Shown here: positions 1 to 64,000 of the stretch, piece by piece
How positions within the stretch are numbered: the first letter of the stretch is position 1
Layout of the letters: each line of letters begins with the position of its first letter
Source: Fibrobacter sp.
Lineage (GTDB): Bacteria > Fibrobacterota > Chitinivibrionia > Chitinivibrionales > Chitinispirillaceae
NCBI GenBank assembly: GCA_012513915.1
Contig: JAAZBG010000128.1
Coordinates: forward strand, 9,640-73,639
Reading direction: 5' to 3'
DNA: 64,000 nucleotides
Program-made: the position numbers and the translations under genes
Notes under the pieces: model-generated
The model's input: only the letters and a program-made list of their open reading frames with translations
What the model was told of the DNA's origin: nothing
The model's database searches: none

Positions 1-1
1 C

Positions 2-2287
2 AAAGATGAAGGTGCAGAAGTAACCTTGACAAGCACTATGCCGTCAATTGGTGATGTGGACGGGCCTGCAACAATAAGAAGTGATGACACCGGAAATGTA
101 ACATTTAAAATAAAAGTAACAAACGGGGCAGAGAAGGATACATTCCCATTGGTTGCCACACTTGTTTCAAACAATAAGGCTGACAGTGCAAAGGGTGTTG
201 TTGGAAAAACAACTGATATGTTTGTCATTTTTTACAGTGACACTGCAAGTGGTTATGACAGGGACAATGTCAGGATCGAGGGATTGAGTGGTGACCGGTT
301 TGCCGTAACTATTATTGCGTCAACGTCGACATCAATGGATGATATTGTTGCGACCAGAAATACCGAATTTAATATTGAGTTTCCAAATAACGCAGGAGTG
401 CTTAATGCGTATGCAAATAAGAATGATACTCTGCCTATTACAACAGCAAAGCTTGTAAATGGTAAAGCAGTAATCTGGATTACATCAACGGGTAATGCGG
501 TAAGTAATGCTGGAATCCTGGTGCTGTCATCAGATCTGTCAATTAAACGTGGAGAAAGAGAGAAAATCTATTTCACTGTTCCGGTAATAAAGGTTAAATC
601 TGCAGCATATTATGCTGATAACGGATTTGGTCAGGTTGATAGACTGGAACTTTTTTATGAGGATACGCTACGGGATGAATCGTTTCTTCCTGATTCAATT
701 GAACTTTTCTGGCCGTTGAAAATTGAAAAGACCAGAATGCTGGTAAGTAGTAAATCCCTGATGACACTTGATCCATCAAATAAGCGTCATGTAACTGTCA
801 GGTTACAACCTCCATTTGATACGGCAATTACTGCTGCCGGAAGCACAAACCAGCTTGGAGAACTCTACTGGAAGAATCCTGGAACCCCGATGGCGTCAGT
901 GCAGATTGTAAAGTTTTCTGTTGGAGACAGTATTGGTCCTCTTCTAAAAACAGCAACACTTTTCGAGCGTTTGACAGAGACCGGAAATGATACGATGGTC
1001 GTAACATTTACTGAAGCTGTTGCTGGAGCTGCTATTGAAGGGCAGACGTTGAAATTAATCAGGAACAATGGTGCAGATACTGTTGCTTTGAATATTCTTG
1101 AAGCAGCAAATATTGGTGGTGACACAATGCGGCTGGTTGTAGAGAATGCAGGAGTTAATTCGCCTGCCTCCGGAGATCTGTTAAAGATTAATGCATCAGG
1201 TACTATCGCAGATATGTATGGAAACAGTGCAGATCCAGCAAACCGGCCGGTACCGGTCATCATTAAACCGGTTTCAGCGGATATTATCGATGCATTCTAT
1301 TTTGACACTGATGCTGATGGCAATATTGATTCTGTAGCTATCAGGTTTAATAAATCTGTCAACAAGGATGATTTAAGGCTGCTTACAACATTTAACATGG
1401 ACACTTTTTCATTTTCATCAAACGCGCTTATTAAGACTGCTAATCCTGCCGGATTGTGGGTTAATGTGGAATCACGCTACAGTACTAACCTGAATGGCGT
1501 TGTCAGTGGGAATATGGTAGTTACAGTCTGGAATACCGGGTTTCCTTTGGAAGCACCAAAGAAAAAGGATGCGATTGACAAAGCGGGTCCTGTTTTAAAA
1601 AATGCGGCATACCTGCCGGGAAAACCGATTCCCGGTGTTGTCGGGAAGTATGAAACAGACACGTTATTCATTGAATTCGGCGAAAATGTTACTGCACCGC
1701 TTGCTGAAGAAATGTACTCTTTTTATTCGTCAACGGGTACGTACAGTGTCCGGCTGGAAAACCAATTACCGGTTTCGACAAGCACTAAGTATTGGTATCT
1801 GGTAAAGAATGTAACCAGTTCACCGGTTGATGGTGATTCTGTAAATTTACTGATTGGCAAAGCAGCAGATGGTAATGGGAATTTTCAGAATAATCCTTTG
1901 AATAAAAAGGTGAAGCTTGAAGTAAAAGAGAGAATGGCAACAATAGATACCAGGGTTGGCCCCAACCCATATACCATAGGCGACGGAAATGCCGTATTTC
2001 TCACAACGGCCTTAACAAATGATATCGAGATGAAAGGGGAGATAGCCATCTATGACAGATTTGGTAATCTCATCAAAAAAATTACCAAAAATGATACATC
2101 GATGATAGATCTGAAATCCGGGCTGCATTACAAATGTATTAGGTATGAGTGGGATGGATCAAATTTGTCCGGTCGTTTGGTAGGTGCTGGTACATATGTC
2201 TGGGTTGCAAAGATCCAAAAAAAAGAAAATGGTGTCTGGATTCTGCATCCAGAGTTAAAAAAAGATAAAATCAGTGTGAAAAGATAG
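2..2287 (+). CDS. Large secreted/cell-surface protein, 5'-partial, with C-terminal FlgD-Ig / T9SS-sorting-like domain
   Basis: The frame is open from nt 2 to the TTG at 26, so the gene probably starts upstream of the window. The sequence is Thr/Asn/Val-rich and beta-type. The last ~90 aa (GPNPY..IAIYDRFGNLI..WDGSN..GR.V.AGTYVW) fit the FlgD-Ig/T9SS C-terminal domain pattern. A hairpin terminator follows. Confidence 0.6.
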   Translation, partial: KDEGAEVTLTSTMPSIGDVDGPATIRSDDTGNVTFKIKVTNGAEKDTFPLVATLVSNNKADSAKGVVGKTTDMFVIFYSDTASGYDRDNVRIEGLSGDRFAVTIIASTSTSMDDIVATRNTEFNIEFPNNAGVLNAYANKNDTLPITTAKLVNGKAVIWITSTGNAVSNAGILVLSSDLSIKRGEREKIYFTVPVIKVKSAAYYADNGFGQVDRLELFYEDTLRDESFLPDSIELFWPLKIEKTRMLVSSKSLMTLDPSNKRHVTVRLQPPFDTAITAAGSTNQLGELYWKNPGTPMASVQIVKFSVGDSIGPLLKTATLFERLTETGNDTMVVTFTEAVAGAAIEGQTLKLIRNNGADTVALNILEAANIGGDTMRLVVENAGVNSPASGDLLKINASGTIADMYGNSADPANRPVPVIIKPVSADIIDAFYFDTDADGNIDSVAIRFNKSVNKDDLRLLTTFNMDTFSFSSNALIKTANPAGLWVNVESRYSTNLNGVVSGNMVVTVWNTGFPLEAPKKKDAIDKAGPVLKNAAYLPGKPIPGVVGKYETDTLFIEFGENVTAPLAEEMYSFYSSTGTYSVRLENQLPVSTSTKYWYLVKNVTSSPVDGDSVNLLIGKAADGNGNFQNNPLNKKVKLEVKERMATIDTRVGPNPYTIGDGNAVFLTTALTNDIEMKGEIAIYDRFGNLIKKITKNDTSMIDLKSGLHYKCIRYEWDGSNLSGRLVGAGTYVWVAKIQKKENGVWILHPELKKDKISVKR

Positions 2288-2319
2288 AAGTATCTGAGCA
2301 CGGTATAATGTTAATTTTT

Positions 2320-2349
2320 AGGCGCAGTTGTTATTTATTGCGCCTTTTT
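2320..2349 (+). terminator. Rho-independent terminator candidate
   Basis: A 7-bp GC-rich stem aggcgca/tgcgcct (2320-2326 / 2339-2345) with a 12-nt loop is followed by TTTTT, 33 nt after the stop at 2287. Confidence 0.6.
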
Positions 2350-2386
2350 AATTGGTACATTATGCAAGAGTGATGGAGCCTTGTAT

Positions 2387-3316
2387 ATGAAGATAGATCG
2401 CCTATTGTCAATTACATTGATGTTAATCAATCGTCACATGGTTACCGCAAGGGAATTGAGTCAAAAGTACGAGGTAACGATCCGGACAATTTATCGTGAT
2501 ATAGAGGCTATTATTGCTGCTGGCATTCCGGTTGTGGCGTATCAGGGTAAACAGGGCGGCTTCTGCCTTATGGATAATTACCGGATAGATCGTCAACTTC
2601 TGACGCTTAATGATATGACATCAATATTACTTGCATTAAAAGGTCTCAATACTGCATTAAAGAATGAAAATGTAAGTGACGCAATTGAAAAAATAGAAAG
2701 CATTGTCCCGGATGATAAACGAAACATCGTAAATCAGCAATTTGACAATGTGATAATCGATCTGTCCTACTGGGGTGAACCAACGGCGCAAAAGAACAGA
2801 ATCTCAATAATAAACCAGGCGGTTACAGAAAAAAGGCTCCTGTCATTCAGGTATCGTAATTTGCGCGGGGAGGAACTCATGAGGACAATTGAACCCATGA
2901 CACTTATTCTTAAAATGAACTGCTGGTATGTCTATGGGTATTGCCGTGATCGTGATGACTACAGGTTGTTTCGCATGTCAAGAATGTTTGAGTGTGCCCT
3001 GCTTGATACGGTATTTGACAAAAAAAGTAAACTGTTTGATGAAAAAGAGTTTTTCAATAATCAAACCAATGTTCTCAAAATAAGATTGAAATTCTCACCA
3101 GTTGCAAAAAGTAAAGTCGAAGAGTTTTTTTCAGATCACTACGTTGAAACATTGTCTGATGGATCACTGATTGTTGAGGTTGATTTTCCTGAGGATGAAT
3201 GGGTCTATTCTACGCTGCTTAGTTATGGAGAAACTGTTGAAGTCCTCTCTCCGCCGCACTTACGTCAGTTAATAAAAGAAAAACTGAAAAAAGCATACAA
3301 TCTCTACAAAACCTGA
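2387..3316 (+). CDS. YafY-family transcriptional regulator (N-terminal HTH plus WYL domain)
   Basis: N-terminus DRLLSITLMLINR..VTARELSQKYEVTIRTIYRDIEAI is the typical DeoR-like HTH of YafY proteins. The central FRYRN..GE...R.IEP and WYVYGYC..R.D.R.FR..R segments match the WYL domain pattern. ATG 2387 is preferred over the TTG at 2381. Confidence 0.8.
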   Translation: MKIDRLLSITLMLINRHMVTARELSQKYEVTIRTIYRDIEAIIAAGIPVVAYQGKQGGFCLMDNYRIDRQLLTLNDMTSILLALKGLNTALKNENVSDAIEKIESIVPDDKRNIVNQQFDNVIIDLSYWGEPTAQKNRISIINQAVTEKRLLSFRYRNLRGEELMRTIEPMTLILKMNCWYVYGYCRDRDDYRLFRMSRMFECALLDTVFDKKSKLFDEKEFFNNQTNVLKIRLKFSPVAKSKVEEFFSDHYVETLSDGSLIVEVDFPEDEWVYSTLLSYGETVEVLSPPHLRQLIKEKLKKAYNLYKT

Positions 3317-3355
3317 CATACTGCTGTCACACTACTTTGGTATTTTTAAGGAAAG

Positions 3356-3438
3356 AAGATTGAGATTAGGATAGGTTAAGATTGAAAGCGTGTTTGACTC
3401 TGTTCTTGTCTGACTTCAATCTCAAGCTTAATCTCAGG
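3356..3438. repeat. Imperfect extended inverted repeat built from GAGATT(A/G)AG units
   Basis: aagattgagattagg (3356-3370) and ttaagattgaaag (3376-3388) are complementary to cttaatctcagg (3427-3438) and cttcaatctcaag (3414-3426). The element lies between the YafY/WYL regulator and the zinc-ribbon gene. Confidence 0.45.
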
Positions 3439-3470
3439 CTGTTTTAAACACATTTACTAAAGGAGTATCT

Positions 3471-3701
3471 ATGGAGTTCTGTTTTTCATGTGGAATGCCA
3501 CTTACCAACGACGTAAAATCAAAGAATAAGCAATTCTGCAAATACTGTGCAGATGAATCAGGGACTGTAAAATCACGCGAAGAGATTCTTGGTGGAATAG
3601 TGAATTGGCTTCGCATGATGCAGCCGGAATTAGCAGACGATGTTGCGACGAAACGTGCGGTTTATTACATGAAAGCAATGCCCCAATGGGCTGATGCATA
3701 A
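3471..3701 (+). CDS. Small zinc-ribbon protein
   Basis: CFSCG...CKYC is a four-Cys zinc ribbon at the N-terminus. A strong SD (aaaggag) lies 7 nt upstream of the ATG. Confidence 0.6.
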   Translation: MEFCFSCGMPLTNDVKSKNKQFCKYCADESGTVKSREEILGGIVNWLRMMQPELADDVATKRAVYYMKAMPQWADA

Positions 3702-3843
3702 AAGTAAAAAATCAAGATTCAATAACAAACTTGTACAATTACGGTGTCGTTGCTGGTAGTATTTCAAGAAACAGCAATCGTCTTACCATGGGTGATACCA
3801 TACAAACTACTCCGGTAACGACACACTCATAAGGAGATTGTAG

Positions 3844-4194
3844 ATGCAGAAATCAATAGTTACAGATGCTGCACTTGTCGCAAAGTGCGGATTGTATTGC
3901 GGTGCATGTAAAATGTATCTGAGTGGGAAGTGTCCGGGATGCACAAAAAATGAAAAAGCTGCATGGTGTAAAATCCGGATATGTACAATAGAGCAGTCAT
4001 TTGCGTCATGTGCTGAATGCGGGCAGTTTGAGGATCCTATGGCATGTAAAAAGTTTAATAATGTTATGTCGAAGATTTTTGCATTTCTGTTCAGATCAAA
4101 CAGAGCCGCCTGTATTAAACAAGTACGTGAAAATGGAATAGAAAAACATGCAGAAATAATGGCCAAAAGCGGGCATCAGTCGATAAAGAGGTAA
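3844..4194 (+). CDS. Cys-rich protein, DUF3795-like
   Basis: CGLYCGAC..CPGC...WC.IR.C......C.EC is the cysteine pattern typical of DUF3795. The SD aaggag lies upstream. Confidence 0.6.
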   Translation: MQKSIVTDAALVAKCGLYCGACKMYLSGKCPGCTKNEKAAWCKIRICTIEQSFASCAECGQFEDPMACKKFNNVMSKIFAFLFRSNRAACIKQVRENGIEKHAEIMAKSGHQSIKR

Positions 4195-4357
4195 GAAAAG
4201 AATTCGTTTAATGGTATAAATTCATACCATTTATTGGGTACAAGCCTGAATTAATGTGTGATTTAAATCTCAGGGAATACTATCCCATTGTAGCTTTTAA
4301 GCAGTATAACTATATTCAAAGGGTGAAACGTCAGAAAAACATATTCAGGCAGTTTGG

Positions 4358-5593
4358 ATGATTAAAAAAAACAGGTGGGGATTCAGGCTGGTTTTGCTTA
4401 CGGTGTTACTCTGTGCGGTATCAATCTATGCAGCTCTGAACTACCCGTTTGTTACCGAATCCAGCCGGTTCCTCTTTTCGTGTGGCTCTATATTGTCAAT
4501 AATGGTAATCGTAACCGGTCACCTGTCATACAAGCGGGTTCACAACTGTAAAGTGTATCTGCTTGGGTATCTTCAGGGTTTTACGCTGTTCTCTTTTTTC
4601 GCTTCATTTCTGGCTGCAGATCTCTTTAATGCCCCGTTACCGCCACATAATTTTTATGGTGCATTAATTATTCTGTCGTATATCAATTTATTGATTACTA
4701 TACCGGTTAAATCACTTCTAAAGTACTCAATGGTAAGAAGTATCACACTGCTTTTATTTACCATTGAACTGATCTTAGTCGATATCTGTTACCTTTCACC
4801 ACATGCTACTGACTGGATCGGTTTTATCAATTTTATCGGTATGTCAGATTATTTTTTCTGGATTGGCCCTGTTTTATCATTGGTAATTATACTACTGTGT
4901 AGTGCTCTTTTAAAAAACGAATTCCATATCGGTGGCCTGATTGCATCACTCTCAATTGTGTTTGCTGTCATTTGGGTCTATGGCCTTGACAATGGAGTGC
5001 CTCTCAAAATGCAGCAACTATTCATGGTTGTTGCCGCAGTAGTACTTCTAACGGGCATAATGTTTCACTGGGTTTCGAAAATTGAACATCGGGTAGTTAT
5101 CGATCCTCTGCTTCAGATCTATAATAGAGAATATTGTTCGAAGATCATTTCAGAGCAGGCTCCAATGGAACTATCTCCGCCATTATCAATTGCCATGGTG
5201 GATATTGATCACTTTAAACATGTAAACGATAGTTATGGGCATCAGGCTGGTGATGCTGTACTATATACAGTTGCACAGGCTGTTCACGCTGATGCAGTTG
5301 CTCATGGCGGGATCGTATGCAGGTATGGCGGTGAGGAACTGGCTGTTTTTTTTCCCGGAAAGCGGGTAAAAGAAACGGCTGCAATTATGAACACCTGTAG
5401 AACCACTGTTGAGAAGATTCTTACTGACGCCGGAAAGAAAAAAATTGCTGTTACCGTTTCTGTTGGTGTTGCTGAACGTACCGAAAGTGCTCAACCGGTG
5501 ACTCTGGTCATGCATGCTGCCGATAAAGCGCTGTATAAAGCAAAAAAAGGTGGCAGAAATCAAGTAAAAACCGGTTCGGTTCGTTTGTCGTAA
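4358..5593 (+). CDS. Membrane-bound diguanylate cyclase (multi-TM N-terminus plus GGDEF domain)
   Basis: About 240 aa of hydrophobic helices are followed by DIDHFKHVNDSYGHQAGD and RYGGEELAVFF (GGEEL active site). Confidence 0.85.
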   Translation: MIKKNRWGFRLVLLTVLLCAVSIYAALNYPFVTESSRFLFSCGSILSIMVIVTGHLSYKRVHNCKVYLLGYLQGFTLFSFFASFLAADLFNAPLPPHNFYGALIILSYINLLITIPVKSLLKYSMVRSITLLLFTIELILVDICYLSPHATDWIGFINFIGMSDYFFWIGPVLSLVIILLCSALLKNEFHIGGLIASLSIVFAVIWVYGLDNGVPLKMQQLFMVVAAVVLLTGIMFHWVSKIEHRVVIDPLLQIYNREYCSKIISEQAPMELSPPLSIAMVDIDHFKHVNDSYGHQAGDAVLYTVAQAVHADAVAHGGIVCRYGGEELAVFFPGKRVKETAAIMNTCRTTVEKILTDAGKKKIAVTVSVGVAERTESAQPVTLVMHAADKALYKAKKGGRNQVKTGSVRLS

Positions 5594-5700
5594 TATATTG
5601 ATTTTATTAGTTTTGATAATTATTCCCTAAAGGATCGGAAGACACATACTTAAAACAGTTGCACTATTTGGGTTTACGTTCTATTTTATAACATTTTCGT

Positions 5701-6939
5701 GTGGAGGTGTTTTTGGCAGTATCAACGTTGTACGGTTCAAATCTGATTGTAAATGTTCTGTTTTTTGCTGCGATTGTAATTGTTGTTGGTGATATCCTTG
5801 CGACTCTTTTTACTATTTTCTACCAGAGATACTGGTATGACAGGTTTACCCGTTCCAGGTTTGATGCTTCTTTTGATCCGAAATGTTCTATTATTGTTCC
5901 GTGCAAAGGTGTTCCAAAGGATCTCGAAAAAAATCTTGAAGCCTTTCTGGAACTTGAGTATACCAATTATGAAGTTGTATACGTAACCGAAAGTGATTCT
6001 GATGCTGCGGTTCCGGTGATTCAAAAGATTATTGAACGTCATAAGAATGCGAAAATTGCATTTGCAGGGCTTTCAATGACTTGTGCTCAGAAAAATTACA
6101 ACCTGTTAGCAGCTCTTAAGATAACCGATGCACCTGATGTTTACGTTTTTGCCGATTCCGATATACGGCCGGCAAAGAACTGGTTAAAAGAACTGGTGAC
6201 ACCATTATCATCAGAGAAAGTTGCCGTTACCAGCGGATTCAGATGGCTTCATGCGGTGAACGGTACTATTGGCGAGCTGACACATTCATATGTCAATGTG
6301 TTCATGTACGTATGTTTTGTTACAGCCTGTTCATTCGGCGGGGTAGGGCTTTGGGGTGGTTCAATGGCAATCCGCAGGAAAGATTTTGATGCATTTGGTG
6401 TAGCTGAAAAATGGGCTAAAGTTGGTGTTGATGATATGAGTCTTTCGAGAATTGTTCAGAAAAATCGTAAGAAAACGATACTGGTTCCACAGTGTGTCAC
6501 ACATACCAACGACCCTCTTCCTACAGTAATAAGTACTGTCAACTGGTTTGAGCGTCAGATAATGTACCTTAAGGCACACTTTAAGCCATTATGGTTTTTT
6601 GGTGTATTTCCTCTTGCTGTTGTGGCGACTGCACTGATTTTTGCTCTGCCGTTTGCTTTGTTTGCGTCAATTTCGTCTGATCATACTTTTTGGGGAGCTG
6701 GTGGCGGTCCAGCACTAATCTTCTATGTTGGTGAAATAGCGACGCTGTTTTTGTATCCGTTTCTTGGCAAAATGCACAAGTTTCCAAAGTTTGTTGCATT
6801 GTTTCCGATGATGCGCATGACGCATACGATCAGCTATTTCAAGACGATGATGACAAATACGATTACATGGGCAGGTATAAAGTATACATTGAATTTCAGC
6901 GGTGAGGTTTCCAGGATCGAAAGACCGTCAAAAGGATAA
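5701..6939 (+). CDS. Family-2 glycosyltransferase, membrane-bound (ceramide-glucosyltransferase/HpnI-like architecture)
   Basis: An N-terminal TM helix is followed by a GT-A core (SIIVPCKG, ADSD, DDMSLS) and C-terminal TM helices. The start (GTG 5701) is uncertain. Confidence 0.65.
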   Translation: MEVFLAVSTLYGSNLIVNVLFFAAIVIVVGDILATLFTIFYQRYWYDRFTRSRFDASFDPKCSIIVPCKGVPKDLEKNLEAFLELEYTNYEVVYVTESDSDAAVPVIQKIIERHKNAKIAFAGLSMTCAQKNYNLLAALKITDAPDVYVFADSDIRPAKNWLKELVTPLSSEKVAVTSGFRWLHAVNGTIGELTHSYVNVFMYVCFVTACSFGGVGLWGGSMAIRRKDFDAFGVAEKWAKVGVDDMSLSRIVQKNRKKTILVPQCVTHTNDPLPTVISTVNWFERQIMYLKAHFKPLWFFGVFPLAVVATALIFALPFALFASISSDHTFWGAGGGPALIFYVGEIATLFLYPFLGKMHKFPKFVALFPMMRMTHTISYFKTMMTNTITWAGIKYTLNFSGEVSRIERPSKG

Positions 6940-6944
6940 AACAG

Positions 6945-7568
6945 ATGGCTTTGCGTTGTGCAGTTTTTGCGTCAGGCGGTGGTAGTAATTTTCAGGCGTT
7001 AATTGACAGAAAGAATGCCGGTGATCTTGATGCCGAGTTTGTTCTTTTCGTAGGAAACAATAGTAGCGCAGCAGCATTTGATAAAGCCCGTACTGCGTCA
7101 ATTCCGACGCTTCACATTGCTCCGTCACATTTTGAATCCGAATCACTTTATGCAAAAAAACTACTTGAGAGTCTTGAAGAATATAACGTTGAACTGATTG
7201 TACTTGCCGGATATATGAGAAAGCTGCCGTCCGAAGTGGTTCTCCGGTATCATCACCGTATAGTCAACATTCATCCCGGTTTGCTGCCGGCGTTTGGCGG
7301 TAAGGGAATGTATGGGTCGCATGTTCATGATGCCGTTATTGAGTACGGTGCAAAAGTGAGTGGCATTACCATTCATTTTGTTGATGAAGAGTATGATCAC
7401 GGGCCGATTATTGCTCAGATTACTGTTCCTGTGATGGATTCGGATGATTCACATGCGCTTGCGGAGCGGGTGCTTACAGTGGAGCATGGTAATTACTGGA
7501 AGGCAATTCAGGCAATTGCCTGCGGACGGATCCGTATCGAAGGGCGTAGAGTTTTCGGTAATGTCTGA
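6945..7568 (+). CDS. purN: Phosphoribosylglycinamide formyltransferase
   Basis: Motifs FASGGGSNFQALID, LAGYMR, NIHPGLLP and TIHFVDEEYDHGPII. Confidence 0.9.
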   Translation: MALRCAVFASGGGSNFQALIDRKNAGDLDAEFVLFVGNNSSAAAFDKARTASIPTLHIAPSHFESESLYAKKLLESLEEYNVELIVLAGYMRKLPSEVVLRYHHRIVNIHPGLLPAFGGKGMYGSHVHDAVIEYGAKVSGITIHFVDEEYDHGPIIAQITVPVMDSDDSHALAERVLTVEHGNYWKAIQAIACGRIRIEGRRVFGNV

Positions 7569-8214
7569 GAAAAGTAAAAAGAAGACAGCATCACTATTTG
7601 CATATGACAGAGCCATCGCGGAAGAGACATCCGGGTTTATTGTTGGTGTTGACGAAGTAGGAAGAGGCCCGTTGGCCGGCCCGGTGGTTTCTGCGGCTGT
7701 ATGCCTCGATACAACTATGGTAATTGATGGTGTTAATGATTCCAAGAAGCTCTCACCTGCCGCCAGAGACGAACTCTATGAAATTATCAGGGAAAAGGCA
7801 ATTGCTTTTGCAGTTGCATCATGTACACCACAGCAAATTGACAAAATCAATATCCTTCAGGCCTCGCTGTTGTCGATGAAAATGGCACTTGATGCGTTAA
7901 CGGTTCAGTACGGCCTTGTGCTCATTGATGGCAATCAGCTGATTCCCGGTTTAGATATCTCAAAACAACGGACAATTGTCAAAGGTGATGCAACCAGTGC
8001 GTCAATTGCAGCAGCGTCAATTATTGCAAAAGTGACAAGAGACCGGATCATGGATGAATATCACGGAAAGTATCCGGTGTACGATTTTAAGCAGAATAAG
8101 GGTTATGCAACTGAGCATCATCGTAATGCTATTGTTGCGCATGGCCTCTGTGAAATTCACCGCAGGAGTTTCTGTACCACTATCCTTGAGTGTCAATTAT
8201 CGCTGTTTGATTGA
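7561..8214 (+). CDS. rnhB: Ribonuclease HII
   Basis: Motifs GVDEVGRGPLAGPVV and DSKKLS. The ATG at 7561 overlaps the purN stop (ATGTCTGA). The longer ORF from 7444 lies inside purN and is not used. Confidence 0.9.
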   Translation: MSEKSKKKTASLFAYDRAIAEETSGFIVGVDEVGRGPLAGPVVSAAVCLDTTMVIDGVNDSKKLSPAARDELYEIIREKAIAFAVASCTPQQIDKINILQASLLSMKMALDALTVQYGLVLIDGNQLIPGLDISKQRTIVKGDATSASIAAASIIAKVTRDRIMDEYHGKYPVYDFKQNKGYATEHHRNAIVAHGLCEIHRRSFCTTILECQLSLFD

Positions 8215-8307
8215 TATCTTACATACTTGTCTAATCGTAAATTGTATATTACTATTGTATAAGCGATTTCTGATCGTTCACAAACACACTGATATAGAGA
8301 GTATTCC

Positions 8308-9300
8308 ATGAAAGTATCAACAATAGTACAAGTGGCTGGTGGTTTGATAATTGCATCCGCCGGGTTGTACATATTTTTTAAAGATGTTGACATAAAAGAA
8401 ATTGGATCACATATTCAGCAGACTGAATGGTGGGTAATAGCGCTTGTCGCACTGATGAGCCCGATCAGTCTGTGGCTTCGGGCTCTCAGATGGAGGTTAA
8501 TGCTTCCCAGGAGAAAAAATACCCATAAGCATGGACTGTTTTCAATTACAGTAATTGCATTTGCAGTCAATAATATTCTACCTGCCAGATTGGGTGAGGC
8601 TGTACGTGCTGTGTTGCTATGGCGGCGTAACAGGTTTACAATTGCTGAGAGTGTGGGGTCACTTGTTCTGGAACGGGCGATTGATTCGACAGTATTTCTC
8701 TCCTGCCTGTTTCTTCCCATATTTTTTGTCGGATCACTTGAAAACCTGCTTCCCCTGGGTGTTTTTGGCGGGGCCGGATTTGCAGGAATACTAATGACGT
8801 TTCTGTTTTATGCGATATTTCCGGACTTTACAAAAAAAATGTCATCGAAGGTGCTTTTTATTATTCCTGGCAAATTCCATGACTGGTTCAGAAAGCTTGG
8901 TAACGAACTGATATCGAATCTTGACTGGATTTTTTCATTGCGAAAATCATTTGTTGTTGCGGTACTTTCGTACGCGATTATTTTTTGTTATGTGGTCATG
9001 ATCTGGTTATTGGGGATTAAACTTAGCGGTTTTGCAGTGTTTCAAAGTATGTTTGGTGTTGCTTTTGCTGCACTTGGGTCAGCGATTCCCCTTGCACCCG
9101 GATATGTCGGGACACTTCATGCAGTGCTTCAAAAAGGACTTGCGCTTCTTGGGGTTCAGGGTTCCAGCGCTGCGGCAATTACCGTGCTGTATCATGCAAT
9201 CGGATATGTCGTTGTTACGTTTATGGGTATTGTGTTTTTCTTTACATTGAAGTTGTCTGTTGACGATATCGGAAAAGCGAAGCAGCAGATTGGTGATTGA
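8308..9300 (+). CDS. Polytopic membrane protein, UPF0104 / lysyl-phosphatidylglycerol-synthase TM-region-like (flippase-like)
   Basis: About 8 predicted TM helices, with the RALRW..ML and ILPARLGE motifs typical of this family. Confidence 0.6.
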   Translation: MKVSTIVQVAGGLIIASAGLYIFFKDVDIKEIGSHIQQTEWWVIALVALMSPISLWLRALRWRLMLPRRKNTHKHGLFSITVIAFAVNNILPARLGEAVRAVLLWRRNRFTIAESVGSLVLERAIDSTVFLSCLFLPIFFVGSLENLLPLGVFGGAGFAGILMTFLFYAIFPDFTKKMSSKVLFIIPGKFHDWFRKLGNELISNLDWIFSLRKSFVVAVLSYAIIFCYVVMIWLLGIKLSGFAVFQSMFGVAFAALGSAIPLAPGYVGTLHAVLQKGLALLGVQGSSAAAITVLYHAIGYVVVTFMGIVFFFTLKLSVDDIGKAKQQIGD

Positions 9301-9324
9301 TCAAGGCAATCGGAGGGATATGTA

Positions 9325-10311
9325 ATGTCTGATGATATAAAGGTGCTGGATGAGCTTAAAGAGTCTGTAAGGAAAATCAGGGGTGAATTAAAAAAGAAGA
9401 TAATCGGGCAGGAAAATGTTATAGATGATCTTCTGGCCTGTTTTTTATCCGGAGGGCACTGTTTGCTGATTGGTGTTCCGGGGCTTGCAAAAACACAGTT
9501 GATTCACAGTCTTGCAAAATGTCTTCACCTTGATTTTAACCGGGTACAGTTTACGCCGGATCTTATGCCGTCGGATATTACCGGATCTGAGATCCTGTAT
9601 GAAGACCGGGCTACCGGTCATCGTGAATTTCGATTTGTTAAAGGGCCGGTCTTCAGTAACATCGTACTTGCGGATGAGATTAATAGAACGCCACCCAAGA
9701 CTCAGTCAGCACTTCTTCAGGCAATGCAGGAGCAGGAGGTGACATCATCGGGGCATACGTACAAATTACCGCAACCGTTTTGGGTTCTTGCGACACAAAA
9801 TCCGATTGAGCAGGAAGGAACCTACCCGCTTCCGGAAGCACAGCAGGACCGTTTTATGTTTTCGATTGAAATCGGATATCCATCAAAGGACGAGGAGATT
9901 GAGATTGTAAAAGCGACAACGGTTTCAAATGACAAACAGATTGAAGCAGTGGTAACACTTGAGGATGTAAAGAGGTTTCGTGAGATTGTCTGGAGGATGC
10001 CCGTTGCAGATTCTGTTGTTACATCGGCAGTTGCGTTGGTACGTGCAACCCGCCCTGATGAGAACGAGTGTCCTCACGAGATAAAAAATTTAATTACCTG
10101 GGGAGCTGGTCCGCGTGCATCACAGTTTCTGATTCTTGCTGCAAAAGCATATGCATTACTTGAAAATCGTCCAACACCGGATTTCACTGACGTAAAAAAG
10201 GCTGCATTTCCTGTACTTCGCCACAGGCTTGTACGTTCGTTTCACGCAGAGGTTGACAATGTCAATGCTGATGATATAATTAGAAGAATATTCGATTCAC
10301 TACACACATAG
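9325..10311 (+). CDS. MoxR-family AAA+ ATPase
   Basis: Walker A GVPGLAKT, Walker B LADEINRTPPKTQSALLQAMQE and ATQNPIEQEGTYPLPEAQQDRF. Confidence 0.9.
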   Translation: MSDDIKVLDELKESVRKIRGELKKKIIGQENVIDDLLACFLSGGHCLLIGVPGLAKTQLIHSLAKCLHLDFNRVQFTPDLMPSDITGSEILYEDRATGHREFRFVKGPVFSNIVLADEINRTPPKTQSALLQAMQEQEVTSSGHTYKLPQPFWVLATQNPIEQEGTYPLPEAQQDRFMFSIEIGYPSKDEEIEIVKATTVSNDKQIEAVVTLEDVKRFREIVWRMPVADSVVTSAVALVRATRPDENECPHEIKNLITWGAGPRASQFLILAAKAYALLENRPTPDFTDVKKAAFPVLRHRLVRSFHAEVDNVNADDIIRRIFDSLHT

Positions 10312-10481
10312 ACCTTAAGTGTTTTGTCAGTAGATAGTGGTAGCGTGTTGTAAGAGAGTTTGTTAGATTGGTATTCAATCAGGCATTGCAAAATTAAAAC
10401 TAAAAAATAATCCGGCAATGGTACTGATTTTTATCAGGTTTATTCTTATACTACACAATTCTGCTATACTATGCTGGTATT

Positions 10482-10546
10482 AAAACGAAACTTTTACAGT
10501 CGTTCGCTTTCGAATTTTGGAATGTTATTAATAAAACGAAACTTTT
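10482..10546 (+). promoter_or_regulatory. Two copies of AAAACGAAACTTTT, 51 bp apart, upstream of the ECF sigma operon (candidate ECF-type -35 elements or operator)
   Basis: Exact 14-mers lie at 10482-10495 and 10533-10546. GAAAC resembles the AAC-containing -35 of ECF promoters, but I could not find a cleanly spaced CGT -10. Confidence 0.3.
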
Positions 10547-10680
10547 CAAACCCCCACTCTTTCGTTTGGCGAATGTTTAAAAAAAATACGAACCGCAGAC
10601 AATTTGATAGCCACTATATTTTTAACAGCGAATATTTGTCCTGCGGTGGTTCAAGGGACCCCAAACTTTAAGGATGGTGT

Positions 10681-11253
10681 ATGAATAAAACGCTATTGGA
10701 ACCTACCAGAGAGCTTCTTGATGAATGTATGGCTGGAAATCAGCTGGCATTTAAAGAAATCTTCTACATGTATCGTTCCTATGCTTACAACCTGATCTAC
10801 AAAATTACAGGGCCTCAGGGGGATCATGAGGATCTTTTGCAGGAAGTTTTTTTTCAGATTTATCTATCGTTAAAGACTTTTCACGGAGATTCGTCATTTA
10901 AAACATGGTTTCACAGAGTTGTTATTCATGTGTGCACAAGACGGTGGCGGTATCAAAAGGCTGAGAAACGAATTAATCCGAAGGATACGGTGAATCTTGA
11001 ATCCGTTGAAAATATTGTTCCTAATGCTGAGATGGGTACACTGAAACAGCTTGAGTTGAAAGATCTGGTTGAGCAGGCCCTTGAAACTGTAGATTACAAA
11101 CTAAGGATACCTTTGGTTCTTAATATATATGGTGAGATGGATTTAGCAGAAATCGCTGGAATTATGGGAATACCGGAAGGTACTGTTAAATCAAGATTGT
11201 TTACGGCGAGAAAACAGATAAAGGATTTTCTCGATACAACTGATAAAGAGTAG
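10681..11253 (+). CDS. ECF-type RNA polymerase sigma-70 family factor
   Basis: Region 2 (DLLQEVFFQIY..F.G.S.FKTW..R) and region 4 (IAGIMGIPEGTVKSRLFTARKQI). Confidence 0.85.
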   Translation: MNKTLLEPTRELLDECMAGNQLAFKEIFYMYRSYAYNLIYKITGPQGDHEDLLQEVFFQIYLSLKTFHGDSSFKTWFHRVVIHVCTRRWRYQKAEKRINPKDTVNLESVENIVPNAEMGTLKQLELKDLVEQALETVDYKLRIPLVLNIYGEMDLAEIAGIMGIPEGTVKSRLFTARKQIKDFLDTTDKE

Positions 11254-11256
11254 ATA

Positions 11257-13527
11257 ATGAATAAGATGGAAAACAAATACTCCCTTTTCGAAGCGGAGTT
11301 GCGCAAAAACACCGATGATTCAGAGGTCGATTACAGGGCTGTCGAATCGGTATTGTTTTTGCGTATTGCTGCTGCAGAACATCTGGGTGAGCTTGCTATG
11401 CTGAAGCTTGACGAGGTGTTGTCGGCAGATACTTTCGGCAGTATCGAAAGTAAGTTGTTTTCACAGATTACGCAGTATAACGAGTATGATGTTCCAATGA
11501 ATGAGTGTATCCGCACGCATTACGATCTGCCGCAAGGGCAATGGGACAGGCTTGAGTCAAAAATCGAAGCTTCAATGCATGAATGCGAAAATCTTCCGAT
11601 CTGGGAGCTGTATGTTAAAGCCCCCGAAATATTTCCAACTGAAGGTGAATGGGAAACGCTGGAGGATTTGCTCTTTGATCGTATCAGGGATATATCAGAG
11701 TGTGAATTCTGGGAACAGGCAGCTCGTCTTGATAGGATGCATATTCAGGATTCGCTTGATACCGTAGAGAAAATCCTTGACGAGAGAATCAGGGAACGGG
11801 AATCGCTTGAGAACTGGGAGCTTGTACTCAAGAGTGAAAAAGTAATTCCGTTTGCCAAATGGGAAAATATTGAAAACAGTCTGTTTGATAAGATCAGCAC
11901 CGACACTGATCACAAACCTCTTGCTTTGAACGATCAGCCATTCTGGAATATTCTCAACAACTATGTTTTTACCTTACGAACGTTTAAAGTTGCCGTAACG
12001 GCAATGCTGCTTGTTTTCATTGCGCTGGGAGGTTACTTTTCAGAGCGGTTTATTTCAATACCGGTCCCGACCGTTGTCTATCAGCTTCAGGGGAATGCTA
12101 CGGCGCAGCTTGATCCGAATGATGAGATCAAGGGCAAGGAATTTAATTCGGTTCAGGGCGGTTCAGTGTCGCTTGTAAATGAACATGGTCTGGTGGAATT
12201 GCAGAATGGGTCTAAAGTGCATATTGACAAACTTACAAAACGTCATGTTCGGTACAAGGTCGGTTTCGACAATGGAGTTCATGGAAATGACGTTGCGCGC
12301 GGACAGGTTGCGTTTTTTGTCAATCCTTTAAAAGACAACGAGTCATTCAATGTTGTGACACCGGATTATGAGATCAGCGTTAAAGGAACATACTTTAAGG
12401 TTGAACCGGATCTCGGCGGCAGGATGGTAACCCGTGTTCTTGAAGGTAAGGTCAGGATTTTATCTAAAATTTTCGGTGATACACTACTATTGGCCGGTCA
12501 GTCGATTGTATACGATATTTTTACAGAATCATACAGAATTCAGTCCGGCGGTGCAGTTCTATTGCGTAAAGATCTTGAAAATGTTCCTGATCTTGACCAA
12601 CTTAAAGCGTCTACAATCATGTCAATTAAATCCAATGTGGATGATGCGGAAGTCCGTATCGACGGGCATTATCTGGGTACTACTCCATTATCGGTTCGTC
12701 AGGCCCCGGGTGTTCATCATGTACGAATTGGAAAAAATGGCTATGTCATGAAAGATACGTCGATTACTGTTGGTATTTCAGACTATGAGCTTACTGTTGC
12801 GCTTAGTGAAGTCCAGCCACCGCAAACGGTGACTGTAGTAGAAAAAGAGGTCAATGAGGCTCAGGTTATTACAAAGAAAAATGCTGTGTCACCTGAGACC
12901 GTTGCGTCAGTATTGCTTGGGGACTCCGGAGATAGTGAGATCGTACAGAAAGAGGAAAAATCTGATTTTGACAGTCTTTATTCTCTTGCGCAAAAACTGG
13001 AGTTCAGGGGAAAGTGGAAAGATGCAATTGAGATGTATCAGAAGATATTTGATAATCCTGATATGTCAAGATTGAGGAAAGAGGATGCATTATTCTCCAT
13101 TGCAAAGCTGAGGGCTGACAATGAGGAAAACAAGACTGAAGCGAAGAATGTATTCATGACCTATCTTGCACTATATCCCAACGGTTCTTTTGCAGGTGAA
13201 ACATGGTTACGTCTTGCTGAGCTTGAGTTCAAGACCAGTCCGGATAATGCGATTCAATACTATCTGAAGTATTTTGAAATGTTCCCGAGACATCCACGGA
13301 TCTCTGAGCTTCAGAACAGGGTCGGTGTAATCTATTTACAACAGAATAAGTATGATAATGCAATTTCAATGTTTCGTCAGGCACTCGCCAGCATGATCTC
13401 ACAATCAACGACCGAGCGTGCAAATATTACATCAAATCTGTACCGGGCTCTTGAGGCAAAGGGTGACAGTAAGAGCGCTGATTCCATACAGCGTCTTTAT
13501 AATCTGAATTACACAAAAGATAAATAA
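11257..13527 (+). CDS. Putative anti-sigma factor: cytoplasmic repeat region, one TM helix, then FecR-like, PEGA and C-terminal TPR modules
   Basis: Starts 4 nt after the sigma gene. The TM helix (VAVTAMLLVFIALGGYF) is near aa 245. The FecR-like segment has VVTPDYEISVKGTYFKV, the PEGA-like segment has AEVRIDGHYLGTTPL..PGVHHVRIGKNGY, and TPR-like helices lie at the C-terminus. Confidence 0.65.
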   Translation: MNKMENKYSLFEAELRKNTDDSEVDYRAVESVLFLRIAAAEHLGELAMLKLDEVLSADTFGSIESKLFSQITQYNEYDVPMNECIRTHYDLPQGQWDRLESKIEASMHECENLPIWELYVKAPEIFPTEGEWETLEDLLFDRIRDISECEFWEQAARLDRMHIQDSLDTVEKILDERIRERESLENWELVLKSEKVIPFAKWENIENSLFDKISTDTDHKPLALNDQPFWNILNNYVFTLRTFKVAVTAMLLVFIALGGYFSERFISIPVPTVVYQLQGNATAQLDPNDEIKGKEFNSVQGGSVSLVNEHGLVELQNGSKVHIDKLTKRHVRYKVGFDNGVHGNDVARGQVAFFVNPLKDNESFNVVTPDYEISVKGTYFKVEPDLGGRMVTRVLEGKVRILSKIFGDTLLLAGQSIVYDIFTESYRIQSGGAVLLRKDLENVPDLDQLKASTIMSIKSNVDDAEVRIDGHYLGTTPLSVRQAPGVHHVRIGKNGYVMKDTSITVGISDYELTVALSEVQPPQTVTVVEKEVNEAQVITKKNAVSPETVASVLLGDSGDSEIVQKEEKSDFDSLYSLAQKLEFRGKWKDAIEMYQKIFDNPDMSRLRKEDALFSIAKLRADNEENKTEAKNVFMTYLALYPNGSFAGETWLRLAELEFKTSPDNAIQYYLKYFEMFPRHPRISELQNRVGVIYLQQNKYDNAISMFRQALASMISQSTTERANITSNLYRALEAKGDSKSADSIQRLYNLNYTKDK

Positions 13528-13619
13528 TCCGCTTAATCAAAGACCAGGTGTGATGCCGGTACTTCACAGGCGCATCTCATTGAGTTTCATGCAATCCCGG
13601 TTCAATATAAACCGTAATA

Positions 13620-13786
13620 ATCCTAAATGGCGCAGTTGGCGGGGGTGCAGAACTGTAATATATTGAGATGATAAGCTTTGAAAACCTCGCAGGCTTTATC
13701 GACGGGTGATAAGGTCAAGAGGTTTGAAACGCTTAGCGCTCAATAGATTACGGTTTTGCGCCGCGATCAACTGCGCCATTTAGGAT
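13620..13786. repeat. 167-bp rod-like imperfect palindrome with perfect 19-bp termini
   Basis: atcctaaatggcgcagttg (13620-13638) is the exact reverse complement of caactgcgccatttaggat (13768-13786). Inner segments also pair (ctgtaatatattgag / ctcaatagattacgg; aagctttgaaaacctc / gaggtttgaaacgctt). AATA flanks both ends. Confidence 0.75.
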
Positions 13787-13903
13787 AATACAGTATGGAC
13801 TACTGTGCCGGTCTGGTTAATAAAAAAGATTGAAATTGATGTGCTTGTAACATAATATATTTTCAATGTATTATTTCTTTTTATCTTTAACAGGAGTACC
13901 TCG

Positions 13904-14173
13904 ATGTCATCAACTGCAGCACACTATATAATCGGTGTTCATATTACCGATCGTGTAAAGAATGTACCGTCGGTTCAGGCTGTTCTGACTGAATTTGGTT
14001 GTTTTATCAAAACCCGGCTTGGTTTGCATGATATTTCGAATGATTCCTGTTCACCAAATGGCCTGCTTATCGTTGAGCTTCTCGGCGAGGACGGGAAATT
14101 TGAGGCATTTGTCCGTGCACTGAAAGCTATTGAGGGTGTTGATTGTCAGAGCATGGTGTTTAAGCACCTTTAA
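13904..14173 (+). CDS. Small ACT-fold protein, TM1266-like (family annotated as iron-only hydrogenase system regulator)
   Basis: An 89-aa protein matching the pattern I.GV.I.DR......V..VL..FG..I..R.G.........G.L.V.L.G........L..I.GV. The SD aggag lies upstream. The family assignment is from memory of the pattern only. Confidence 0.45.
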   Translation: MSSTAAHYIIGVHITDRVKNVPSVQAVLTEFGCFIKTRLGLHDISNDSCSPNGLLIVELLGEDGKFEAFVRALKAIEGVDCQSMVFKHL

Positions 14174-14212
14174 GTATACAGGATTTACGGTTTTCGATAC
14201 GAGGTATATTAA

Positions 14213-15268
14213 TTGAAGAAAATTGTTCTTACAGGTGGCGGGACTGCGGGTCATGTAACACCCAATCTTGCATTGGTTGATACGTTAAGGAATAACGGAT
14301 TTACTGTTGTATACATAGGGACTCGTAAAGGAATAGAGTTTGAGCTAGTAAAAAGAACGTCAATACCGATGCACTGTATCAGTGCCGGAAAATTACGGCG
14401 ATATCTTGATTTTAAAAATGTTACAGATGTTGTCAATATTATGCTTGGTTTTCTGCAATCGTTTTTTCTTCTGTTAAAAATCAATCCTGATGTTGTGTTT
14501 AGTAAAGGTGGCTTTGTATCGTGTCCGGTGGTATGGGCTGCGTGGCTTCTTCGTAAGCCTGTGGTGATTCATGAATCTGATATGACACCGGGACTTGCCA
14601 ATAAACTCTCTTTACCTTTTGCAAAGAAAATCTGTTTCAGTTTTCCCGAAACAGAAATGCACCTTGCGCAGTCAAAAAGGGTGCTTACCGGAATACCAAT
14701 TCGTAAAGAACTGTTCCGTGGGGATGCGTCCGAGGGGGGCAGGTTGTGTGGATTCACTGATAATAAACCGGTGGTTATGATTATCGGGGGTTCCCAGGGC
14801 TCGCAGGTTGTTAATACAGCAATCAGGGAGTCACTCGGTATACTCCTTGATGAATTCAATGTGTGTCATCTTTGCGGTAAAGGGAATCTTGTTGATGACC
14901 GCGCGGGATATAAACAGTTCGAATATGTCAATGAAGAACTACCACATCTTTTTGCGATGGCTGATGTCATTGTATCCCGATCAGGTGCTACAACACTATT
15001 TGAGCTCCTTGCATTACGGAAGCCATCACTGCTGATACCGCTTGCATCAAATGCCAGTCGCGGGGATCAGATCCTGAACGCTGAATCATTTGAAAAGCAA
15101 GGGTATTCAAAAGTGCTTCATCAGGTTGATTTGTCGTCAGAGGCGCTGATAAGTGCACTCAGTGCTACGTTTAACGACCGTAGTAAAATGATTGATGCAA
15201 TGAATAGATCAAATATCACCGATGGTATTGATGCGGTAGTTTCGGAGATCAAATCTGTAGTAAAATAA
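14213..15268 (+). CDS. murG: UDP-N-acetylglucosamine--N-acetylmuramyl-(pentapeptide) pyrophosphoryl-undecaprenol GlcNAc transferase
   Basis: LTGGGTAGHVTPNLAL, HESD..PGLANK, IGGSQG and SRSGATT..EL. The start codon is TTG. Confidence 0.9.
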   Translation: MKKIVLTGGGTAGHVTPNLALVDTLRNNGFTVVYIGTRKGIEFELVKRTSIPMHCISAGKLRRYLDFKNVTDVVNIMLGFLQSFFLLLKINPDVVFSKGGFVSCPVVWAAWLLRKPVVIHESDMTPGLANKLSLPFAKKICFSFPETEMHLAQSKRVLTGIPIRKELFRGDASEGGRLCGFTDNKPVVMIIGGSQGSQVVNTAIRESLGILLDEFNVCHLCGKGNLVDDRAGYKQFEYVNEELPHLFAMADVIVSRSGATTLFELLALRKPSLLIPLASNASRGDQILNAESFEKQGYSKVLHQVDLSSEALISALSATFNDRSKMIDAMNRSNITDGIDAVVSEIKSVVK

Positions 15269-15516
15269 AGCTTTCAGATTAAAGCCGCACTATTGATGAG
15301 ACGCTGGAAAACAGCGTTCCCACATTATATAAATATTTAATTGTAAAATTCGAATTGTATACGGTTACGGTGATGACTATTTTATGGTACGTTAGTTGCT
15401 TTGTTATTATACAGAGAATGTAAAAAATGCAACAAACCGGGTTTAGTTGTGTTAGAACTATACAGCAGAATGAAACAAATGAAACATAAAGTATCAATAT
15501 TAAACAGGGGTGATTT

Positions 15517-16362
15517 ATGAACTATGTTAAAACAACGCTGCTACTCGGTCTTTTGACCGGTCTGTTTATGATGTTTGGAAATCTTATCGGCGGCCAGAAT
15601 GGTATGCTTATCGGTTTACTTATTGCCGGGGCAATGAACTTTTTCAGTTACTGGTTTTCAGACAAAATAGTTCTTGCAATGTATGGTGCCAAAGAGGCAG
15701 ATCCGAATCAGTATGCAGGTCTTTACCGGATAGTACGTCGTCTTACCGAAAAAGCAGGGATGCCAATGCCTAAAGTCTATGTTATTCCTGAAGAACAGCC
15801 GAATGCATTCGCAACCGGACGGAGCCCGAAGCATGCCGCAGTAGCTGCAACGGTAGGAATAATGCGGATTCTCAGTGAGGAGGAGCTTGAAGGCGTAATG
15901 GCTCATGAGTTGATGCATGTTGCACATCGTGATACGCTTATAAGCACGATTGCCGCTACGTTTGCCGGAGCGATATCGTATGCTGCAAGTATTGTAAAAT
16001 GGGGTGCACTATTCAGTGGGGGGCGCGATGATGATAACCGGGGTAATTTTGCCGTCGCGATAGCTATGGCAATACTTGCACCAATCGCAGCACTGCTGAT
16101 ACAGATGGCTATCTCCCGTTCCCGTGAGTATGCTGCTGATGAAGGTGCCGGTGAACTTTGCAGAAAACCGATAGCACTCGCAAATGCGCTCCGTAAACTT
16201 CAAAGAGGTGCACAGATGGTGCCAATGGGTGGATCACCGGCAGCCGCATCACTTTTTATAGTAAATCCATTTGCCGGCGGTATGGCAAGCTGGTTCAGTA
16301 CTCACCCGCCAATGGAAAAGCGTATTGAAAAACTGGAGCTACAGCAGCGTACGATTGCTTAA
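15517..16362 (+). CDS. htpX: Zinc metalloprotease HtpX
   Basis: N-terminal TM helices, NAFATG, the [10 protein letters not shown] (HExxH) motif and the C-terminal STHPP..KRI. Confidence 0.9.
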
Positions 16363-16366
16363 GAAT

Positions 16367-16394
16367 GTAACAAGTGACTAGTGACGGGTGACAA
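16367..16394. repeat. GT(G/A)ACNN heptamer array, 4 units
   Basis: gtaacaa gtgacta gtgacgg gtgacaa lies 5 nt after the htpX stop and 9 nt before the ATG of the next gene. Confidence 0.85.
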
Positions 16395-16402
16395 GCAGAA
16401 AA

Positions 16403-17104
16403 ATGCAGCACTCGTCACAGCTTCCTTACAATCCCGAAAGTGGGCCAGTGAATAACCGATTTCCGTCAGAATTATTGCTTCAGTCTTATGCACCAATCAC
16501 TCCTGTACCTTGCTGTGAATCAATTTGTGCACATATAGCACCCGATTTTTTTACATTGTGGGAAGAGTATGAAAAGGAGGCGGGGTGTGAAACGGGCATT
16601 CCTTACTGGGCAGCTGTGTGGCCGGGAGCAAAATCGCTGGCACGGTATCTGTTGAGTAACAGGGAACTGGTCTGTGGAAAAAAAGTTCTTGATTTCGGCA
16701 GTGGTAGTGGCGTTGTGTCAATAGCCTCATGTCAATCAGGGGCATTAGATGTGGTTGCGAATGATATTGATCCAATTGCCCGGTTTGTTGCGTCACAGAA
16801 TTTTTCAGAAAACAATGTCTCGGTAAGAATGACCAGCGATAATATGCTGACCAGTACTACTGACGAACATTTTGATCTCGTACTGGTTTGTGATATGTTC
16901 TACGAACGATCAACCGCAAAACCACTTCATGCATTTCTTGAAAGTTGTATCAATAAAGGGACCCGGGTAATAATTGCTGATGGAACCCGTCCATTTACTC
17001 CGAGAGAATGTTTACTGTCGTTATACTCAGAGGTGATTCCGGTGAATCATGCACTTGAGGGGATGCGGGAACGTACGGTTACCGTTTTTGAGATGAAGAA
17101 GTGA
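16403..17104 (+). CDS. Class I SAM-dependent methyltransferase (protein-lysine / L11-MTase-like)
   Basis: Motif I is VLDFGSGSGVVSIA, followed by ANDIDP and DLVLVCDMFY. ATG 16403 is preferred because the GTG at 16388 lies inside the heptamer array. Confidence 0.75.
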   Translation: MQHSSQLPYNPESGPVNNRFPSELLLQSYAPITPVPCCESICAHIAPDFFTLWEEYEKEAGCETGIPYWAAVWPGAKSLARYLLSNRELVCGKKVLDFGSGSGVVSIASCQSGALDVVANDIDPIARFVASQNFSENNVSVRMTSDNMLTSTTDEHFDLVLVCDMFYERSTAKPLHAFLESCINKGTRVIIADGTRPFTPRECLLSLYSEVIPVNHALEGMRERTVTVFEMKK

Positions 17105-17223
17105 CACGTAACAAGTGACAAGTGACGTGTGACCAGTGACAAGTATTTGAGAAGCCCTGCGGGCTTTGAAAACTCCAGACCCGTTACTCGTTACGTGTCA
17201 CTCGTCACGTGTCACTCGTCACT
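17101..17223. repeat. Large palindrome made of 6+6 GT(G/A)ACNN heptamers around a short GC hairpin; probable bidirectional terminator
   Basis: The left arm (17101-17144) is gtgacac gtaacaa gtgacaa gtgacgt gtgacca gtgacaa. The centre holds aagccc-tgc-gggctt (17152-17166). The right arm (17182-17223) carries the complementary GT(C/T)AC-containing heptamers. It fills the gap between the convergent methyltransferase and trpF genes, and the first heptamer contains the methyltransferase stop codon. Confidence 0.85.
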
Positions 17224-17228
17224 TCCCC

Positions 17229-17855
17229 TTACACAGGTTTCCAATTTCGTATAATATTAACCACATCCCTGATTTTGTGAGGGTTCTTGATACCCGGCTG
17301 GATTTCAACGCCGCTATTAATATCAAGACCATACGGGTTGAGTGCGTTGAGTGCATCCTCAACATTGCTCGGACCCAGACCTCCTGCGACAACTACGTTA
17401 TTATGGTGTGTACATACCTGACGAGCCTGTGACCAGTCAAATGTTTTTCCGCTGCCGCCATGCATCGTACCATTCCAGGTGTCAAGCAGAATGCCGGATG
17501 TTTTATAGGTCTCTATAACGGAAAGATCGGTGTCGGGTTTGATTGAAAACGTTTTAATGACAGGATGGGAGAACTGTGCACAAAATTCCGGTGTTTCTGA
17601 ACCATGAAGCTGCAATGTGTCAATACCTGTACGTCCTGCAATTTCAAGAATGTTTTCAAACGATTCGTTTACAAAAACACCAACGCGGGAAACGAATGGC
17701 GGTAATTGACGGATAATCGTAGCAGCATCATCCGGTGCCACATACCGTGGACTTTTCCGGAAGAAAATAAACCCAAGTGCATCAACACCAAGGTTTGCGG
17801 CGATTCGTGCATCTTCATATCTGGTTATTCCGCATATCTTTATTCGTGTCGGCAT
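17229..17855 (-). CDS. trpF: Phosphoribosylanthranilate isomerase
   Basis: IKICGIT, GVDALGFIF...SPR, LQLHG and VAGGL.P.NV. Confidence 0.9.
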   Translation of the reverse strand: MPTRIKICGITRYEDARIAANLGVDALGFIFFRKSPRYVAPDDAATIIRQLPPFVSRVGVFVNESFENILEIAGRTGIDTLQLHGSETPEFCAQFSHPVIKTFSIKPDTDLSVIETYKTSGILLDTWNGTMHGGSGKTFDWSQARQVCTHHNNVVVAGGLGPSNVEDALNALNPYGLDINSGVEIQPGIKNPHKIRDVVNIIRNWKPV

Positions 17856-17941
17856 TTCATTCCTTTATTATAGATTGTACTGCTTTATCATCCGAAACCT
17901 CTGTGGTTTAAATCTATCGTTTCTTTACACGAATCTATAAG

Positions 17942-18105
17942 TTAACCACAGAGAACACAGAGGACACAGAGAAAGAAAATACAAAGAGGAATTTTTACGG
18001 GTTTATATAATATTGTTTTTAAGTATGGATTGATATATAAACAATCCTAACGTAATTCATTCTCTTTTGTCTTCTCTCTGTGATCTCTGTGTCCTCTGTG
18101 GTTAA
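17942..18105. repeat. Inverted repeat whose ~50-nt arms contain tandem (A/G)ACACAGAG nonamers
   Basis: The left arm (17942-17992) is ttaaccacagag aacacagag gacacagag aaag.... The right arm (18055-18105) is its imperfect complement, ...ctctctgtgatctctgtgtcctctgtggttaa. An extra cctctgtggtt lies at 17898-17908. The element occupies the 305-bp gap between trpC and trpF. Confidence 0.85.
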
Positions 18106-18160
18106 TTCCTTCCGTTGCATTTACATGAACGGAATTTAAAAAAGAGATCGTGTGAGATTC

Positions 18161-18925
18161 TTAACAACTCAATTCCCGTATCAATTTCCCCGGATCCGGT
18201 AACTTTACAAGTGATTCACCGACAAGTAACGCCTTAACACCATGCGATTTCAGTTGCGATGCCTGATCCCCGTTTTCGATACCGCTTTCAGAAACGACTG
18301 TTACCGTTGATGGAATCTTTGCAATAAGCTCAATGGTCATAGTGATGTCAACGTTGAACGTTGCGAGATTCCGATTGTTGATACCTATTAACGCCGGATC
18401 AAGTTTCATTGTTCTGTCAAGCTCTTCAAACGAATGAATTTCAATTAGTGGATCAATTTCGAGATCGATTGCAGCCTGATAAAGATCACGTAGTTGCGAA
18501 TCGTCAAGAACTGCTGCAATTAAAAGCATTGCATCTGCACCAATATGTGAGGTTTCCTCAACCTGAATCGGATCGATGATAAATTCTTTGCGAATTACCG
18601 GCAGCGAGACATGTTCGCGTACAGCCAATAAATAATCATTGCATCCCTGGAAGAATTTTTCATCAGTGAGAACAGAAATAGCGTGAGCCCCACCTTTTTC
18701 GTATGACATTCCTATCTTTACAGGATCAAAATCAGGGCAGATTATTCCCTTTGACGGTGAGGCTTTTTTTACTTCTGCAATTATTCCAAGTGATGGTGCT
18801 GTCTGAAGAGCCTTTGTAAAACCACGCTTTGTACTTTTGTGCGGTGTGTGTTTTTCAGGCGTTTTCCGGAGTTTTGCAACTTCAGTTTTTTTATGTTCTA
18901 TAATTGTGTCAAGAATTGTTGCCAT
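18161..18925 (-). CDS. trpC: Indole-3-glycerol phosphate synthase
   Basis: IIAEVKKASPSKG, GAHAISVLTDEKFFQG, IRKEFIID..Q and INNRNL.TF. Confidence 0.9.
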   Translation of the reverse strand: MATILDTIIEHKKTEVAKLRKTPEKHTPHKSTKRGFTKALQTAPSLGIIAEVKKASPSKGIICPDFDPVKIGMSYEKGGAHAISVLTDEKFFQGCNDYLLAVREHVSLPVIRKEFIIDPIQVEETSHIGADAMLLIAAVLDDSQLRDLYQAAIDLEIDPLIEIHSFEELDRTMKLDPALIGINNRNLATFNVDITMTIELIAKIPSTVTVVSESGIENGDQASQLKSHGVKALLVGESLVKLPDPGKLIRELSC

Positions 18926-18933
18926 AGGTTGTA

Positions 18934-19524
18934 TTAATTATTTCTGTTGAATGTATCTGCAAGGTCAAGGAAATTTTTAAGAAGGACCTTACCGCCATCT
19001 GTCAATATTGATTCCGGATGAAATTGAACGCCGTATACCGGTGACTCCTTATGACGAACACCCATAATAAGGCCATCATCAGTCTCTGCGATTATCTGTA
19101 AACAATCAGGACAGCTTGAGCGTTCAATGATCAGACTGTGGTAGCGTGTTGCATTGAAAGGGATTGGAAGTCCTTTGAAAATGGAATCCCCCTGATGATA
19201 GATTTATGATATTTTACCATGCATCAGATAGGGTGCACGGATAACATTTCCTCCGTAAGCATAGCCTATTGACTGGTGGCCGAGGCATACACCGAGTACC
19301 GGGATTGTACTACCGAGATACTTGATTACATCAACAGATATACCGGCTTCTTTTGGGGTGCATGGTCCCGGAGAGATTAGAATCGCATCGGGAGACATTG
19401 CCTGAATTTCCTGAATCGTTAATGCGTCATTACGGTAGACGGTTATCTCCTTGTCTGATATTTCACCAAGGAACTGGACAATATTGAATGTAAATGAATC
19501 ATAGTTGTCAATTACAAGTATCAT
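18934..19524 (-). pseudogene. trpG: Anthranilate synthase component II / glutamine amidotransferase (TrpG/PabA) interrupted by an in-frame TAA
   Basis: The N-terminal part (19207-19524) contains GVCLGHQ and ends ..YLMHGKIS. A TAA lies at 19204-19206. The same frame then continues [24 protein letters not shown]...GVQFHPESI to the stop at 18934-18936. Total length is 196 codons, normal for TrpG. Confidence 0.8.
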
Positions 19525-19540
19525 AAAGTAGTGTACCCTG

Positions 19541-21016
19541 TCAATTGGTTCCTGAAATTTCCGCTGCGCGTTTTATTGCTGAAAACTGCGCGGATGCTTT
19601 ATCTACAGTTTCCTGATATTCACGTGATGGTACGGAGTCTGCAACAAGTCCGGCTCCGGCCTGAATTAGTGCAGTTCCCTGATTGTAAACAATTGTTCTG
19701 ATAACAATGCAGGTGTCAATATTGCCGCTGAAATCGATATATCCCAGCGCCCCGCCATACAGACCACGTTTGACTTTTTCAAGTTCGTCGATAATTTCCA
19801 TCGCCCTGATCTTTGGGGCCCCACTAAGTGTACCGGCAGGGAAACATGAAAAGAGCGCATCAAAAATATCTTTATCGCTACGCAATGTTCCATAGACATT
19901 TGACACAATGTGGTTAACATGAGAATATTTCTCAATGTGCATCATCTCCTCAACATGCACAGAACCGTACTCGCTCACCCTGCCGACATCATTACGCCCA
20001 AGATCTACGAGCATGATATGCTCGGCACGTTCCTTGGGATCATTAACCAGTACCCTCACCAGTTCATCATCCTCTTTTTCTGTTTTGCCTCTGCGGCATG
20101 TTCCTGCAATCGGACGAACTTCAATTGTGCCGTCGTCAATACGAACCAGCATCTCCGGTGATGCACCCACAACGGCTGTTTCGCCAAGTGACAGATAGAA
20201 CATGTACGGTGATGGGTTGACAACACGCAAAGTTCTGTAGAGATCAAACGGATCTGCATTAACCTTTACAGCAAAACGCTGAGAGATGACAACCTGGAAA
20301 ATATCTCCGGCCTTTATGTACTCTTTTGATTTGTTGACTGCATTTTCAAACTCTTCACGTGCAAAATTCGAGACCGGTTCAGACTGTGGCTCAACAGAAA
20401 TACTGTGCGACATGAGTCTCACTGCCATCTTATCTTCCATGACACCAATATTATAAAGAGACTGCCTGTAGGCGGCATCAAGATCGGTATCCGGTGTTAC
20501 GACAATGTTACTGATAAGCAGCAACCGGTGCTCTTTGTTGTCAAATGCAATAAGATCCTTATAAAAAGCAAAAAAGATATCATCAAGTGGATCTTCTTTG
20601 GGATTTTTATCCGGTATATGTTCCCAGAGCCTGATTGAGTCATAGCTGAAAAAACCGACTGCACCTCCGGTAAACCGGGGGAGGTTCGAAAGTCTTGGTG
20701 ACTGGTATGCGCTCAGGAGCGATCTCAAACGACCGATCGGATCAGTAGTTCCACTGTCGGTCAGAGCGCCGTTAATTTCCCATGATGTGGCACGGGCAGC
20801 GAAGGTCATGAACGGGTCACCACCAAGAAACGAGTATCGTGCTACCGTGTCGCCACCGACAACACTTTCAAGCAAAAAACTGTATTTCTCTTTTTTAAAG
20901 AGCTTAAGCCATACAGAAACCGGTGTTTCAGTATCTGCAAGTACCGTTTTTACGACAGGAATAACGGTGTAATGTGCAGCGAGTTTCTTTATTTCATTAA
21001 TATCCGGATAGATCAC
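19541..21016 (-). CDS. trpE: Anthranilate synthase component I
   Basis: LLES, the chorismate-binding C-terminal motifs (GAPK.RAMEII.ELE...RG.YGGA.GY) and a GTG start. Confidence 0.9.
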   Translation of the reverse strand: MIYPDINEIKKLAAHYTVIPVVKTVLADTETPVSVWLKLFKKEKYSFLLESVVGGDTVARYSFLGGDPFMTFAARATSWEINGALTDSGTTDPIGRLRSLLSAYQSPRLSNLPRFTGGAVGFFSYDSIRLWEHIPDKNPKEDPLDDIFFAFYKDLIAFDNKEHRLLLISNIVVTPDTDLDAAYRQSLYNIGVMEDKMAVRLMSHSISVEPQSEPVSNFAREEFENAVNKSKEYIKAGDIFQVVISQRFAVKVNADPFDLYRTLRVVNPSPYMFYLSLGETAVVGASPEMLVRIDDGTIEVRPIAGTCRRGKTEKEDDELVRVLVNDPKERAEHIMLVDLGRNDVGRVSEYGSVHVEEMMHIEKYSHVNHIVSNVYGTLRSDKDIFDALFSCFPAGTLSGAPKIRAMEIIDELEKVKRGLYGGALGYIDFSGNIDTCIVIRTIVYNQGTALIQAGAGLVADSVPSREYQETVDKASAQFSAIKRAAEISGTN

Positions 21017-21374
21017 AGGAGACCTTTCGTGAATAGTAGTCAGTAGACTGTTGACGGTAGCAAGTAGTAATTCTGTACAGTCTGGTCAATCGTTTGCAGA
21101 TCTGGAGTTGTTTAATGTTCAGATCCTGTTTTATCTGACAGTAATAAAATATGTTTTGTCATGCTGTGTCGGGTTGATGATTTTAATTAATACAAAAAGG
21201 GATATATTTTGCATCGTGAGTAGATGACGGTGATTCGATAGGGACGTTGCAACCCATCAAGGTTTCATCGGCAGGTTATAAAATTCAAAAGAAAGAAGTT
21301 TCTTGCTCTTTGAAAATGGTTGGCTCTCAAACTTTTATATTGTAGAATAGTACAATTTTTTGTAAAATCTACAT

Positions 21375-23507
21375 GTGGCCCCTTTAAAACCATATAAAAT
21401 TGCTTTTATAGCAAATAATTTTTACTCAGAATACTGCCATACCATGTATTCAGGAATACAAAGTGCGGTTGCAGAGCTTGGGGTTTCGGTTTTAACGGTT
21501 GGGGGTGGGGATGTAGATAGTCTCCATTCCAATAATATACAAAGAAATAGAGTTTTTGATCTTATCAACGCTGATGATTTTGATGGCATCATCTTTCAGT
21601 CTGGTTCACTTATTAGTTATATCACTGAAGAAAGATTTTTTAGTTTTTGTTCCCGGTTTGATGCACTACCTTCTGTGCACATAGGCTTCAGGAAGTCTGG
21701 GTATTCCAGCGTTGTTGTTGATAATGTAAGTGGAATGAAAGAACTCGTCGACCATTTTATTGAAGTGCATCATCGGAAAGAAATTACATTTATTCGTGGA
21801 CCAATCAGTTGCACGGATGCAGATGAACGCTTTGAAGCCTACCGGGAATCTCTTTTGGAACACGGGATTCACTTCAATGAAGATCTTGTTTTTCAAGGGA
21901 ATTTCCTATCGGAGAGCGGGCTTGCGGCTGTAAAAGAATTTATTGACAATAAAAAGATTAAATTTGATGCAATAATTGGCGCCAATGATCAGATGGCACT
22001 TTTTGCTATGAATGAACTGCTTCGCAGGGGAATCAGGGTGCCCAGAGATGTTTGCATTGGGGGGTTTGATAATCTGATAAGTGCTCGTGCCTGTTCACCT
22101 GCATTGACAACGGTTGGTCAGCCTGTATTTGAGCTTGGAAAGAAGGCATTAAACTTACTTGTTGAGATTATTGAAGGAAAAACGGCGTCTGGGACCACTG
22201 TTACATTGCCCTGCCGACGTTTCCTGAGACGATCTTGTGGATGTATTTCTGTCCCGGTTAAATCATCAGACTTAGATGATGCTGATACAACAGCATATGC
22301 TTTCTTTGAAAAACAATTTGTCAATTTACTTAAAGAAGATCAATCATCAGTTATTGATTTTTTTATTAATGAAATAATTACTTTTTTAAAAAACGGCTGC
22401 AAACTGAGTGAACTTATTTCCAGTCTGGGTTATATACTGGATAAACATTCTCACGAAATTCCGCACCATCTCCACAATAAGATTCGGCAAATATTTTTTA
22501 CAATAAGTGAAGAACATTTTGAAATTAGTCGGCTTAAGCGTCAGGAAGAGGAGGGACAGCTCTTCAGTTTTATTGATGATCTTAGAAAAATTTCCGAGCC
22601 CGATGCGATACGGGAGTACTTACGTGCAAATTTAATTAATATTGGCATTAAGGAGTTTGTTGTCGTCCTGTACAAAGATATACATAATTCTGTCCTTTTT
22701 TATTCAAATTCAACAGATGAATCAGGTCGTGTATTCAGGTCAAAACAGATTCTTCCCGGGGGTATATCATCATTGCGTCCCCACTTTAATCTCATCTGCT
22801 TACCCTTATTTGAAACGAACCTGGATATTGGTTTCTTCTTAACAAATCCGACTGATTATAATCCAGTCTTTCTTGAAATGATTCGTGGCAGTCTCAGTGG
22901 AACAATGCAGATGATGGACATGATAACAAAAGAGAGAGAATATGGAGTTTTACTTGAAAAAAAAGTACAGGAGCGGACCGCAGAACTTCAGCAGGCTCTC
23001 GACAAGCTTGAACAGATTTCTATCAGAGATGAACTCACCGGATTATTGAACCGCCGTGGTTTTTTGTCAACTGCAGACAGGTACATTGCTCTTGCTAAAA
23101 GAAATAGGCGTTCATTTATCTGTATTTATATCGATCTGGACAAATTAAAAATTATCAATGATACATACGGGCATGCACATGGTGATCTTGCCATAAAAGC
23201 AATTGCTGATATTCTCAACGAAACATTCAGGAAAACGGATATTGTTGGCAGAATGGGTGGCGATGAGTTTACAGCGCTTGCGCTTGACTATTCAGAGTCA
23301 GACTGTAAACTGATAATAAAACGGATTGATCTTGCGGTTGAAAAATACAATAAACTAAATAACAATCCATGGGTGTTAAGATACTCCTTTGGCTGGGCCA
23401 CATCCAGTCAGGAACATGGTTTTGATATTGACACTTTACTGAAACTTGCAGATCAGGCGCTGTATAGGGCTAAAGAAGAGAAACGTAACAATGGAAAAGG
23501 GGTTTAG
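21375..23507 (+). CDS. Diguanylate cyclase with N-terminal LacI/periplasmic-binding-protein-like sugar-binding domain
   Basis: The N-terminal ~290 aa resemble a PBP type-1 fold (IAFIANNF..., DGIIF, GANDQMALFAM..L...G..VP.D...GGFDN). The C-terminus has RDELTGLLNRRGF and GRMGGDEFTAL. The GTG start is uncertain. Confidence 0.8.
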   Translation: MAPLKPYKIAFIANNFYSEYCHTMYSGIQSAVAELGVSVLTVGGGDVDSLHSNNIQRNRVFDLINADDFDGIIFQSGSLISYITEERFFSFCSRFDALPSVHIGFRKSGYSSVVVDNVSGMKELVDHFIEVHHRKEITFIRGPISCTDADERFEAYRESLLEHGIHFNEDLVFQGNFLSESGLAAVKEFIDNKKIKFDAIIGANDQMALFAMNELLRRGIRVPRDVCIGGFDNLISARACSPALTTVGQPVFELGKKALNLLVEIIEGKTASGTTVTLPCRRFLRRSCGCISVPVKSSDLDDADTTAYAFFEKQFVNLLKEDQSSVIDFFINEIITFLKNGCKLSELISSLGYILDKHSHEIPHHLHNKIRQIFFTISEEHFEISRLKRQEEEGQLFSFIDDLRKISEPDAIREYLRANLINIGIKEFVVVLYKDIHNSVLFYSNSTDESGRVFRSKQILPGGISSLRPHFNLICLPLFETNLDIGFFLTNPTDYNPVFLEMIRGSLSGTMQMMDMITKEREYGVLLEKKVQERTAELQQALDKLEQISIRDELTGLLNRRGFLSTADRYIALAKRNRRSFICIYIDLDKLKIINDTYGHAHGDLAIKAIADILNETFRKTDIVGRMGGDEFTALALDYSESDCKLIIKRIDLAVEKYNKLNNNPWVLRYSFGWATSSQEHGFDIDTLLKLADQALYRAKEEKRNNGKGV

Positions 23508-23537
23508 TGAATGGCTCTTAAAGCAAAGCCGTTGCGC

Positions 23538-23576
23538 AAGCGTAAGCGTGTAATTCGTTATTACACGCTTACGCTT
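23538..23576. terminator. Bidirectional hairpin terminator between convergent genes
   Basis: A 16-17 bp perfect stem aagcgtaagcgtgtaa (23538-23553) / ttacacgcttacgctt (23561-23576) lies between the stops at 23507 and 23586. Confidence 0.7.
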
Positions 23577-23585
23577 CACAAAAAA

Positions 23586-25913
23586 TCACATAAACTGCTT
23601 CAAATTAAACTTAGGCTTCACCGTCTTAAGCTTATTTGAGCCATCATCCTTTTTGAACTTATTCGCAAGATCCTTTGCAGACATCTGCTGATGTTGCTGT
23701 TTTGTAAATTGCTTCTGTCCCTTGTTGTCCTGCGGTTTCGATGGCGATTGTCCCTGCGGGCGACCCTCACCGGTTTTCATTGATAATGATATGCGCTTTA
23801 ATTCTGCATCAACCTGCATGACCCGTACCTTGACAACCTGACCGACTTTCACTACTTTCATCGGATCGGTTACAAATGAATCACTTAGTTCTGATATATG
23901 CACAAGACCATCCTGGTGTACGCCGATATCGACAAATGCTCCGAAATTAGTCACGTTGGTGACAGATCCTTCAAGCCACATTCCCTCTTTAAGATCCTTA
24001 ATCTCCGTTACAGCGTCATTGAATTTTGCATAGCTGAATTCAGCCCGCGGGTCACGTCCCGGCTTCTCAAGCTCCTGAATAATATCTTCAATTGTCGGCA
24101 ATCCGACATCATCGGTGACAAACTGTTTTTTGTTAATTGATTTAATAAGAATGCTGTTGCCGATAAGCTCATTAATTGTTGTCTTGAGTTCATCAGCCAT
24201 CTTTTTAACAAGATCGTAACGTTCCGGATGTACAGATGAGTTGTCAAGCGGGTTTTTCGCTCCGGCGATACGCAAAAATCCGGCAGATAACTGGAATTTC
24301 TTTTCTCCAAGCCCCGGAACTTTCATGAGCGATTGACGCGATGTGAACGCTCCATTCTGATTGCGGTAGTTGACTATGTTTGCTGCAATAAGCCGGTTCA
24401 GCCCTGAAACGTATTTGAGCAGCTCTTCAGATGCAAGGTTTACATCCACTCCAACACGATTCACGCAGCTTTCCACAACTGCATCAAGTGAATCCTGCAG
24501 TTTTGTCTGATTGACATCATGCTGATACTGACCGACACCGATAGCTTTTGCATCAATCTTTACAAGTTCAGATAGCGGATCCTGTAAACGCCGGGCAATT
24601 GAAATGGCACCGCGCACCGTAAGGTCAAGATCAGGAAATTCCTTTATCGCAACATCAGACGCACTGTACACCGATGCACCTGATTCGCTGACAACAACAC
24701 TGGTCGGCCGTTCTTCCGGTGGTAGCTCTTTTAATACAGATTTGACAAAATCATCGGTTTCGCGGCTTGCAGTTCCATTGCCGATTGCAATCAGCCGTAC
24801 ATTATATTTCTTTATGTAAATTAGCAGGATACCTCGTGCTTCATCAGTTTTTTTCTGAGGTTCATGAGGGTATATTGTGGCGTTTTCAATAAATTTCCCG
24901 GTATCATCAAGAACAGCAAGTTTACATCCGGTACGAAAGCCCGGATCAAGACCGATAATTGATTTACGTCCCGCAGGAGCAGACAAAAGAAGTGCTTCAA
25001 GATTTTCGCCGAATACTTTAAACGCCTCTTCTTCCGCTTTGTCGCGAATCTCTTTGCGGATCTCGGTTTCTGTTGCCGGATGAAGCAGTCTGTTGAAGCT
25101 GTCGGCTGCAGTGGTACGCAGCAGTTCCGCAGCAGCACTTGATGAATTTTTAATAAGTTTTGATTCAAGATAATGCAGCGCACTTGCATCCGGCATACCA
25201 AGTGACAAACGGAGAACCTTTTCATGCTCACCGCGAAGCATCGCAAGAATACGGTGTGATGGCAACGTGCGAACATTTTCCTTGAAATTATAATACATCT
25301 CATACTTGGTTTTCTGACCCTCAAACTCTTTTTTAACCTCACTTACCATCTGACCCTCATCATGTGCAAGATCACGCAGCCATTTGCGGATATCTGCATT
25401 GTCAGAAAGCTCTTCAGCAAGGATATCACATGCACCCTGTAACGCTTTTTGCGCAGTGTCAACATCCTTTTCAGGGTTAAGGAACCCGGCTGCTTTTGCG
25501 TGAAGATCACACGTTGCATCCTGCAGGTCAAGCAGCCAGCGAGCCAATGGTTCAAGCCCGGCTTCTTTTGCTTTGGTTGCACGTGTGGTACGTTTTGGTT
25601 TGTAGGGAAGATAGAGGTCTTCAAGTTCAGTCTTACTCAGAGTCGCTTCAATTTTTGCCTTGAGTTCAGGGGTCAGTTTACCCTGTGATTCGATACTCTC
25701 GAGGATAGTTGTCCGGCGTTCATCGAGCTCCTTGTAATAGGTATATTTCGCCTGAAGATCGCGAACCTGGATCTCATCAAGTGAGCCGGTACGTTCTTTA
25801 CGATAACGGGCGATAAAAGGAACAGTCGCCCCTTCATCAAAGAGTGCAATTGTGTTTTCAACCTGGAAAAGCTGAAGATTAAAATCGGTAACGAGTTGAG
25901 CAATAATGTTCAT
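23586..25913 (-). CDS. tex: Tex-like transcription accessory protein (YqgF/HhH/S1 domains)
   Basis: The N-terminus has TVPFIARYRKE.TG. A central RuvC/YqgF-like segment reads IIGLDPGFRTGCK. The C-terminal S1 domain reads G.V.NVTNFGAFVDIG.HQDGLVHIS. Confidence 0.9.
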   Translation of the reverse strand: MNIIAQLVTDFNLQLFQVENTIALFDEGATVPFIARYRKERTGSLDEIQVRDLQAKYTYYKELDERRTTILESIESQGKLTPELKAKIEATLSKTELEDLYLPYKPKRTTRATKAKEAGLEPLARWLLDLQDATCDLHAKAAGFLNPEKDVDTAQKALQGACDILAEELSDNADIRKWLRDLAHDEGQMVSEVKKEFEGQKTKYEMYYNFKENVRTLPSHRILAMLRGEHEKVLRLSLGMPDASALHYLESKLIKNSSSAAAELLRTTAADSFNRLLHPATETEIRKEIRDKAEEEAFKVFGENLEALLLSAPAGRKSIIGLDPGFRTGCKLAVLDDTGKFIENATIYPHEPQKKTDEARGILLIYIKKYNVRLIAIGNGTASRETDDFVKSVLKELPPEERPTSVVVSESGASVYSASDVAIKEFPDLDLTVRGAISIARRLQDPLSELVKIDAKAIGVGQYQHDVNQTKLQDSLDAVVESCVNRVGVDVNLASEELLKYVSGLNRLIAANIVNYRNQNGAFTSRQSLMKVPGLGEKKFQLSAGFLRIAGAKNPLDNSSVHPERYDLVKKMADELKTTINELIGNSILIKSINKKQFVTDDVGLPTIEDIIQELEKPGRDPRAEFSYAKFNDAVTEIKDLKEGMWLEGSVTNVTNFGAFVDIGVHQDGLVHISELSDSFVTDPMKVVKVGQVVKVRVMQVDAELKRISLSMKTGEGRPQGQSPSKPQDNKGQKQFTKQQHQQMSAKDLANKFKKDDGSNKLKTVKPKFNLKQFM

Positions 25914-25936
25914 GCAAGAAAACTCCGTAAAAATAT

Positions 25937-25969
25937 GTGACGCGTAACGCGTGACACGTGACCAGTAAA
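25937..25969. repeat. GT(G/A)ACNN heptamer array, 4-5 units
   Basis: gtgacgc gtaacgc gtgacac gtgacca gtaaaaa lies 24 nt upstream of the tex start codon. Confidence 0.85.
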
Positions 25970-26376
25970 AACAATGAGTTGCGAATTAATTCGTTAAGTA
26001 TTGGCTTAAATTTCAGCCACTGAAAGATTCGCAGGGTAAAAAGATACTTCCTGAGCAGCGTGTTCTGCCAGTAGTAAGCCAGGGATTTTGAATACTCGCC
26101 TTAATGATGCTATTAATTCAGCGATTCCGAAATAATGGGATCGAATGCCTATAACCGGTCGCTGTTGTGTAGTGTTACGTGATAGTTAGAAAAAAACGGT
26201 AATGTATGTATTACATGAAACGTTTATAATCAGGTGCATAATGACATGCTAAACAGTACGGTAATTTATTGGCGAGGCAATTGGTTTGAAGTATTTTAAA
26301 TTGTAAATTAAGTAATCGAACAATAATCAACTGTTAGTAAACTTTATCAAATACCCATAAAGAGGAACTGTATCTC

Positions 26377-27702
26377 ATGAAAATTATCACCACTATGGCT
26401 CTTATCTGCGTTTGTTATTCTGCAACGCATGCTGTTACAAATTTTAACAGATTTATGCTGAAATTAAAAACATTTGAATATCCTCAGTACACAATATCAG
26501 ATCCATCACTGAGTTTTAACCTGAGCAGCTACGGTACTGAAACGCGCGGTAATTATTCAGAAGAATCATATTATTATGTCAATGGACAAGCTAATGGTGC
26601 GTATAAATTTACTATGATTCGCCCGATGTATTGGCTTGATGTCAATACATCACTGGCAGCTTCCGGGCGTTACGGTGAAACAGAAGAATTCTATCAGGGT
26701 GATATCAGAAAATCAAAAGACAAATATTTACGTGCAAATTCTACACTGCATTCGCAATATGAGCTTCATCCCTTTGCTGAACTATTTAACAATATTTTAT
26801 TCGCTGGTGTGACTGTGGATAACTGGTATAGGCGGGAATGGAACAAATCAACGCTGTATGAAGCTACAAATGATTATAATGATCTTACAGGTAAAGCAGA
26901 GGTCGGTGTAAGTTTTCGAAAACCGGTACGACCATTGTATGCAGCGTTCGAAATGGAACGTAAGCTCAAAGAGGCTGGCGTTATTACCGATACCCTGACA
27001 TCAGAAACGTTGTATGAACTTTCCAGGGTGGTTATAAGGCGTGAAAAGCTGATATTACGTCATGATAAAGATCTAAAGTATGTTATGGAACAGATAGAAA
27101 ATGTACTTGTAAAGGATCGTGCTGTTGATACAACAAAACTTAATGCATTTGCGGTATTTAAAATCAGTGAAGCACTTGACACACACATCCCTGTGATCTA
27201 TACCGGATTTAAAATGTCTCTTGGTGTAGCAGGTGTTGGTATATGGAGACCATCGGGATATTATAATCCGGTGACAGATCATCGCGGCACAGATGACTAC
27301 TACAAAACAGTGATGGAACTTGCATTGTCGTATACTGTGCCTGTTTGCAGCAGACTGTTTTTTTATACAGAAATGACAAAAAGAGCAACTGGAGAATACG
27401 AAGGATTCGAACATAATTTCAAGCATCAGGTGGTTAATGCCGGGGTGCATTATATGTTTACAGATAGATTAATAGGAACTGGCGGTATTAACGGCCTTGC
27501 CTGTAAATACTTTGTACCTGAGAATAAACGGATAGAAAGTGTATTTATGGAACTTGAGTTCTATCTTGAGGACAATGTAAGCCTGAGTCTTGATGGTTCA
27601 AGAAACTTTGGCGGAATGTCAAGCAGCAAGTATTATACAAATCCGTCTCAGGGTGATCAAAGAAGTTTTTCTGCCGGAATGTGGCTGAAGTTCGGGTTGT
27701 AG
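26377..27702 (+). CDS. Hypothetical secreted protein, outer-membrane beta-barrel candidate
   Basis: It has a signal peptide (MKIITTMALICVCYSATHA), abundant Tyr/Gly alternating beta-type segments and an aromatic-rich C-terminus (GMWLKFGL). The gene is AT-rich. Confidence 0.5.
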   Translation: MKIITTMALICVCYSATHAVTNFNRFMLKLKTFEYPQYTISDPSLSFNLSSYGTETRGNYSEESYYYVNGQANGAYKFTMIRPMYWLDVNTSLAASGRYGETEEFYQGDIRKSKDKYLRANSTLHSQYELHPFAELFNNILFAGVTVDNWYRREWNKSTLYEATNDYNDLTGKAEVGVSFRKPVRPLYAAFEMERKLKEAGVITDTLTSETLYELSRVVIRREKLILRHDKDLKYVMEQIENVLVKDRAVDTTKLNAFAVFKISEALDTHIPVIYTGFKMSLGVAGVGIWRPSGYYNPVTDHRGTDDYYKTVMELALSYTVPVCSRLFFYTEMTKRATGEYEGFEHNFKHQVVNAGVHYMFTDRLIGTGGINGLACKYFVPENKRIESVFMELEFYLEDNVSLSLDGSRNFGGMSSSKYYTNPSQGDQRSFSAGMWLKFGL

Positions 27703-27788
27703 AGTGTATGTGTATATAGAAAAAATTTCAATACCTGTTAGATGTTTACAACGTCGGAACGTTGGCAGATTCTGTTTAAGCCGATTGT

Positions 27789-28952
27789 TTAAATTACAAT
27801 AATAGAAGCGGGAAAATGAATGTCAGATACTTTTACTTTTTTATTATCTGTAACATCAAAAAGGTAGTTTCCATTAGAATATATAAATCTGTCGTGAGAA
27901 ATTACACGGTATGTACAAACACCTTTTGCTTTTACAGTAATATTTTTATCTTTTGAAATGCTGATTAATTCCCATGATCCGGGGATATATCCGGCAAATT
28001 GATTGTCATATTTGAGATTTTCCTTGTAATTTTTCTGAGCTTCAATTCTGATATTGTCATACATCATGTCTTCTGGTACAGATTGCGATTTCGCAGGGTT
28101 TGGACCTGATGTAATCAGTGGTTTGCCGGTGTTTTTAATAGTAAAGAATTCAATCGCCCTGAAAATCGCAACACCAAGGCGGTAAGGAATCAGGAAAATT
28201 TCAAGGAGTGACATAGCGTTTCGGACTGGTTTGTAGGGGCGACGGATACACCAGATGTTACCGGCATCATCGATTTGCGGATTTACTAAATCATAGTTGT
28301 CGTTTGCAAAAAGCTCCTCAAGTTCTGATGTTACAAGATTTATTTTCATTATTGATCGGGAGTAAACTACACGTTGGCCGCTACTGTAAAAACCTGCTGG
28401 TGCACTATCAAATAATAGTATGTCAGGATCTCCGGGATCCCAGCAGGGGTTACGATCGATAGAAATCCCTTCAGTGATTTCGTTGTATTGAGAAGTGCCT
28501 TTTTTGCAAATGGCAATATTCTGCTCGCCGTTTTTGTTGATAACTGAAAAAGCAATACGACCATCGCTATTCGATGCGATATCAAAAATTTTAAGCTGAC
28601 GATCATGTAGGATATGCCCCTCATTATCAATTCCTTCAACAGCGATCGAACGTCTGAATACTCCACTGGTATCCCCGACAGTAACACTATAGATAATTTC
28701 ATCATGTCCATTTGAGCTGATTCCGGTAATGCGTGCCATTGCATGCAATGAATCAATATGTTCATTAGTTAGTGAGGATTGTTCGTGCCTGAATTGTGCC
28801 CCGTAACCTTCAGTTTTCCAGGAGTGCTTTTTCACAATCTGGGCATGGTTGGAGCAGTATTGATTGATAAATTCACTTGTGAGCTTTTGTGTTTTACCAT
28901 TGTCAATAATTACGATTTTTTCATTCTCGGAGCAAATTATTCTGTTGATCAT
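27789..28952 (-). CDS. Hypothetical protein, possibly beta-propeller-like, with one internal hydrophobic helix
   Basis: A long ORF with repeated D.(D/S)G.I.F-type strands and a hydrophobic stretch (LLEIFLIPYRLGVAIFRAIEFF). I recognise no family motif. The gene is AT-rich. Confidence 0.5.
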   Translation of the reverse strand: MINRIICSENEKIVIIDNGKTQKLTSEFINQYCSNHAQIVKKHSWKTEGYGAQFRHEQSSLTNEHIDSLHAMARITGISSNGHDEIIYSVTVGDTSGVFRRSIAVEGIDNEGHILHDRQLKIFDIASNSDGRIAFSVINKNGEQNIAICKKGTSQYNEITEGISIDRNPCWDPGDPDILLFDSAPAGFYSSGQRVVYSRSIMKINLVTSELEELFANDNYDLVNPQIDDAGNIWCIRRPYKPVRNAMSLLEIFLIPYRLGVAIFRAIEFFTIKNTGKPLITSGPNPAKSQSVPEDMMYDNIRIEAQKNYKENLKYDNQFAGYIPGSWELISISKDKNITVKAKGVCTYRVISHDRFIYSNGNYLFDVTDNKKVKVSDIHFPASIIVI

Positions 28953-29204
28953 GATGCTACTTTCTGATCGCTAAACATTTCTTTGTAAAAATACTTAATC
29001 CGACGATATCTTCCACAATAGTTTAAGTATGTAGTTCCGGCAGGATTCTGGCAATAAGAACGGAATGCCAGCAGTATCTGTCAACATTCAACAATCCCGG
29101 TGTTAGGTAATCAAAAATCTGAATTGCTTTGTTGTATCACGCTTATTGGTAATGATTTTTTTCTACACCTTTTAATTTTTTTATATGCGTACATGCATGT
29201 TTTT

Positions 29205-29606
29205 CTAAAAAACATAATGAAAACTAACGCTGTTTGAAGATGCCTTTAAATACATCCTTTTAAATCTGTTCTTATTATAAGTACACTTGATTGTTGTATA
29301 TGTTGTAAAAACTGTAAGCGGAATACATACATATAATATTTTCTTCCCAAGTATCTTCTGTGAGTAATCTTTTGTTTTATGAGTCGTTGTGTCGTTAAAG
29401 ACTGTAGTTTTGGAATATTTTATTTCGGGTTTTGAATTATATTTGTTAATTCCAAGTATGTCAACTGCTATACATGACGCAAGACCGATGCAGCTGATTA
29501 CCTGTAGTTCTCCATATTTCTCATATTCCTTCTTTAAATAGGACTGTTCTGAAAAAGACAAAGATACTAACATCGAAATAATAAAAGCCGTAAAATGAAT
29601 CCTCAT
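29205..29606 (-). CDS. Hypothetical small membrane protein
   Basis: A 133-aa ORF with an N-terminal signal/TM segment and two more hydrophobic segments. It is very AT-rich and I recognise no homology. Confidence 0.35.
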   Translation of the reverse strand: MRIHFTAFIISMLVSLSFSEQSYLKKEYEKYGELQVISCIGLASCIAVDILGINKYNSKPEIKYSKTTVFNDTTTHKTKDYSQKILGKKILYVCIPLTVFTTYTTIKCTYNKNRFKRMYLKASSNSVSFHYVF

Positions 29607-29678
29607 AAAATGCCTTGTAATGTATTCAAGTAGAGATAGTCATGGCTTTAATAGAGAAGTTTATGACTTATTAATAGT

Positions 29679-30743
29679 TTAGCCGAGCTGCTTCACCAGG
29701 TTGTCAATATACTTCTTAAGTGTCGGTAGCAACTCGCTCTCAGGAACTTTTATTGCCTGTTGACCCTTTACAAAAACAAGCCCTTCGTGTTTACCGCCTG
29801 CGACGCCGATATCTGCATCCTTTGCTTCACCGGGACCATTGACCACGCAGCCCATAACTGCGATTTTAATAGATGCCGTAATACCGGCAACAAGTTCTTC
29901 CACCCGTGTTGCGAGCTCTTCGACATCAATGGAGGTTCTTCCGCAGGTTGGACATGCGATAACTACCGGCCCACTGTCAAGGTCAAGTGACTTAAGAATC
30001 TCTTTTGCGACATATATTTCACGCACCGGATCACCGGCAAGCGATACACGGATTGTATCCCCGATACCCTCAGCAAGCAGTGTCCCGATTCCCACAGCAG
30101 ATCTGATTGACCCGGTGCGAACTGTTCCTGATTCTGTTATGCCGATATGCTGAGGTACATCCGTTTTCTCAGAAAGCAACCTGCACGCTTTGATCGTTGT
30201 GAGAACATCACTTGCTTTAATGGAAAGAATGATATCACCAAACCCGAGTTTTTCCATAAGGTTAATATAGCCAAGCGCACTTGCAGTGAGAGCTTCCGGC
30301 GTAGGACCACCGAACTTTTCGAGAAGGTTCTTTTCAAGTGAGCCGCTGTTAACCCCGATACGGATGGGAATCTTTGATGCTTTTGCTGCATCCACAACTG
30401 CTTTTACACGGTCCTCTGATCCGATATTGCCCGGATTTATTCTTATTTTGTCAGCACCGGCATCAATCGCAGCAAGTGCACACTTGTAATTAAAATGAAT
30501 ATCTGCCACAAGCGGCATATTCGTTTCTTTACGCACCTGTGCAAATACCGCTGCTGCTTCTTCATCGGGTACTGTTAATCGTACTATTTTACAACCTGCA
30601 AGTTTGAGCTGGTTGATCTGTGCAAGGAGTTTATCCTTGTCGTACGGGCTTGCATTTGACATTGACTGGATAACAACCGGTGCATTATCACCGATCGGTA
30701 CATTTTTGACTGTAATTCTGCGAGTTTTTTTACGAGGTAGCAT
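29679..30743 (-). CDS. ispG: 4-hydroxy-3-methylbut-2-en-1-yl diphosphate synthase
   Basis: PVVIQSM.N, VRL.VP, PLVADIHF, RINPGN and CPTCGR. ATG 30743 (MLPRKKTRRITV) is used because the longer ORF extension reads through the heptamer repeat. Confidence 0.9.
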   Translation of the reverse strand: MLPRKKTRRITVKNVPIGDNAPVVIQSMSNASPYDKDKLLAQINQLKLAGCKIVRLTVPDEEAAAVFAQVRKETNMPLVADIHFNYKCALAAIDAGADKIRINPGNIGSEDRVKAVVDAAKASKIPIRIGVNSGSLEKNLLEKFGGPTPEALTASALGYINLMEKLGFGDIILSIKASDVLTTIKACRLLSEKTDVPQHIGITESGTVRTGSIRSAVGIGTLLAEGIGDTIRVSLAGDPVREIYVAKEILKSLDLDSGPVVIACPTCGRTSIDVEELATRVEELVAGITASIKIAVMGCVVNGPGEAKDADIGVAGGKHEGLVFVKGQQAIKVPESELLPTLKKYIDNLVKQLG

Positions 30744-30765
30744 AGTTCTCCGTGATCCGTAAAAA

Positions 30766-30823
30766 GTAACGTATGATCCGTAACAGGTGACAAGTAAATA
30801 CCTGTCACGTGTCACTCGTTACT
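30766..30823. repeat. Palindromic GT(G/A)ACNN heptamer element
   Basis: gtaacgt ... gtaacag gtgacaa gtaaata is followed by the complementary cctgtca cgtgtca ctcgtta ct. It lies between the stop of the upstream gene (30827) and the ispG start (30743). Confidence 0.85.
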
Positions 30824-30826
30824 TCA

Positions 30827-31963
30827 CTATAAAGCTTGTACTGAAAGTGTAATTTCCTGACCATTAATACCGGTAACCGCAAGACTCCTCCCGCCAGTTG
30901 ACAGTTTGTAACCATCAGCTTTAGTTGCGAGTCCGTTTGGATTACCTTTGTATTGTATGTCAACTGACAGAGTGTTGTTCCTGGTGTTCCAGCTGCGTTC
31001 ATTTACACTGGTGACACCTGCTATACCCTTAAGGGTACTGATTACATTGTTCTTTATTCTGGCTGTTGCAACAGTATTAACAGTAATTGTAATCAGTACA
31101 CCGATCCTGGTCTGATTTTGCCAATCTTTAATAAGTGAATCAAGTATCGTTTCAGCACATTTCTTCGCTGCCGCTGCAATAGCCTGAGTACCTGCTGTTT
31201 GCGGGCTGATATGAGCTTTTTCGGTATGCTCTGATGCAGTTGCGATAACATGTGCAGTTATGCAGTTTATTGCTTTAATTGTTACATCCGCATCAACAGC
31301 AATCATTCCGTCTGCGTTCTCAGATGACATTTCCGCACGGCGACTGGTTGCTGTGCCGGTAATAAAAACGTCGGCACCAAACCGGGTTCCAAGTGATGCA
31401 ACTTCAGCAACGTTGCTTTCGGGTGATACGATCTTCTGTTTGTTACGTTTAATCGTAGTTACTATTTTCTGATCAACAATTTCGAATCCGTAAGGGTCTT
31501 TGAGTGCTGCTATAATTGCAGTTTCCGCTGATGTATTCCCGGGATCATCATTATTGATGTTGCTTTCGTTGATAACGATCAGTACTTTGGGCTTACTCAT
31601 CGATTCAATCACAATCTTTGATGCAGCGAGTTCATCACGTAAAGTCTGCTTTGAAATAGCCACTTTAATCACGAGTTTAAGAAATCCATCATCCTGAGTA
31701 TGCTGGGAAAGTATCTGGTAGGTTTTTATTGCACCGATAGTTTTTGTGAGCACCAGATCACGTTTTGCCTTGAAATTTTCACGCTCTGTTTGCGAATGAA
31801 GTATCTTTTCGATACCTTTTTCAATCGCATCACGTTTTGCAGCTTTAAGCGCCTCACGCTGATTAGCACCAATACCCTGCCCATCAACATCAAATGTATC
31901 CTGAGCTGACGACGTCCCGAATAAAATTAACAGTGCTATAAAAAGTAACAGACCTCTGCTCAT
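30827..31963 (-). CDS. Hypothetical secreted protein (repeated alpha/beta modules, LPP20/CsgG-like flavour)
   Basis: It has a signal peptide (MSRGLLLFIALLILFGTSSAQ). Segments such as KPKVLIVINE...AETAIIAAL...GFEIVD resemble the periplasmic alpha/beta modules of CsgG/LpoB-type proteins. This assignment is weak. Confidence 0.5.
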   Translation of the reverse strand: MSRGLLLFIALLILFGTSSAQDTFDVDGQGIGANQREALKAAKRDAIEKGIEKILHSQTERENFKAKRDLVLTKTIGAIKTYQILSQHTQDDGFLKLVIKVAISKQTLRDELAASKIVIESMSKPKVLIVINESNINNDDPGNTSAETAIIAALKDPYGFEIVDQKIVTTIKRNKQKIVSPESNVAEVASLGTRFGADVFITGTATSRRAEMSSENADGMIAVDADVTIKAINCITAHVIATASEHTEKAHISPQTAGTQAIAAAAKKCAETILDSLIKDWQNQTRIGVLITITVNTVATARIKNNVISTLKGIAGVTSVNERSWNTRNNTLSVDIQYKGNPNGLATKADGYKLSTGGRSLAVTGINGQEITLSVQAL

Positions 31964-32198
31964 AGATCCTCTCTAAAAGGGTTGTCGTAGAAATGGCTTT
32001 TCAGGAAAATATCCACGGGGTGATCATAACTTCTTTTAAAGAATTGTACAACGATAAACACATTGGTACCTGTACTGTTGATAACAATAGTAAATATAGT
32101 TTTACACCCTGTTTCACTCAATACCTATGTTGCCAATAGCGATAAAAACTTCCGCATCGATACGTAAAACTTATAGGCTGTACTGGTGTGGAACAAAC

Positions 32199-32687
32199 TT
32201 ATGATGCCTGAAGGTGGATTATCTGTGCATCAAGTTTTTTCCCGCGTATGGTAAGAACGGCAATAGAAACCGGAAGATCGAATCGTCGGGGGCCTGCACT
32301 TCCAGGGTTGATATAGAGAGTGTTGTCCCGATTACGTATCTCAGGAATATGCGTATGGCCACAGATCACACAGTCGATTGAACAGACCGCAGGTTCAAAA
32401 TCGATTGATTTGCAATCGTGTGTCACACAAAGCATACACTGGGGAGTTTCGAAAAAAACAGTTTCTTTAAGTTCCGGGAACACCCAGGTACTGTCGGTGT
32501 TGCCAAGTACGGCGTAAACCGGAGCGATAACAGAAAGTTGAGTCAAAATTGATGGAGAACCGATATCTCCTGCATGAAGTAGAAAATCACACTGCTTAAA
32601 ATGCAGGTAGATCTGTTCACGTATCAGCCCATGGGTATCTGACAGTATTCCAATTGTCAAATCAGTCTTATCGGTTGTAATATGCAT
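32199..32687 (-). CDS. YfcE/MJ0936-family metallophosphoesterase
   Basis: GILSDTHG, HAGDIGSP, GNTD, CGHTH and NPGS. Confidence 0.8.
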   Translation of the reverse strand: MHITTDKTDLTIGILSDTHGLIREQIYLHFKQCDFLLHAGDIGSPSILTQLSVIAPVYAVLGNTDSTWVFPELKETVFFETPQCMLCVTHDCKSIDFEPAVCSIDCVICGHTHIPEIRNRDNTLYINPGSAGPRRFDLPVSIAVLTIRGKKLDAQIIHLQAS

Positions 32688-32851
32688 GGTTGCTAATTCA
32701 CAAATTCTGGTATAAGTACAGGAAAAGAGTTACTTATTTACACATCATACTGATAAGATACGTAAAAAATGTGACAATTATTGCAAAAAAGTATAACATT
32801 ATTTGAGGTGATACAGGTGTGATAGTAACCGGGGTGTTTACAAAACAATTA

Positions 32852-33040
32852 CTACTCTGTTGCATCCATACCGAAAATCCAGTTTAAATCAGGATTCCTT
32901 TCAAACAGAAAGAGGCTTGCATTGCGCTGGATAGCATTCTCGATTTTCAGATCGATTTCGTCAAGAGCTATTCTCTCTCCGTCAATCCATTCGAATTTTT
33001 CGATATCAAAGTCATCGGTAATTCTGGAACGTAATCTCAT
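32852..33040 (-). CDS. Hypothetical small acidic protein
   Basis: A 62-aa ORF whose ATG 33040 is preceded by GAGGTG with 4-nt spacing. I recognise no homology. Confidence 0.3.
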   Translation of the reverse strand: MRLRSRITDDFDIEKFEWIDGERIALDEIDLKIENAIQRNASLFLFERNPDLNWIFGMDATE

Positions 33041-33290
33041 AACACACCTCATTTCAGAATATGATAACAGCTATTAAATTGATATGGACAAAGCAACCGT
33101 ACTTGACAATAGATATCGTCTGTGACTGTTCTGGTATATTTGGTGTTGATGTGATATACTGCGCATGATGCTTTCTAGATTATACAGGATTTAGGGATTC
33201 TTTCCAAGTGCCAATAACGATCGTGCACATGTGAAGGGAATAACGTATATTAATTAATCATTGGTTTTTCATAGGATTATGAGGGGTTAC

Positions 33291-33911
33291 ATGATGAGTA
33301 TTCCGGTAAAAAAAATATCTGGTTTGTGCTGTGCAGCCTGTGTCTTTCTGGTACTATTCAATAGTTTTTCTGAAGCTCAGGATGAGTCGCGTCCGTGGGA
33401 GCGGCTCGGTTTATCACAGACTGAGTGGCGGCTTATTAACGAGAACAATATTAGTATGCCCAAACTTGAACAACTGTTGAATGCGGGCATTTCGGTAGGT
33501 GAATATATTCAGAAACCCTGGGAACCTTTGGAGATGAATGAGGATAAATGGATAAAGAAACGCAGATCCGGCCTCACAAGTTATGATATCGAACTTGAGG
33601 CAACAAGGGGAAATGCCCAGGAATGGAAAAAAACCATGAACTATGATGTCGCCAGGGATATGCAACAGCTAAGCGGGAATGGCGAACTTTTCTCAAGCCT
33701 GTTTCTTCCGGGATATTATCAATATCATGTCGGGCAAAAACGCAAAAGCTATGTCATGGCCGGGCTTGCCGGCGGCGCTCTTGCATGGTTTACAATTGGA
33801 TGTATTGCCAATAAACGGGTTGAGGTCGCTCCGATCGCGCTTGTTATTGTTCCGGATATGATCTGGAGCTTTATTGATTACAAAATTGACAAAAAGAATA
33901 AAAACCAGTAG
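33291..33911 (+). CDS. Hypothetical exported/membrane protein
   Basis: It has a signal peptide (MMSIPVKKISGLCCAACVFLVLFNSFSEAQ) and a C-terminal hydrophobic pair (FLPGYYQYHVG..., AGLAGGALAWFTIG) reminiscent of DUF5683-type proteins. ATG 33291 follows GAGGGG. Confidence 0.5.
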   Translation: MMSIPVKKISGLCCAACVFLVLFNSFSEAQDESRPWERLGLSQTEWRLINENNISMPKLEQLLNAGISVGEYIQKPWEPLEMNEDKWIKKRRSGLTSYDIELEATRGNAQEWKKTMNYDVARDMQQLSGNGELFSSLFLPGYYQYHVGQKRKSYVMAGLAGGALAWFTIGCIANKRVEVAPIALVIVPDMIWSFIDYKIDKKNKNQ

Positions 33912-33912
33912 T

Positions 33913-34581
33913 ATGACAACACTCTATCTGACAAATAAAAACTGTTCTGTATGTGGTGAGAGTAACCGCTTTCCGCTGGTTGATCTTTCTCAAAAATTGA
34001 CAGGCATTCGCGATCTTGACGGGCGGCCATCACATATTCAGCGTTCACTGGTGTACATGTGGATTCAACGCTGTGAAAGCTGCAACTATTGTGCACCGGA
34101 CATTTCAGCAGAATGCAAAGTGGACCCATCATATATTAATAGCCCTGAGTACAAGGGTATTATTGATGATGTATCATTTCCGCTTACAGCAGTTGCTTTC
34201 AGGGCTCACAGTTTTCTTATGACATCAATGGGATCATTTGCAGACAGTGGTTGGGCACTGCTATGTGCTGCCTGGGTCTGTGATGATAACGGTGCCCCTG
34301 CAAATGCTATCGTATGCCGTAAAGAAGCTTTGACGCATTTCAGATACGCACAGGAAAAAAATCAGGAGTTCAGTCAGTCGCATGTCGAAGAAAATCTCAT
34401 ACTTATTGATATAATGCGACGTATTGGTGATTTTGATGCTGCTATGGAACTGTGTGATCAGGAGCTTCAGACGGATCATCCCGACACTATCTGGTTGCTG
34501 CTCGATTATGAAAAAGTGCTCATTGGGAAAAATGACACTGCTTGTCATAATGAGAGTGATATGGAGGAGATGGGGTTGTAG
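33913..34581 (+). CDS. Zinc-ribbon plus helical-repeat protein, DUF2225-like
   Basis: CSVCG...(32 aa)...CESCNYC is followed by a TPR-like helical C-terminus. The ATG lies 2 nt after the upstream stop. Confidence 0.45.
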   Translation: MTTLYLTNKNCSVCGESNRFPLVDLSQKLTGIRDLDGRPSHIQRSLVYMWIQRCESCNYCAPDISAECKVDPSYINSPEYKGIIDDVSFPLTAVAFRAHSFLMTSMGSFADSGWALLCAAWVCDDNGAPANAIVCRKEALTHFRYAQEKNQEFSQSHVEENLILIDIMRRIGDFDAAMELCDQELQTDHPDTIWLLLDYEKVLIGKNDTACHNESDMEEMGL

Positions 34582-34641
34582 GGGAGGCTGGAGGAAGTAG
34601 CCGGAATTCAGAAAAAACAGAATCAGGCAGGCTGCGAGTGT

Positions 34642-36516
34642 TTACGAATCATGTTCAATCAGTATTACCCCGTATTCAGGTAATGTGATAGTACCTTTGT
34701 ACGTCACTTGTTTTGATTGTTTTTCCCACATTGTATAGTTTGTACTTAACTGTTCAAATGATGTTGAGTCAATAATCTGTGCTTTACCGGTAATCTCTTT
34801 TGGAAAAATAAATGTCTGATCTGTATTTGTGATATTAGCGATGACAAGAAGTGATCGATCTTCCTTGTGCAGGTGAAATGCTACGAGGGATTTGGTATTT
34901 CCGGAAATCACCCTGCTAAATTGTCCGCCTGAGAATGGTGCAATCTTTGACAGAAGATGATAAGCCGGGGTGACTTTGTTTCTTATGTTGTCAAAAATAC
35001 CATGGTCACCATTGAATTGAAAAAGACAGAAAGAGTCGACATTGTATTGTATACTGTAAAAAAGAACACCTGCAGTCCATGCTGCTCCAAATAACCCATA
35101 GAGACGCATGTCCGGACCTCCGTCTTTGAGTGGATTTGACCTGTTGGTACGGGGGCGGAGCGTAATAGGTGTGATATGAACTTTTTTATTCCCGAAGAGT
35201 GTTTGTGCTGTATGAATTGTTGCACTGATCCCCGGCAGATTTTCCATGATCGATTCACTGTCAAATGTATGCACCTGAGGATTCAGTGAATAGCAGATGT
35301 GCTCGCACAAGTCAATTGCGCTGCGGTTGCGATTGAGCTCAACGAAATATTTGTCAGTGCCAAAGACAAGCGGTGTATCCGGATGTGCCTGGCCCAAGAT
35401 GGTTTTTGCATTGGTGATAGTTAATTCGGATACAATGACCTCACTTTGTTTAAGTATAATAATGCGGACTGGTTTGATACCGGATGCCGAAATACATTCT
35501 GCAACATGGGCAAGTTCTTTTGTAATATCGTCGGTACAGTACAGCACGAGCTCAGGTTTAATTAATAATGATCTGCAATGGGATAATATCGACACAATAC
35601 TACTGCAGGAATCCTCCATATCAAAAAAGATATCAAAACGGATATACGCAAACTGATTAATACGGTCACTGCTGACAGAATTAATTTTTGAATAGTCAAG
35701 GCAGGTTCCTATTTGCGGTACTTTGTATGTATTGCCTGAAAGATCATTACGTACTACCGGTACATTCTGTTTGTTTTCCCGGATTGATTTTGTGGTATTC
35801 ATGAGTGATGCAAATGTAAATGTGATTGTCTGTTCGATTGATGTTCCTTTTTCAACCAGAGCCGGTAATGGATCCGATAGTCTTGTACTGTAAATCTTAT
35901 ACGAGTAGTCGGTCCAGTTGCGCTGATCCTCCATTTCAAACAGATCACCATCAAAGGTGGCTGTTACGTTTGTATAATCGGTAACCGCATAGTGTATGCT
36001 CTTTATGTCAAGGTGTGGCTGCCAGGGTACAATCAGTTCAGGAAATATACAATCTATGCTGCTGTTGTCAGATCGTATCACCCTGTATTTTTTACCGGTA
36101 CATTGATCGATCGGAAGCAATGTACAGAATCCGATACGGTTTCTATAAAAAGAGGTGCGTGCCACCGCTTTGAAAGAAAATGTAAGCTCCCCGGATGATC
36201 GTCCATGTAGATTGAATGTTGAATCAAGGTTAATATCACCCTGCGAATATGTACCTTTGAATGTCAGTTTAAAGCCACTTGAATCGATCGACTGGTGAAT
36301 AATGGTGAATGAACCTGGAATGGTGTTCCAGTGACGATCTCTGAGGGCAAAGTAGATGCGGTTACAGACAGGGATCGTATCAAAGGTGATCCTGCGAATC
36401 ATTCCATCCTGAAAAATCAGATCAATAAGACCTGCTTTAAGGACTACTGGTGTTGGAGTCGCACAATCGCTACCATAAAGGATTCCGTTGAGCTCTGGAG
36501 TATTCATTTTTAACAT
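34642..36516 (-). CDS. Hypothetical 624-aa protein
   Basis: A long uninterrupted ORF with normal composition. I can name no family motif with confidence. Confidence 0.6.
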   Translation of the reverse strand: MLKMNTPELNGILYGSDCATPTPVVLKAGLIDLIFQDGMIRRITFDTIPVCNRIYFALRDRHWNTIPGSFTIIHQSIDSSGFKLTFKGTYSQGDINLDSTFNLHGRSSGELTFSFKAVARTSFYRNRIGFCTLLPIDQCTGKKYRVIRSDNSSIDCIFPELIVPWQPHLDIKSIHYAVTDYTNVTATFDGDLFEMEDQRNWTDYSYKIYSTRLSDPLPALVEKGTSIEQTITFTFASLMNTTKSIRENKQNVPVVRNDLSGNTYKVPQIGTCLDYSKINSVSSDRINQFAYIRFDIFFDMEDSCSSIVSILSHCRSLLIKPELVLYCTDDITKELAHVAECISASGIKPVRIIILKQSEVIVSELTITNAKTILGQAHPDTPLVFGTDKYFVELNRNRSAIDLCEHICYSLNPQVHTFDSESIMENLPGISATIHTAQTLFGNKKVHITPITLRPRTNRSNPLKDGGPDMRLYGLFGAAWTAGVLFYSIQYNVDSFCLFQFNGDHGIFDNIRNKVTPAYHLLSKIAPFSGGQFSRVISGNTKSLVAFHLHKEDRSLLVIANITNTDQTFIFPKEITGKAQIIDSTSFEQLSTNYTMWEKQSKQVTYKGTITLPEYGVILIEHDS

Positions 36517-36604
36517 AATCTTTCTTTATCATAGCCGTTTTTAATTCTGTTCATAAAATTTTCTGAAGATCGACTATAACGATTACAATTTTATACACGT
36601 TTTT

Positions 36605-36632
36605 CGTTACCAGTCACGTGTCATGTGTCACG
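36605..36632. repeat. GT(G/A)ACNN heptamer array (reverse orientation), 4 units
   Basis: cgttacc agtcacg tgtcatg tgtcacg lies about 90 nt upstream of the start at 36516. Confidence 0.8.
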
Positions 36633-36710
36633 TCCTGAAAAAATATACTTGAACAATTCAATGAGTTACAAAAAAACACAATAAACAGGGTCGGAAAACG
36701 AAAATATATA

Positions 36711-36738
36711 TTGAAAGTTTGAAATTTTGGGGTATATT
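36711..36738 (+). promoter_or_regulatory. Sigma-70-like promoter candidate (TTGAAA-N16-TATATT)
   Basis: The -35 ttgaaa lies at 36711-36716 and the -10 tatatt at 36733-36738. No plus-strand CDS lies downstream before the terminator at 36977-37010. Confidence 0.4.
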
Positions 36739-36744
36739 AAAAGT

Positions 36745-37010
36745 ATGGAGTGTTCAGAGTGTTGAATGCTTCAGACCTCTGAAAAGTGCAGTTTGAAAGT
36801 GCATTTTTCAATTCTATAACGTAGAAGGCGTCACAGTTTTCCAGAAGAGCTGTGAATGATCAGGTTGATTGGATTCTGGCAAACGAAAGGGGGCAACCCG
36901 TAAAAAACGTTTCGAAGCACATTTTAAGTAATGCAAGAGAACATAAACCTTAAAACGGAGGTTTGTAATAGTTTGTCGGCTCGGCAGTAATGCTGAGCCG
37001 TTATTTTTTT
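36745..37010 (+). ncRNA. Candidate small non-coding RNA (~265 nt), family unknown
   Basis: It is bounded by the promoter candidate and a strong plus-strand intrinsic terminator. The only internal ORFs are 6-19 codons and lack an SD. Internal hairpins include tcaga-cc-tctga and aacct-taaaacgg-aggtt. Both flanking genes are on the minus strand. Confidence 0.35.
36977..37010 (+). terminator. Rho-independent terminator (plus-strand polarity)
   Basis: A 9-bp stem cggctcggc / gctgagccg with a 6-nt loop is followed by TTATTTTTTT. Confidence 0.7.
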
Positions 37011-37070
37011 ATACAGTTTTTATTGTATAAACACAGTTGATAGTGTGGCAAAGACAATGTCTACTTTGTT

Positions 37071-37403
37071 TTATTGCAGTAGTCGTTTTAAAAGCAGATC
37101 GTCAATGTTTCTTCGTCCGTCAAGAATAGCTACAATGAGTAATGTGTTACTTTCTATTTTGTAAATTATTCTCCAGGGTGCTTCGATTAGTTCCCGATAA
37201 ATAAAAATATTAATTTTCTCTAATTCCGGAGTAATTCGTCCCTGCTCAGGGAACAGGGAAAGGTTATTGATTTTCAGGCGTAGTTTATCAAGTATTGATT
37301 TGGCAGTAGTTTTATTAGATAAAGCGATAAACGATACAATATCATGAAGATCGCGTTTTGCTGATTTTGTGATAATTAATGAATATGCCCTGTTAACTTT
37401 CAT
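37071..37403 (-). CDS. Type II toxin, RelE/ParE family
   Basis: A 110-aa protein with A..DL..I..FI, FP..G, YR.I and I..IL.GRR, located 2 nt downstream of the antitoxin gene. Confidence 0.85.
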   Translation of the reverse strand: MKVNRAYSLIITKSAKRDLHDIVSFIALSNKTTAKSILDKLRLKINNLSLFPEQGRITPELEKINIFIYRELIEAPWRIIYKIESNTLLIVAILDGRRNIDDLLLKRLLQ

Positions 37404-37405
37404 TG

Positions 37406-37687
37406 TTATTGCTGCTCTATTTTTTTGTAGAGTTCATCAAAGACATCTTCAACTTTGGAAACTTCACCATTAGAAATTTCTTTTTCAGAAATCTGAATGA
37501 TTTTTAGCAGTGCAATCGCATTTAGCATGTTTTGATACGATTCAATATCAAGAAATACCCCGCGTGCCTCACCATTCTGTGTAATAATGATTGGATTTTT
37601 ATTTTCATTAATATAATTAAGCATGTCCGCTGCATTTGTTTTGATATACGAAATCGGCTTTATGTCTTCTTTCAAATTAATACCCAT
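37406..37687 (-). CDS. Type II antitoxin, Phd/YefM family
   Basis: A 93-aa protein containing PIIITQNGEARGVFLDIESYQ. Confidence 0.85.
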   Translation of the reverse strand: MGINLKEDIKPISYIKTNAADMLNYINENKNPIIITQNGEARGVFLDIESYQNMLNAIALLKIIQISEKEISNGEVSKVEDVFDELYKKIEQQ

Positions 37688-37904
37688 AATTAGTCTCCTT
37701 GTTTAGTAGTACTTATATAATACTAAATTCGGACTGCAATGTCAAATTGTTTGGTTGTAATTGTGGAAGATTGATCGTTGGTTGGGGATCGGCATCACTA
37801 TAGTTTTATTAGAATCGTTTGCAACGTTTGCAGGGACAATGTTTGTCGTGTCCCCACAAACGGAATGGTTTTAATTCAATGACAACAATTACGTTGCATG
37901 ATAG

Positions 37905-38705
37905 TTATTTTGTAGCGTTACTGATACCTGTTAAATATTCCTTTACTGCCGGTAAACCTTTATCCATCGACATCCTGATAACATGCGAGCAGATAATCGC
38001 TATATCGGCACCGACCCGTTTCAGGTGGTTGACATCATCGGCGGACTGAACGCCGAATCCCACACCAATGGGCAGCGTAAATGTTTTTTTAACGTTGTTA
38101 ATGTACGCTTCGAATTCAGGGCCGAATTTTGTATGACGGCCGGTTGTTCCAAGACGTGCGACACAATAGATCAGGCCGCGTCCATATTGTGCAATATAAT
38201 TAAGCCGTTCCTGTGATGTAAACGGAGTGCAGAGGAAGATCGTTGCAATGTCGGTTGCATCGGCAGCCTTTACATACTCATGTGCTTCAGTTTCATCTGG
38301 TGGAAGATCCGGTATAATAATTCCCTGAATACCGCATTCTTTTGCTTTCTTAAGAAACGCTTCTTTACCATAGGCATAGATAACATTGTAATAGGTCATG
38401 ATCACAAACATTGTTGTTGGAAACGCCGATGTGATTTTTTCTGCTTCAGTAAAACACCGGGCAATAGTAGTACCGTTTTCAAGTGATTCCTGATTTGCTT
38501 TTGATAGCACTGGACCATCAGCCATAGGGTCCGAAAACGGGAACTGAAGTTCGATAATGTCAACACCGGATTCAACAAGCGTTTTAACCTGTTCGTGATT
38601 ATATGCCAGTGATGGATACCCCATGACTGTATGCGACATGACAAGCACACTCTTTGTGGTACGCCGGGCCTGAATATTTTTCTGTAATGTTGTAAGTGTA
38701 CTCAT
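37905..38705 (-). CDS. trpA: Tryptophan synthase alpha chain
   Basis: DIIELQFPFSDPMADGP, GIIIPDLP and GFG... Its start lies 4 nt after the trpB stop. Confidence 0.9.
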   Translation of the reverse strand: MSTLTTLQKNIQARRTTKSVLVMSHTVMGYPSLAYNHEQVKTLVESGVDIIELQFPFSDPMADGPVLSKANQESLENGTTIARCFTEAEKITSAFPTTMFVIMTYYNVIYAYGKEAFLKKAKECGIQGIIIPDLPPDETEAHEYVKAADATDIATIFLCTPFTSQERLNYIAQYGRGLIYCVARLGTTGRHTKFGPEFEAYINNVKKTFTLPIGVGFGVQSADDVNHLKRVGADIAIICSHVIRMSMDKGLPAVKEYLTGISNATK

Positions 38706-38708
38706 ATA

Positions 38709-39935
38709 TTAAAATGACGCTACCTTTCCTTTTAAGAAATCTTTCCACTCCTGATCATCGAATGCATCTGCAACAGTAAAGATATCCTTATCACCGCGGC
38801 CGCTCTGGTTGATCACGATGATATCGTCCTTGCCATACGATGATGCTTCCTTATAGGCTTGTGCAAACGCATGCGCTGATTCAAGTGCGGGGATAATGCC
38901 CTCTTTTGCTATTGTCAGCTTTACGGCATCAACCACCTCTTTATCCGTTGCAGCTTCAATACGAATTCGATTTTCTTTCCAGTAATGCGCAATTATCGGT
39001 GAAACTCCCACATAGTCAAGACCAGCACTGATTGAGTGCGTGTGGCGCATCTGGCCATCATTATCCTGAAGGAAAAATGATTTATAGCCCTGAACGATCC
39101 CTGGAGTTCCGTTTTTTGATGCAATACGTGATGCATGATGTGGTGTGTCAAGACCCATTCCACCGGCTTCAACGCCGACAAGGTCGACTTCTTTGTTGTC
39201 GAGAAAATCGTGCATCACCCCAAGTGCATTTGATCCTCCGCCAACGCATGCATAAATTGCTTTTGGCAGGGTTTTGTATTGGTCACGCATCTGCTTTTTT
39301 AATTCTTTTCCAATAATCGACTGAAACCAGGTAACCATTTCCGGGTAGGGATAGGCACCGCAAGCTGTTCCGATAACATAGTGGGTATCCTGAAAATTCT
39401 CTGCCCAGTCGCGCATCGCTTCATCCATGGCGTCTTTCAGCGTTTTTGATCCGCTCTGAACAGGGACAACGGTTGCACCGAGCTTCTGCATCCAGAACAC
39501 GTTGGGGTACTGACGTTCAACATCCTTGGCACCCATGTAGATCGTGCATTTAAAGCCAAATTTTGCGGCCATGGTCGCGGTTGCTACACCGTGCTGTCCC
39601 GCACCGGTTTCAGCAATAACGCGGGTTTTTCCCATTAGCTTTGTGAGAAGGCCCTGACCGATAACGTTGTTGAGTTTATGTGCACCGGTATGGTTAAGAT
39701 CCTCACGCTTAATGAGAATTTTTGCTCCGCCGAAATATTTTGTAAGGTTTTCAGCGAAGGTCAGCGGCGTCGGCCTGCAGGAATACGTTGAAAGAAGGTT
39801 TACATACTCGTCCCAGAACGACTGGTCGTTTCGAATCTTTTTATATCCCGCAATTAGATTTTCAAAAGTGTCATGGAAGATCTCCGGAATAAACTTTCCG
39901 CCAAACTCCCCGAAATACTGCTCATTAGTGTCCAT
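38709..39935 (-). CDS. trpB: Tryptophan synthase beta chain
   Basis: GEFGG.F.PE, LNHTGAHKLNN (PLP lysine), ETGAGQHG, GGGSNA and SAGLDY.GV.P. Confidence 0.95.
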   Translation of the reverse strand: MDTNEQYFGEFGGKFIPEIFHDTFENLIAGYKKIRNDQSFWDEYVNLLSTYSCRPTPLTFAENLTKYFGGAKILIKREDLNHTGAHKLNNVIGQGLLTKLMGKTRVIAETGAGQHGVATATMAAKFGFKCTIYMGAKDVERQYPNVFWMQKLGATVVPVQSGSKTLKDAMDEAMRDWAENFQDTHYVIGTACGAYPYPEMVTWFQSIIGKELKKQMRDQYKTLPKAIYACVGGGSNALGVMHDFLDNKEVDLVGVEAGGMGLDTPHHASRIASKNGTPGIVQGYKSFFLQDNDGQMRHTHSISAGLDYVGVSPIIAHYWKENRIRIEAATDKEVVDAVKLTIAKEGIIPALESAHAFAQAYKEASSYGKDDIIVINQSGRGDKDIFTVADAFDDQEWKDFLKGKVASF

Positions 39936-40222
39936 GTAGCGATCCTGCGATAAAAGTTAGGATTTTTGTATAAATTGTATAATAGATATAAACTAATTGA
40001 TTTTTGGCGGTGAGGGGGGAGGTTTTTATCTGTGATTTTATCCTCTTCAACTAAACTCTTTACTTCAAACGGTATGCACATGGAAAAAAATATCCCATAG
40101 AACAAGGGATAATAACAGGAAAACATCACTTAGAATAAGGGATATTTCTGAGGAATGTTCACCTGTTGTATCAAAAATTTACAATAAAATACCAAAATAT
40201 CATGAATTACCAGACTCTCTGT

Positions 40223-40669
40223 CTAAAAAACAATTCTCATCGGAATCATTGGCGATTTTTTCAGGTTAAACGATTCGTAAAAGTGGATTGCGATTTCGTT
40301 ATTGTAATCGGTCAGGAGTGTCACCCGAAGACAGCCGTGTTCGCGGGCATATGATAACGCATGGGAAAAGAGCTTTGATCCATACCCTTTTTTGCGATAC
40401 ATTTTACTGATAATCATATCTTCAAGCTGTGCAACTTTTCCACCGAGAAATGTACTGATCAAATACTGAAGACTTACCATGCCGATAACCTCATTGTCAA
40501 TTTCCAGAACAAGAATGTTCCCATTGTCTGATAGTAATAATGCATGTAACCCCTGAAACTGTTTTTGAGGATCAGGAGAAAATTCAAGTTCATTGGAGAA
40601 GAGTTCATTAAGGAGTTCCACCAGTACAGGCAGATCTTTTTCCTGTGCATTTCTGATTATTTCATTCAT
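40223..40669 (-). CDS. GNAT-family N-acetyltransferase
   Basis: A 148-aa protein whose acetyl-CoA motif A reads RKKGYGSKLFSHAL..A. Confidence 0.8.
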   Translation of the reverse strand: MNEIIRNAQEKDLPVLVELLNELFSNELEFSPDPQKQFQGLHALLLSDNGNILVLEIDNEVIGMVSLQYLISTFLGGKVAQLEDMIISKMYRKKGYGSKLFSHALSYAREHGCLRVTLLTDYNNEIAIHFYESFNLKKSPMIPMRIVF

Positions 40670-40977
40670 GATGTTACTTTCGAAAATAGTAGTTGTAAAA
40701 GGTAATCAATCATATCGGGATGTATTACCGACAGATCCGTTTCACTCTTTTGCTTATTTCTCTCGCTCAATTAAAAATATGATAATCGATGAGGTAAAAA
40801 CGTATATTTTCGTGCGTTTGATCAGCTGATGTCAGTCGCTTTGATAGCATTCAATTCGTATCGTATCACATGGTACCAAGCGCTAATTGATTGAAATAAA
40901 AACGTGTTATGCAAGAAACATCCATTAATTACCAGGTCAATGCTGCTCCCGTAAACACGTAGTGGTTGTGACAGAAA

Positions 40978-42291
40978 GTGCGAATTGTGATAAAAAGTAC
41001 TTTAAAAAAGCTTAGTATTGAAGCGCTTACTCCAATGCAGACTCAGGCAATGGATGCAATCTATAAAAATCGTAATACCTTCATAATTGCACCGACCGGT
41101 TCAGGAAAAACACTGGCATATCTTTTACCGGTAACAAAGATTGCAGCATCGCACAACGGAAAAGTCCAGGCACTGATAATAGTTCCATCACGGGAGCTTG
41201 CACAGCAGATACATGATGTTCATAAGTCAATGGGTACCGGTGTCAGGATGATGTGCTGTTATGGAGGACATCCAATTGACGTAGAGAAAGAGGAGTTTCT
41301 CCTGGAGCCATCAATACTTGTCGGAACACCGGGGCGGATTGCTTCACATATAGAGCATGAACGATTTGATTACTCACAAATATCAATGCTTGTCCTTGAT
41401 GAATTTGATAAATCGCTTGAATTTGAATTTATTGATGACATGACACCAATTGTTGATAAACTAACGAAACTCAAAAAACGTATCTGCATATCAGCAACAA
41501 AACTTGAATCAATTCCTGATTTTGTAAAAATGACCGATCCATGCAGTATCGAATTTACTGATGAACTAGTGCAGCCGCGTATTTCAATGAAAATTGTTGA
41601 ATCTCCTGTTCCGGATAAGCTTGACACATTGCTGCATCTAATAAAATATATAGGAAATCAGCCGGCACTGATATTCTGTAATCATCGTGATGCCGTTGAA
41701 CGGGTTATGGATTTTCTATATAAAAAGAAGTGTCAGGTAAAGATGTATCACGGGGGGATGGAGCAGGACGCGCGTGAAGAAGCACTAATGAAATTCCGTA
41801 ACGGTAGTTTTCATCTGCTGGTCACAACCGATCTGGCATCACGTGGTATTGACATTCCAGAAATACAGTATATCATCCATTATCATCTTCCATCAACAGA
41901 ATCATCCTTCATTCACCGTAATGGCAGAACCGCACGTATGCATGCGACCGGGACAGCCTTTATCATTCTTTCGGCCAATGAGCAGCTTGCGCCGTACATT
42001 TCTGAAAAACCGGTTGTTGATAAAATTTCAACCGACCTTCCACTTCCTGACAAAACGGAATGGGTGACTCTTGAACTCAATGTCGGAAAGAGAGATAAAA
42101 TAAGCAAAGGTGATATCGTTGGCTATCTGTCGCAGAAGGGACGCTTAAACAAAGACGATCTCGGTCTTGTTGAGATAACCTATCGTAATTCCTTTGCAGC
42201 TGTCAGGCGATCAAAAGCAAAGCAGGTGTTGTCACTTGTTGCAAATGAGCCATTAAAACGCAAGCTCGTGCGTATTAATGTTGATGGGTGA
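40978..42291 (+). CDS. DEAD-box-type ATP-dependent RNA helicase with DbpA-like C-terminal RNA-binding domain
   Basis: APTGSGKT, PSRELA, GTPGR, VLDEFD (a DEFD variant), SAT, TDLASRGID and HRNGRTAR. The C-terminus (GKRDKISKGDIVGYL) is DbpA-like. The start codon is GTG. Confidence 0.85.
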   Translation: MRIVIKSTLKKLSIEALTPMQTQAMDAIYKNRNTFIIAPTGSGKTLAYLLPVTKIAASHNGKVQALIIVPSRELAQQIHDVHKSMGTGVRMMCCYGGHPIDVEKEEFLLEPSILVGTPGRIASHIEHERFDYSQISMLVLDEFDKSLEFEFIDDMTPIVDKLTKLKKRICISATKLESIPDFVKMTDPCSIEFTDELVQPRISMKIVESPVPDKLDTLLHLIKYIGNQPALIFCNHRDAVERVMDFLYKKKCQVKMYHGGMEQDAREEALMKFRNGSFHLLVTTDLASRGIDIPEIQYIIHYHLPSTESSFIHRNGRTARMHATGTAFIILSANEQLAPYISEKPVVDKISTDLPLPDKTEWVTLELNVGKRDKISKGDIVGYLSQKGRLNKDDLGLVEITYRNSFAAVRRSKAKQVLSLVANEPLKRKLVRINVDG

Positions 42292-42308
42292 GTGGTTTTG
42301 GTCAAATT

Positions 42309-42447
42309 ACCCCGCAAGCGGAAACTCAATAGTAAACGTCGTACCAACGTGTTCCTCACTGTTGACACTTATTGACGCTTTGTGAATATCCAGCAGGCTC
42401 TTGACTATATACATGCCAAGGCCCGTTGATAGTTCTCCGGATGTTCC
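42309..42447 (-). pseudogene. Orphan copy of the last 46 codons of the sensor-kinase gene (direct repeat copy A)
   Basis: 138/139 nt identical to 44769-44907. It keeps an in-frame stop (TAA) and has no upstream kinase body. Confidence 0.9.
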
Positions 42448-42488
42448 TGTTTGCCCTGCAATAGTAAAAAATCATCCTTTAAGCATGC

Positions 42489-42521
42489 AGAAAACCGGGT
42501 CCGGCAAGGCGCCGTGCCCGG
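42489..42521 (-). terminator. Rho-independent terminator of the two-gene insert
   Basis: On the minus strand, the hairpin ccgggcacggc-gcctt-gccggacccgg is followed by TTTTCT, 12 nt after the stop at 42533. Confidence 0.6.
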
Positions 42522-42532
42522 AAGAATGTTGT

Positions 42533-43780
42533 TTAATGAGACTTAAGCGAAGTGACGTAAGGGTAGAGCACCAGCGCGTCGAAGACTTCTGCCGGAACGT
42601 ATACGTTGTTACTCACTCCTATTTTTTTGTTTGTAAAAGGTTCTCCGGTAAAGGGAAGATACACCGTCTGATTCGGGTAGAGGTCCGGAACAATCCTCAT
42701 GAGATCACTGGGATAGCTCTCTGCATAGGCGTCAAAATCCTTGCACGGAGAATTACTGCTAAATATCGGTATGTATCCCCGTACTGGAAGAAAGCAACCT
42801 GACCACACGCGGGACCCGTACCGTGCCTGGAGCCTTACGCCAACCCACGAACCTTCATTATCACCTACTATTGTAACGGCCTTTTTCCCTGCATGAGCGC
42901 TTCCGGAACCAACGATTACCTTTCCATACTGAGCGATAACGGATTCAATGTTCTCGGTGATCACGTCCTCTCTTAGCATATCACTTCTGTTTATCCGGCG
43001 ATGATATGATTTCACCTCGCAGGCAGTGAGCTGCATCAGCTTCGTATACCCCTCGTCCCCAAAGGATGTACGGTAGTGCGCCTCCCCGGCTTCCAAAGTT
43101 GACGCAATCTTCTCAAGAGCTTCGGGGTAGCCCTTATCCCAACACTTTCTGGGTAACGCAAAAAGTTCGGAAAAAAGCAAAGAATCCCGATAGAGCCAGG
43201 AGTCTTCAATAACTGACCAGTACACGGAATTGCTGTGATTCACATCGAAGGTTAGAAAATGGAGTCGCTCGTCTTCCGTTAAGGTTTGGTTGAACTCACG
43301 GATGGCGTCCACATACCCATACTTTGGTAACCACCGGGGGTAATCGCGCTTAAGCTGAACGTAGTCGTCAAAGATCATGCCAAGCGCGTGGTCCGTCTCA
43401 TGTACAAATGCCCTGAAGCCCGCGGCATGCAGGCGCTTAACAAACTCCGTGGTAAACAGGACATGCTCGAGGATATAGTGTTGCTCCCCAATAAAGACAA
43501 TATCATGGGCCGCAGCCGCAGCTACCAAGGTATCCGGGATGGTGTACTTGATTGAAGACGATGAGCCTACTGATGGCACGATTATGGCGGAAGCCTTGAC
43601 TGCGCTCTTGATGTGATCCACATCTTCGTAGGCACCCTTCCAGGTGATCGGGGGATAGATGTTGGTAAACTCATTATCAATGGGAAGCAGGGAATTACTA
43701 CATCCGGTAATTATAAAGAGAAAATGTGTACAAAGCATCGCTATCACGGCTCGTATCCAGTGAAAATTAATGGGTTTCAT
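42533..43780 (-). CDS. Lipoprotein, ChaN/Tiki/erythromycin-esterase-superfamily-like
   Basis: It has a lipobox (LFIITGC). The motifs IVFIGEQHY..EH and a later GSGSAH resemble the GExH...H signature of the ChaN/Tiki fold. It is GC-rich relative to its neighbours. Confidence 0.45.
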   Translation of the reverse strand: MKPINFHWIRAVIAMLCTHFLFIITGCSNSLLPIDNEFTNIYPPITWKGAYEDVDHIKSAVKASAIIVPSVGSSSSIKYTIPDTLVAAAAAHDIVFIGEQHYILEHVLFTTEFVKRLHAAGFRAFVHETDHALGMIFDDYVQLKRDYPRWLPKYGYVDAIREFNQTLTEDERLHFLTFDVNHSNSVYWSVIEDSWLYRDSLLFSELFALPRKCWDKGYPEALEKIASTLEAGEAHYRTSFGDEGYTKLMQLTACEVKSYHRRINRSDMLREDVITENIESVIAQYGKVIVGSGSAHAGKKAVTIVGDNEGSWVGVRLQARYGSRVWSGCFLPVRGYIPIFSSNSPCKDFDAYAESYPSDLMRIVPDLYPNQTVYLPFTGEPFTNKKIGVSNNVYVPAEVFDALVLYPYVTSLKSH

Positions 43781-44415
43781 AGTGCAACCCCCGCGGCGAG
43801 CCTGGCAATCAATCCATGCCCAAGGTTTGAGGAACCCTTCCAGAGAAAATCCATGGGCCGTATAGTAGTTTTTCCGCCAGACTCAACGGTTACATCCAAA
43901 CTCCCATCAAAGAATGCAAGTCCATACCCCGCCTCCGCTGCAAGGGTACAGCGTCCCCACATCCATCGCCAGCCGGCCTTCGCGTGTAAGCTGTGATAGG
44001 ATAGGTCAGTGGTTGCGGTATACGGCAATGGCTTTGTGGATTCTTTATCGGGGACATCCGCCTTAAAGGTTAATCGTGTCCAATCATACGCGAATCCTGC
44101 GTAGAGGCCCATGCGATCGTCCCGTATGTAGTTAGTAATGCCGGTCCCTATGTCGAGGTAATCTTTAACGGTCATGACCAAATGATCGTCATAGGCATTA
44201 TCTTGCTTTATGTTGATATTGGGAGAGGTTCCGCCCCTCAGTTCAAAGGCGGGTTTAAGAAAACCGATCGAAAGAGGAGGAGCGTATTCGGCGCATAGCC
44301 CAAGGCCAAAGGGAACGCCCGCACCAGCCTGAAGCCTCCACGGCTTCATCCCGGTTGGCTCCGCGTGCGCGGCAAGCGCCACTACGAGGGCAACCAGTGC
44401 AATTTTTAATGGCAT
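43777..44415 (-). CDS. Small secreted protein, outer-membrane beta-barrel candidate
   Basis: The start at ATG 44415 gives the signal peptide MPLKIALVALVVALAAHA. It has alternating beta-type segments. Its stop overlaps the downstream start (ATGA). The longer ORF to 44625 has no support. Confidence 0.5.
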   Translation of the reverse strand: MPLKIALVALVVALAAHAEPTGMKPWRLQAGAGVPFGLGLCAEYAPPLSIGFLKPAFELRGGTSPNINIKQDNAYDDHLVMTVKDYLDIGTGITNYIRDDRMGLYAGFAYDWTRLTFKADVPDKESTKPLPYTATTDLSYHSLHAKAGWRWMWGRCTLAAEAGYGLAFFDGSLDVTVESGGKTTIRPMDFLWKGSSNLGHGLIARLAAGVAL

Positions 44416-44766
44416 ACGTTTTGTATCCTTACCGTTTAGTGTGTAACTACTATACCACATCAGTATGTACATCGTATCGTTCTGATTCGCATCAATACGT
44501 GATCTCTGGCTGACTGGCAATTTGATTTTTATACTTATGGGTTCTTGAAAATAGTGATTGTATTGACCGGATACAACTGTTTTGATAAAACTTCGAAAAA
44601 GACAGCTACTGTTTATCGGGTTCAATGGCGCTTCGGTATTGCCGTTTTTATGGTCAAGCCTGATGAGTGCAAGGATTATGCTTTTGTATGTAATAAAAAG
44701 GGTGGTTTACAAAAAAGAGTTGCATTTTTTAGAATGAAAATATGTAGTTTCAATTGGTACAGGCGT

Positions 44767-46104
44767 TCACCCCGCAAGCGGAAACTCAATAGTAAACGTC
44801 GTACCAACATGTTCCTCACTGTTGACACTTATTGACGCTTTGTGAATATCCAGCAGGCTCTTGACTATATACATGCCAAGGCCCGTTGATAGTTCTCCGG
44901 ATGTTCCAACTCGTCCTGCTACCGTATACTTATTAAATATCTTACCCTTCAATTTCTCCGGGATTCCGATACCGTTATCCTTTATGGTAACAGTAAAGGT
45001 CTTCACAGATTTTTTTGTGGTTATCTCGATCGTGCCTCCGGTCCTTGAAAACTTGATAGCGTTCGAGAGCAGATTCCCGATAATCCTTTTTATCATGTCA
45101 ACATTTACACTAAGTACCGTGTCTGTATCCTGTGGTGATAGGTTGATTGAAATATGTTTCTGACGCGCAATAGGGCGGTAATGTTCAATGGTACCACTGA
45201 TTACCGGTACAATTGATGTCGTCACAAAAGTGACAGATTGACTCTGGTTTACTAATGATGCAGATTCCAGGATGTCGTTGACAATTGTCATACTGTCTTT
45301 AGCACCCTTGCTGATCAACTGAAGAAATTCAAGTGCTTTTTCAGTATCACCCTGCTGGAGTTTATCCTCAATTAATTCAACACAACTTATACTGCTCCCT
45401 ATGGTGTTGCGAAGATCGTGTGCAACGATGTGTAAAATATTATCCTTGCTTTCGATCGATTCCAATTGTGCAATTAGCGCTGCGTTTCGTGATTCATCAT
45501 AGATTTTCAGGAAATAATATAAAAATCCACCAAAGAGGAAAATGATAAAACCAGTAGAATAATTCAATCGGTTTTCGTCAACAGAATTCATTGGAATAAC
45601 ATCGAAAATGCGTAAGAGTGAAATCCCCGTTACACACAATGCATAAATCAAAATGTAAATCAGCGTAGCTTTATTGCCGGAGATAAAACTAATAAATACT
45701 GCGACAATCACCGGCCAGAGAAAAACAATTATTGATAAACTAAGGGATGAGAAGGTGCTGTTGCCGACAGCACTCAAAAGCGAGAAAATGGCTATTAACA
45801 AAACGGAGAAACTGTAATTCATATTAAACTTCAAACTTAATAGTGCAAATATTGGGATACTACTTAGTGCTATTGTAAATATAAGGATGTCCTGCCGGTC
45901 AAAGAGTACAGACATTGGTATAACAACACAAGATAGCATCAAGTAGATAAGTGCAAAGCGGAAGCACAATGAAATTTTGACTCGTTCCAACGAGTCGGTC
46001 GTGCCGGCTAATCGTTTTCCAATAAAAAACTGTTCAATTGGGCTCATAAAGTATCCTGATTGTGAATAATTATTTATAGTATAATTGTCCCGGAATTTAT
46101 GCAA
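44767..46104 (-). CDS. Membrane sensor histidine kinase
   Basis: About 6 TM helices are followed by the H-box IVAHDLRNTIGS, the N-box GNLLSNAIKF, G1 IKDNGIGI and G2 GTSGELSTGLGM. Confidence 0.9.
   Translation of the reverse strand: MHKFRDNYTINNYSQSGYFMSPIEQFFIGKRLAGTTDSLERVKISLCFRFALIYLMLSCVVIPMSVLFDRQDILIFTIALSSIPIFALLSLKFNMNYSFSVLLIAIFSLLSAVGNSTFSSLSLSIIVFLWPVIVAVFISFISGNKATLIYILIYALCVTGISLLRIFDVIPMNSVDENRLNYSTGFIIFLFGGFLYYFLKIYDESRNAALIAQLESIESKDNILHIVAHDLRNTIGSSISCVELIEDKLQQGDTEKALEFLQLISKGAKDSMTIVNDILESASLVNQSQSVTFVTTSIVPVISGTIEHYRPIARQKHISINLSPQDTDTVLSVNVDMIKRIIGNLLSNAIKFSRTGGTIEITTKKSVKTFTVTIKDNGIGIPEKLKGKIFNKYTVAGRVGTSGELSTGLGMYIVKSLLDIHKASISVNSEEHVGTTFTIEFPLAG
44769..44907. repeat. 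Direct repeat copy B (inside the intact kinase gene)
   Basis: Identical to 42309-42447 except at 44819 (a versus g). The offset is exactly 2460 bp. Confidence 0.9.
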
Positions 46105-46520
46105 CTATATTAGGATGATCCAGCGGTATTGGGAAGGTGGAGGTGTGTGGTCCATGTACGATGGAGAATCCGGAGATTGCGAAGAAACGGAGCTGGGTGA
46201 CGATGAAGTAAGCAAACGAAATGGTTAGGCCTGATATATTTTAAAACATTCAAGGATGATTCAGGTACAGTACCGGAGAACCTGTACCGTACTATAACAT
46301 TACCTGAGGAATAGAGATGTTCAGAAAAAAAATCAGATGGTATGGTCCGTCAATTAAATCCCTTTTGTTATCATGGATATTCCTGTTTGTTGCGAAAAGG
46401 TTTTTACATGGTATTGAGAAACAGGCTTTATGGGGGACAAAGAAGCCCGCAAAGAGGAAAAAAAGGAATATTCTAAAAATAACTTGATTAGTATAACAGC
46501 GCAAATCAGGGTAAGAGGAA

Positions 46521-46561
46521 CAAAATGCCCTCCCACTCTAAATCATATTAGAGTGGGAGGG
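46521..46561 (-). terminator. Hairpin terminator overlapping the radical SAM stop codon
   Basis: A 13-bp perfect stem ccctcccactcta (46528-46540) / tagagtgggaggg (46549-46561) is followed on the minus strand by cATTTTGTT. Confidence 0.6.
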
Positions 46562-47553
46562 TTAGAACCGCTGTCATCTCCTGTTAATGCCTCAGATTTT
46601 CTTTTTGTAAAATCAATGATAAACCCCTTATCCTGCTCCCCAATCTCCTGGAAAAAAACCTGAAAACCTGCATTGACAAAAGCATCCTTGACACGGTTGT
46701 ATTCATCACCGGTGATCATCCGGTTAATTTCCGGAAATGATACTGCATTGTAGAGCGGTCGATATTGTGACATAAGGCTAACGGAAATATCTGATGGATC
46801 GAAGGTCGCTTTTAAAAAGTCAAGAATCTGCAGGCTCGAATCCACCGCACCGGGAAGCACCAGATGGCGAATGCACAAACCCCGATAGGCATTATCGAAC
46901 TGATCACACCTGAGTGATCCTGTCTGGCGAAACATCGTACGTATTGCCTCGCGGTTCCGTTCAACATAATCAGGTGCTTTCGAGTATTTCGTCGCAAAAA
47001 CATTGTTGCCATATTTCATATCAGGGAGGTATATATCAATGATTCCGTTCAGTAACTCGAGAACGCTGGTGTTTTCGTAGCCGCTGCTATTATACACAAC
47101 CGGAATCGATAATCCTTTTGCGGCTGCAATTTTTAATGATGCAACGACTCTGTGCATGTAATGTGTCGATGTCACAAGATTGATATTATGGCAACCCTTG
47201 TTCTGAAGCTCAAGCATTGCATCCGCAAGTTCTTCATTGGTATACGGGCGCCCTTCATACTCATGTGATATCTGATAGTTCTGGCAGAAACAGCATTTAA
47301 GGGTACAATAAGAAAAAAACACAGTCCCGGAACCGTTGTTCCCGCTGATTGGTGGTTCTTCACCGTGATGCGGAAAAATGCTTGAAATAATCATCTGGTC
47401 CGGTGCTCCGCAGAATCCCCGTTTATTCTCAAGTCGGTTTACACCGCAATTACGGGGACATAGTGAACACGAACTGGCAATGCGGGATAATCCCGCGATT
47501 TTGTCATCCCACTCCTGAGATGAAAGATAACAATATGATGCAGTATGAGTCAT
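46543..47553 (-). CDS. Radical SAM protein, PflX-like (COG1313-type putative activating enzyme)
   Basis: CSLCPRNCGVNR....G.CG, HHGEEPPISG..GSGTVFFSYCTLKCCFCQNYQIS. Confidence 0.8.
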   Translation of the reverse strand: MTHTASYCYLSSQEWDDKIAGLSRIASSCSLCPRNCGVNRLENKRGFCGAPDQMIISSIFPHHGEEPPISGNNGSGTVFFSYCTLKCCFCQNYQISHEYEGRPYTNEELADAMLELQNKGCHNINLVTSTHYMHRVVASLKIAAAKGLSIPVVYNSSGYENTSVLELLNGIIDIYLPDMKYGNNVFATKYSKAPDYVERNREAIRTMFRQTGSLRCDQFDNAYRGLCIRHLVLPGAVDSSLQILDFLKATFDPSDISVSLMSQYRPLYNAVSFPEINRMITGDEYNRVKDAFVNAGFQVFFQEIGEQDKGFIIDFTKRKSEALTGDDSGSNPPTLI

Positions 47554-47554
47554 A

Positions 47555-47596
47555 GATTATTAATAATGAACTGTTGATTGTTAATAATGAACTGTT
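47555..47596. repeat. Tandem 21-bp direct repeat (2 units) immediately upstream of the radical SAM start codon
   Basis: gattattaataatgaactgtt (47555-47575) and gattgttaataatgaactgtt (47576-47596) match at 20/21 positions. The repeat ends 1 nt from the start codon (47551-47553) and takes the place of an SD. Confidence 0.85.
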
Positions 47597-47615
47597 AATC
47601 CCCCCTCTCCATTTT

Positions 47616-48971
47616 TTATGAAGAGGAAACCAGGGGGTGAGCCTTTCCCCAATACCGTCGTACAAGACCAGTTATTGACAAGTGCGATGCACCTGGAAAA
47701 CGCTGACGTAACACATGTTCCAGTGCATCACCGAATGCCTTTGCTGAAGCATAACGTACCGACAGATTAAGGGCCAATGACTTGTCAATAATATCACTAA
47801 TTGATTTGTCAACATGTGCTACTTTGTGAAGTGGCGTATAATTACCTGCAAGTTTTTGTGTAAAAAGAACGCCGCTGTTTCCCTGATTGAATGCACGTTT
47901 ACCAGCTATAAGTTCATAAATCGTTGCACCAAGTGCATAGATGTCAACTTGTAAATTCGGTTTGTTACCGTTGAGCTGCTCCGGTGCAAGGTAGGGAAGT
48001 GTGCCTACGATGTTGCCGGTATTTTTTGTATGTAAAGAAACTTTTTCAGGACGGGCAATTCCAAAATCGGTGAGCCTGATTCTACCATTTCTGCTGAGCA
48101 TGATATTTGCCGGTTTAAGGTCCCGGTGAATAATTCCCTTATAGGTTGTTCCGTAAATGTTAATCGTCTGAAGATGTGCATAATGTAATGCACGACAGAT
48201 AAGAATACCGGTAATGAGAGCCTGCTCTGGATTAATAAATTTACATTTAGATAATATGTCCTCAAAAGAAACGCCGTCCAGATATTCCATCTCGAGGTAG
48301 GGAAGTCCATGCCAGTCTCCAACACTGAAACATTTGACAATATTAGGATGATCCAGCTTCGCGAATATTCTGATTTCAGTTTCAAACCGCTTAAGAACTG
48401 CTTCAGGTTGATCGGGTTTGAGTACCTTTACCGCGCGATAAACTTCAAGGCGGTGGTTCCATATTAGATAAACATCTGCCATGCCGCCTGATCCAAGTAA
48501 TTTCACGATTGAACCGCTGGGGAACTCTCTGAAACGATTCACAACATCTGATTTGTCAAAAGTTATTGCTGTCGTCGGGCCATTACGCAACTTGCTGCCC
48601 GCTACGACAATTTTACCTGTAGAATTATCATCTACTTGAGAGATTATGTTTCCCCCACAAAGTTTTCGGAAGACATGGTTTGCAGAGTCAGTCTTCGGAA
48701 TAGTCTTGATAAAATCATCGTTGTCGGGTGGAACAAAAGTACCATCATCAATTTCATCTTCTAATGGTTCAAGCTGTAAGTGCGGGTTACTGTTGGTAAT
48801 TGTGGGCGATTTTTTGACAAGTACAAACCATCCCAGTAAAAAGAAAAGCGTAAAGAAATATAGTATTGTATTCCGGAAAAAATGACCGTCAGAGAAAAGG
48901 AGAACGCCAGGAATTAAGCCTATAAGGACAATCGTTGCGGTCGCAACAGCGATACCATTAAGCGGCTTCAT
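47616..48971 (-). CDS. Membrane-anchored Ser/Thr protein kinase (Hanks type)
   Basis: Two N-terminal TM helices are followed by GSGGMADVY, AVK, HRDLKPANIML, DFGIARP and GTLPYLAPE. Confidence 0.9.
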   Translation of the reverse strand: MKPLNGIAVATATIVLIGLIPGVLLFSDGHFFRNTILYFFTLFFLLGWFVLVKKSPTITNSNPHLQLEPLEDEIDDGTFVPPDNDDFIKTIPKTDSANHVFRKLCGGNIISQVDDNSTGKIVVAGSKLRNGPTTAITFDKSDVVNRFREFPSGSIVKLLGSGGMADVYLIWNHRLEVYRAVKVLKPDQPEAVLKRFETEIRIFAKLDHPNIVKCFSVGDWHGLPYLEMEYLDGVSFEDILSKCKFINPEQALITGILICRALHYAHLQTINIYGTTYKGIIHRDLKPANIMLSRNGRIRLTDFGIARPEKVSLHTKNTGNIVGTLPYLAPEQLNGNKPNLQVDIYALGATIYELIAGKRAFNQGNSGVLFTQKLAGNYTPLHKVAHVDKSISDIIDKSLALNLSVRYASAKAFGDALEHVLRQRFPGASHLSITGLVRRYWGKAHPLVSSS

Positions 48972-49021
48972 ATGACTCCTTTATTTACATAATAATCGGG
49001 TTATCTAAAACGGAATTGTGT

Positions 49022-50653
49022 TTAAATGTCAAATGAAAAATCAAACTGTATCGAATTGCCATCAATGACTGACTGCGAATTGAGCGCGATTGACAGCTCT
49101 TTTCCATTAAGAGTGACTGTAAGAGCATTTAATGGCGATATGACACCATATGGTTCAAGCTGTTTTATTAGATGCTGCTCAAGTGACGAAGCAAGAGTTT
49201 CAGGAGTCATTCCGATTCCATCAACAGCAATGAAATGTTCTGCATGTCGTATTGAACGATTAAGCAGCATATTAAACCCGATTGATGCATAGCGTTCATT
49301 ACCGGATGCATTCAGCATGACACTTGGAGCGATGATAATTCTGCCGTTTCTGATTCTGACAAAGGTGAATCCGGCTTTTGCGATTTCCCTGATCCGGTGC
49401 GGTGGAATCTGCTGCATCAGCTGATCATCAATTAATTCCGATGTTGTCAGTGATGTCATATCAAAGGGAGATCCTGTTGAAAGAAACGTCGAAACCCAGT
49501 GATCCGCAAGAATCCATGCACCACCGGCAATCAGATTATCTTTTGCGCTGCTGATATGCAATGATGGGCCGCATAATGCTATCGAACGTGCAGCGCTCTC
49601 GTTACGTAAACAATCAATTGCTGCATCAATTGTTTGATGATCACCGATCGTCTCTACAGATACAATCCGTTCAAAATAGAGATCATCCTGTGCCAGGCTT
49701 GTCCATACCATTGAACGTGCAGCGTCTGCGATCGCTGCTGTTTTGTGTAGTGTGTCAAGTGTGTCAATATCAAGATGATTGTTTTCGTAGCTTAAAAGGA
49801 CAATGTCGGGTGCGTTACCATCATTTACAAGTGATCCGAGCGCAGATTGATAATGCTCAAATGCATTGTCAGATGCACTACTGTAAAGGTATACCTCAAA
49901 CAGTTTACTGCGGCCCATCTTCTTTAAGAGATTACGCAACGCATACCACGATGATGCAATCGTGGAATAATGTGATGATGATCTCAATGCTGCTGCAGTT
50001 TTATCTATTGTGTCAGCAAGCAGAAGCTGAACCTTCGAAAGCTGATTTATTCTGTATCCCGGGTTGTTGCTGTCATCTCCCAGAACGTTAATCAGTTGCT
50101 CCAGTGGTGATGTCTGTGGTGTACCGGTATCGATCATCGACATGATTGAATCGGCAAAGGATCCGCTATTCTGAGGTGTGCTCTGTGGCTTGACTTCAGC
50201 ACTCAGAGCAATCACGATCTGTTGTTTCAGCGGTGATGCAAGTTCCAGTGCCCTGATCTTCGTCGCTGCATCACTGGATGACACCTGTTGTTTTGCGACA
50301 CTGTCAACAATTGCCTTTGCGTCTATAAGCGATTTTGTCGTCTGGCAATTCTGAAGTATCAATTCTTCAGAAAAGTCGCTTAAAGCCACGATGTTTGATA
50401 AAACCGTAAATGGCTCGATAAATTCCGGGAGCCCCTGAGCAACGCGACCCTTTATTTCAACGTTGCAGCTCTTTAAAAAGTCCTGTATTGTCCCTGATGA
50501 AATAAACTGAGGCTGCTGACTTACATACCCAAAGTCTCCACATACTAATAAAACCCATGGTTTTATCTCTTTTGGCCGGGATGATGGACTATTTTGCAGG
50601 TGTGCACCGAGGCTTACGCTCGACGTCTGAATGAGTGATTCTTCCTGGGACAT
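49022..50653 (-). CDS. Hypothetical protein resembling a fused TssB(VipA)/TssC(VipB)-type contractile sheath subunit
   Basis: The ORF itself is solid. The N-terminus (KPWVLLVCGDFGY...IQDFLKSCNVEI...ALSDFSEELI) parallels the TssB pattern. The C-terminal part (REIAKAGFTFV, GFNMLLNRSIRHAEHFI....G....LE..L, and the ending ..SIQFDFSFDI) parallels TssC. The assignment comes from remembered family patterns only. Confidence 0.4.
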   Translation of the reverse strand: MSQEESLIQTSSVSLGAHLQNSPSSRPKEIKPWVLLVCGDFGYVSQQPQFISSGTIQDFLKSCNVEIKGRVAQGLPEFIEPFTVLSNIVALSDFSEELILQNCQTTKSLIDAKAIVDSVAKQQVSSSDAATKIRALELASPLKQQIVIALSAEVKPQSTPQNSGSFADSIMSMIDTGTPQTSPLEQLINVLGDDSNNPGYRINQLSKVQLLLADTIDKTAAALRSSSHYSTIASSWYALRNLLKKMGRSKLFEVYLYSSASDNAFEHYQSALGSLVNDGNAPDIVLLSYENNHLDIDTLDTLHKTAAIADAARSMVWTSLAQDDLYFERIVSVETIGDHQTIDAAIDCLRNESAARSIALCGPSLHISSAKDNLIAGGAWILADHWVSTFLSTGSPFDMTSLTTSELIDDQLMQQIPPHRIREIAKAGFTFVRIRNGRIIIAPSVMLNASGNERYASIGFNMLLNRSIRHAEHFIAVDGIGMTPETLASSLEQHLIKQLEPYGVISPLNALTVTLNGKELSIALNSQSVIDGNSIQFDFSFDI

Positions 50654-50849
50654 AATTTTTTAGAACCTTCTGTGCTGGTGAATGGATTTTAAATGTATAT
50701 TATATAGTTTGTTTATACGACTGGTAAATTGAAACAGATCATTTACCAGTTATTTCCTGAATCGTCCGGATCAGGTTCAGGAAAACTAATATTTTGAAAA
50801 TAATAAAAGACAGATAAAACTGAAAATTAAACTAAGGAGAATGTAAAAA

Positions 50850-52361
50850 ATGAAAAAGAGACCGGTTTGTCTGATAATACGTGATGGCTGGGGTAAGGGA
50901 AATAATGAACCATCAAATGCAATCTTCTCAGCAAAAACGCCATTCACCGATGCATACGAGAAAAGTAATCCTACAACCATGGTGCAGACATCCGGACTGA
51001 GTGCGGGTTTACCTGACGGGTACATGGGCAACAGTGAAGTCGGTCATCTTAATATCGGTGCAGGACGTGTTGTCTATCAGAGTCTTACCCGTATCGATAA
51101 ATCTGTTTCGGATGGAGATTATTTCACCAATCCTGCATTTCTAAAGGCAATAAATTATGCAAAAAATAACGGCGGTACACTTCACCTGATCGGTCTTATT
51201 CAGGAGGAGGGTGTTCATGCTGTAACTCGTCACTGCCATTCGCTGCTTGAGTTGTGCAAGAAAAACGATCTTAAAAATGTGGTGATCCATGCACTTACTG
51301 ATGGTCGTGATACACCACCGAAGTCAGCGATGGAACACATGACGTTTCTTCAGGAGGGTATTGACAAAATCGGTGTAGGCCGTGTTGCAACGGTTATTGG
51401 CCGCTATTTTGCCATGGATCGTGATAACCGTATGGACCGCACAGAGCTTGCATACCGCGCAATTATGGAAGCGCAGGGAATCAAAGTGTCAAACTGGAAA
51501 GAAGCGATCGAGCAGTCTTATGCTGCAAATGAAAATGATGAATTTATCAAGCCGAGAATCATCGATTATACTGGTTTGACAGAAAAAGATTCTGTGATAT
51601 TTTTCAATTTCAGATTCGACCGTACCCGTCAGTTGACAAAAGCAATGATTGAAAAGGATTTTGACAGCTTCAGCCGTAAATCGCTGGTAAAGTGTTTTGT
51701 CGCAATGACCCACTATTACGATAATGGCAACTTTGATGAAGCGTTTCCTGAAATGTCAAATGACAATCTTCTTGGTGAGGTCCTTGCGAAAAACGGACTG
51801 AAACAGCTTCGTTGTGCAGAAACAGAAAAATACGCGCATGTCACCTTCTTTTTCAACGGACAGAAAAATGACCCGTTTGAAAATGAAGATCGCATTCTTG
51901 TCAATAGTCCGAAAGTCGCCACCTATGATCTTCAACCCGAAATGAGCGCTCTTGAAGTCCGGGACAAACTCGTTGATGCAATTAAGAGTGACAAGTATGA
52001 TGTCGTAATCTGTAATTTCGCTAACTGCGATATGGTTGGACATACCGGTATTTTCCCTGCTATTGTGAAAGCCGTTGAAACAGTTGACACATGTGTACAC
52101 GATGTTGTTGAGGCTGCACTTTCAATGGGTGGTGTATGTATACTTACCGCTGATCATGGCAATGCAGAACAGACACAGCTTAAGGATGGATCACCGATGA
52201 CTGCGCATACTACCAATGTCGTACCGCTGACAATCGTCGGTGCCGGTACACTGAAACTCCACAGTGATGGAAGATTGTGCGATGTCGCACCGACTATGCT
52301 TGATTTTCTGGGAATACAAAAGCCCGTCGAAATGACAGGGAAATCCCTCGTTATCAGATAA
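50850..52361 (+). CDS. gpmI: 2,3-bisphosphoglycerate-independent phosphoglycerate mutase
   Basis: LIIRDGWG, GNSEVGHLNIGAGR, TDGRDT and ADHGNAE. Confidence 0.95.
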   Translation: MKKRPVCLIIRDGWGKGNNEPSNAIFSAKTPFTDAYEKSNPTTMVQTSGLSAGLPDGYMGNSEVGHLNIGAGRVVYQSLTRIDKSVSDGDYFTNPAFLKAINYAKNNGGTLHLIGLIQEEGVHAVTRHCHSLLELCKKNDLKNVVIHALTDGRDTPPKSAMEHMTFLQEGIDKIGVGRVATVIGRYFAMDRDNRMDRTELAYRAIMEAQGIKVSNWKEAIEQSYAANENDEFIKPRIIDYTGLTEKDSVIFFNFRFDRTRQLTKAMIEKDFDSFSRKSLVKCFVAMTHYYDNGNFDEAFPEMSNDNLLGEVLAKNGLKQLRCAETEKYAHVTFFFNGQKNDPFENEDRILVNSPKVATYDLQPEMSALEVRDKLVDAIKSDKYDVVICNFANCDMVGHTGIFPAIVKAVETVDTCVHDVVEAALSMGGVCILTADHGNAEQTQLKDGSPMTAHTTNVVPLTIVGAGTLKLHSDGRLCDVAPTMLDFLGIQKPVEMTGKSLVIR

Positions 52362-52451
52362 CCTGTTACTATTGGAACTGTATGATTAATTAGCAGGGGC
52401 GCACACGTGCGTCCCTGTCATGATACCTGCTTTTAATAATCCTTACAACGA

Positions 52452-53642
52452 TTGGTCGCTATTTTGATATTGTGTTCATTAGTGTTTGCATTCTTCAGCG
52501 TTGTATATATCGGAATTATACTGTTTCTTTTGCGGGGACTGCTGTCACTACGCCCGCATAATGAACAGAAGGAACATACTTTTTCGGTTGTCATCGCTGC
52601 ACGTAACGAAGAATCCAACCTTCGCACCTGTCTTGATAATGTTCTTAATCAGTCAATTGACAGAGGCCGGTATGAAGTGATTCTTGTTGATGACCGTTCT
52701 GAGGATGCAACACTTGCCATCGCCCTTGAGTATGTTGAACGTTACGAAAATATGAAAGTGATCCGCATCGAGGATGTTCCTGATGGCCTTTCACCCAAGA
52801 AACATGCAGTGTCGCAGGGTGTAAAGCTTGCAGAGCATGAGGTTGTTGTGTTTACAGATGCGGACTGTATCGTTCCCCGTGATTGGCTTGTATCAATTAA
52901 TAAAACGTTTGGTGAAACAACCGGCCTTGTTCAGGGAATCACAAAATACTCCTATAGTGATGGAATGAATAAAACATTCTGGGGACTTCAGGCTGTGGAT
53001 TTTCTCTCGCATGGAATTGTTGCTGCGGCCGCAATCGGCGCGAACCTTCCGATAAATTCAAATGCAAATAATTTTGCGTTTAGAAAAGATGCATTCAGTG
53101 AGATTGGCGGATACGGTACCGATACTGCAAAAGTGGTTTCCGGTGATGACGATCTATTGCTGCAAAAAATCTGGAAAAGCAAAAAATGGAAAATCCGCTT
53201 TATGGTTGATCGTACTGCTGCAGTGACAACACTTCCAACAGCAACACTATGGGGAGTGCTTGAGCAAAGAAAACGCTGGGGGTCCAAAACAGTACATTAT
53301 CATCCGCAACAGGTTGCATTATTATCCGGTATTTTCCTCTTTTATCTTTCCATTTGCGGATCACTGATCTGCGGATTCTTTTTTCCACAATGTTTCCTGT
53401 GGACGCTTGGATTGATTATCCTTAAAACAGCCGGTGAAATGATACTGATGATTCCGGGTACACGTATTTTTCATCAGGTAAACTTGCGCAAATGGCTCCT
53501 TGCGGCATCACTGTTACAGCTGCCAATGGTTTTATTTGCGGTTTTTGCCGGCGTATTCGGGAAATTCAGGTGGAAAGGTCAAAAATTTGAACGGGTTGTC
53601 AGAAAAAACGGTAAAAAATCAATTCCGGAAAAGCGAGTATAA
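52452..53642 (+). CDS. Membrane-bound family-2 glycosyltransferase
   Basis: An N-terminal TM helix is followed by FSVVIAARNEE, VDDRSED, FTDADC, GDD and QRKRWG (a QxxRW-like motif), then C-terminal TM helices. The start codon is TTG. Confidence 0.8.
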   Translation: MVAILILCSLVFAFFSVVYIGIILFLLRGLLSLRPHNEQKEHTFSVVIAARNEESNLRTCLDNVLNQSIDRGRYEVILVDDRSEDATLAIALEYVERYENMKVIRIEDVPDGLSPKKHAVSQGVKLAEHEVVVFTDADCIVPRDWLVSINKTFGETTGLVQGITKYSYSDGMNKTFWGLQAVDFLSHGIVAAAAIGANLPINSNANNFAFRKDAFSEIGGYGTDTAKVVSGDDDLLLQKIWKSKKWKIRFMVDRTAAVTTLPTATLWGVLEQRKRWGSKTVHYHPQQVALLSGIFLFYLSICGSLICGFFFPQCFLWTLGLIILKTAGEMILMIPGTRIFHQVNLRKWLLAASLLQLPMVLFAVFAGVFGKFRWKGQKFERVVRKNGKKSIPEKRV

Positions 53643-53758
53643 TGCGCAGTCTGACAGCATCATCACCTCAGGAAATCCCTGTTGCAGAATCCGGTAATAA
53701 GGTGTACTATTTAATAAAGGTGACCTAAATTCACTATCAGTCGTTGTTTCAGAAAACA

Positions 53759-54694
53759 ATGATCAGGAGAGTATCTGTGCCACATAAGTATCATCATCAT
53801 GAATTTGATTCTACGGATGCTCTGGTCCGGTTGAAAAAAGAGAAGAATATAAAAATCAGCGTTGTGCTTCCTGCGCTCAATGAGGAGAAGACAATTGGCG
53901 GGATTGTAGCATATATCCGGAGTCATTTTTCTGGTGATCAGGCGCTTGTTGATGAAATCGTTGTCATTGATGGCAATTCCGATGATGAAACGGTTGCAAT
54001 TGCTTCCCGGGAAGGGGCTTCGGTCTATCTCATCAGTGAAATTGTTCCCGACGTTCAGGTCAGGGGTAAAGGCACAGCACTCTGGAAATCGCAGTTTGTT
54101 ACCTGTGGCGATATTCTGATTTTTATTGATACCGATATTTTTGATTTTGATAAGCGATTTGTCAATGGATTAATCGGCCCGCTGCTTCAGGATGATTCTC
54201 TGATGTTTTCAAAGGCATTTTACAAACGCCCGTTGTATCTGGGATCAGGGAGATATGAGAATTACGGGGGAAGAGTGACCGAAATTCTGGTCAGACCATT
54301 CCTGAGTGCAGTAATCCCGGAGCTTGCATCAATTATTCAACCGCTTGCGGGTGAGTATGCAATTCGAAGATCGGTATTAAATAAACTCCCGTTCTGGTCA
54401 GGTTATGGTGTCGAGATCGGAATTTTGCTTGATGTTTATTTAATGTGCGGTATTGACTCGATTGCGCAGGTTGATATGGTGGACAGGTACCACCGGAACC
54501 GTAGCGTTCTTGAGTTAAGCAGGATGGCGTTTGGTATTCTTCATGTGATGCTTCAGAAGTTTGAGCGGATGGGAAAAATGTCAGTGCATGCACCATTGTA
54601 TGAAACGCTGCAAAGTATGAGCGGTACGTCGCACTCGTTAGCGTTTTCAGATATAGAATTGCAGCCGGTTTGTGAATTTGAAAAAAAGAAGTAG
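53759..54694 (+). CDS. Glucosyl-3-phosphoglycerate synthase-like glycosyltransferase (GT81-like)
   Basis: ISVVLPALNEEKTIG, IDGNSDDET, RGKGTALW, FIDTDI and GGRVTE. The start is either ATG 53759 or TTG 53744. Confidence 0.6.
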   Translation: MIRRVSVPHKYHHHEFDSTDALVRLKKEKNIKISVVLPALNEEKTIGGIVAYIRSHFSGDQALVDEIVVIDGNSDDETVAIASREGASVYLISEIVPDVQVRGKGTALWKSQFVTCGDILIFIDTDIFDFDKRFVNGLIGPLLQDDSLMFSKAFYKRPLYLGSGRYENYGGRVTEILVRPFLSAVIPELASIIQPLAGEYAIRRSVLNKLPFWSGYGVEIGILLDVYLMCGIDSIAQVDMVDRYHRNRSVLELSRMAFGILHVMLQKFERMGKMSVHAPLYETLQSMSGTSHSLAFSDIELQPVCEFEKKK

Positions 54695-54697
54695 AAA

Positions 54698-54886
54698 ATG
54701 CTGTTTGATTTTACACTCACACAGTTACTGTTAGTGCTTTTCGGGATGGGAGCGATATTCGCGCTGTTTGCCGGAATCCGGATGCCCAAATCGTTTGAGC
54801 ATGACGAGAAGGTGCGTACGGAACTTAAAAAGAAAGTCTATGCCATTGAAAAGAAAACCGAATCTGATGAAGATCACGTGATGTGA
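54698..54886 (+). CDS. Hypothetical small single-pass membrane protein
   Basis: A 62-aa protein with an N-terminal TM helix (LLLVLFGMGAIFALFAGI) and a charged tail. It starts 4 nt after the upstream stop. Confidence 0.4.
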   Translation: MLFDFTLTQLLLVLFGMGAIFALFAGIRMPKSFEHDEKVRTELKKKVYAIEKKTESDEDHVM

Positions 54887-55740
54887 AGGAATACCGTTGC
54901 TTTTGCAATCTCGTCCCGGATTGCATCAAGTAATCCGGTCAATGAAGCACTCTCAAACCCAAAGCTGTTCCAGACATATTCAGACATTTCGGGAATTTTA
55001 GTATCACCTCCATTGCCAATGTCAAGAGCACGGACAAAAATATCGGCACAATGCACCGCCGCAGTCATGAGGAAATGTTTACTTGACGGATTGGGATCGT
55101 GATGAAATAATACAGTGTTTTGCAGATGCTCCGGAAGATTCCACCGCCTGACCAAAAATGCTCCGATATCCTGATGCGTTACATCAAAGAGTTCCTTTTC
55201 GCTTTCGAAAAAAAGACACTTTTTAATCTGGGCATTAGAGAGCGCAAGGTTGAATTCATTAGGCAGATACTGACAAAGTATCAGTTTCCCTAGATCGTGA
55301 AGCAACCCGGCAATAAAGTATTCCTCCTTGTCATTACTCCCCAGGAATTTTGCAATTGCCTGGGCTGCTGCACCACATGCGATTGAGTGCAGCCAGAACT
55401 GTTCAAGATCAAATGTTGTTGCGTCACTTTCCCGTTTATGGAATACATCAAAAAATGACGCAGTGAGAACGACGCTTTTAATTGTTGAAAACCCAAGAAT
55501 GACAATAGCATGGGTGATAGTGCTGATTTTTCCGGGGAATCCATAAAATGCCGAATTGACAAGTCTCAATACCTTTGATGCAAGGGCCTGATCGGTTGTA
55601 ATTACCTTACCAACCTCTTCTGCCGATGTCTTGGGATTCTGTAAAAGCAGTGTAATGCGCTCAATAACTATCGGCAGTGTCGGTATTGATGTAATATTTT
55701 CAAGCGTGTTGAGTAATTTAATTCTGTTTGCCACTATCAC
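54874..55740 (-). CDS. HDOD-domain signalling protein
   Basis: LPTLP.V..R...LL.......E......D.AL..KVLRLVNSAFYG, later HD.GK. The length and layout are typical of HDOD proteins. Confidence 0.8.
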   Translation of the reverse strand: MIVANRIKLLNTLENITSIPTLPIVIERITLLLQNPKTSAEEVGKVITTDQALASKVLRLVNSAFYGFPGKISTITHAIVILGFSTIKSVVLTASFFDVFHKRESDATTFDLEQFWLHSIACGAAAQAIAKFLGSNDKEEYFIAGLLHDLGKLILCQYLPNEFNLALSNAQIKKCLFFESEKELFDVTHQDIGAFLVRRWNLPEHLQNTVLFHHDPNPSSKHFLMTAAVHCADIFVRALDIGNGGDTKIPEMSEYVWNSFGFESASLTGLLDAIRDEIAKATVFLHIT

Positions 55741-55743
55741 ATC

Positions 55744-56061
55744 CTATATGTTTTTATGAACACGGTATTGATAGATTGCGACGAAGAGTTTTTTCATAAC
55801 GGGTTTGTGGATAACGTTTGTAAACTTGTCCATCAATTCATCTTTAAGTTTTTCCGGTGAAATTAATACAGAATTTTCTTCAAGATGGGAATCCTCCTCA
55901 CCCTCAACAATTAGCGTACTGATCCCCCAGTTGGCAAGTCTGCGTCCAAGAGCGGCAGAGAGCGGCGAACCTTTCGATACAAGAACATTGCCGCTGGCTC
56001 CGCAGACCTCTCTTCCCAGGATCATACCGTCCTCAATTTTATCTACAGAAATCTTTTTCAT
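55744..56061 (-). CDS. Hypothetical protein (DUF3391-like N-terminal module of HD-type signalling proteins)
   Basis: A 105-aa protein containing KISVDKIEDGMILGREV....G.VLVSKG..L.......L..WGI..L.V. It lies 4 nt upstream of the HDOD gene. Confidence 0.45.
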   Translation of the reverse strand: MKKISVDKIEDGMILGREVCGASGNVLVSKGSPLSAALGRRLANWGISTLIVEGEEDSHLEENSVLISPEKLKDELMDKFTNVIHKPVMKKLFVAIYQYRVHKNI

Positions 56062-56286
56062 AATACTATCGATTATAGCATCCTGAACCCAACAGGTGCA
56101 ACTGCATTTTTTTAAATCATTTTCGTGGCTTATGCGACAACGGAAATTTGCTCCGGTAGTGTTAGTAAAAAAAAAGTGGACAAATTCATGCGGTTAATAT
56201 ACGCTTGTAATTATCGGCTTTTTACACTGATGTACCAGGTAATTAAGTGGAGCTGTTGCCAAAACAATTGTTTACAAGAGATATGT

Positions 56287-56709
56287 ATGGATCGAACTGC
56301 AGATGTATCATTGTATAAGGAATATAATAGCAGAGGTGGCGTTGCAGTTCAGATTTTGCTTGCTGTTGTAACACTTGGAATTATTGCCGGTATAATGGTG
56401 TTTACATTGTTGAAAGAACGGGAAAAACAACAGGTGTATCATCGGAAAGCTGTTGCAATTGCAGAATATGGGTTGATGGAAGCTTTACAGGAGATTAACC
56501 GGGATCCATCATGGAAAGGGTTCGGTGAAAAAACTGACTATGATAACGGGTGGTACAGGATTAAAGTAAGTTCATATACAAAAGCAGACACATCATTTAT
56601 CAGCATTGTTTCTGAGGGAAATATACAGTCAATTACAGATAGCCAGAAGTGTGTGCTCTATAGAAGTGTGGCTAATGGTGATTCACTATGGATGAGAAAA
56701 AGTCCATAG
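56287..56709 (+). CDS. Hypothetical membrane-anchored protein upstream of the pilus operon
   Basis: ATG 56287 gives a 140-aa protein with one N-terminal TM helix (VAVQILLAVVTLGIIAGIMVFTLL). The canonical prepilin G/FTLxE motif is absent. Confidence 0.4.
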   Translation: MDRTADVSLYKEYNSRGGVAVQILLAVVTLGIIAGIMVFTLLKEREKQQVYHRKAVAIAEYGLMEALQEINRDPSWKGFGEKTDYDNGWYRIKVSSYTKADTSFISIVSEGNIQSITDSQKCVLYRSVANGDSLWMRKSP

Positions 56710-56834
56710 AATTGTTGCGGTAATAAAAAACAGACTTTTTTATTGACATTAACCATGTTTGTTGATAAAAATAGAATATATACAATTATCAGAAATGTGT
56801 ATTTGTAAATCGACAGGTGAAGGTAACGGGTACG

Positions 56835-57902
56835 ATGAATATTCTAAGCAAAATTAATCCTCAACGATCGACAGTGGGTCTGGATATTGGAAACCACTCC
56901 CTGAAACTCGTTAAATTGATTCATCAGAAAAATGGTTACTTTCTTGAAGCAACGGGGATAAAAGAACTTCCTCCGGGTACGATTGAAGGAACAGATATAA
57001 AAAAGAGGGATGTGCTTATTGATTCCATTAGTAAACTTGTCAATCAGTGTGATCCCGACATTACCGATGTCGTTATTGCAATGGCCGGGCACAGTATAAT
57101 CTCTGATAAAATAACGTTCAAGAATGAGACCGATGAGGCTGCCGAGGAGATGATACTCTGGGAGGCTGGGCAGCGAAGTCCTTTTGATGTTGATGATATT
57201 ACGCTTGATTATAAAATTCTTCATCGAAGAGTTGATGCCAACGAGATGGAAGTACTGCTCGTTGCTGCAAAAAACGATATCATGAAAAACTATATCGATC
57301 TGGTGTATGAGGCACATCTCAGACCGGTAATTGTGGATGTTGACGCGTTCGCAATTAATAACTGTTATGCCCTTGAAACTGCAGATATGCCACAGGATGG
57401 TGTCACGGCTCTGGTAAACATCGGACATGATCTCACCAACGTAACATTCATAAAAGATGGTATTTATCACTCGACAAGAGACATTTCAACTGCAGGTGAC
57501 TATTTTAATAAAATACTTCAACGGAATCTCGGATTAAGTCCCGAAGATGCTGCCATGTTAATTAAAGGAAAAAATACTACATCGTTTGACAATAGTAAAT
57601 TTCAGCAAAGCATCGAATTCGCCGCAGAAGAGATGTCTTCAGGAATTGATCTCGCATTTTCGTATTTCAAAAGTTCGACTAAAAGTGACATGATTGACAG
57701 AATAATATTGTCGGGTGGCGGGGCATATATTCCGAATATTATCGATTTTCTGGCGAAACGTCATCAGACAACTGTTCAGGTATCAAATCCACTTGCATTT
57801 CTGCAGTACGATCCTGGACTATTCGGTAATCTTGAACCAGAGAGTATTTCTGCTCTGCTGACTGTTGCTGTAGGACTCGCATTACGGAAAGTGGATGATT
57901 AA
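56835..57902 (+). CDS. pilM: Type IV pilus assembly protein PilM (actin-like ATPase fold)
   Basis: GLDIGNHSLKLV, VDVDAFA and ILSGGGA. The start is either ATG 56835 or GTG 56817. Confidence 0.85.
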   Translation: MNILSKINPQRSTVGLDIGNHSLKLVKLIHQKNGYFLEATGIKELPPGTIEGTDIKKRDVLIDSISKLVNQCDPDITDVVIAMAGHSIISDKITFKNETDEAAEEMILWEAGQRSPFDVDDITLDYKILHRRVDANEMEVLLVAAKNDIMKNYIDLVYEAHLRPVIVDVDAFAINNCYALETADMPQDGVTALVNIGHDLTNVTFIKDGIYHSTRDISTAGDYFNKILQRNLGLSPEDAAMLIKGKNTTSFDNSKFQQSIEFAAEEMSSGIDLAFSYFKSSTKSDMIDRIILSGGGAYIPNIIDFLAKRHQTTVQVSNPLAFLQYDPGLFGNLEPESISALLTVAVGLALRKVDD

Positions 57903-58565
57903 ATGATTGAACGCATAGAAATTAACCTGTTGCCGGCAGAATACCGGTTTCACAAAAAAAAGTTCAGGATTCATCGGGAGATGGTCTATCCGCTGCTTGG
58001 TGTGATACTTACAGGTGTAGTACTCGTATTCTGGACGTTGTTTCAGGAAAATTCGATCAGTTATAATAATGGTCAGATTAAATTTCTTTCACAGCAGATC
58101 GATCAGAACAGGCCTATACAAAACGAGATTAATAAACTGCGCTCTGAAAAAACGGCCATACAGGAAAAGATCAGAGCTCTGGAAAGAATCAGTGTCAACC
58201 GCGAGAAATGGGTCAAGCTCATGGAGGAACTGTCCGGAAGGTTGCCGCAGTATACCTGGCTGTTGTCAGTTAAAGAAGAGAATACGATTCCTCCTGTATT
58301 GTCAATAGAAGGCAGAACGTATTCTTTTCCGGAGGTTGCCAATTATATGTCAAACCTTAAGGATAGCAAGTATGTAAGCTCAGTCGGTCTTACCGATATT
58401 GAACGGTTGAATTCAAAAGATAATGTATACAGGTTCTCAATAACATGTGTATTGAATCAGGATGTAAATCTGGTTCCTGTTCACAATGAACCGGTTCAGG
58501 CTGCATCCGCAAAAAGCTCGAAAGCCGGTTCTGGTGGAAGCGCAGGAAAAAAGACAGGTAGATAA
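57903..58565 (+). CDS. pilN: Type IV pilus assembly protein PilN
   Basis: The INLLP motif (EINLLPAEYR), one TM helix and a coiled coil. The start abuts the pilM stop (TAAATG). Confidence 0.85.
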   Translation: MIERIEINLLPAEYRFHKKKFRIHREMVYPLLGVILTGVVLVFWTLFQENSISYNNGQIKFLSQQIDQNRPIQNEINKLRSEKTAIQEKIRALERISVNREKWVKLMEELSGRLPQYTWLLSVKEENTIPPVLSIEGRTYSFPEVANYMSNLKDSKYVSSVGLTDIERLNSKDNVYRFSITCVLNQDVNLVPVHNEPVQAASAKSSKAGSGGSAGKKTGR

Positions 58566-59158
58566 TGAAAAAGAAATTCGATTTAAAAGATCCGAAATAC
58601 AGAATTCCGATATTGTTAATTATCATCGGTATTGGAATGATTGCGACATGGTATTATTATGTTTATGCACCAAATCTTGAAAAAATCAACCAGCTTGAAC
58701 AGAAGGTGAAGGCAAAACAGGATACATTACGGACAATTCAGGCACTGAAACCTCAATTGAATATGCTTCGTGAAGAGCTGCAGCTTGCGGAGAATAAGCT
58801 TGATTCTTTAAAGTCAATATTCCCGGATCACAAGGAAATTCCGAGATTGATCAGAGAAATAACAAGTGTTGCACGGGCTACGGGTATAACAACAACAAAG
58901 TTTAATCCCATGCCGGATGTAGAGAAAGAATACTATGTTGAAAACCATTACAATATCGCTGTCAGCGGAGGCTATCATCAATTGGCCGAGTTCTTTGCCT
59001 TTCTTGCAAATTTTACACTGATAATTAATTTGTCAAGTATGCATATTACGACAAATCCTGAATACGATCCGGTTCCGGTAACGATGGGAGCTGTAGAAAA
59101 CGGTGGTGAAACAATCGTTTCACAATTTGAAATGACAACCTTTTCATCGAAAAAATGA
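58565..59158 (+). CDS. pilO: Type IV pilus assembly protein PilO
   Basis: A TM helix, a coiled coil and a ferredoxin-like C-terminus. It overlaps pilN by 1 nt (TAATG). Confidence 0.8.
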   Translation: MKKKFDLKDPKYRIPILLIIIGIGMIATWYYYVYAPNLEKINQLEQKVKAKQDTLRTIQALKPQLNMLREELQLAENKLDSLKSIFPDHKEIPRLIREITSVARATGITTTKFNPMPDVEKEYYVENHYNIAVSGGYHQLAEFFAFLANFTLIINLSSMHITTNPEYDPVPVTMGAVENGGETIVSQFEMTTFSSKK

Positions 59159-61074
59159 CTATGTATACCTATACGAAAAAACAAAACAGACTCAGAGTGA
59201 CCAGAAATGGATTGTTAATTCTGATGTGCGCATTGTTTGCTGCATCAGCATCCATACCTGTTATTTCTGATTTGAAATTGATTGGAAGTGACCGCGGGCT
59301 TGCACTTGCGATAACAGCTGATCTTCCATTTGATGCAAAGTTTGCAAAAACATCTCCGACAACGGTGAGAATTCAGATTGCCAACAGTGTTTATGGATTG
59401 AATACATTTTCATTTTCAAATTTCAGGGATGCTTTTCCAGTAAGTAAAGTAACAATAGCTGAACTGAAAAACAATACAATACAGATAGATTTGACAATAA
59501 GTGGAACTATTGACATCGCGATTGAAACACAAAAGAAAAATAATCAGTACATGGCCTTGCTAAGCAGAACAGCATGTCCGCAGTTCAGATGGAGTGCTGC
59601 AGAATCGGATAAAAAAGATGATGCCCTACAACAGCTTGAACCCATTGAGCCTTCGAAAGCAGCTGTGCCGGTAACAAAAACTGAACCGGTGATGTCACAA
59701 ACGCAGCAAAAGACTGTTACAGGAAATGTGTATGAAAAAGCTCCTGTTCTGACAAATGACCCAACCAATACATCGTCAGAGGCACGTCTTGTAAATATTA
59801 CAGTGATACAGAGAAATAATGTATGTGCGTTAAGCTTTGAACTTGACCGTGATGCACAGAGCACCGTGAAACGGGTAAAAGATACGATATACCTTGAAAT
59901 AGAAAAAACAAAAATTGCACTCAGAAGTAATAGCGTTGATGTTCCAAAAGGGATACCCTATAGTGCCATACGGGTAAAAGAAAAAACTGTAAATTCAAAG
60001 GCGATTCTTCAGGTTGCAATTGTTATGGACAGAAAGATCAGTGATCTTAAAAACGGGGTTATGCTTAAAAAAGAAAAAACGATTACGTTTATTTCAGGCA
60101 GCAGGACATCAGATAAGTTGACACAATGGAGTACTCAGCATGGTATCGTTCTTGAGCAGTCACTCTACAATCTGCCATCATACGGCGTTGATCTTAAAAC
60201 ACTTGAAAAACGCGCATTGACAGATGCGGGTGCAACGGTTGCTACAAAAGGTAATACATTTGCAATACAGGATACACCGGTTGCAGAGGAAAAACCGCTT
60301 ACATCTGCCACACCAGTGGCCAGTGAATCAGGAATTAATCTGACACAGTCTTATAAAGTACCATTGATTGTTATTAACGATAATGTAAATATCCGTGCTA
60401 ATGCATCCGGATCTGCCACAATTACTGGAAAACTTCGTATTGGGGAGAAGGTCGAACAGGTTGCCAGAAAAGGGCAATGGTATCAGGTCAGATCCGGTGC
60501 GGGCACTGGCTGGATTTATGACAGGAATGTCGTTGACAGTATGGAACTTACTGATGAACAGCAGCGGGCCATTGCCGCTGCACTTCAGAAAATCGAACGG
60601 GCACAAAATCCGGAGATTCCTGTTGTAAACGAAATACCAAAAGTTGTGGAAAATGCAGTTGCAACGGGAGTAAAAGCAACTCCTGCCGGACCGGTTGCGA
60701 CACTTGAAATAGCAGAGAAAAAACAGGACTCATCATTAGTTGATACTGTGAGAAATCATGTGCGGTATGTCCGCAGTGGGCGCGATCCGTTTTTACCGCT
60801 TATTGTGGATACAACTGATGACTCTCAGGGTGCAAATGTCGAGCATCTGCGGCTGGTTGGTATTTTAATTGACAATGCAGAGCAGATTGCGCTTCTGGAA
60901 GATCTTAAAAATGACAGGAAACCATTTGCACTGAGAGAAAATGACAGGGTAAACAGGGGAAAAGTATTAAAGATTTATAAAGACAAGGTAGTATTTCTTT
61001 TAACCGAGTTTGGAATCTCAAGGTCATACACAATACGCCTTGCAACAAATCAGGAGCAGGAGGCAGGTAGATGA
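59155..61074 (+). CDS. Large PilP-like pilus assembly protein with two AMIN-like modules and an SH3b domain
   Basis: The C-terminus (RDPFLPL...LRLVGIL.....IALLED.....F.L.EN..V..GKVL.I....VVF) fits PilP. The SH3b segment reads VNIRANASGSATITGKLRIGEKVEQV.RKGQWYQV..G.GTGWI. The N-terminal beta-sandwich modules are AMIN-like. There are 4-nt ATGA overlaps on both sides. Confidence 0.6.
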   Translation: MTMYTYTKKQNRLRVTRNGLLILMCALFAASASIPVISDLKLIGSDRGLALAITADLPFDAKFAKTSPTTVRIQIANSVYGLNTFSFSNFRDAFPVSKVTIAELKNNTIQIDLTISGTIDIAIETQKKNNQYMALLSRTACPQFRWSAAESDKKDDALQQLEPIEPSKAAVPVTKTEPVMSQTQQKTVTGNVYEKAPVLTNDPTNTSSEARLVNITVIQRNNVCALSFELDRDAQSTVKRVKDTIYLEIEKTKIALRSNSVDVPKGIPYSAIRVKEKTVNSKAILQVAIVMDRKISDLKNGVMLKKEKTITFISGSRTSDKLTQWSTQHGIVLEQSLYNLPSYGVDLKTLEKRALTDAGATVATKGNTFAIQDTPVAEEKPLTSATPVASESGINLTQSYKVPLIVINDNVNIRANASGSATITGKLRIGEKVEQVARKGQWYQVRSGAGTGWIYDRNVVDSMELTDEQQRAIAAALQKIERAQNPEIPVVNEIPKVVENAVATGVKATPAGPVATLEIAEKKQDSSLVDTVRNHVRYVRSGRDPFLPLIVDTTDDSQGANVEHLRLVGILIDNAEQIALLEDLKNDRKPFALRENDRVNRGKVLKIYKDKVVFLLTEFGISRSYTIRLATNQEQEAGR

Positions 61075-62369
61075 TGCCAGTAGCAGGATATAAGAAAATT
61101 TTCTGTACAGTGTGTTGCATATTGGCAATCCTCTGTATTTCCGTTGAAGCGCAGGATGCAAATTACACAGCGCGTAATGCAAAGGTAATCGAGTTTTTCG
61201 ATGTGTACAATGCAGACCTTCGATCTGTATTTAAGCAGCTCAGTGAGTATAGCGGTGTTGACATTGTCGCAGCTGATAATGTAAAAGGTACTGTATCCAT
61301 TTCTGTGACTAAAAAAACCTGGATCGAAATATTGACTATTGTATGCCGCATTGCGAATCTTACGTTGACAAACGAAGATAACTATGTTTATATCCTGACT
61401 GCTGATGACTATATGAAACGTCAGACTGCTCAGGCTGCATCGGAAGATATCGCTATCAATATGGCTCCTTTACGCAGGGAAATTATAAAGATCAATCATT
61501 CGCCGGTTGGTTCAATTAAAGAATCAGTAATGGGGCTTCTCTCAGCTAAAGGGAAACTAACAGTTGTGGAGCATAATAATTCAATAATTATAGTAGACAC
61601 TGATCAGGCGATTGAACAGATCAGGAAAATGATTTCCGCCTTTGATATCGAGACTGCGCAAATATCAATCTCCTGTAAAATCATTGAGGTCAGTTCCGGG
61701 GCAGCACAGAGGCTTGGTATCAGCTGGGGCTTTTTTAACAAAACTGCAGGTGTAAATGTTGAACATCTGGGACGCGGTGAAAATGTTGTTGCCGGTGCGC
61801 TGGAAAAAGTATCGTATGGTATTCTCAATTCAGATAATCTTACTGCAGCACTTGAATATTTATTCTCTGATGCAAAGGGTGAAGTTGTTGCGCAGCCGCA
61901 GATTACAACGCTTGATAATAAAGAAGCAAAAATTTTCATGGGTCAGAAAGTACCATTCAGTAATCTTGATGAGGCAGGAAATACGGTCGTTACCTACATT
62001 GATGCCGGTACTGAATTAACCGTAAAACCACACTTGAGCGGTGAGGGACGGATACTGCTTGAACTTGCTCCCAAGAAGGAATCGTATCAGATCGTTGAAG
62101 GAATTCCGGTTATCAATCGTCAGAGTGCTCAGACCAATGTTGTTGTAAGCAATGGCGAAACTGTCGTGATTGCAGGGTTGACATCAAATGAGAAAATTGA
62201 ATCTGAAGAGGGAATTCCATTTTTGAAAAGCATCCCGATCCTGGGCCATCTTTTCAAGCGTTCGAGAAAAAGTCTTGATAAAAAGGATCTGATCATTTTT
62301 GTTACACCACATATCATCCAGCGTGATGCGGTTGCGCAAGGCAACCCGACAGATTCTATTGCCAGGTAA
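61071..62369 (+). CDS. pilQ: Type IV pilus secretin PilQ (short form without AMIN domains)
   Basis: A signal peptide and an N0-like domain are followed by the secretin core (GIPFLKSIPILGHLFK, LIIFVTP). Confidence 0.85.
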   Translation: MMPVAGYKKIFCTVCCILAILCISVEAQDANYTARNAKVIEFFDVYNADLRSVFKQLSEYSGVDIVAADNVKGTVSISVTKKTWIEILTIVCRIANLTLTNEDNYVYILTADDYMKRQTAQAASEDIAINMAPLRREIIKINHSPVGSIKESVMGLLSAKGKLTVVEHNNSIIIVDTDQAIEQIRKMISAFDIETAQISISCKIIEVSSGAAQRLGISWGFFNKTAGVNVEHLGRGENVVAGALEKVSYGILNSDNLTAALEYLFSDAKGEVVAQPQITTLDNKEAKIFMGQKVPFSNLDEAGNTVVTYIDAGTELTVKPHLSGEGRILLELAPKKESYQIVEGIPVINRQSAQTNVVVSNGETVVIAGLTSNEKIESEEGIPFLKSIPILGHLFKRSRKSLDKKDLIIFVTPHIIQRDAVAQGNPTDSIAR

Positions 62370-62393
62370 TAATTGGATGTAAACAAAGTGGCA

Positions 62394-62427
62394 TAAAAAA
62401 ATCCTGTAGAAAACAGGATTTTTTTAA
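62394..62427 (+). terminator. Rho-independent terminator of the pil operon
   Basis: aaaaaaatcctgt-agaaa-acaggattttttt; the stem is 62401-62407 / 62413-62419 with a T-run at 62420-62426. Confidence 0.75.
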
Positions 62428-62434
62428 TACATTA

Positions 62435-62492
62435 TTGACACTGCTTCACATATATGGTACACTGATTGATATACAGGTAGCATATATAGTAG
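62435..62492 (+). promoter_or_regulatory. nrdD promoter candidate (TTGACA-N17-TACACT) overlapped by two AT-rich pseudo-palindromes 31 bp apart
   Basis: The -35 lies at 62435-62440 and the -10 at 62458-62463. The pseudo-palindromes are tcacatatatggtaca (62446-62461) and gtagcatatatagtag (62477-62492). The spacing resembles tandem NrdR boxes, but the sequences do not fit the consensus I remember. Confidence 0.35.
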
Positions 62493-62594
62493 TAAAATAC
62501 CGGCTAATACTGTAGTTCGTTTGGTCACTTTGAATTAATGAAACCGGGTTGCCCGTGCTGACCTCAGTATTTATCAACAGGAGAAAGTGTAGAA

Positions 62595-64000
62595 ATGATT
62601 TCAACGATCAGAAAGCGTGATGGAAAACTTGTACCGTATGATAACTACAAAATTGCCAATGCAATTTTCAAGGCGATAGAGGCAACCGGTGGTAATGATT
62701 TCGGACTGGCTCTCTCCCTTGCTAAAAATGTGGATGATGCCATTGGAAAAAAGTTCCATCCCAAATCAATTCCTGCCGTTGAAGAGCTACAGGATCTGGT
62801 CGAAAAGGTACTTATCGAATTCGGACACGCAACGGTCGCAAAATCATACATTCTCTATCGTGAACAGCATCGGCGCATCAGAAGTACAAAAGATCTTGTT
62901 GTTGACATTGAGTCAACAATGAATGGATATCTTGATAAAGCAGACTGGCGGGTTCTGGAAAACTCAAATGTCAATTATTCCCTTGGCGGACTGATACTTC
63001 ATAATAGCGGTACAATTACTGCAAATTACTGGCTGGAAAATATCTATGGTCATGATATCTCCACGGCGCATAGAAATGGTAATATTCATATACACGATTT
63101 ATCAATGTTTTCAGGGTATTGTGCAGGATGGTCATTGCGTCAATTGATCACTGACGGGCTCGGAAAAGTAAAAAACAAGATTTCATCAAAACCGCCAAAT
63201 CACCTGTCAACGCTTGTCCAGCAAATGGTCAGCTTTCTGGGTATTTTACAAAACGAATGGGCAGGCGCTCAGGCGTTTTCATCATTTGATACCTATCTTG
63301 CACCGTTTGTACGGGTTGACAATTTAAACTACAGTGAAGTGAAACAGCACATTCAGTCTTTTGTTTTCGGCGTTAATACGCCATCACGCTGGGGTTCGCA
63401 GGCTCCGTTTACAAATATTACCCTGGACTGGACCGTACCGGATGATCTGCGGAATCAACCTGCAATTGTCGGGGGAAAGCCGCTTGAAAAGACATATGGC
63501 GAATTTCAGACGGAAATGGATATGATAAACAAAGCTTTTCTTGAAGTGCTGCTTGAAGGCGACGCGGATGGGAGAGGGTTTTCATATCCGATTCCTACCT
63601 ATAACATTACCCGCAATTTTAACTGGGATAGCGACAATGCGCGCCTGTTATTTAAAATGACCGGTAAATACGGTACTCCCTATTTCCAGAATTTCATGAA
63701 CTCCAACCTGGATCCGTCTGATGTACGCTCGATGTGCTGTAGATTGCAGCTTGATAAGAGGGAACTACGTAACAGGGGTGGCGGTTTGTTCGGATCAGAT
63801 GAATTTACAGGGTCAATAGGGGTTGTAACAATTAACCTGCCGCGCATCGGATATCTGTCAACCTCGCGTGAAAATTATTTCCGCCAGATTGATCATTATA
63901 TGGACATCGCACGGGACTCACTCGAAATAAAACGGAAAGTTATTTCAAAACTGATGGATCAGGGGTTGTTTCCCTATACAAAAAGATATTTACGTCACTG
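62595..64000 (+). CDS. nrdD: Anaerobic ribonucleoside-triphosphate reductase, 3'-partial
   Basis: My own translation from ATG 62595 (SD aggaga upstream) gives MISTIRKRDGKLVPYDNYKI..AI (ATP-cone) ... NGNIHIHDLS...GYCAGWSL ... YPIPTYNIT ... RSMCCRLQLD. The frame is open to the window end. Confidence 0.95.
   Translation, partial: MISTIRKRDGKLVPYDNYKIANAIFKAIEATGGNDFGLALSLAKNVDDAIGKKFHPKSIPAVEELQDLVEKVLIEFGHATVAKSYILYREQHRRIRSTKDLVVDIESTMNGYLDKADWRVLENSNVNYSLGGLILHNSGTITANYWLENIYGHDISTAHRNGNIHIHDLSMFSGYCAGWSLRQLITDGLGKVKNKISSKPPNHLSTLVQQMVSFLGILQNEWAGAQAFSSFDTYLAPFVRVDNLNYSEVKQHIQSFVFGVNTPSRWGSQAPFTNITLDWTVPDDLRNQPAIVGGKPLEKTYGEFQTEMDMINKAFLEVLLEGDADGRGFSYPIPTYNITRNFNWDSDNARLLFKMTGKYGTPYFQNFMNSNLDPSDVRSMCCRLQLDKRELRNRGGGLFGSDEFTGSIGVVTINLPRIGYLSTSRENYFRQIDHYMDIARDSLEIKRKVISKLMDQGLFPYTKRYLRH

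Follow-up and report, generated by a model that had tools for sequence, protein, structure and literature searches.

Most integration hot spots in bacterial chromosomes are without any recombinase. The closest described class to the locus analyzed here is the insertion with long target duplication, the molecular mechanism of which has, to our knowledge, never been established. Insertions of this class carry target duplications of 46 to more than 400 bp, contain no mobility genes, and were found mostly in competent species (PMC2853133). The criteria for the class were those of Furuta, Abe and Kobayashi 2010 (PMC2853133), and the class was also described by Nobusato et al. 2000. Two observations on transformation are also relevant. 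Mosaic donor and recipient patches arise from single transformation events (PMC13344027), and transformation can trigger duplications by interchromatid pairing (PMC3784515).

The locus was analyzed in a stretch of 64,000 nucleotides from Fibrobacter sp., hereafter the 64-kb window. Features of the locus were compared with the same position in related genomes and with the described systems.

Two copies of a kinase 3' end around a two-gene insert

Direct repeats at 42309-42447 (copy A) and 44769-44907 (copy B) differed at one of 139 positions (138/139) and were spaced 2460 bp apart, and the insert between them was 2321 bp long. The identity and spacing agreed with the first-pass annotation. However, the lone mismatch, given there as 42359/44819, was off by 10 and is located at 42349 (g) and 44809 (a). 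The longest exact run within the repeat was 98 nt, compared to a maximum of 16 nt in the shuffled region 38001-50000 (n = 20). A 40-nt probe from the repeat matched just two copies within the 64-kb window, with 0 expected by chance, and no other long repeats were present in the window. Among the genome, metagenome, and viral collections searched, no further copies of the 139-mer were found beyond this locus and its orthologues.

Copy B, on the minus strand, forms the functional last 46 codons of a sensor histidine kinase gene (44767-46047, minus strand; 426 aa as annotated, NLD92958.1). This gene encodes Pfam HATPase_c and HisKA domains and is both the left-hand flank and the target gene; its ORF extends to 46104 (44767-46104). 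As claimed earlier, repeat identity starts at the first base of the kinase stop codon, which is a non-native TGA (44767-44769).

Copy A, also on the minus strand, is an orphan duplicate of these 46 codons, followed by the native stop and downstream flank. It lies 17 nt beyond the stop (42291) of a DEAD-box/DbpA RNA helicase gene and ends in an in-frame TAA (42307-42309), so the earlier description of this fragment was reproduced. The helicase gene (40978-42291, plus strand; Pfam DEAD, Helicase_C, and DbpA) is the conserved right-hand flank, convergent on the kinase, and was syntenic in loci L004, L008, L088-L093, and L098. The native 17-nt spacer between the helicase stop and copy A (42292-42308) includes the second and third bases of the orphan TAA and aligns with the empty-site spacer of L004 and L008.

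Two minus-strand genes overlapping by ATGA were confirmed between the repeats. Cargo gene 1 (42533-43780) encodes a 415-aa predicted lipoprotein with the lipobox ITGC, which appears to be distantly EreA/ChaN/Tiki-like. Its Pfam Erythro_esteras match was sub-threshold (E = 1.6e-5; 25.3 bits versus a cut-off of 26.4), its comparison with HopBA1 in the PDB gave E = 0.51, and there was no NCBIfam match. The nucleotide identity of this gene to L005 and L006 was 71-72%, and the homologue in L095 gave a weak ChaN match (E = 0.008). The AF2 model, with a pLDDT of 33, was unusable. Cargo gene 2 (43777-44418) encodes a 213-aa secreted protein, or 227 aa from the alternative start at 44460, and is a candidate outer-membrane beta-barrel. 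It had no Pfam match, and its homologue in L095 gave a weak OMP_b-brl match (E = 0.0025). No RM or defence matches were obtained in the cargo, and a ChaN or haem-uptake role is at most thinly indicated by these similarities.

A candidate intrinsic terminator of the cargo operon (42489-42521, minus strand) consists of a hairpin and UUUUCU. The hairpin had been pointed out at first reading and folds at -22.2 kcal/mol (z = -2.4); a simple consensus terminator scan did not call it. On the other side, an AT-rich orphan spacer (44461-44766; 36% GC) extends from cargo gene 2 to the kinase stop. This spacer presumably carries the cargo promoter; its promoter-like matches were all weak, and no homologue of it was found in the fetched loci.

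The cargo showed 50% GC and GC3 values of 0.54-0.55 (0.548 for gene 1 and 0.537 for gene 2), compared to 41-42% GC in the flanks and GC3 values of 0.33-0.47 in host genes. The insert had been described as GC-rich, which holds for the cargo, including the example of 43381-43440 (36/60 G+C). However, it does not hold for 44419-44766, which lies within the insert and is AT-rich at 36% GC. The sole cargo homologues found (65-66% amino acid identity) occur, again as a pair, in genomes of 61% GC, where neither the kinase nor flanking repeats accompany them, and the cargo genes were absent from every other lineage recovered. The outlier composition, the absence from other lineages, and the restriction of homologues to 61%-GC genomes support a foreign origin of both genes, in line with the initial proposal. 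The locus thus records the recent passage of genes from high-GC bacteria to an uncultured Fibrobacter lineage.

The same spot in relatives and the edges of the repeat

In other species of the genus, the kinase is directly convergent on the helicase, which corresponds to an empty site. Such sites, which the first-pass annotation had suggested looking for, were found in L004, L008, L088, L089, L090-92, and a contig from SRR24010766, and the stops of kinase and helicase are 9-123 nt apart in them. L004 and L008 have a single kinase end, then the spacer and the helicase.

A single kinase end was also present in the sister strain L093/L094 (~97-98.6% nucleotide identity), whose 2.1-kb insert at this spot is a different one and comes with no kinase duplication. 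This insert lies after TAATTTG, without a kinase-end repeat, and contains, besides a 168-aa gene and a GNAT fragment, a gene for an AbiLi-like ATPase (PADLOC E = 1.7e-65). On the best reading of these sequences, the kinase-helicase intergenic region would be a strain-variable insertion hot spot. Gene remnants, namely a GNAT fragment and a hydrogenase 3' end, were observed near the insertion spot.

The two copies differ in what adjoins them. Copy A shares TAA and TTTG with L093/L094, its TAATTTG being identical to the kinase end there, and shares the spacer with L004. The stop of copy B is TGA, a difference of one base from TAA. The copy B block itself matches L093 at every position (139/139). 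A 16-nt patch at its 5' edge (44908-44923, minus strand) abuts the repeat exactly and shows six substitutions relative to L093 and L004, all of which equal the base in the distant congener L098. The order at copy B is native sequence, L098-like patch, native-type block, and non-native stop. This sandwich is not explained by a single simple crossover, so an extra step such as conversion or mosaic repair would be needed. The patch could also be an unrelated allelic import that merely limits the identity.

Past copy A, the kinase homology is weak and covers about 19-24 nt (42448-42471, minus strand), close to the ~25 nt of faint similarity noted before. This decayed extension forms the right junction of the insert and reads FFTIAGQTG, compared to KYTVAGRVG in the kinase. 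A near-invariant Arg is changed to Gln in it, and a TGA in frame stands just upstream (42472-42474). The extension keeps the native ACT ATT, as in L093 and L004, yet has 4 changes in 18 nt. At the far junction (~42466-42471), no extended homology to the cargo side was seen.

These comparisons favour the view that copy B, the functional kinase end, arrived with the insert and that copy A would be the displaced native end. The earlier suggestion of an insert carrying a replacement kinase 3' end is consistent with the native TAA, TTTG, and spacer at copy A and with the TGA and L098-type patch at copy B.

Origin of the duplicated kinase end

Our main reading, with a probability of roughly 0.55, is that a strain-variable hot spot captured, through host recombination, DNA that brought along a kinase 3' end. 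The captured DNA would be a strain-specific, horizontally acquired 2.3-kb islet, composed of two co-transcribed envelope-protein genes, a terminator, and an AT-rich leader, that entered without a dedicated recombinase. Its kinase 3' end may have paired with the resident kinase by host homologous recombination, and the far end may have been attached ~160 nt before the resident stop codon, through homology that was short or imperfect. Because of this position, the resident 3' end would have been displaced rather than replaced and would survive as the orphan copy A beside the helicase. The kinase would now finish in the incoming copy B, which results in an insertion with long target duplication. 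The identical 139-bp core could reflect mosaic exchange from the start or later homogenization by gene conversion, and the repeat edges, too diverged to convert, would retain their separate origins.

The repeat, the foreign composition, the empty sites, the other cargo in the sister strain, the native flank of copy A, the non-native edges of copy B, and the lack of a detected recombinase domain are observations, whereas the order of the events, a role for host recombination, and conversion of the core are inferred. Against this capture, the copy B sandwich needs an additional step beyond one crossover, the stops of the two copies differ by just one base, the patch could be an unrelated import, and the 4 changes in 18 nt of the copy A extension are many if the event was recent. 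The donor arrangement of kinase homologue, AT-rich leader, and cargo was not found in any collection searched.

An assembly artefact, in the form of a chimera or collapsed repeat made by the assembler, is scarcely credible. Contigs L002 and L003 do end inside copy A and may derive from the same reads. However, the window, L001, and L002/L003 all give one order, and the same structure in other metagenome assemblies argues that the repeat is not an artefact. L001, a SPAdes contig from a different sample, spans both copies and differs from the window over 3839 nt at one site only, the site distinguishing copies A and B (42349/44809); L001 thereby carries a perfect 139/139 version of the repeat, as would be expected if the copies had exchanged sequence. 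The k = 141 contig L003 runs through the kinase, the whole block, and the insert, which needs reads across the entire repeat. A plain insertion, in which incoming DNA held no kinase sequence and the insertion process duplicated ~160 nt of the resident end by staggered breaks or unequal interchromatid joining, is a real but unlikely alternative. In its favour, each repeat aligns to a sequence present once in the empty sites, and mobility genes are lacking (cf. PMC2853133). The left junction lies at the stop codon, as selection would be expected to favour given the gap of only ~15 nt between the convergent stops. On this view, the 44908-44923 patch and the TGA would have to be unrelated changes. 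However, all six edge substitutions of copy B are L098 bases that abut the repeat exactly, which points to imported alleles rather than junction errors. Furthermore, the copy B stop is unlike the native stop, and the copy A extension should equal the native sequence but carries the changes described above.

Mobile-element explanations were weighed on the same evidence. A transposon or insertion sequence was rejected, as no transposase domain was detected in the 64-kb window, terminal inverted repeats are absent from the insert ends, and the duplication is at least 139 bp rather than of short fixed length. A CIME-like non-autonomous element, with the kinase 3' end as att and a tyrosine or serine recombinase supplied from elsewhere in the genome or by a helper element, seems quite improbable. 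Elements of this type are classically recognized by direct repeats of a gene 3' end together with an element-borne replacement that keeps the ORF whole; in addition, an integrase acting in trans could be encoded by one of the nine long ORFs in the 64-kb window that had no Pfam match, or elsewhere in the genome. However, Pfam searches of the insert and of every window ORF of at least 150 aa gave no recombinase or transposase domain, which bears out the initial remark that no integrase is present. The 139-mer occurs nowhere else in the collections searched, and the cargo pair in other genomes has no linked integrase. The L093/L094 insert at the same spot lacks an att-like duplication, and the alleles at the repeat edges are mosaic, with no one clean att-type switch. 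Nothing positive was obtained for the analogy to tRNA-targeting islands and CIMEs that had been drawn at first. It is very unlikely that the 2460-bp unit is a homology-addressed cassette needing no recombinase, which repeatedly loops out as a circle by RecA recombination between the 139-bp repeats and, once transferred, re-enters the kinase gene of other cells by one Campbell-type crossover. The kinase gene would always be restored on re-entry, the repeat core would stay identical, and the unselected extension would decay. The identical core with decayed or mosaic edges and the perfect repeat in L001 agree with this cycle, of a type hypothesized for RM units that have long flanking repeats (PMC2853133). 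However, the unit was found in one lineage only at ~100% identity, no circle junction, second host, or second address was found, and a single historical event accounts for the data equally well. If true, this cycle would be a natural one of invasion, amplification, and release, so far only hypothesized for repeat-flanked RM units, and would account for hot spots filled without integrases.

Comparison with known systems

By its architecture, the locus matches the insertion with long target duplication, a known class, and is fairly ordinary. Furuta et al. defined an insert below 20 kb with direct repeats above 30 bp (here 2321 bp and 139 bp) and required that a relative without the insert have one copy of the target to which both repeats align, as is the case for L004 and L008. 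Mobility genes in or beside the insert and a dispersed repeat were to be absent, and neither was found in the 64-kb window and the collections searched. RM cargo, a criterion of their survey and not of the structure, is lacking here. Since the architecture agrees with these published criteria (PMC2853133), the "undescribed capture mechanism" offered in the first-pass annotation is unneeded.

The locus resembles the published cases in its short insert, in repeats of tens to hundreds of bp, and in a composition unlike the host; some published repeats also overlap a gene 3' end (PMC2853133). Unlike those cases, which were screened for and defined by RM cargo, this insert encodes two envelope proteins, and Fibrobacterota is not among the published host phyla. 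Here, the repeat edges also show imported kinase alleles, which suggests homology to the target within the incoming DNA.

Integrase-borne islands and their integrase-less derivatives, the CIMEs, occupy the 3' end of a tRNA or protein gene. They are alike in that the repeat equals the target 3' end, the target remains whole, and the far junction retains an orphan end. They are unlike this locus in its 139-bp identity block, its mosaic edges, and the other insert at the same spot without a repeat. Neither a recombinase (insert and 64-kb window) nor a cognate element on the same att (no other 139-mer locus) was found, and the site specificity expected of such elements, other insertions with the same duplication, was not seen in L093/L094.

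Homology-facilitated illegitimate recombination and transformation outcomes would share with this locus one homologous anchor, here putatively the kinase, and one non-homologous or microhomology junction (PMC3240628, PMC13344027, PMC3784515). Donor and recipient patches alternate near the junction in these outcomes, and duplications are possible. A kinase-side anchor is suggested by the imported alleles at 44908-44923 and the TGA stop. Classical homology-facilitated illegitimate recombination deletes or replaces recipient DNA, whereas the anchor is duplicated here.

The locus is otherwise an ordinary strain-specific islet whose cargo function is uncertain. It offers a compact natural series, in which sister species have the empty site, a sister strain has defence cargo, and the present allele has repeat edges with parental traces, and this series suggests that homology on the incoming DNA, not a dedicated enzyme, directed the insertion. 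Hot spots and defence islets between core genes are similar, as one intergenic position here holds nothing, an AbiL-like defence pair, or an envelope pair. Most such hot spots are recognized by gene content only, whereas here one allele also duplicates the end of the flanking gene.

The duplicated kinase end

The direct repeats at 42309-42447 (copy A) and 44769-44907 (copy B) were 139 nt long, identical at 138 positions and separated by 2460 bp from start to start. The first-pass annotation had given the same identity and spacing, and its coordinates for the single mismatch (42359/44819) were 10 nt off; the actual positions are 42349 (g) and 44809 (a). The longest exact run was 98 nt, compared to at most 16 nt in shuffles of the surrounding 12 kb. 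The repeat occurs only twice in the window and is the sole long repeat in the 64 kb. Based on this and on repeat scans of further sequence collections, the concern that the 139-mer might be a common dispersed repeat was rejected. Copy B forms the final 46 codons of a minus-strand histidine-kinase gene (HATPase_c, HisKA). Copy A lies 17 nt past the stop of the convergent DEAD/DbpA helicase gene (40978-42291, plus strand) and has an in-frame TAA at its end.

The possibility of an assembly artefact, also raised at first, was examined with independent contigs. Three further metagenome contigs encode the exact 415-aa cargo protein. The SPAdes contig L001, from a different sample, carries the kinase, insert, orphan copy and helicase together and differs from the window at one base in 3839. 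The MEGAHIT contig L003 (k = 141) extends from the kinase across the complete block to the insert, so that its assembly required reads covering the whole repeat; the contigs L002 and L003 may come from the same reads. The agreement of several assemblies, including the k = 141 contig across the whole block, makes an artefact extremely improbable.

The sole difference between L001 and the window falls at the site that tells the copies apart (42349/44809). Read along the kinase strand, both copies carry C in L001; in the window, copy A carries C and copy B T. The closely related contig L093 and all outgroups have T at this site, except L004, a locus of another species, which has C. This single-site pattern fits gene conversion between the copies, and a point mutation might also have produced it.

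Three smaller repeats were observed elsewhere in the window. Two intergenic inverted repeats (13617-13789 and 17942-18105) have arms of 51-52 nt that lie 60-71 nt apart and are 82% and 75% complementary, respectively. A 21-nt unit (GATTATTAATAATGAACTGTT) occurs twice in tandem at 47555-47596, between radical-SAM and Ser/Thr kinase genes.

Anatomy and origin of the insert

Counted from the kinase stop on the minus strand, the first 300 nt or so of the insert (42448-44768) are AT-rich (36% GC). The gene for a 213-aa secreted protein (43777-44418) follows and overlaps by ATGA with that of a 415-aa predicted lipoprotein (42533-43780). A hairpin, a U-run and a decayed stretch of kinase sequence some 20 nt long then lead into copy A. 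Searches of the fetched loci with the AT-rich leader gave no match, either as nucleotides or in translation. A 'TTGAAACTA / CTACATAT' motif that this leader seemed to share with the sequence downstream of the kinase in the related loci L087, L098 and L093 was considered and dismissed, as it was not significant against shuffles. No structured RNA was found by Rfam in 41500-46500 (E <= 1), and the window contains no tRNA or tmRNA genes.

Both cargo genes have GC3 values of 0.54-0.55, compared to 0.33-0.47 in 31 host genes. A collection of 5.8 billion clustered proteins contained only two other clusters with relatives of the lipoprotein, at 65-66% identity. These relatives belong to the same two-gene pair (71-72% DNA identity), which in 61%-GC genomes is flanked by leuS and a chromate-transporter gene and has neither a kinase nor a flanking repeat nor an integrase alongside. 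From the GC3 deviation and the restriction of relatives to 61%-GC genomes, the cargo is concluded to be foreign to a lineage of about 41% GC, in line with the foreign origin proposed in the first-pass annotation. No relative of the cargo was found in viral contigs or among PLSDB plasmids, and the 41-nt repeat core was likewise absent from viral contigs. Only sub-threshold matches were obtained, to EreA/ChaN/Tiki for the lipoprotein and to a beta-barrel for its partner. An AlphaFold2 model of the lipoprotein from a three-sequence alignment was unusable (pLDDT 33.5). A role in haem or iron uptake would be a guess.

Variation at the kinase-helicase locus

Protein annotations assign the window to a Fibrobacter sp. 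MAG. The empty site anticipated earlier, with the helicase directly convergent on the kinase, was present in several relatives, where the kinase end lies 9-123 nt from the helicase stop. It was found twice independently in another species of the clade at 88-93% nucleotide identity (L004, a Fibrobacteres MAG, and L008). It was also found in three more distant congeners (L088/L089, L090-L092 and a Logan contig from SRR24010766). An exact look-up of the helicase protein, aimed at same-strain empty sites, returned no record. In the distant congener L098, one small gene separates the kinase from the helicase, and L087 is without the helicase.

The kinase of L093 has more than 90% amino acid identity to that of the window, and the flanking sequence matches at 96.8-98.6%, which makes L093 effectively a sister strain. 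L093 carries a different, AT-rich insert of 2.1 kb between the kinase and helicase stops (L093:2766-4907). Its genes encode an AbiLi/AriA-like AAA ATPase of 409 aa (PADLOC E = 1.7e-65; Pfam AAA_21), a 168-aa partner and a GNAT (Acetyltransf_3) fragment. The kinase end is not duplicated at this defence-type insert. In L094, from another sample, the insert starts in the same way (L094:2930-3021). A 753-aa ORF without a Pfam match, followed by an HTH-WYL-WCX regulator, was observed at 26-3316 of the window; this arrangement is frequent near defence genes.

Variation extends to the region upstream of the kinase. L004, L087, L088 and the SRR24010766 contig contain a 5.6-kb hydrogenase/SpoIIE/Rex cluster, whose place is taken by a sigma-54 two-component pair in L090/L091. 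The window (~46125-46215) and L093 retain a decayed remnant, about 90 nt long and with deletions of 2 nt and 5 nt, of the 3' end of an [FeFe]-hydrogenase-like gene. Across the contigs compared, the locus is a strain-variable hot spot. In the sister species, only some 120 codons of the kinase 3' end remain, and these contain a 2-nt insertion (L004:10060-10422, L008:3841-4203); the gene is dispensable in that lineage. The window and L093 differ at 19 positions in the helicase gene, 10 of which are packed into 124 nt (41412-41535), probably a short recombination patch.

Native and non-native ends, and the probable route of insertion

The last 200 nt of the kinase gene were compared column by column across both window copies and six relatives, eight sequences in all. 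The kinase end GGG-TAA-TTTG of L093 and L094 is exactly that of copy A, which runs on into the spacer as in the L004 empty site; copy A therefore holds the native stop and flank. Copy B has a TGA stop followed by unrelated DNA. The window kinase read through copy B has six differences from L093 within 16 nt (44908-44923), and the adjoining 323 nt upstream and 139 nt downstream show none. L098 has the window's base at all six, so these are imported alleles rather than junction errors. No paralogous template for this patch was found inside the window. At the same positions, the short extension of copy A retains the native ACT ATT found in L004 and L093. Four further changes set it apart, one of them replacing a near-invariant arginine with glutamine, and an in-frame stop lies just upstream. 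Neutral decay alone was judged insufficient for this extension because it would need 4 changes in 18 positions beside 1 in 139 in the block, yet four-fold-site divergence between the window and L004 is only 7-30%. The 139-nt block is, in both copies, an allele specific to the window/L093 clade, and about 24 of its positions differ in L098. By this comparison, copy A is native on both sides and copy B non-native on both sides, with a native-type core common to both.

The most economical reading, with a probability of roughly 0.55, is host-recombination capture of DNA bearing its own kinase 3' end. The incoming DNA would have brought the AT-rich leader and the cargo together with the kinase 3' end of a different lineage, and would have paired with the resident kinase. 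Its far end would have joined about 160 nt ahead of the resident stop, and the resident kinase end would have been displaced rather than replaced. The identical core could be a mosaic result of the original event or the product of later conversion, with the diverged repeat edges beyond its reach. Mosaic patches of donor and recipient DNA within single transformation events (PMC13344027) and transformation-triggered duplications (PMC3784515) have been shown experimentally. The window contains a type IV pilus machinery cluster (PilM-PilN-PilO, an SH3-domain protein and a secretin; 56817-62369), which may be relevant to DNA uptake. A donor arrangement of kinase homologue, AT-rich leader and cargo was not found in the collections searched.

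Plain target duplication would give the same bracketed insert and leave the six L098-type bases as an unrelated patch, and we consider it unlikely. A CIME-like element moved by an integrase acting in trans is a poorer candidate: the L093 insert is without the repeat, the repeat edges are mosaic, and, as initially reported for the insert, no recombinase was found. Integrase, resolvase and transposase domains were detected neither in the insert nor in any window ORF of at least 150 aa; nine ORFs had no Pfam match. Less probable still is a RecA-dependent 'homology-addressed' cassette that cycles repeatedly.

The locus fits 'insertion with long target duplication', a class defined by an insert below 20 kb, repeats above 30 bp that both match a single target in a relative lacking the insert, and the absence of mobility genes (PMC2853133). 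All of these structural features were found here. The class was described for restriction-modification systems in Helicobacter, Haemophilus, Neisseria, Campylobacter and others, with repeats of 46 to >400 bp and a mechanism that is still unknown (PMC2853133). In contrast to those cases, the present cargo is not a restriction-modification system, the host belongs to a different phylum, and there is evidence that the incoming DNA itself bore the target homology.

Follow-up and report, generated by a model that had tools for sequence, protein, structure and literature searches.

Results

The 64-kb stretch of Fibrobacter sp. DNA analyzed here (the window) encodes a single-chain homologue of the T6SS sheath protomer that is divergent and trimmed in its loops, and in which TssB is fused to TssC (49022..50653, minus strand). 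Its gene is the first of a vertically inherited Fibrobacterota operon whose ancestral form has five genes, encoding the sheath-like protein, a LysM/FecR periplasmic protein, a CHASE2 Ser/Thr kinase, an FHA-lytic transglycosylase and a radical SAM enzyme; the trio in the window is a reduced derivative of this module. We lean modestly toward the view that the sheath has been exapted into a phospho-regulated, cell-wall-linked module that works without tube and baseplate.

Homology and fold of the sheath-like protein

T6SS sheaths are heterodimers of TssB and TssC, and some T6SSs are switched by a PpkA-type Ser/Thr kinase. A preliminary description of this DNA, made from the sequence alone, had proposed that the 543-aa product of the first ORF combines a TssB-like N-terminus and a TssC-like remainder in one chain, and profile, profile-profile and structure evidence all bear this out. 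The Pfam search that it recommended fell short for the window protein alone, which matched VipA at E=0.035 and 14.3 bits (cut-off 24), but 13 of 14 close homologues matched VipA and three of the 14 matched VipB, and the family members P0031, P0040 and P0049 passed the VipB cut-off. Searched against the PDB, the A2 family profile aligned with TssC (5urw_1B, E=5e-13; query 155-376 onto TssC 8-247) and TssB (E=1.8e-7; query 1-149), and its top 18 sequence matches were all T6SS sheath subunits. An hhalign comparison with 37 fused VipA+VipB proteins gave 100% probability and E=1.9e-52 over 548 columns, end to end. The AlphaFold and Foldseek check, likewise suggested beforehand, was positive: the AF2 model (pLDDT 80.9, pTM 0.79) had 49 PDB matches at E<=1e-3, every one a contractile sheath protein, the best being the T6SS sheath proteins TssC, VipB and IglB (4e-8 to 2e-7). 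On these comparisons, we judge sheath homology to be decisive at the family level, even though the lone window protein is sub-threshold in Pfam.

Homology to the T6SS sheath proteins TssB/TssC (VipA/VipB, IglA/IglB; PF05591, PF05943 and PF18945) extends over the whole length, TssB first and then TssC, and the fold is that of the same three domains, all of which are kept. The TssB-like part covers approximately residues 1-150 and the TssC-like part approximately residues 198-543, with a linker of low model confidence (approximately residues 153-197) that carries a conserved DSIxSMxD motif. Motifs in the comparison pair as PW.ILVC.D.GF with P.R.L...DL, DSILSM.D with LD.LL.MVD, SW..L with W.GLK, and GFNLLVNR with SLP.QL...R. 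In the family alignment, invariant residues are distributed across the full length of the protein; S6 and I8 are nearly invariant within an N-terminal arm that AF2 otherwise left unmodelled, as is the C-terminal FxFSF strand. In real sheaths, the N-terminal arm and C-terminal strands are swapped between neighboring subunits, and both elements are conserved here. Unlike TssB/TssC, the window protein is one polypeptide. "Shortened" was a correct description of it: it has 543 aa, compared with 580-654 aa for canonical fused sheaths, and the approximately 90-100 residues missing were trimmed from loops with no loss of any domain.

The nearest relatives outside the family are fused TssBC proteins of bona fide T6SS clusters (E 1e-16 to 1e-4). 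One of these, the 645-aa MBI1926566.1 of Candidatus Poribacteria, has the same fused architecture, strongly passes the VipA, VipB and VipB_2 thresholds, and is directly followed by TssK, DotU/TssL and IcmF/TssM, neighbors that the window family lacks.

Organization of the locus

As the ORF list confirmed, three minus-strand genes lie in the layout described previously, surrounded by housekeeping genes (iPGM, NAD synthase and glycosyltransferases). A promoter-like site, TTTACC-18-TATAAT (50699..50728, minus strand; a consensus match only), is located in the 196 nt that separate the divergently oriented iPGM (50850, plus strand) and sheath-like genes. The sheath-like gene is separated from the 451-aa kinase gene (47616..48971, minus strand; ORF and Pfam) by the 50-nt gap reported earlier (48972..49021, minus strand, read from the sequence), which has a Shine-Dalgarno AGGAG ahead of the kinase ATG and, in an alignment with L003, is homologous to the spacer that in relatives precedes the fecR-like gene. 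Between the kinase and radical SAM genes lies a spacer (47554-47615, minus strand, read from the sequence) that had been described as 62 nt made of two 21-bp repeats. Its length and the repeats are correct, but the two tandem AT-rich direct repeats found by repeat search (47555-47575 and 47576-47596, minus strand; 95% identical) account for only 42 of its 62 nt. A consensus scan placed a promoter-like match (47584-47556) overlapping the repeats, which are kept in L006 and, in part, in L007 and L003. The terminator placed after the radical SAM gene was recovered by hairpin scan: a 14-bp stem with eight GC pairs and a T-rich tail form a terminator-like hairpin (46528..46561, minus strand), whose loop spans the radical SAM stop codon.

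Assignment of the second gene to a membrane-anchored Hanks-type Ser/Thr kinase was upheld by a Pfam Pkinase match (E=8.7e-43, residues 156-411) and by HRD, DFG and APE motifs visible in the sequence; two hydrophobic segments can be seen by eye at its N-terminus. Blastn breakpoints and a junction alignment traced its first approximately 14 codons (48928-48971) to the fecR-like gene; the remainder matches approximately residues 358-794 of the CHASE2 kinase found in relatives, which has 794 aa (78% identity to residues 358-793 of the L003 kinase by BLASTP). A 2.1-kb in-frame deletion in the window lineage joined the fecR start to the kinase, removing the fecR-like gene and the CHASE2 sensor domain and leaving a sensor-less, still membrane-anchored kinase that is translated from the old fecR start. 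The chimeric architecture is common to L001, L006 and L007, and the deletion chimera was found in three or four independent assemblies.

The third gene (46543..47553, minus strand; ORF and Pfam) encodes a 336-aa activase-like enzyme with a Radical_SAM domain (PF04055, E=5.6e-9), a Fer4_12 match and a CX3CX2C cluster motif, features shared with PflX/COG1313-type and glycyl-radical-activase-type enzymes. Its best NCBIfam matches, all weak, were to NrdG2, PflA and AmmeMemoRadiSam models (rSAM TIGR04337), and unlike PflA, NrdG and AmmeMemoRadiSam proteins it scored far below every cut-off. Because these weak matches go to activase-type enzymes such as NrdG and PflA, the PflX-type assignment appears plausible. 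No glycyl-radical enzyme is encoded beside the gene, NrdD being 15 kb away (62562, plus strand), and a sequence search returned no solved relative. The enzyme is 84% identical to its L003 orthologue.

A five-gene module in relatives

The full module, in the order sheath-like gene, FecR, CHASE2 kinase, FHA-SLT and radical SAM and with gaps of 12-120 nt or gene overlaps, occurs in L015, L019, L021, L025, L037 and L038, and partial modules occur in L005, L009, L022-L024, L026, L030, L032 and L034. The FecR partner is a secreted protein with a LysM domain, and the FHA-SLT protein is bitopic: its FHA domain, which binds phosphothreonine, is cytoplasmic and its SLT lytic transglycosylase domain is periplasmic. 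The window lineage has no FHA-SLT gene. The preliminary description had treated the trio as an operon unit; its three genes are real, but together they are a cut-down form of the five-gene module. The partnership with kinase and radical SAM genes, whose conservation was to be checked, is kept in relatives with no more than 22-27% sheath identity. An SLT gene and an OmpA-like gene lie at the module or immediately after it in L015, L019, L021 and L025.

A less probable reading is that the sheath-like gene is independent and merely sits upstream of an envelope signaling operon (FecR, CHASE2 kinase, FHA-SLT and radical SAM), the "operon" in the window being positional. One clade (L010-L014, L016 and L018) and P0033 carry the sheath-like gene without the kinase module, as single genes with unrelated genes around them, for example flavin reductase, DnaX, GH5 and DsbA-like genes, and sheath-kinase coupling is therefore not obligatory. 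At the same loci, the partners are also much better conserved (FecR 1e-100 and kinase 1e-210, versus 1e-35 for the sheath), and the promoter-like spacer ahead of the radical SAM gene fits this reading too. Against this, the strand, order and short gaps or overlaps between the sheath gene and the one that follows are the same in genomes of 39-65% GC and 22-27% sheath identity, the link is kept while flanking genes differ, and the kinase is still 50 nt downstream after the deletion and still under purifying selection. In the window clade, in L003 and L004 and at the loci with the full module, the radical SAM gene comes last, at the 3' end, but the gap before it is sometimes approximately 400 nt and the window copy follows a promoter-like spacer of its own, making its membership of the functional unit the weakest link.

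Selection on the family

The sheath-like proteins form an unannotated family of approximately 47 clusters at 50% identity, whose named members all come from Fibrobacterota MAGs and whose intact ORFs of 530-570 aa are kept at 18-30% identity to the window protein. Across four pairwise-compared lineages, including the deletion-bearing clade, dN/dS was 0.10-0.19 for the sheath-like gene; it was 0.12-0.25 for the kinase gene and 0.10-0.18 for the radical SAM gene. All three genes are under purifying selection (0.10-0.25), and the locus is therefore not a decaying remnant. The possibility, raised in the preliminary description, of a pseudogene-like leftover of a lost T6SS without present function could draw on the protein being shorter than canonical fused sheaths and on continuing reduction in the window lineage (fecR and CHASE2 deleted, FHA-SLT absent). 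It is effectively refuted by the dN/dS values, the intact full-length ORFs across the family, the invariant residues over the entire protein and the confident fold prediction. In another sense, the locus may be an evolutionary relic of a T6SS plus its Thr-phosphorylation regulators.

Search for other T6SS parts

A Pfam scan of the window ORFs that lie outside the operon and have 130 aa or more, with unassigned ORFs re-scanned at E<=1 and precomputed hits on the identical contig used for the PilM/N/O-HDOD-glycosyltransferase block, gave no match to any Hcp, VgrG, baseplate, TssJLM, ClpV or phage-tail family, in agreement with what had been noted from the sequence. No T6SS/CIS core gene was found within approximately 10 kb on either side of some 17 independent loci, which represent two or more classes of the phylum; T6SS core genes were not among the precomputed Pfam families of called genes at seven loci, and other metagenome loci, covered by Pfam spot-checks only, had housekeeping genes as conserved neighbors. 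Neither a PppA-type phosphatase nor ClpV was seen in annotated or scanned flanks. Unlike TssB/TssC genes, the family has no tube, spike, baseplate, membrane-complex or ClpV gene clustered at the examined loci; by contrast, the canonical fused TssBC P0086 directly adjoins TssK, DotU and IcmF. The earlier proposal of sheath use outside a canonical T6SS is supported, with homology confirmed; its orphan status holds only for the window and the examined loci.

The protein might instead be the ordinary sheath of a working T6SS that has its tube, baseplate and membrane-complex genes at another place in the genome, with the kinase (and the FHA protein of relatives) as its Thr-phosphorylation switch, which we regard as unlikely. 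A T6SS has been reported in at least one cultured member of the same phylum, Chitinispirillum alkaliphilum (PMC4814513). Retention of the three sheath domains and both terminal arms agrees with an ordinary sheath, fused TssBC proteins do function in real T6SS clusters (L035), and the SLT and OmpA-like genes near the module recall T6SS peptidoglycan-handling accessories. Pairs of Ser/Thr kinase and FHA protein are classic T6SS accessories, and fit a working T6SS as well as exaptation. However, tssBC genes almost always cluster with hcp, tssE and tssK, and no core gene was found in the window or around the loci above. The family is also far more divergent than working fused sheaths, lying below Pfam thresholds, with E-values of at most 1e-30 within the family versus at least 1e-16 to canonical fused forms. 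In addition, the stable synteny is with housekeeping genes and not with a mobile T6SS island, and the phosphatase and ClpV were not seen in the flanks covered.

Discussion

The relatives resemble the T6SS Thr-phosphorylation pathway (PpkA, Fha1 and PppA of the P. aeruginosa H1-T6SS; Agrobacterium TssL-Fha) in having a sensor-bearing membrane Hanks kinase and an FHA protein beside sheath genes, and their periplasmic FecR/LysM accessory is comparable in position to TagR. They differ in that the kinase sensor is CHASE2 rather than vWA, a transmembrane segment and an SLT lytic transglycosylase share one polypeptide with the FHA domain, and no PP2C phosphatase was seen; the window itself has no FHA protein, no FecR partner and no kinase sensor domain.

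In the exaptation that we favor, the sheath would no longer be paired with tube and baseplate, and the strand-exchange elements that it has kept would let the protein self-assemble in the cytoplasm as a helical polymer or tubule. Tubules reportedly form when VipA/VipB are co-expressed in the absence of the remaining T6SS components (Bonemann et al. 2009). The kinase would control how the sheath-like protein assembles or binds partners, by analogy with the threonine-phosphorylation pathway of PpkA and Fha1, which reportedly control H1-T6SS assembly in P. aeruginosa (Mougous et al. 2007). No conserved threonine was evident as a possible phospho-acceptor on inspection of the sheath-like sequence and the family alignment. 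The full module would couple a peptidoglycan-sensing input (LysM/FecR and CHASE2) to a peptidoglycan-cutting output (FHA-SLT); the kinase of the window lineage would be constitutive or under some other control. Speculatively, the radical SAM enzyme might modify a protein partner. A one-piece, shortened sheath has been maintained under selection and tied to a membrane kinase, with no other T6SS part found nearby; the sheath fold may therefore serve a new use.

Sequence Homology to T6SS Sheath Proteins

Scanned as a single sequence against Pfam and NCBIfam, the 543-aa product received no clear assignment (VipA, PF05591: E = 0.035, 14.3 bits, below the Pfam cut-off of 24), and family-level profiles were used instead. 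A word-index search recovered 15 relatives with 35-93% identity, several of which are annotated as "predicted component of type VI protein secretion system" by JGI or "hypothetical" by NCBI. VipA was matched by 13 of 14 aligned close homologues (best E = 1.8e-7) and VipB (PF05943, PF18945) by three of the 14. When 1.84 billion cluster representatives were searched exhaustively with a profile, 136 matches were obtained, of which approximately 47 are full-length family members (530-570 aa, E < 1e-30); the next-ranked matches form a separate set of 570- to 654-aa proteins that Pfam recognizes as bona fide fused VipA+VipB(+VipB_2). A second word-index search using the 40-sequence family alignment found no new members.

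When the profile of these 40 sequences (A2) was compared with the PDB, the best 18 matches were all T6SS sheath subunits. TssC 5urw_1B was matched at E = 5e-13 (query residues 155-376 onto TssC 8-247), with values of 5e-9 to 1e-5 for further chains of TssC, VipB, and IglB; TssB 5urw_1A (1.8e-7, query 1-149), IglA (2.8e-6) and VipA (~1e-5) were also recovered. Three family members (P0031, P0040, and P0049) pass the Pfam cut-off for VipB. Profile-profile alignment (hhalign) with 37 fused TssBC proteins extends from N- to C-terminus over 548 columns (100% probability, E = 1.9e-52). Relative to these fused proteins, ~90 residues have been lost as scattered loop deletions with no domain missing, and their conserved LD.LL.MVD motif, located where the TssC part begins, has its aligned counterpart in a DSIxSMxD motif. 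Inspection of the alignments identified neither a conserved phospho-acceptor threonine nor a glycyl-radical-type motif in the sheath-like protein.

The protomer is thus encoded by one 543-aa ORF rather than as two separate subunits, a feature that is not strictly defining, since fused forms occur in genuine T6SS clusters. One example is a 645-aa TssB-TssC protein of a Candidatus Poribacteria locus (MBI1926566.1; GCA_016178185.1, L035:10001-15897), which adjoins TssK, DotU/TssL, and IcmF/TssM. Fusion alone is therefore not a sign of lost T6SS function. In the Poribacteria cluster, TssK, DotU, and IcmF directly follow the fused gene, whereas no T6SS core gene was seen in the loci of the sheath-like family. 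A different setting was seen for another bona fide fused VipA+VipB+VipB_2 protein (P0113, 630 aa; GCA_900175145.1, FWWM01000041.1, L036:4841-6733), whose gene precedes three others that encode an HTTM-domain protein, a WD40 protein of 1113 aa, and a caspase-like protein (Peptidase_C14). The stretch seen around it shows no T6SS core gene, and this locus may represent a second, unrelated orphan-sheath context.

Predicted Structure

A first AlphaFold2 model from a 14-sequence alignment was poor (pLDDT 64), although Foldseek already indicated sheaths; with a deeper alignment, the model reached a pLDDT of 80.9 and a pTM of 0.79. Foldseek comparison of the window protein with the PDB returned 49 matches at E ≤ 1e-3, every one of them a contractile sheath protein. 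The six top matches are T6SS sheaths (TssC, VipB, or IglB) with target-normalized TM-scores of 0.45-0.62, and phage-tail and eCIS sheaths (Afp, PVC, and pyocin) rank beneath them. Identity as a phage-tail or eCIS sheath was rejected, there being no sequence-level matches to such sheaths and no tail genes in the window. Family profiles, hhalign, and AlphaFold2 with Foldseek agree with one another and bear out the TssB- and TssC-like blocks that the preliminary description had noted. Together they show that the window protein is a complete single-chain sheath protomer, and we are highly confident of this identity and of the genomic context described below.

The N-terminal arm is conserved, with S6 and I8 nearly invariant, and was left unmodeled in the AlphaFold2 monomer, as would be anticipated if this strand became ordered only upon polymerization. 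The C-terminal strands are conserved as well. Retention of both elements is no more than suggestive of polymerization around an Hcp tube and contraction.

The Window Operon

The three minus-strand ORFs of the operon are present as the preliminary description had stated: the sheath-like gene at 49022-50653 (543 aa), a Hanks kinase gene at 47616-48971 (451 aa), and a radical SAM gene at 46543-47553 (336 aa), separated by gaps of 50 and 62 nt, respectively. A T-tailed hairpin with a 14-bp stem (46561-46528) is located 3' of the last gene. The kinase has a Pkinase domain (E = 8.7e-43, residues 156-411) with intact HRD, DFG, and APE motifs, by which it looks catalytically intact, and two hydrophobic segments in its N-terminus. 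The radical SAM protein carries a CX3CX2C motif and scores above the PF04055 cut-off (E = 5.6e-9; 36.8 vs. 29.5 bits); its more specific NCBIfam matches (NrdG2, PFLA, and AmmeMemoSam_rS of the AmmeMemoRadiSam group) are weak, activase-like, and far under their cut-offs.

The window also contains an anaerobic ribonucleotide reductase gene, nrdD (62562-63998), which runs off the window end. A link between this gene and the radical SAM gene was rejected, as 15 kb filled with unrelated genes lie between them; judging by score and position, the radical SAM protein is not the NrdG of this NrdD.

Two tandem 21-bp repeats (47555-47596; 95% identical) occupy part of the 62-nt gap upstream of the radical SAM gene. 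These AT-rich repeats are conserved in L006 and recognizable in L007 and L003; a GC-rich hairpin (CCTCT..AAAA..AGAGG) that spans the kinase stop codon just upstream of them shows conservation as well. The region 47555-47640 may constitute an internal regulatory site or a promoter for the radical SAM gene.

A Five-Gene Module in Related Loci

An identical protein sequence with identical neighbors was found on an ENA contig. In L003 (85% identity to the window protein) and L004 (42%), genes for a FecR-domain protein, a CHASE2 kinase of 760-794 aa, and a radical SAM enzyme come after the sheath-like gene in this order; L005 (35%) has the same operon start. A metagenome scan added 27 loci with 22-42% identity and 25-65% GC. 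A genome-contig scan with close-clade-specific patterns yielded two MAG contigs only. Mapping with ORFs, phmmer, Pfam, and precomputed annotations revealed a module of five genes in the following order: the sheath-like gene; a FecR gene, whose product in L037 includes a LysM domain; a CHASE2 Ser/Thr kinase gene; a gene for a ~550-aa protein that combines an FHA domain at its N-terminus, a single transmembrane segment, and an SLT lytic transglycosylase domain at its C-terminus; and a radical SAM gene. The full module is present in L015, L019, L021, L025, L037 (Chitinispirillaceae, GCA_016929595.1), and L038, and truncated contigs consistent with it include L009, L022-L024, L026, L030, L032, and L034. 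The FHA(-SLT) protein is encoded in each of the former and in L024 and L032, and the kinases of relatives carry the CHASE2 sensor. Both partners of the sheath-like gene in the window, the kinase and the radical SAM enzyme, recur in relatives; the full form comprises five genes, with FecR and FHA-SLT. All named family members come from Fibrobacterota MAGs (Chitinivibrionales, Chitinispirillaceae, or "Fibrobacter sp.").

A seemingly conserved ORF of 536 to 942 aa upstream in high-GC loci ("fam18") was discarded as a spurious antisense ORF with a low-complexity, Arg/Val/Gly-rich translation.

The module repeatedly has genes for iPGM, NAD synthase, and a GT21 glycosyltransferase as neighbors, indicating that the locus is chromosomal and vertically inherited, not an island. 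The neighborhood could in principle be only positional, without shared function, as might be read from a clade in which the sheath-like gene stands alone among unrelated genes (L010-L014, L016, and L018, plus P0033). We regard this explanation as unlikely, given that gene order and spacing are conserved over deep divergence.

A GH25 lysozyme gene precedes the standalone gene P0033 (JGI 3300075153 contig) by 160 nt, and an FHA-GAF-sigma54 activator gene and a Pkinase-PEGA gene are found 7-10 kb downstream of P0033. These neighbors are again cell-wall and phospho-signaling genes, arranged differently from the module.

A Reduced Module Maintained by Selection

The 451-aa window kinase is 78% identical to residues 358-793 of the 794-aa L003 kinase, and DNA comparison with L003 revealed a single clean gap of ~2.1 kb in the window (L003 ~11724-13841). 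The first ~14 codons of the window kinase (MKPLNGIAVATATIV), like the spacer preceding them, come from the fecR-like gene (L003: MKPLYGIAVIAATIV), and this fecR-derived start continues in frame into the final transmembrane helices of the CHASE2 kinase, with loss of the CHASE2 sensor. Two MAGs at 93% identity (L006 and L007) share this chimeric architecture, which is hence not an assembly artifact. The FHA-SLT gene is absent from the whole low-GC clade (L003, L004, and the window), with no homologue in the 64 kb. The window operon is a reduced derivative of the five-gene module, and its lineage provides a naturally "sensor-deleted" version for comparison with the full form.

Nei-Gojobori dN/dS values among the window, L006, L007, and L003 were 0.10-0.19 for the sheath-like gene, 0.12-0.25 for the kinase gene, and 0.10-0.18 for the radical SAM gene, compared to 0.03-0.05 for the neighboring iPGM gene. 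All three operon genes are maintained by selection, also after the deletion. Purifying selection and intact ORFs refute decay, and a decaying remnant is accordingly highly improbable.

Absence of T6SS Machinery

Outside the operon, Pfam analysis of ORFs of 130 aa or longer, with unassigned ORFs rescanned at E ≤ 1 and precomputed hits on the identical contig used for the PilM/N/O-HDOD-glycosyltransferase block, identified tryptophan biosynthesis, GcpE, iPGM, glycosyltransferase, HDOD, PilM/N/O and secretin, GGDEF, Tex, NrdD, and similar families. In line with the preliminary description, the 64-kb window yielded no family of Hcp, VgrG, PAAR, baseplate, TssJLM, ClpV, or phage-tail proteins in this survey.

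Nine sizeable ORFs (within 26-2287, 26377-28952, 29205-29606, 30827-31963, 33261-36516, and 43777-44625) have no Pfam family at E ≤ 1, except for faint T9SS-type C-terminal signals (CHU_C and FlgD_ig) in 26-2287, and none of the nine resembles a T6SS part. An ECF-type sigma factor gene followed by a gene for a 756-aa FecR-PEGA-TPR protein (10681-13527) forms a second FecR-domain signaling pair, unrelated in sequence to the deleted fecR-like gene. At 2381-3316, a gene for an HTH-WYL-WCX regulator, a class often tied to defense or DNA-damage loci, lies beside an ORF without an assigned function. An anti-phage defense reading of the operon was rejected: PADLOC matches were generic and confined to the kinase domain (PD-T4-6 and mad6), with no matches for the sheath-like, radical SAM, FecR, or FHA-SLT proteins.

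In ~17 related loci, no T6SS core gene (Hcp, VgrG, TssE/F/G/K, TssJ/L/M, TssA, or ClpV) was detected within ~10 kb on either side, as judged from precomputed Pfam families or Pfam spot checks. The protein might still serve as an ordinary sheath for a T6SS whose other genes lie elsewhere in the genome, and a T6SS has been reported in Chitinispirillum alkaliphilum (PMC4814513), the sole relevant item found in our literature search. This possibility, which we consider improbable, is opposed by the extreme divergence of the family, by its stable synteny with non-T6SS genes, and by the absence of core genes around these loci. Searches of the searchable library for orphan or fused TssBC, for CHASE2, FecR, or FHA with VipA, and for Fibrobacter with T6SS found no description of this family.

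Discussion

The sheath-like gene has a kinase as its partner. In the ancestral arrangement, the partners also included a LysM/FecR/CHASE2 periplasmic sensor and a phosphothreonine-reading FHA domain joined to an enzyme that cuts peptidoglycan. An exapted orphan sheath that works with this kinase module is, in our assessment, somewhat probable. TssB and TssC reportedly self-assemble without other T6SS parts (Bonemann 2009), and the sheath-like protein would likewise still assemble into a helical polymer. In T6SS, assembly is reportedly controlled by PpkA-Fha1 (Mougous 2007), and the kinase could by analogy control assembly of the polymer or its partners. In the PpkA/Fha/PppA pathway, a Hanks Ser/Thr kinase with a periplasmic sensor is encoded with the sheath genes; the window kinase has lost its sensor, and the CHASE2 sensor of the related kinases differs in type from that of PpkA. 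The pathway includes an FHA partner and a PP2C, whereas the window has no FHA protein and no PP2C phosphatase family was found in the annotated or Pfam-scanned flanks. The combination of polymer and kinase is a tentative mechanism, somewhat less likely than not. The full module would link cell-wall sensing to cell-wall remodeling. More speculatively, and with some doubt on our part, this T6SS-sheath descendant, lacking tube and baseplate, could be a lineage-wide cytoplasmic polymer in Fibrobacterota and a new bacterial element of cytoskeletal or mechanical function. An envelope Ser/Thr kinase would switch its assembly, and the FHA-lytic transglycosylase and the LysM/FecR sensor would couple that assembly to peptidoglycan sensing and remodeling.

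To our knowledge, contractile sheaths are known solely within injection machines, namely phage tails, pyocins, eCIS, and T6SS. Within the searchable library, the family is new as a sheath homologue in a non-secretory, signaling context, which is of interest mainly if T6SS is absent genome-wide. Labels such as "hypothetical" or T6SS component in existing records mean that genome surveys could miss the family or wrongly score genomes as T6SS-positive. A sheath homologue under purifying selection across a phylum-level lineage, without the machine in the loci examined and usually with a kinase/FHA/cell-wall module, would show that the fold can be reused alone and would offer a simple one-gene system for sheath polymerization and its control by phosphorylation. 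If the proposed role is true, this would be the first contractile-injection-system sheath exapted to a non-secretory cellular function.
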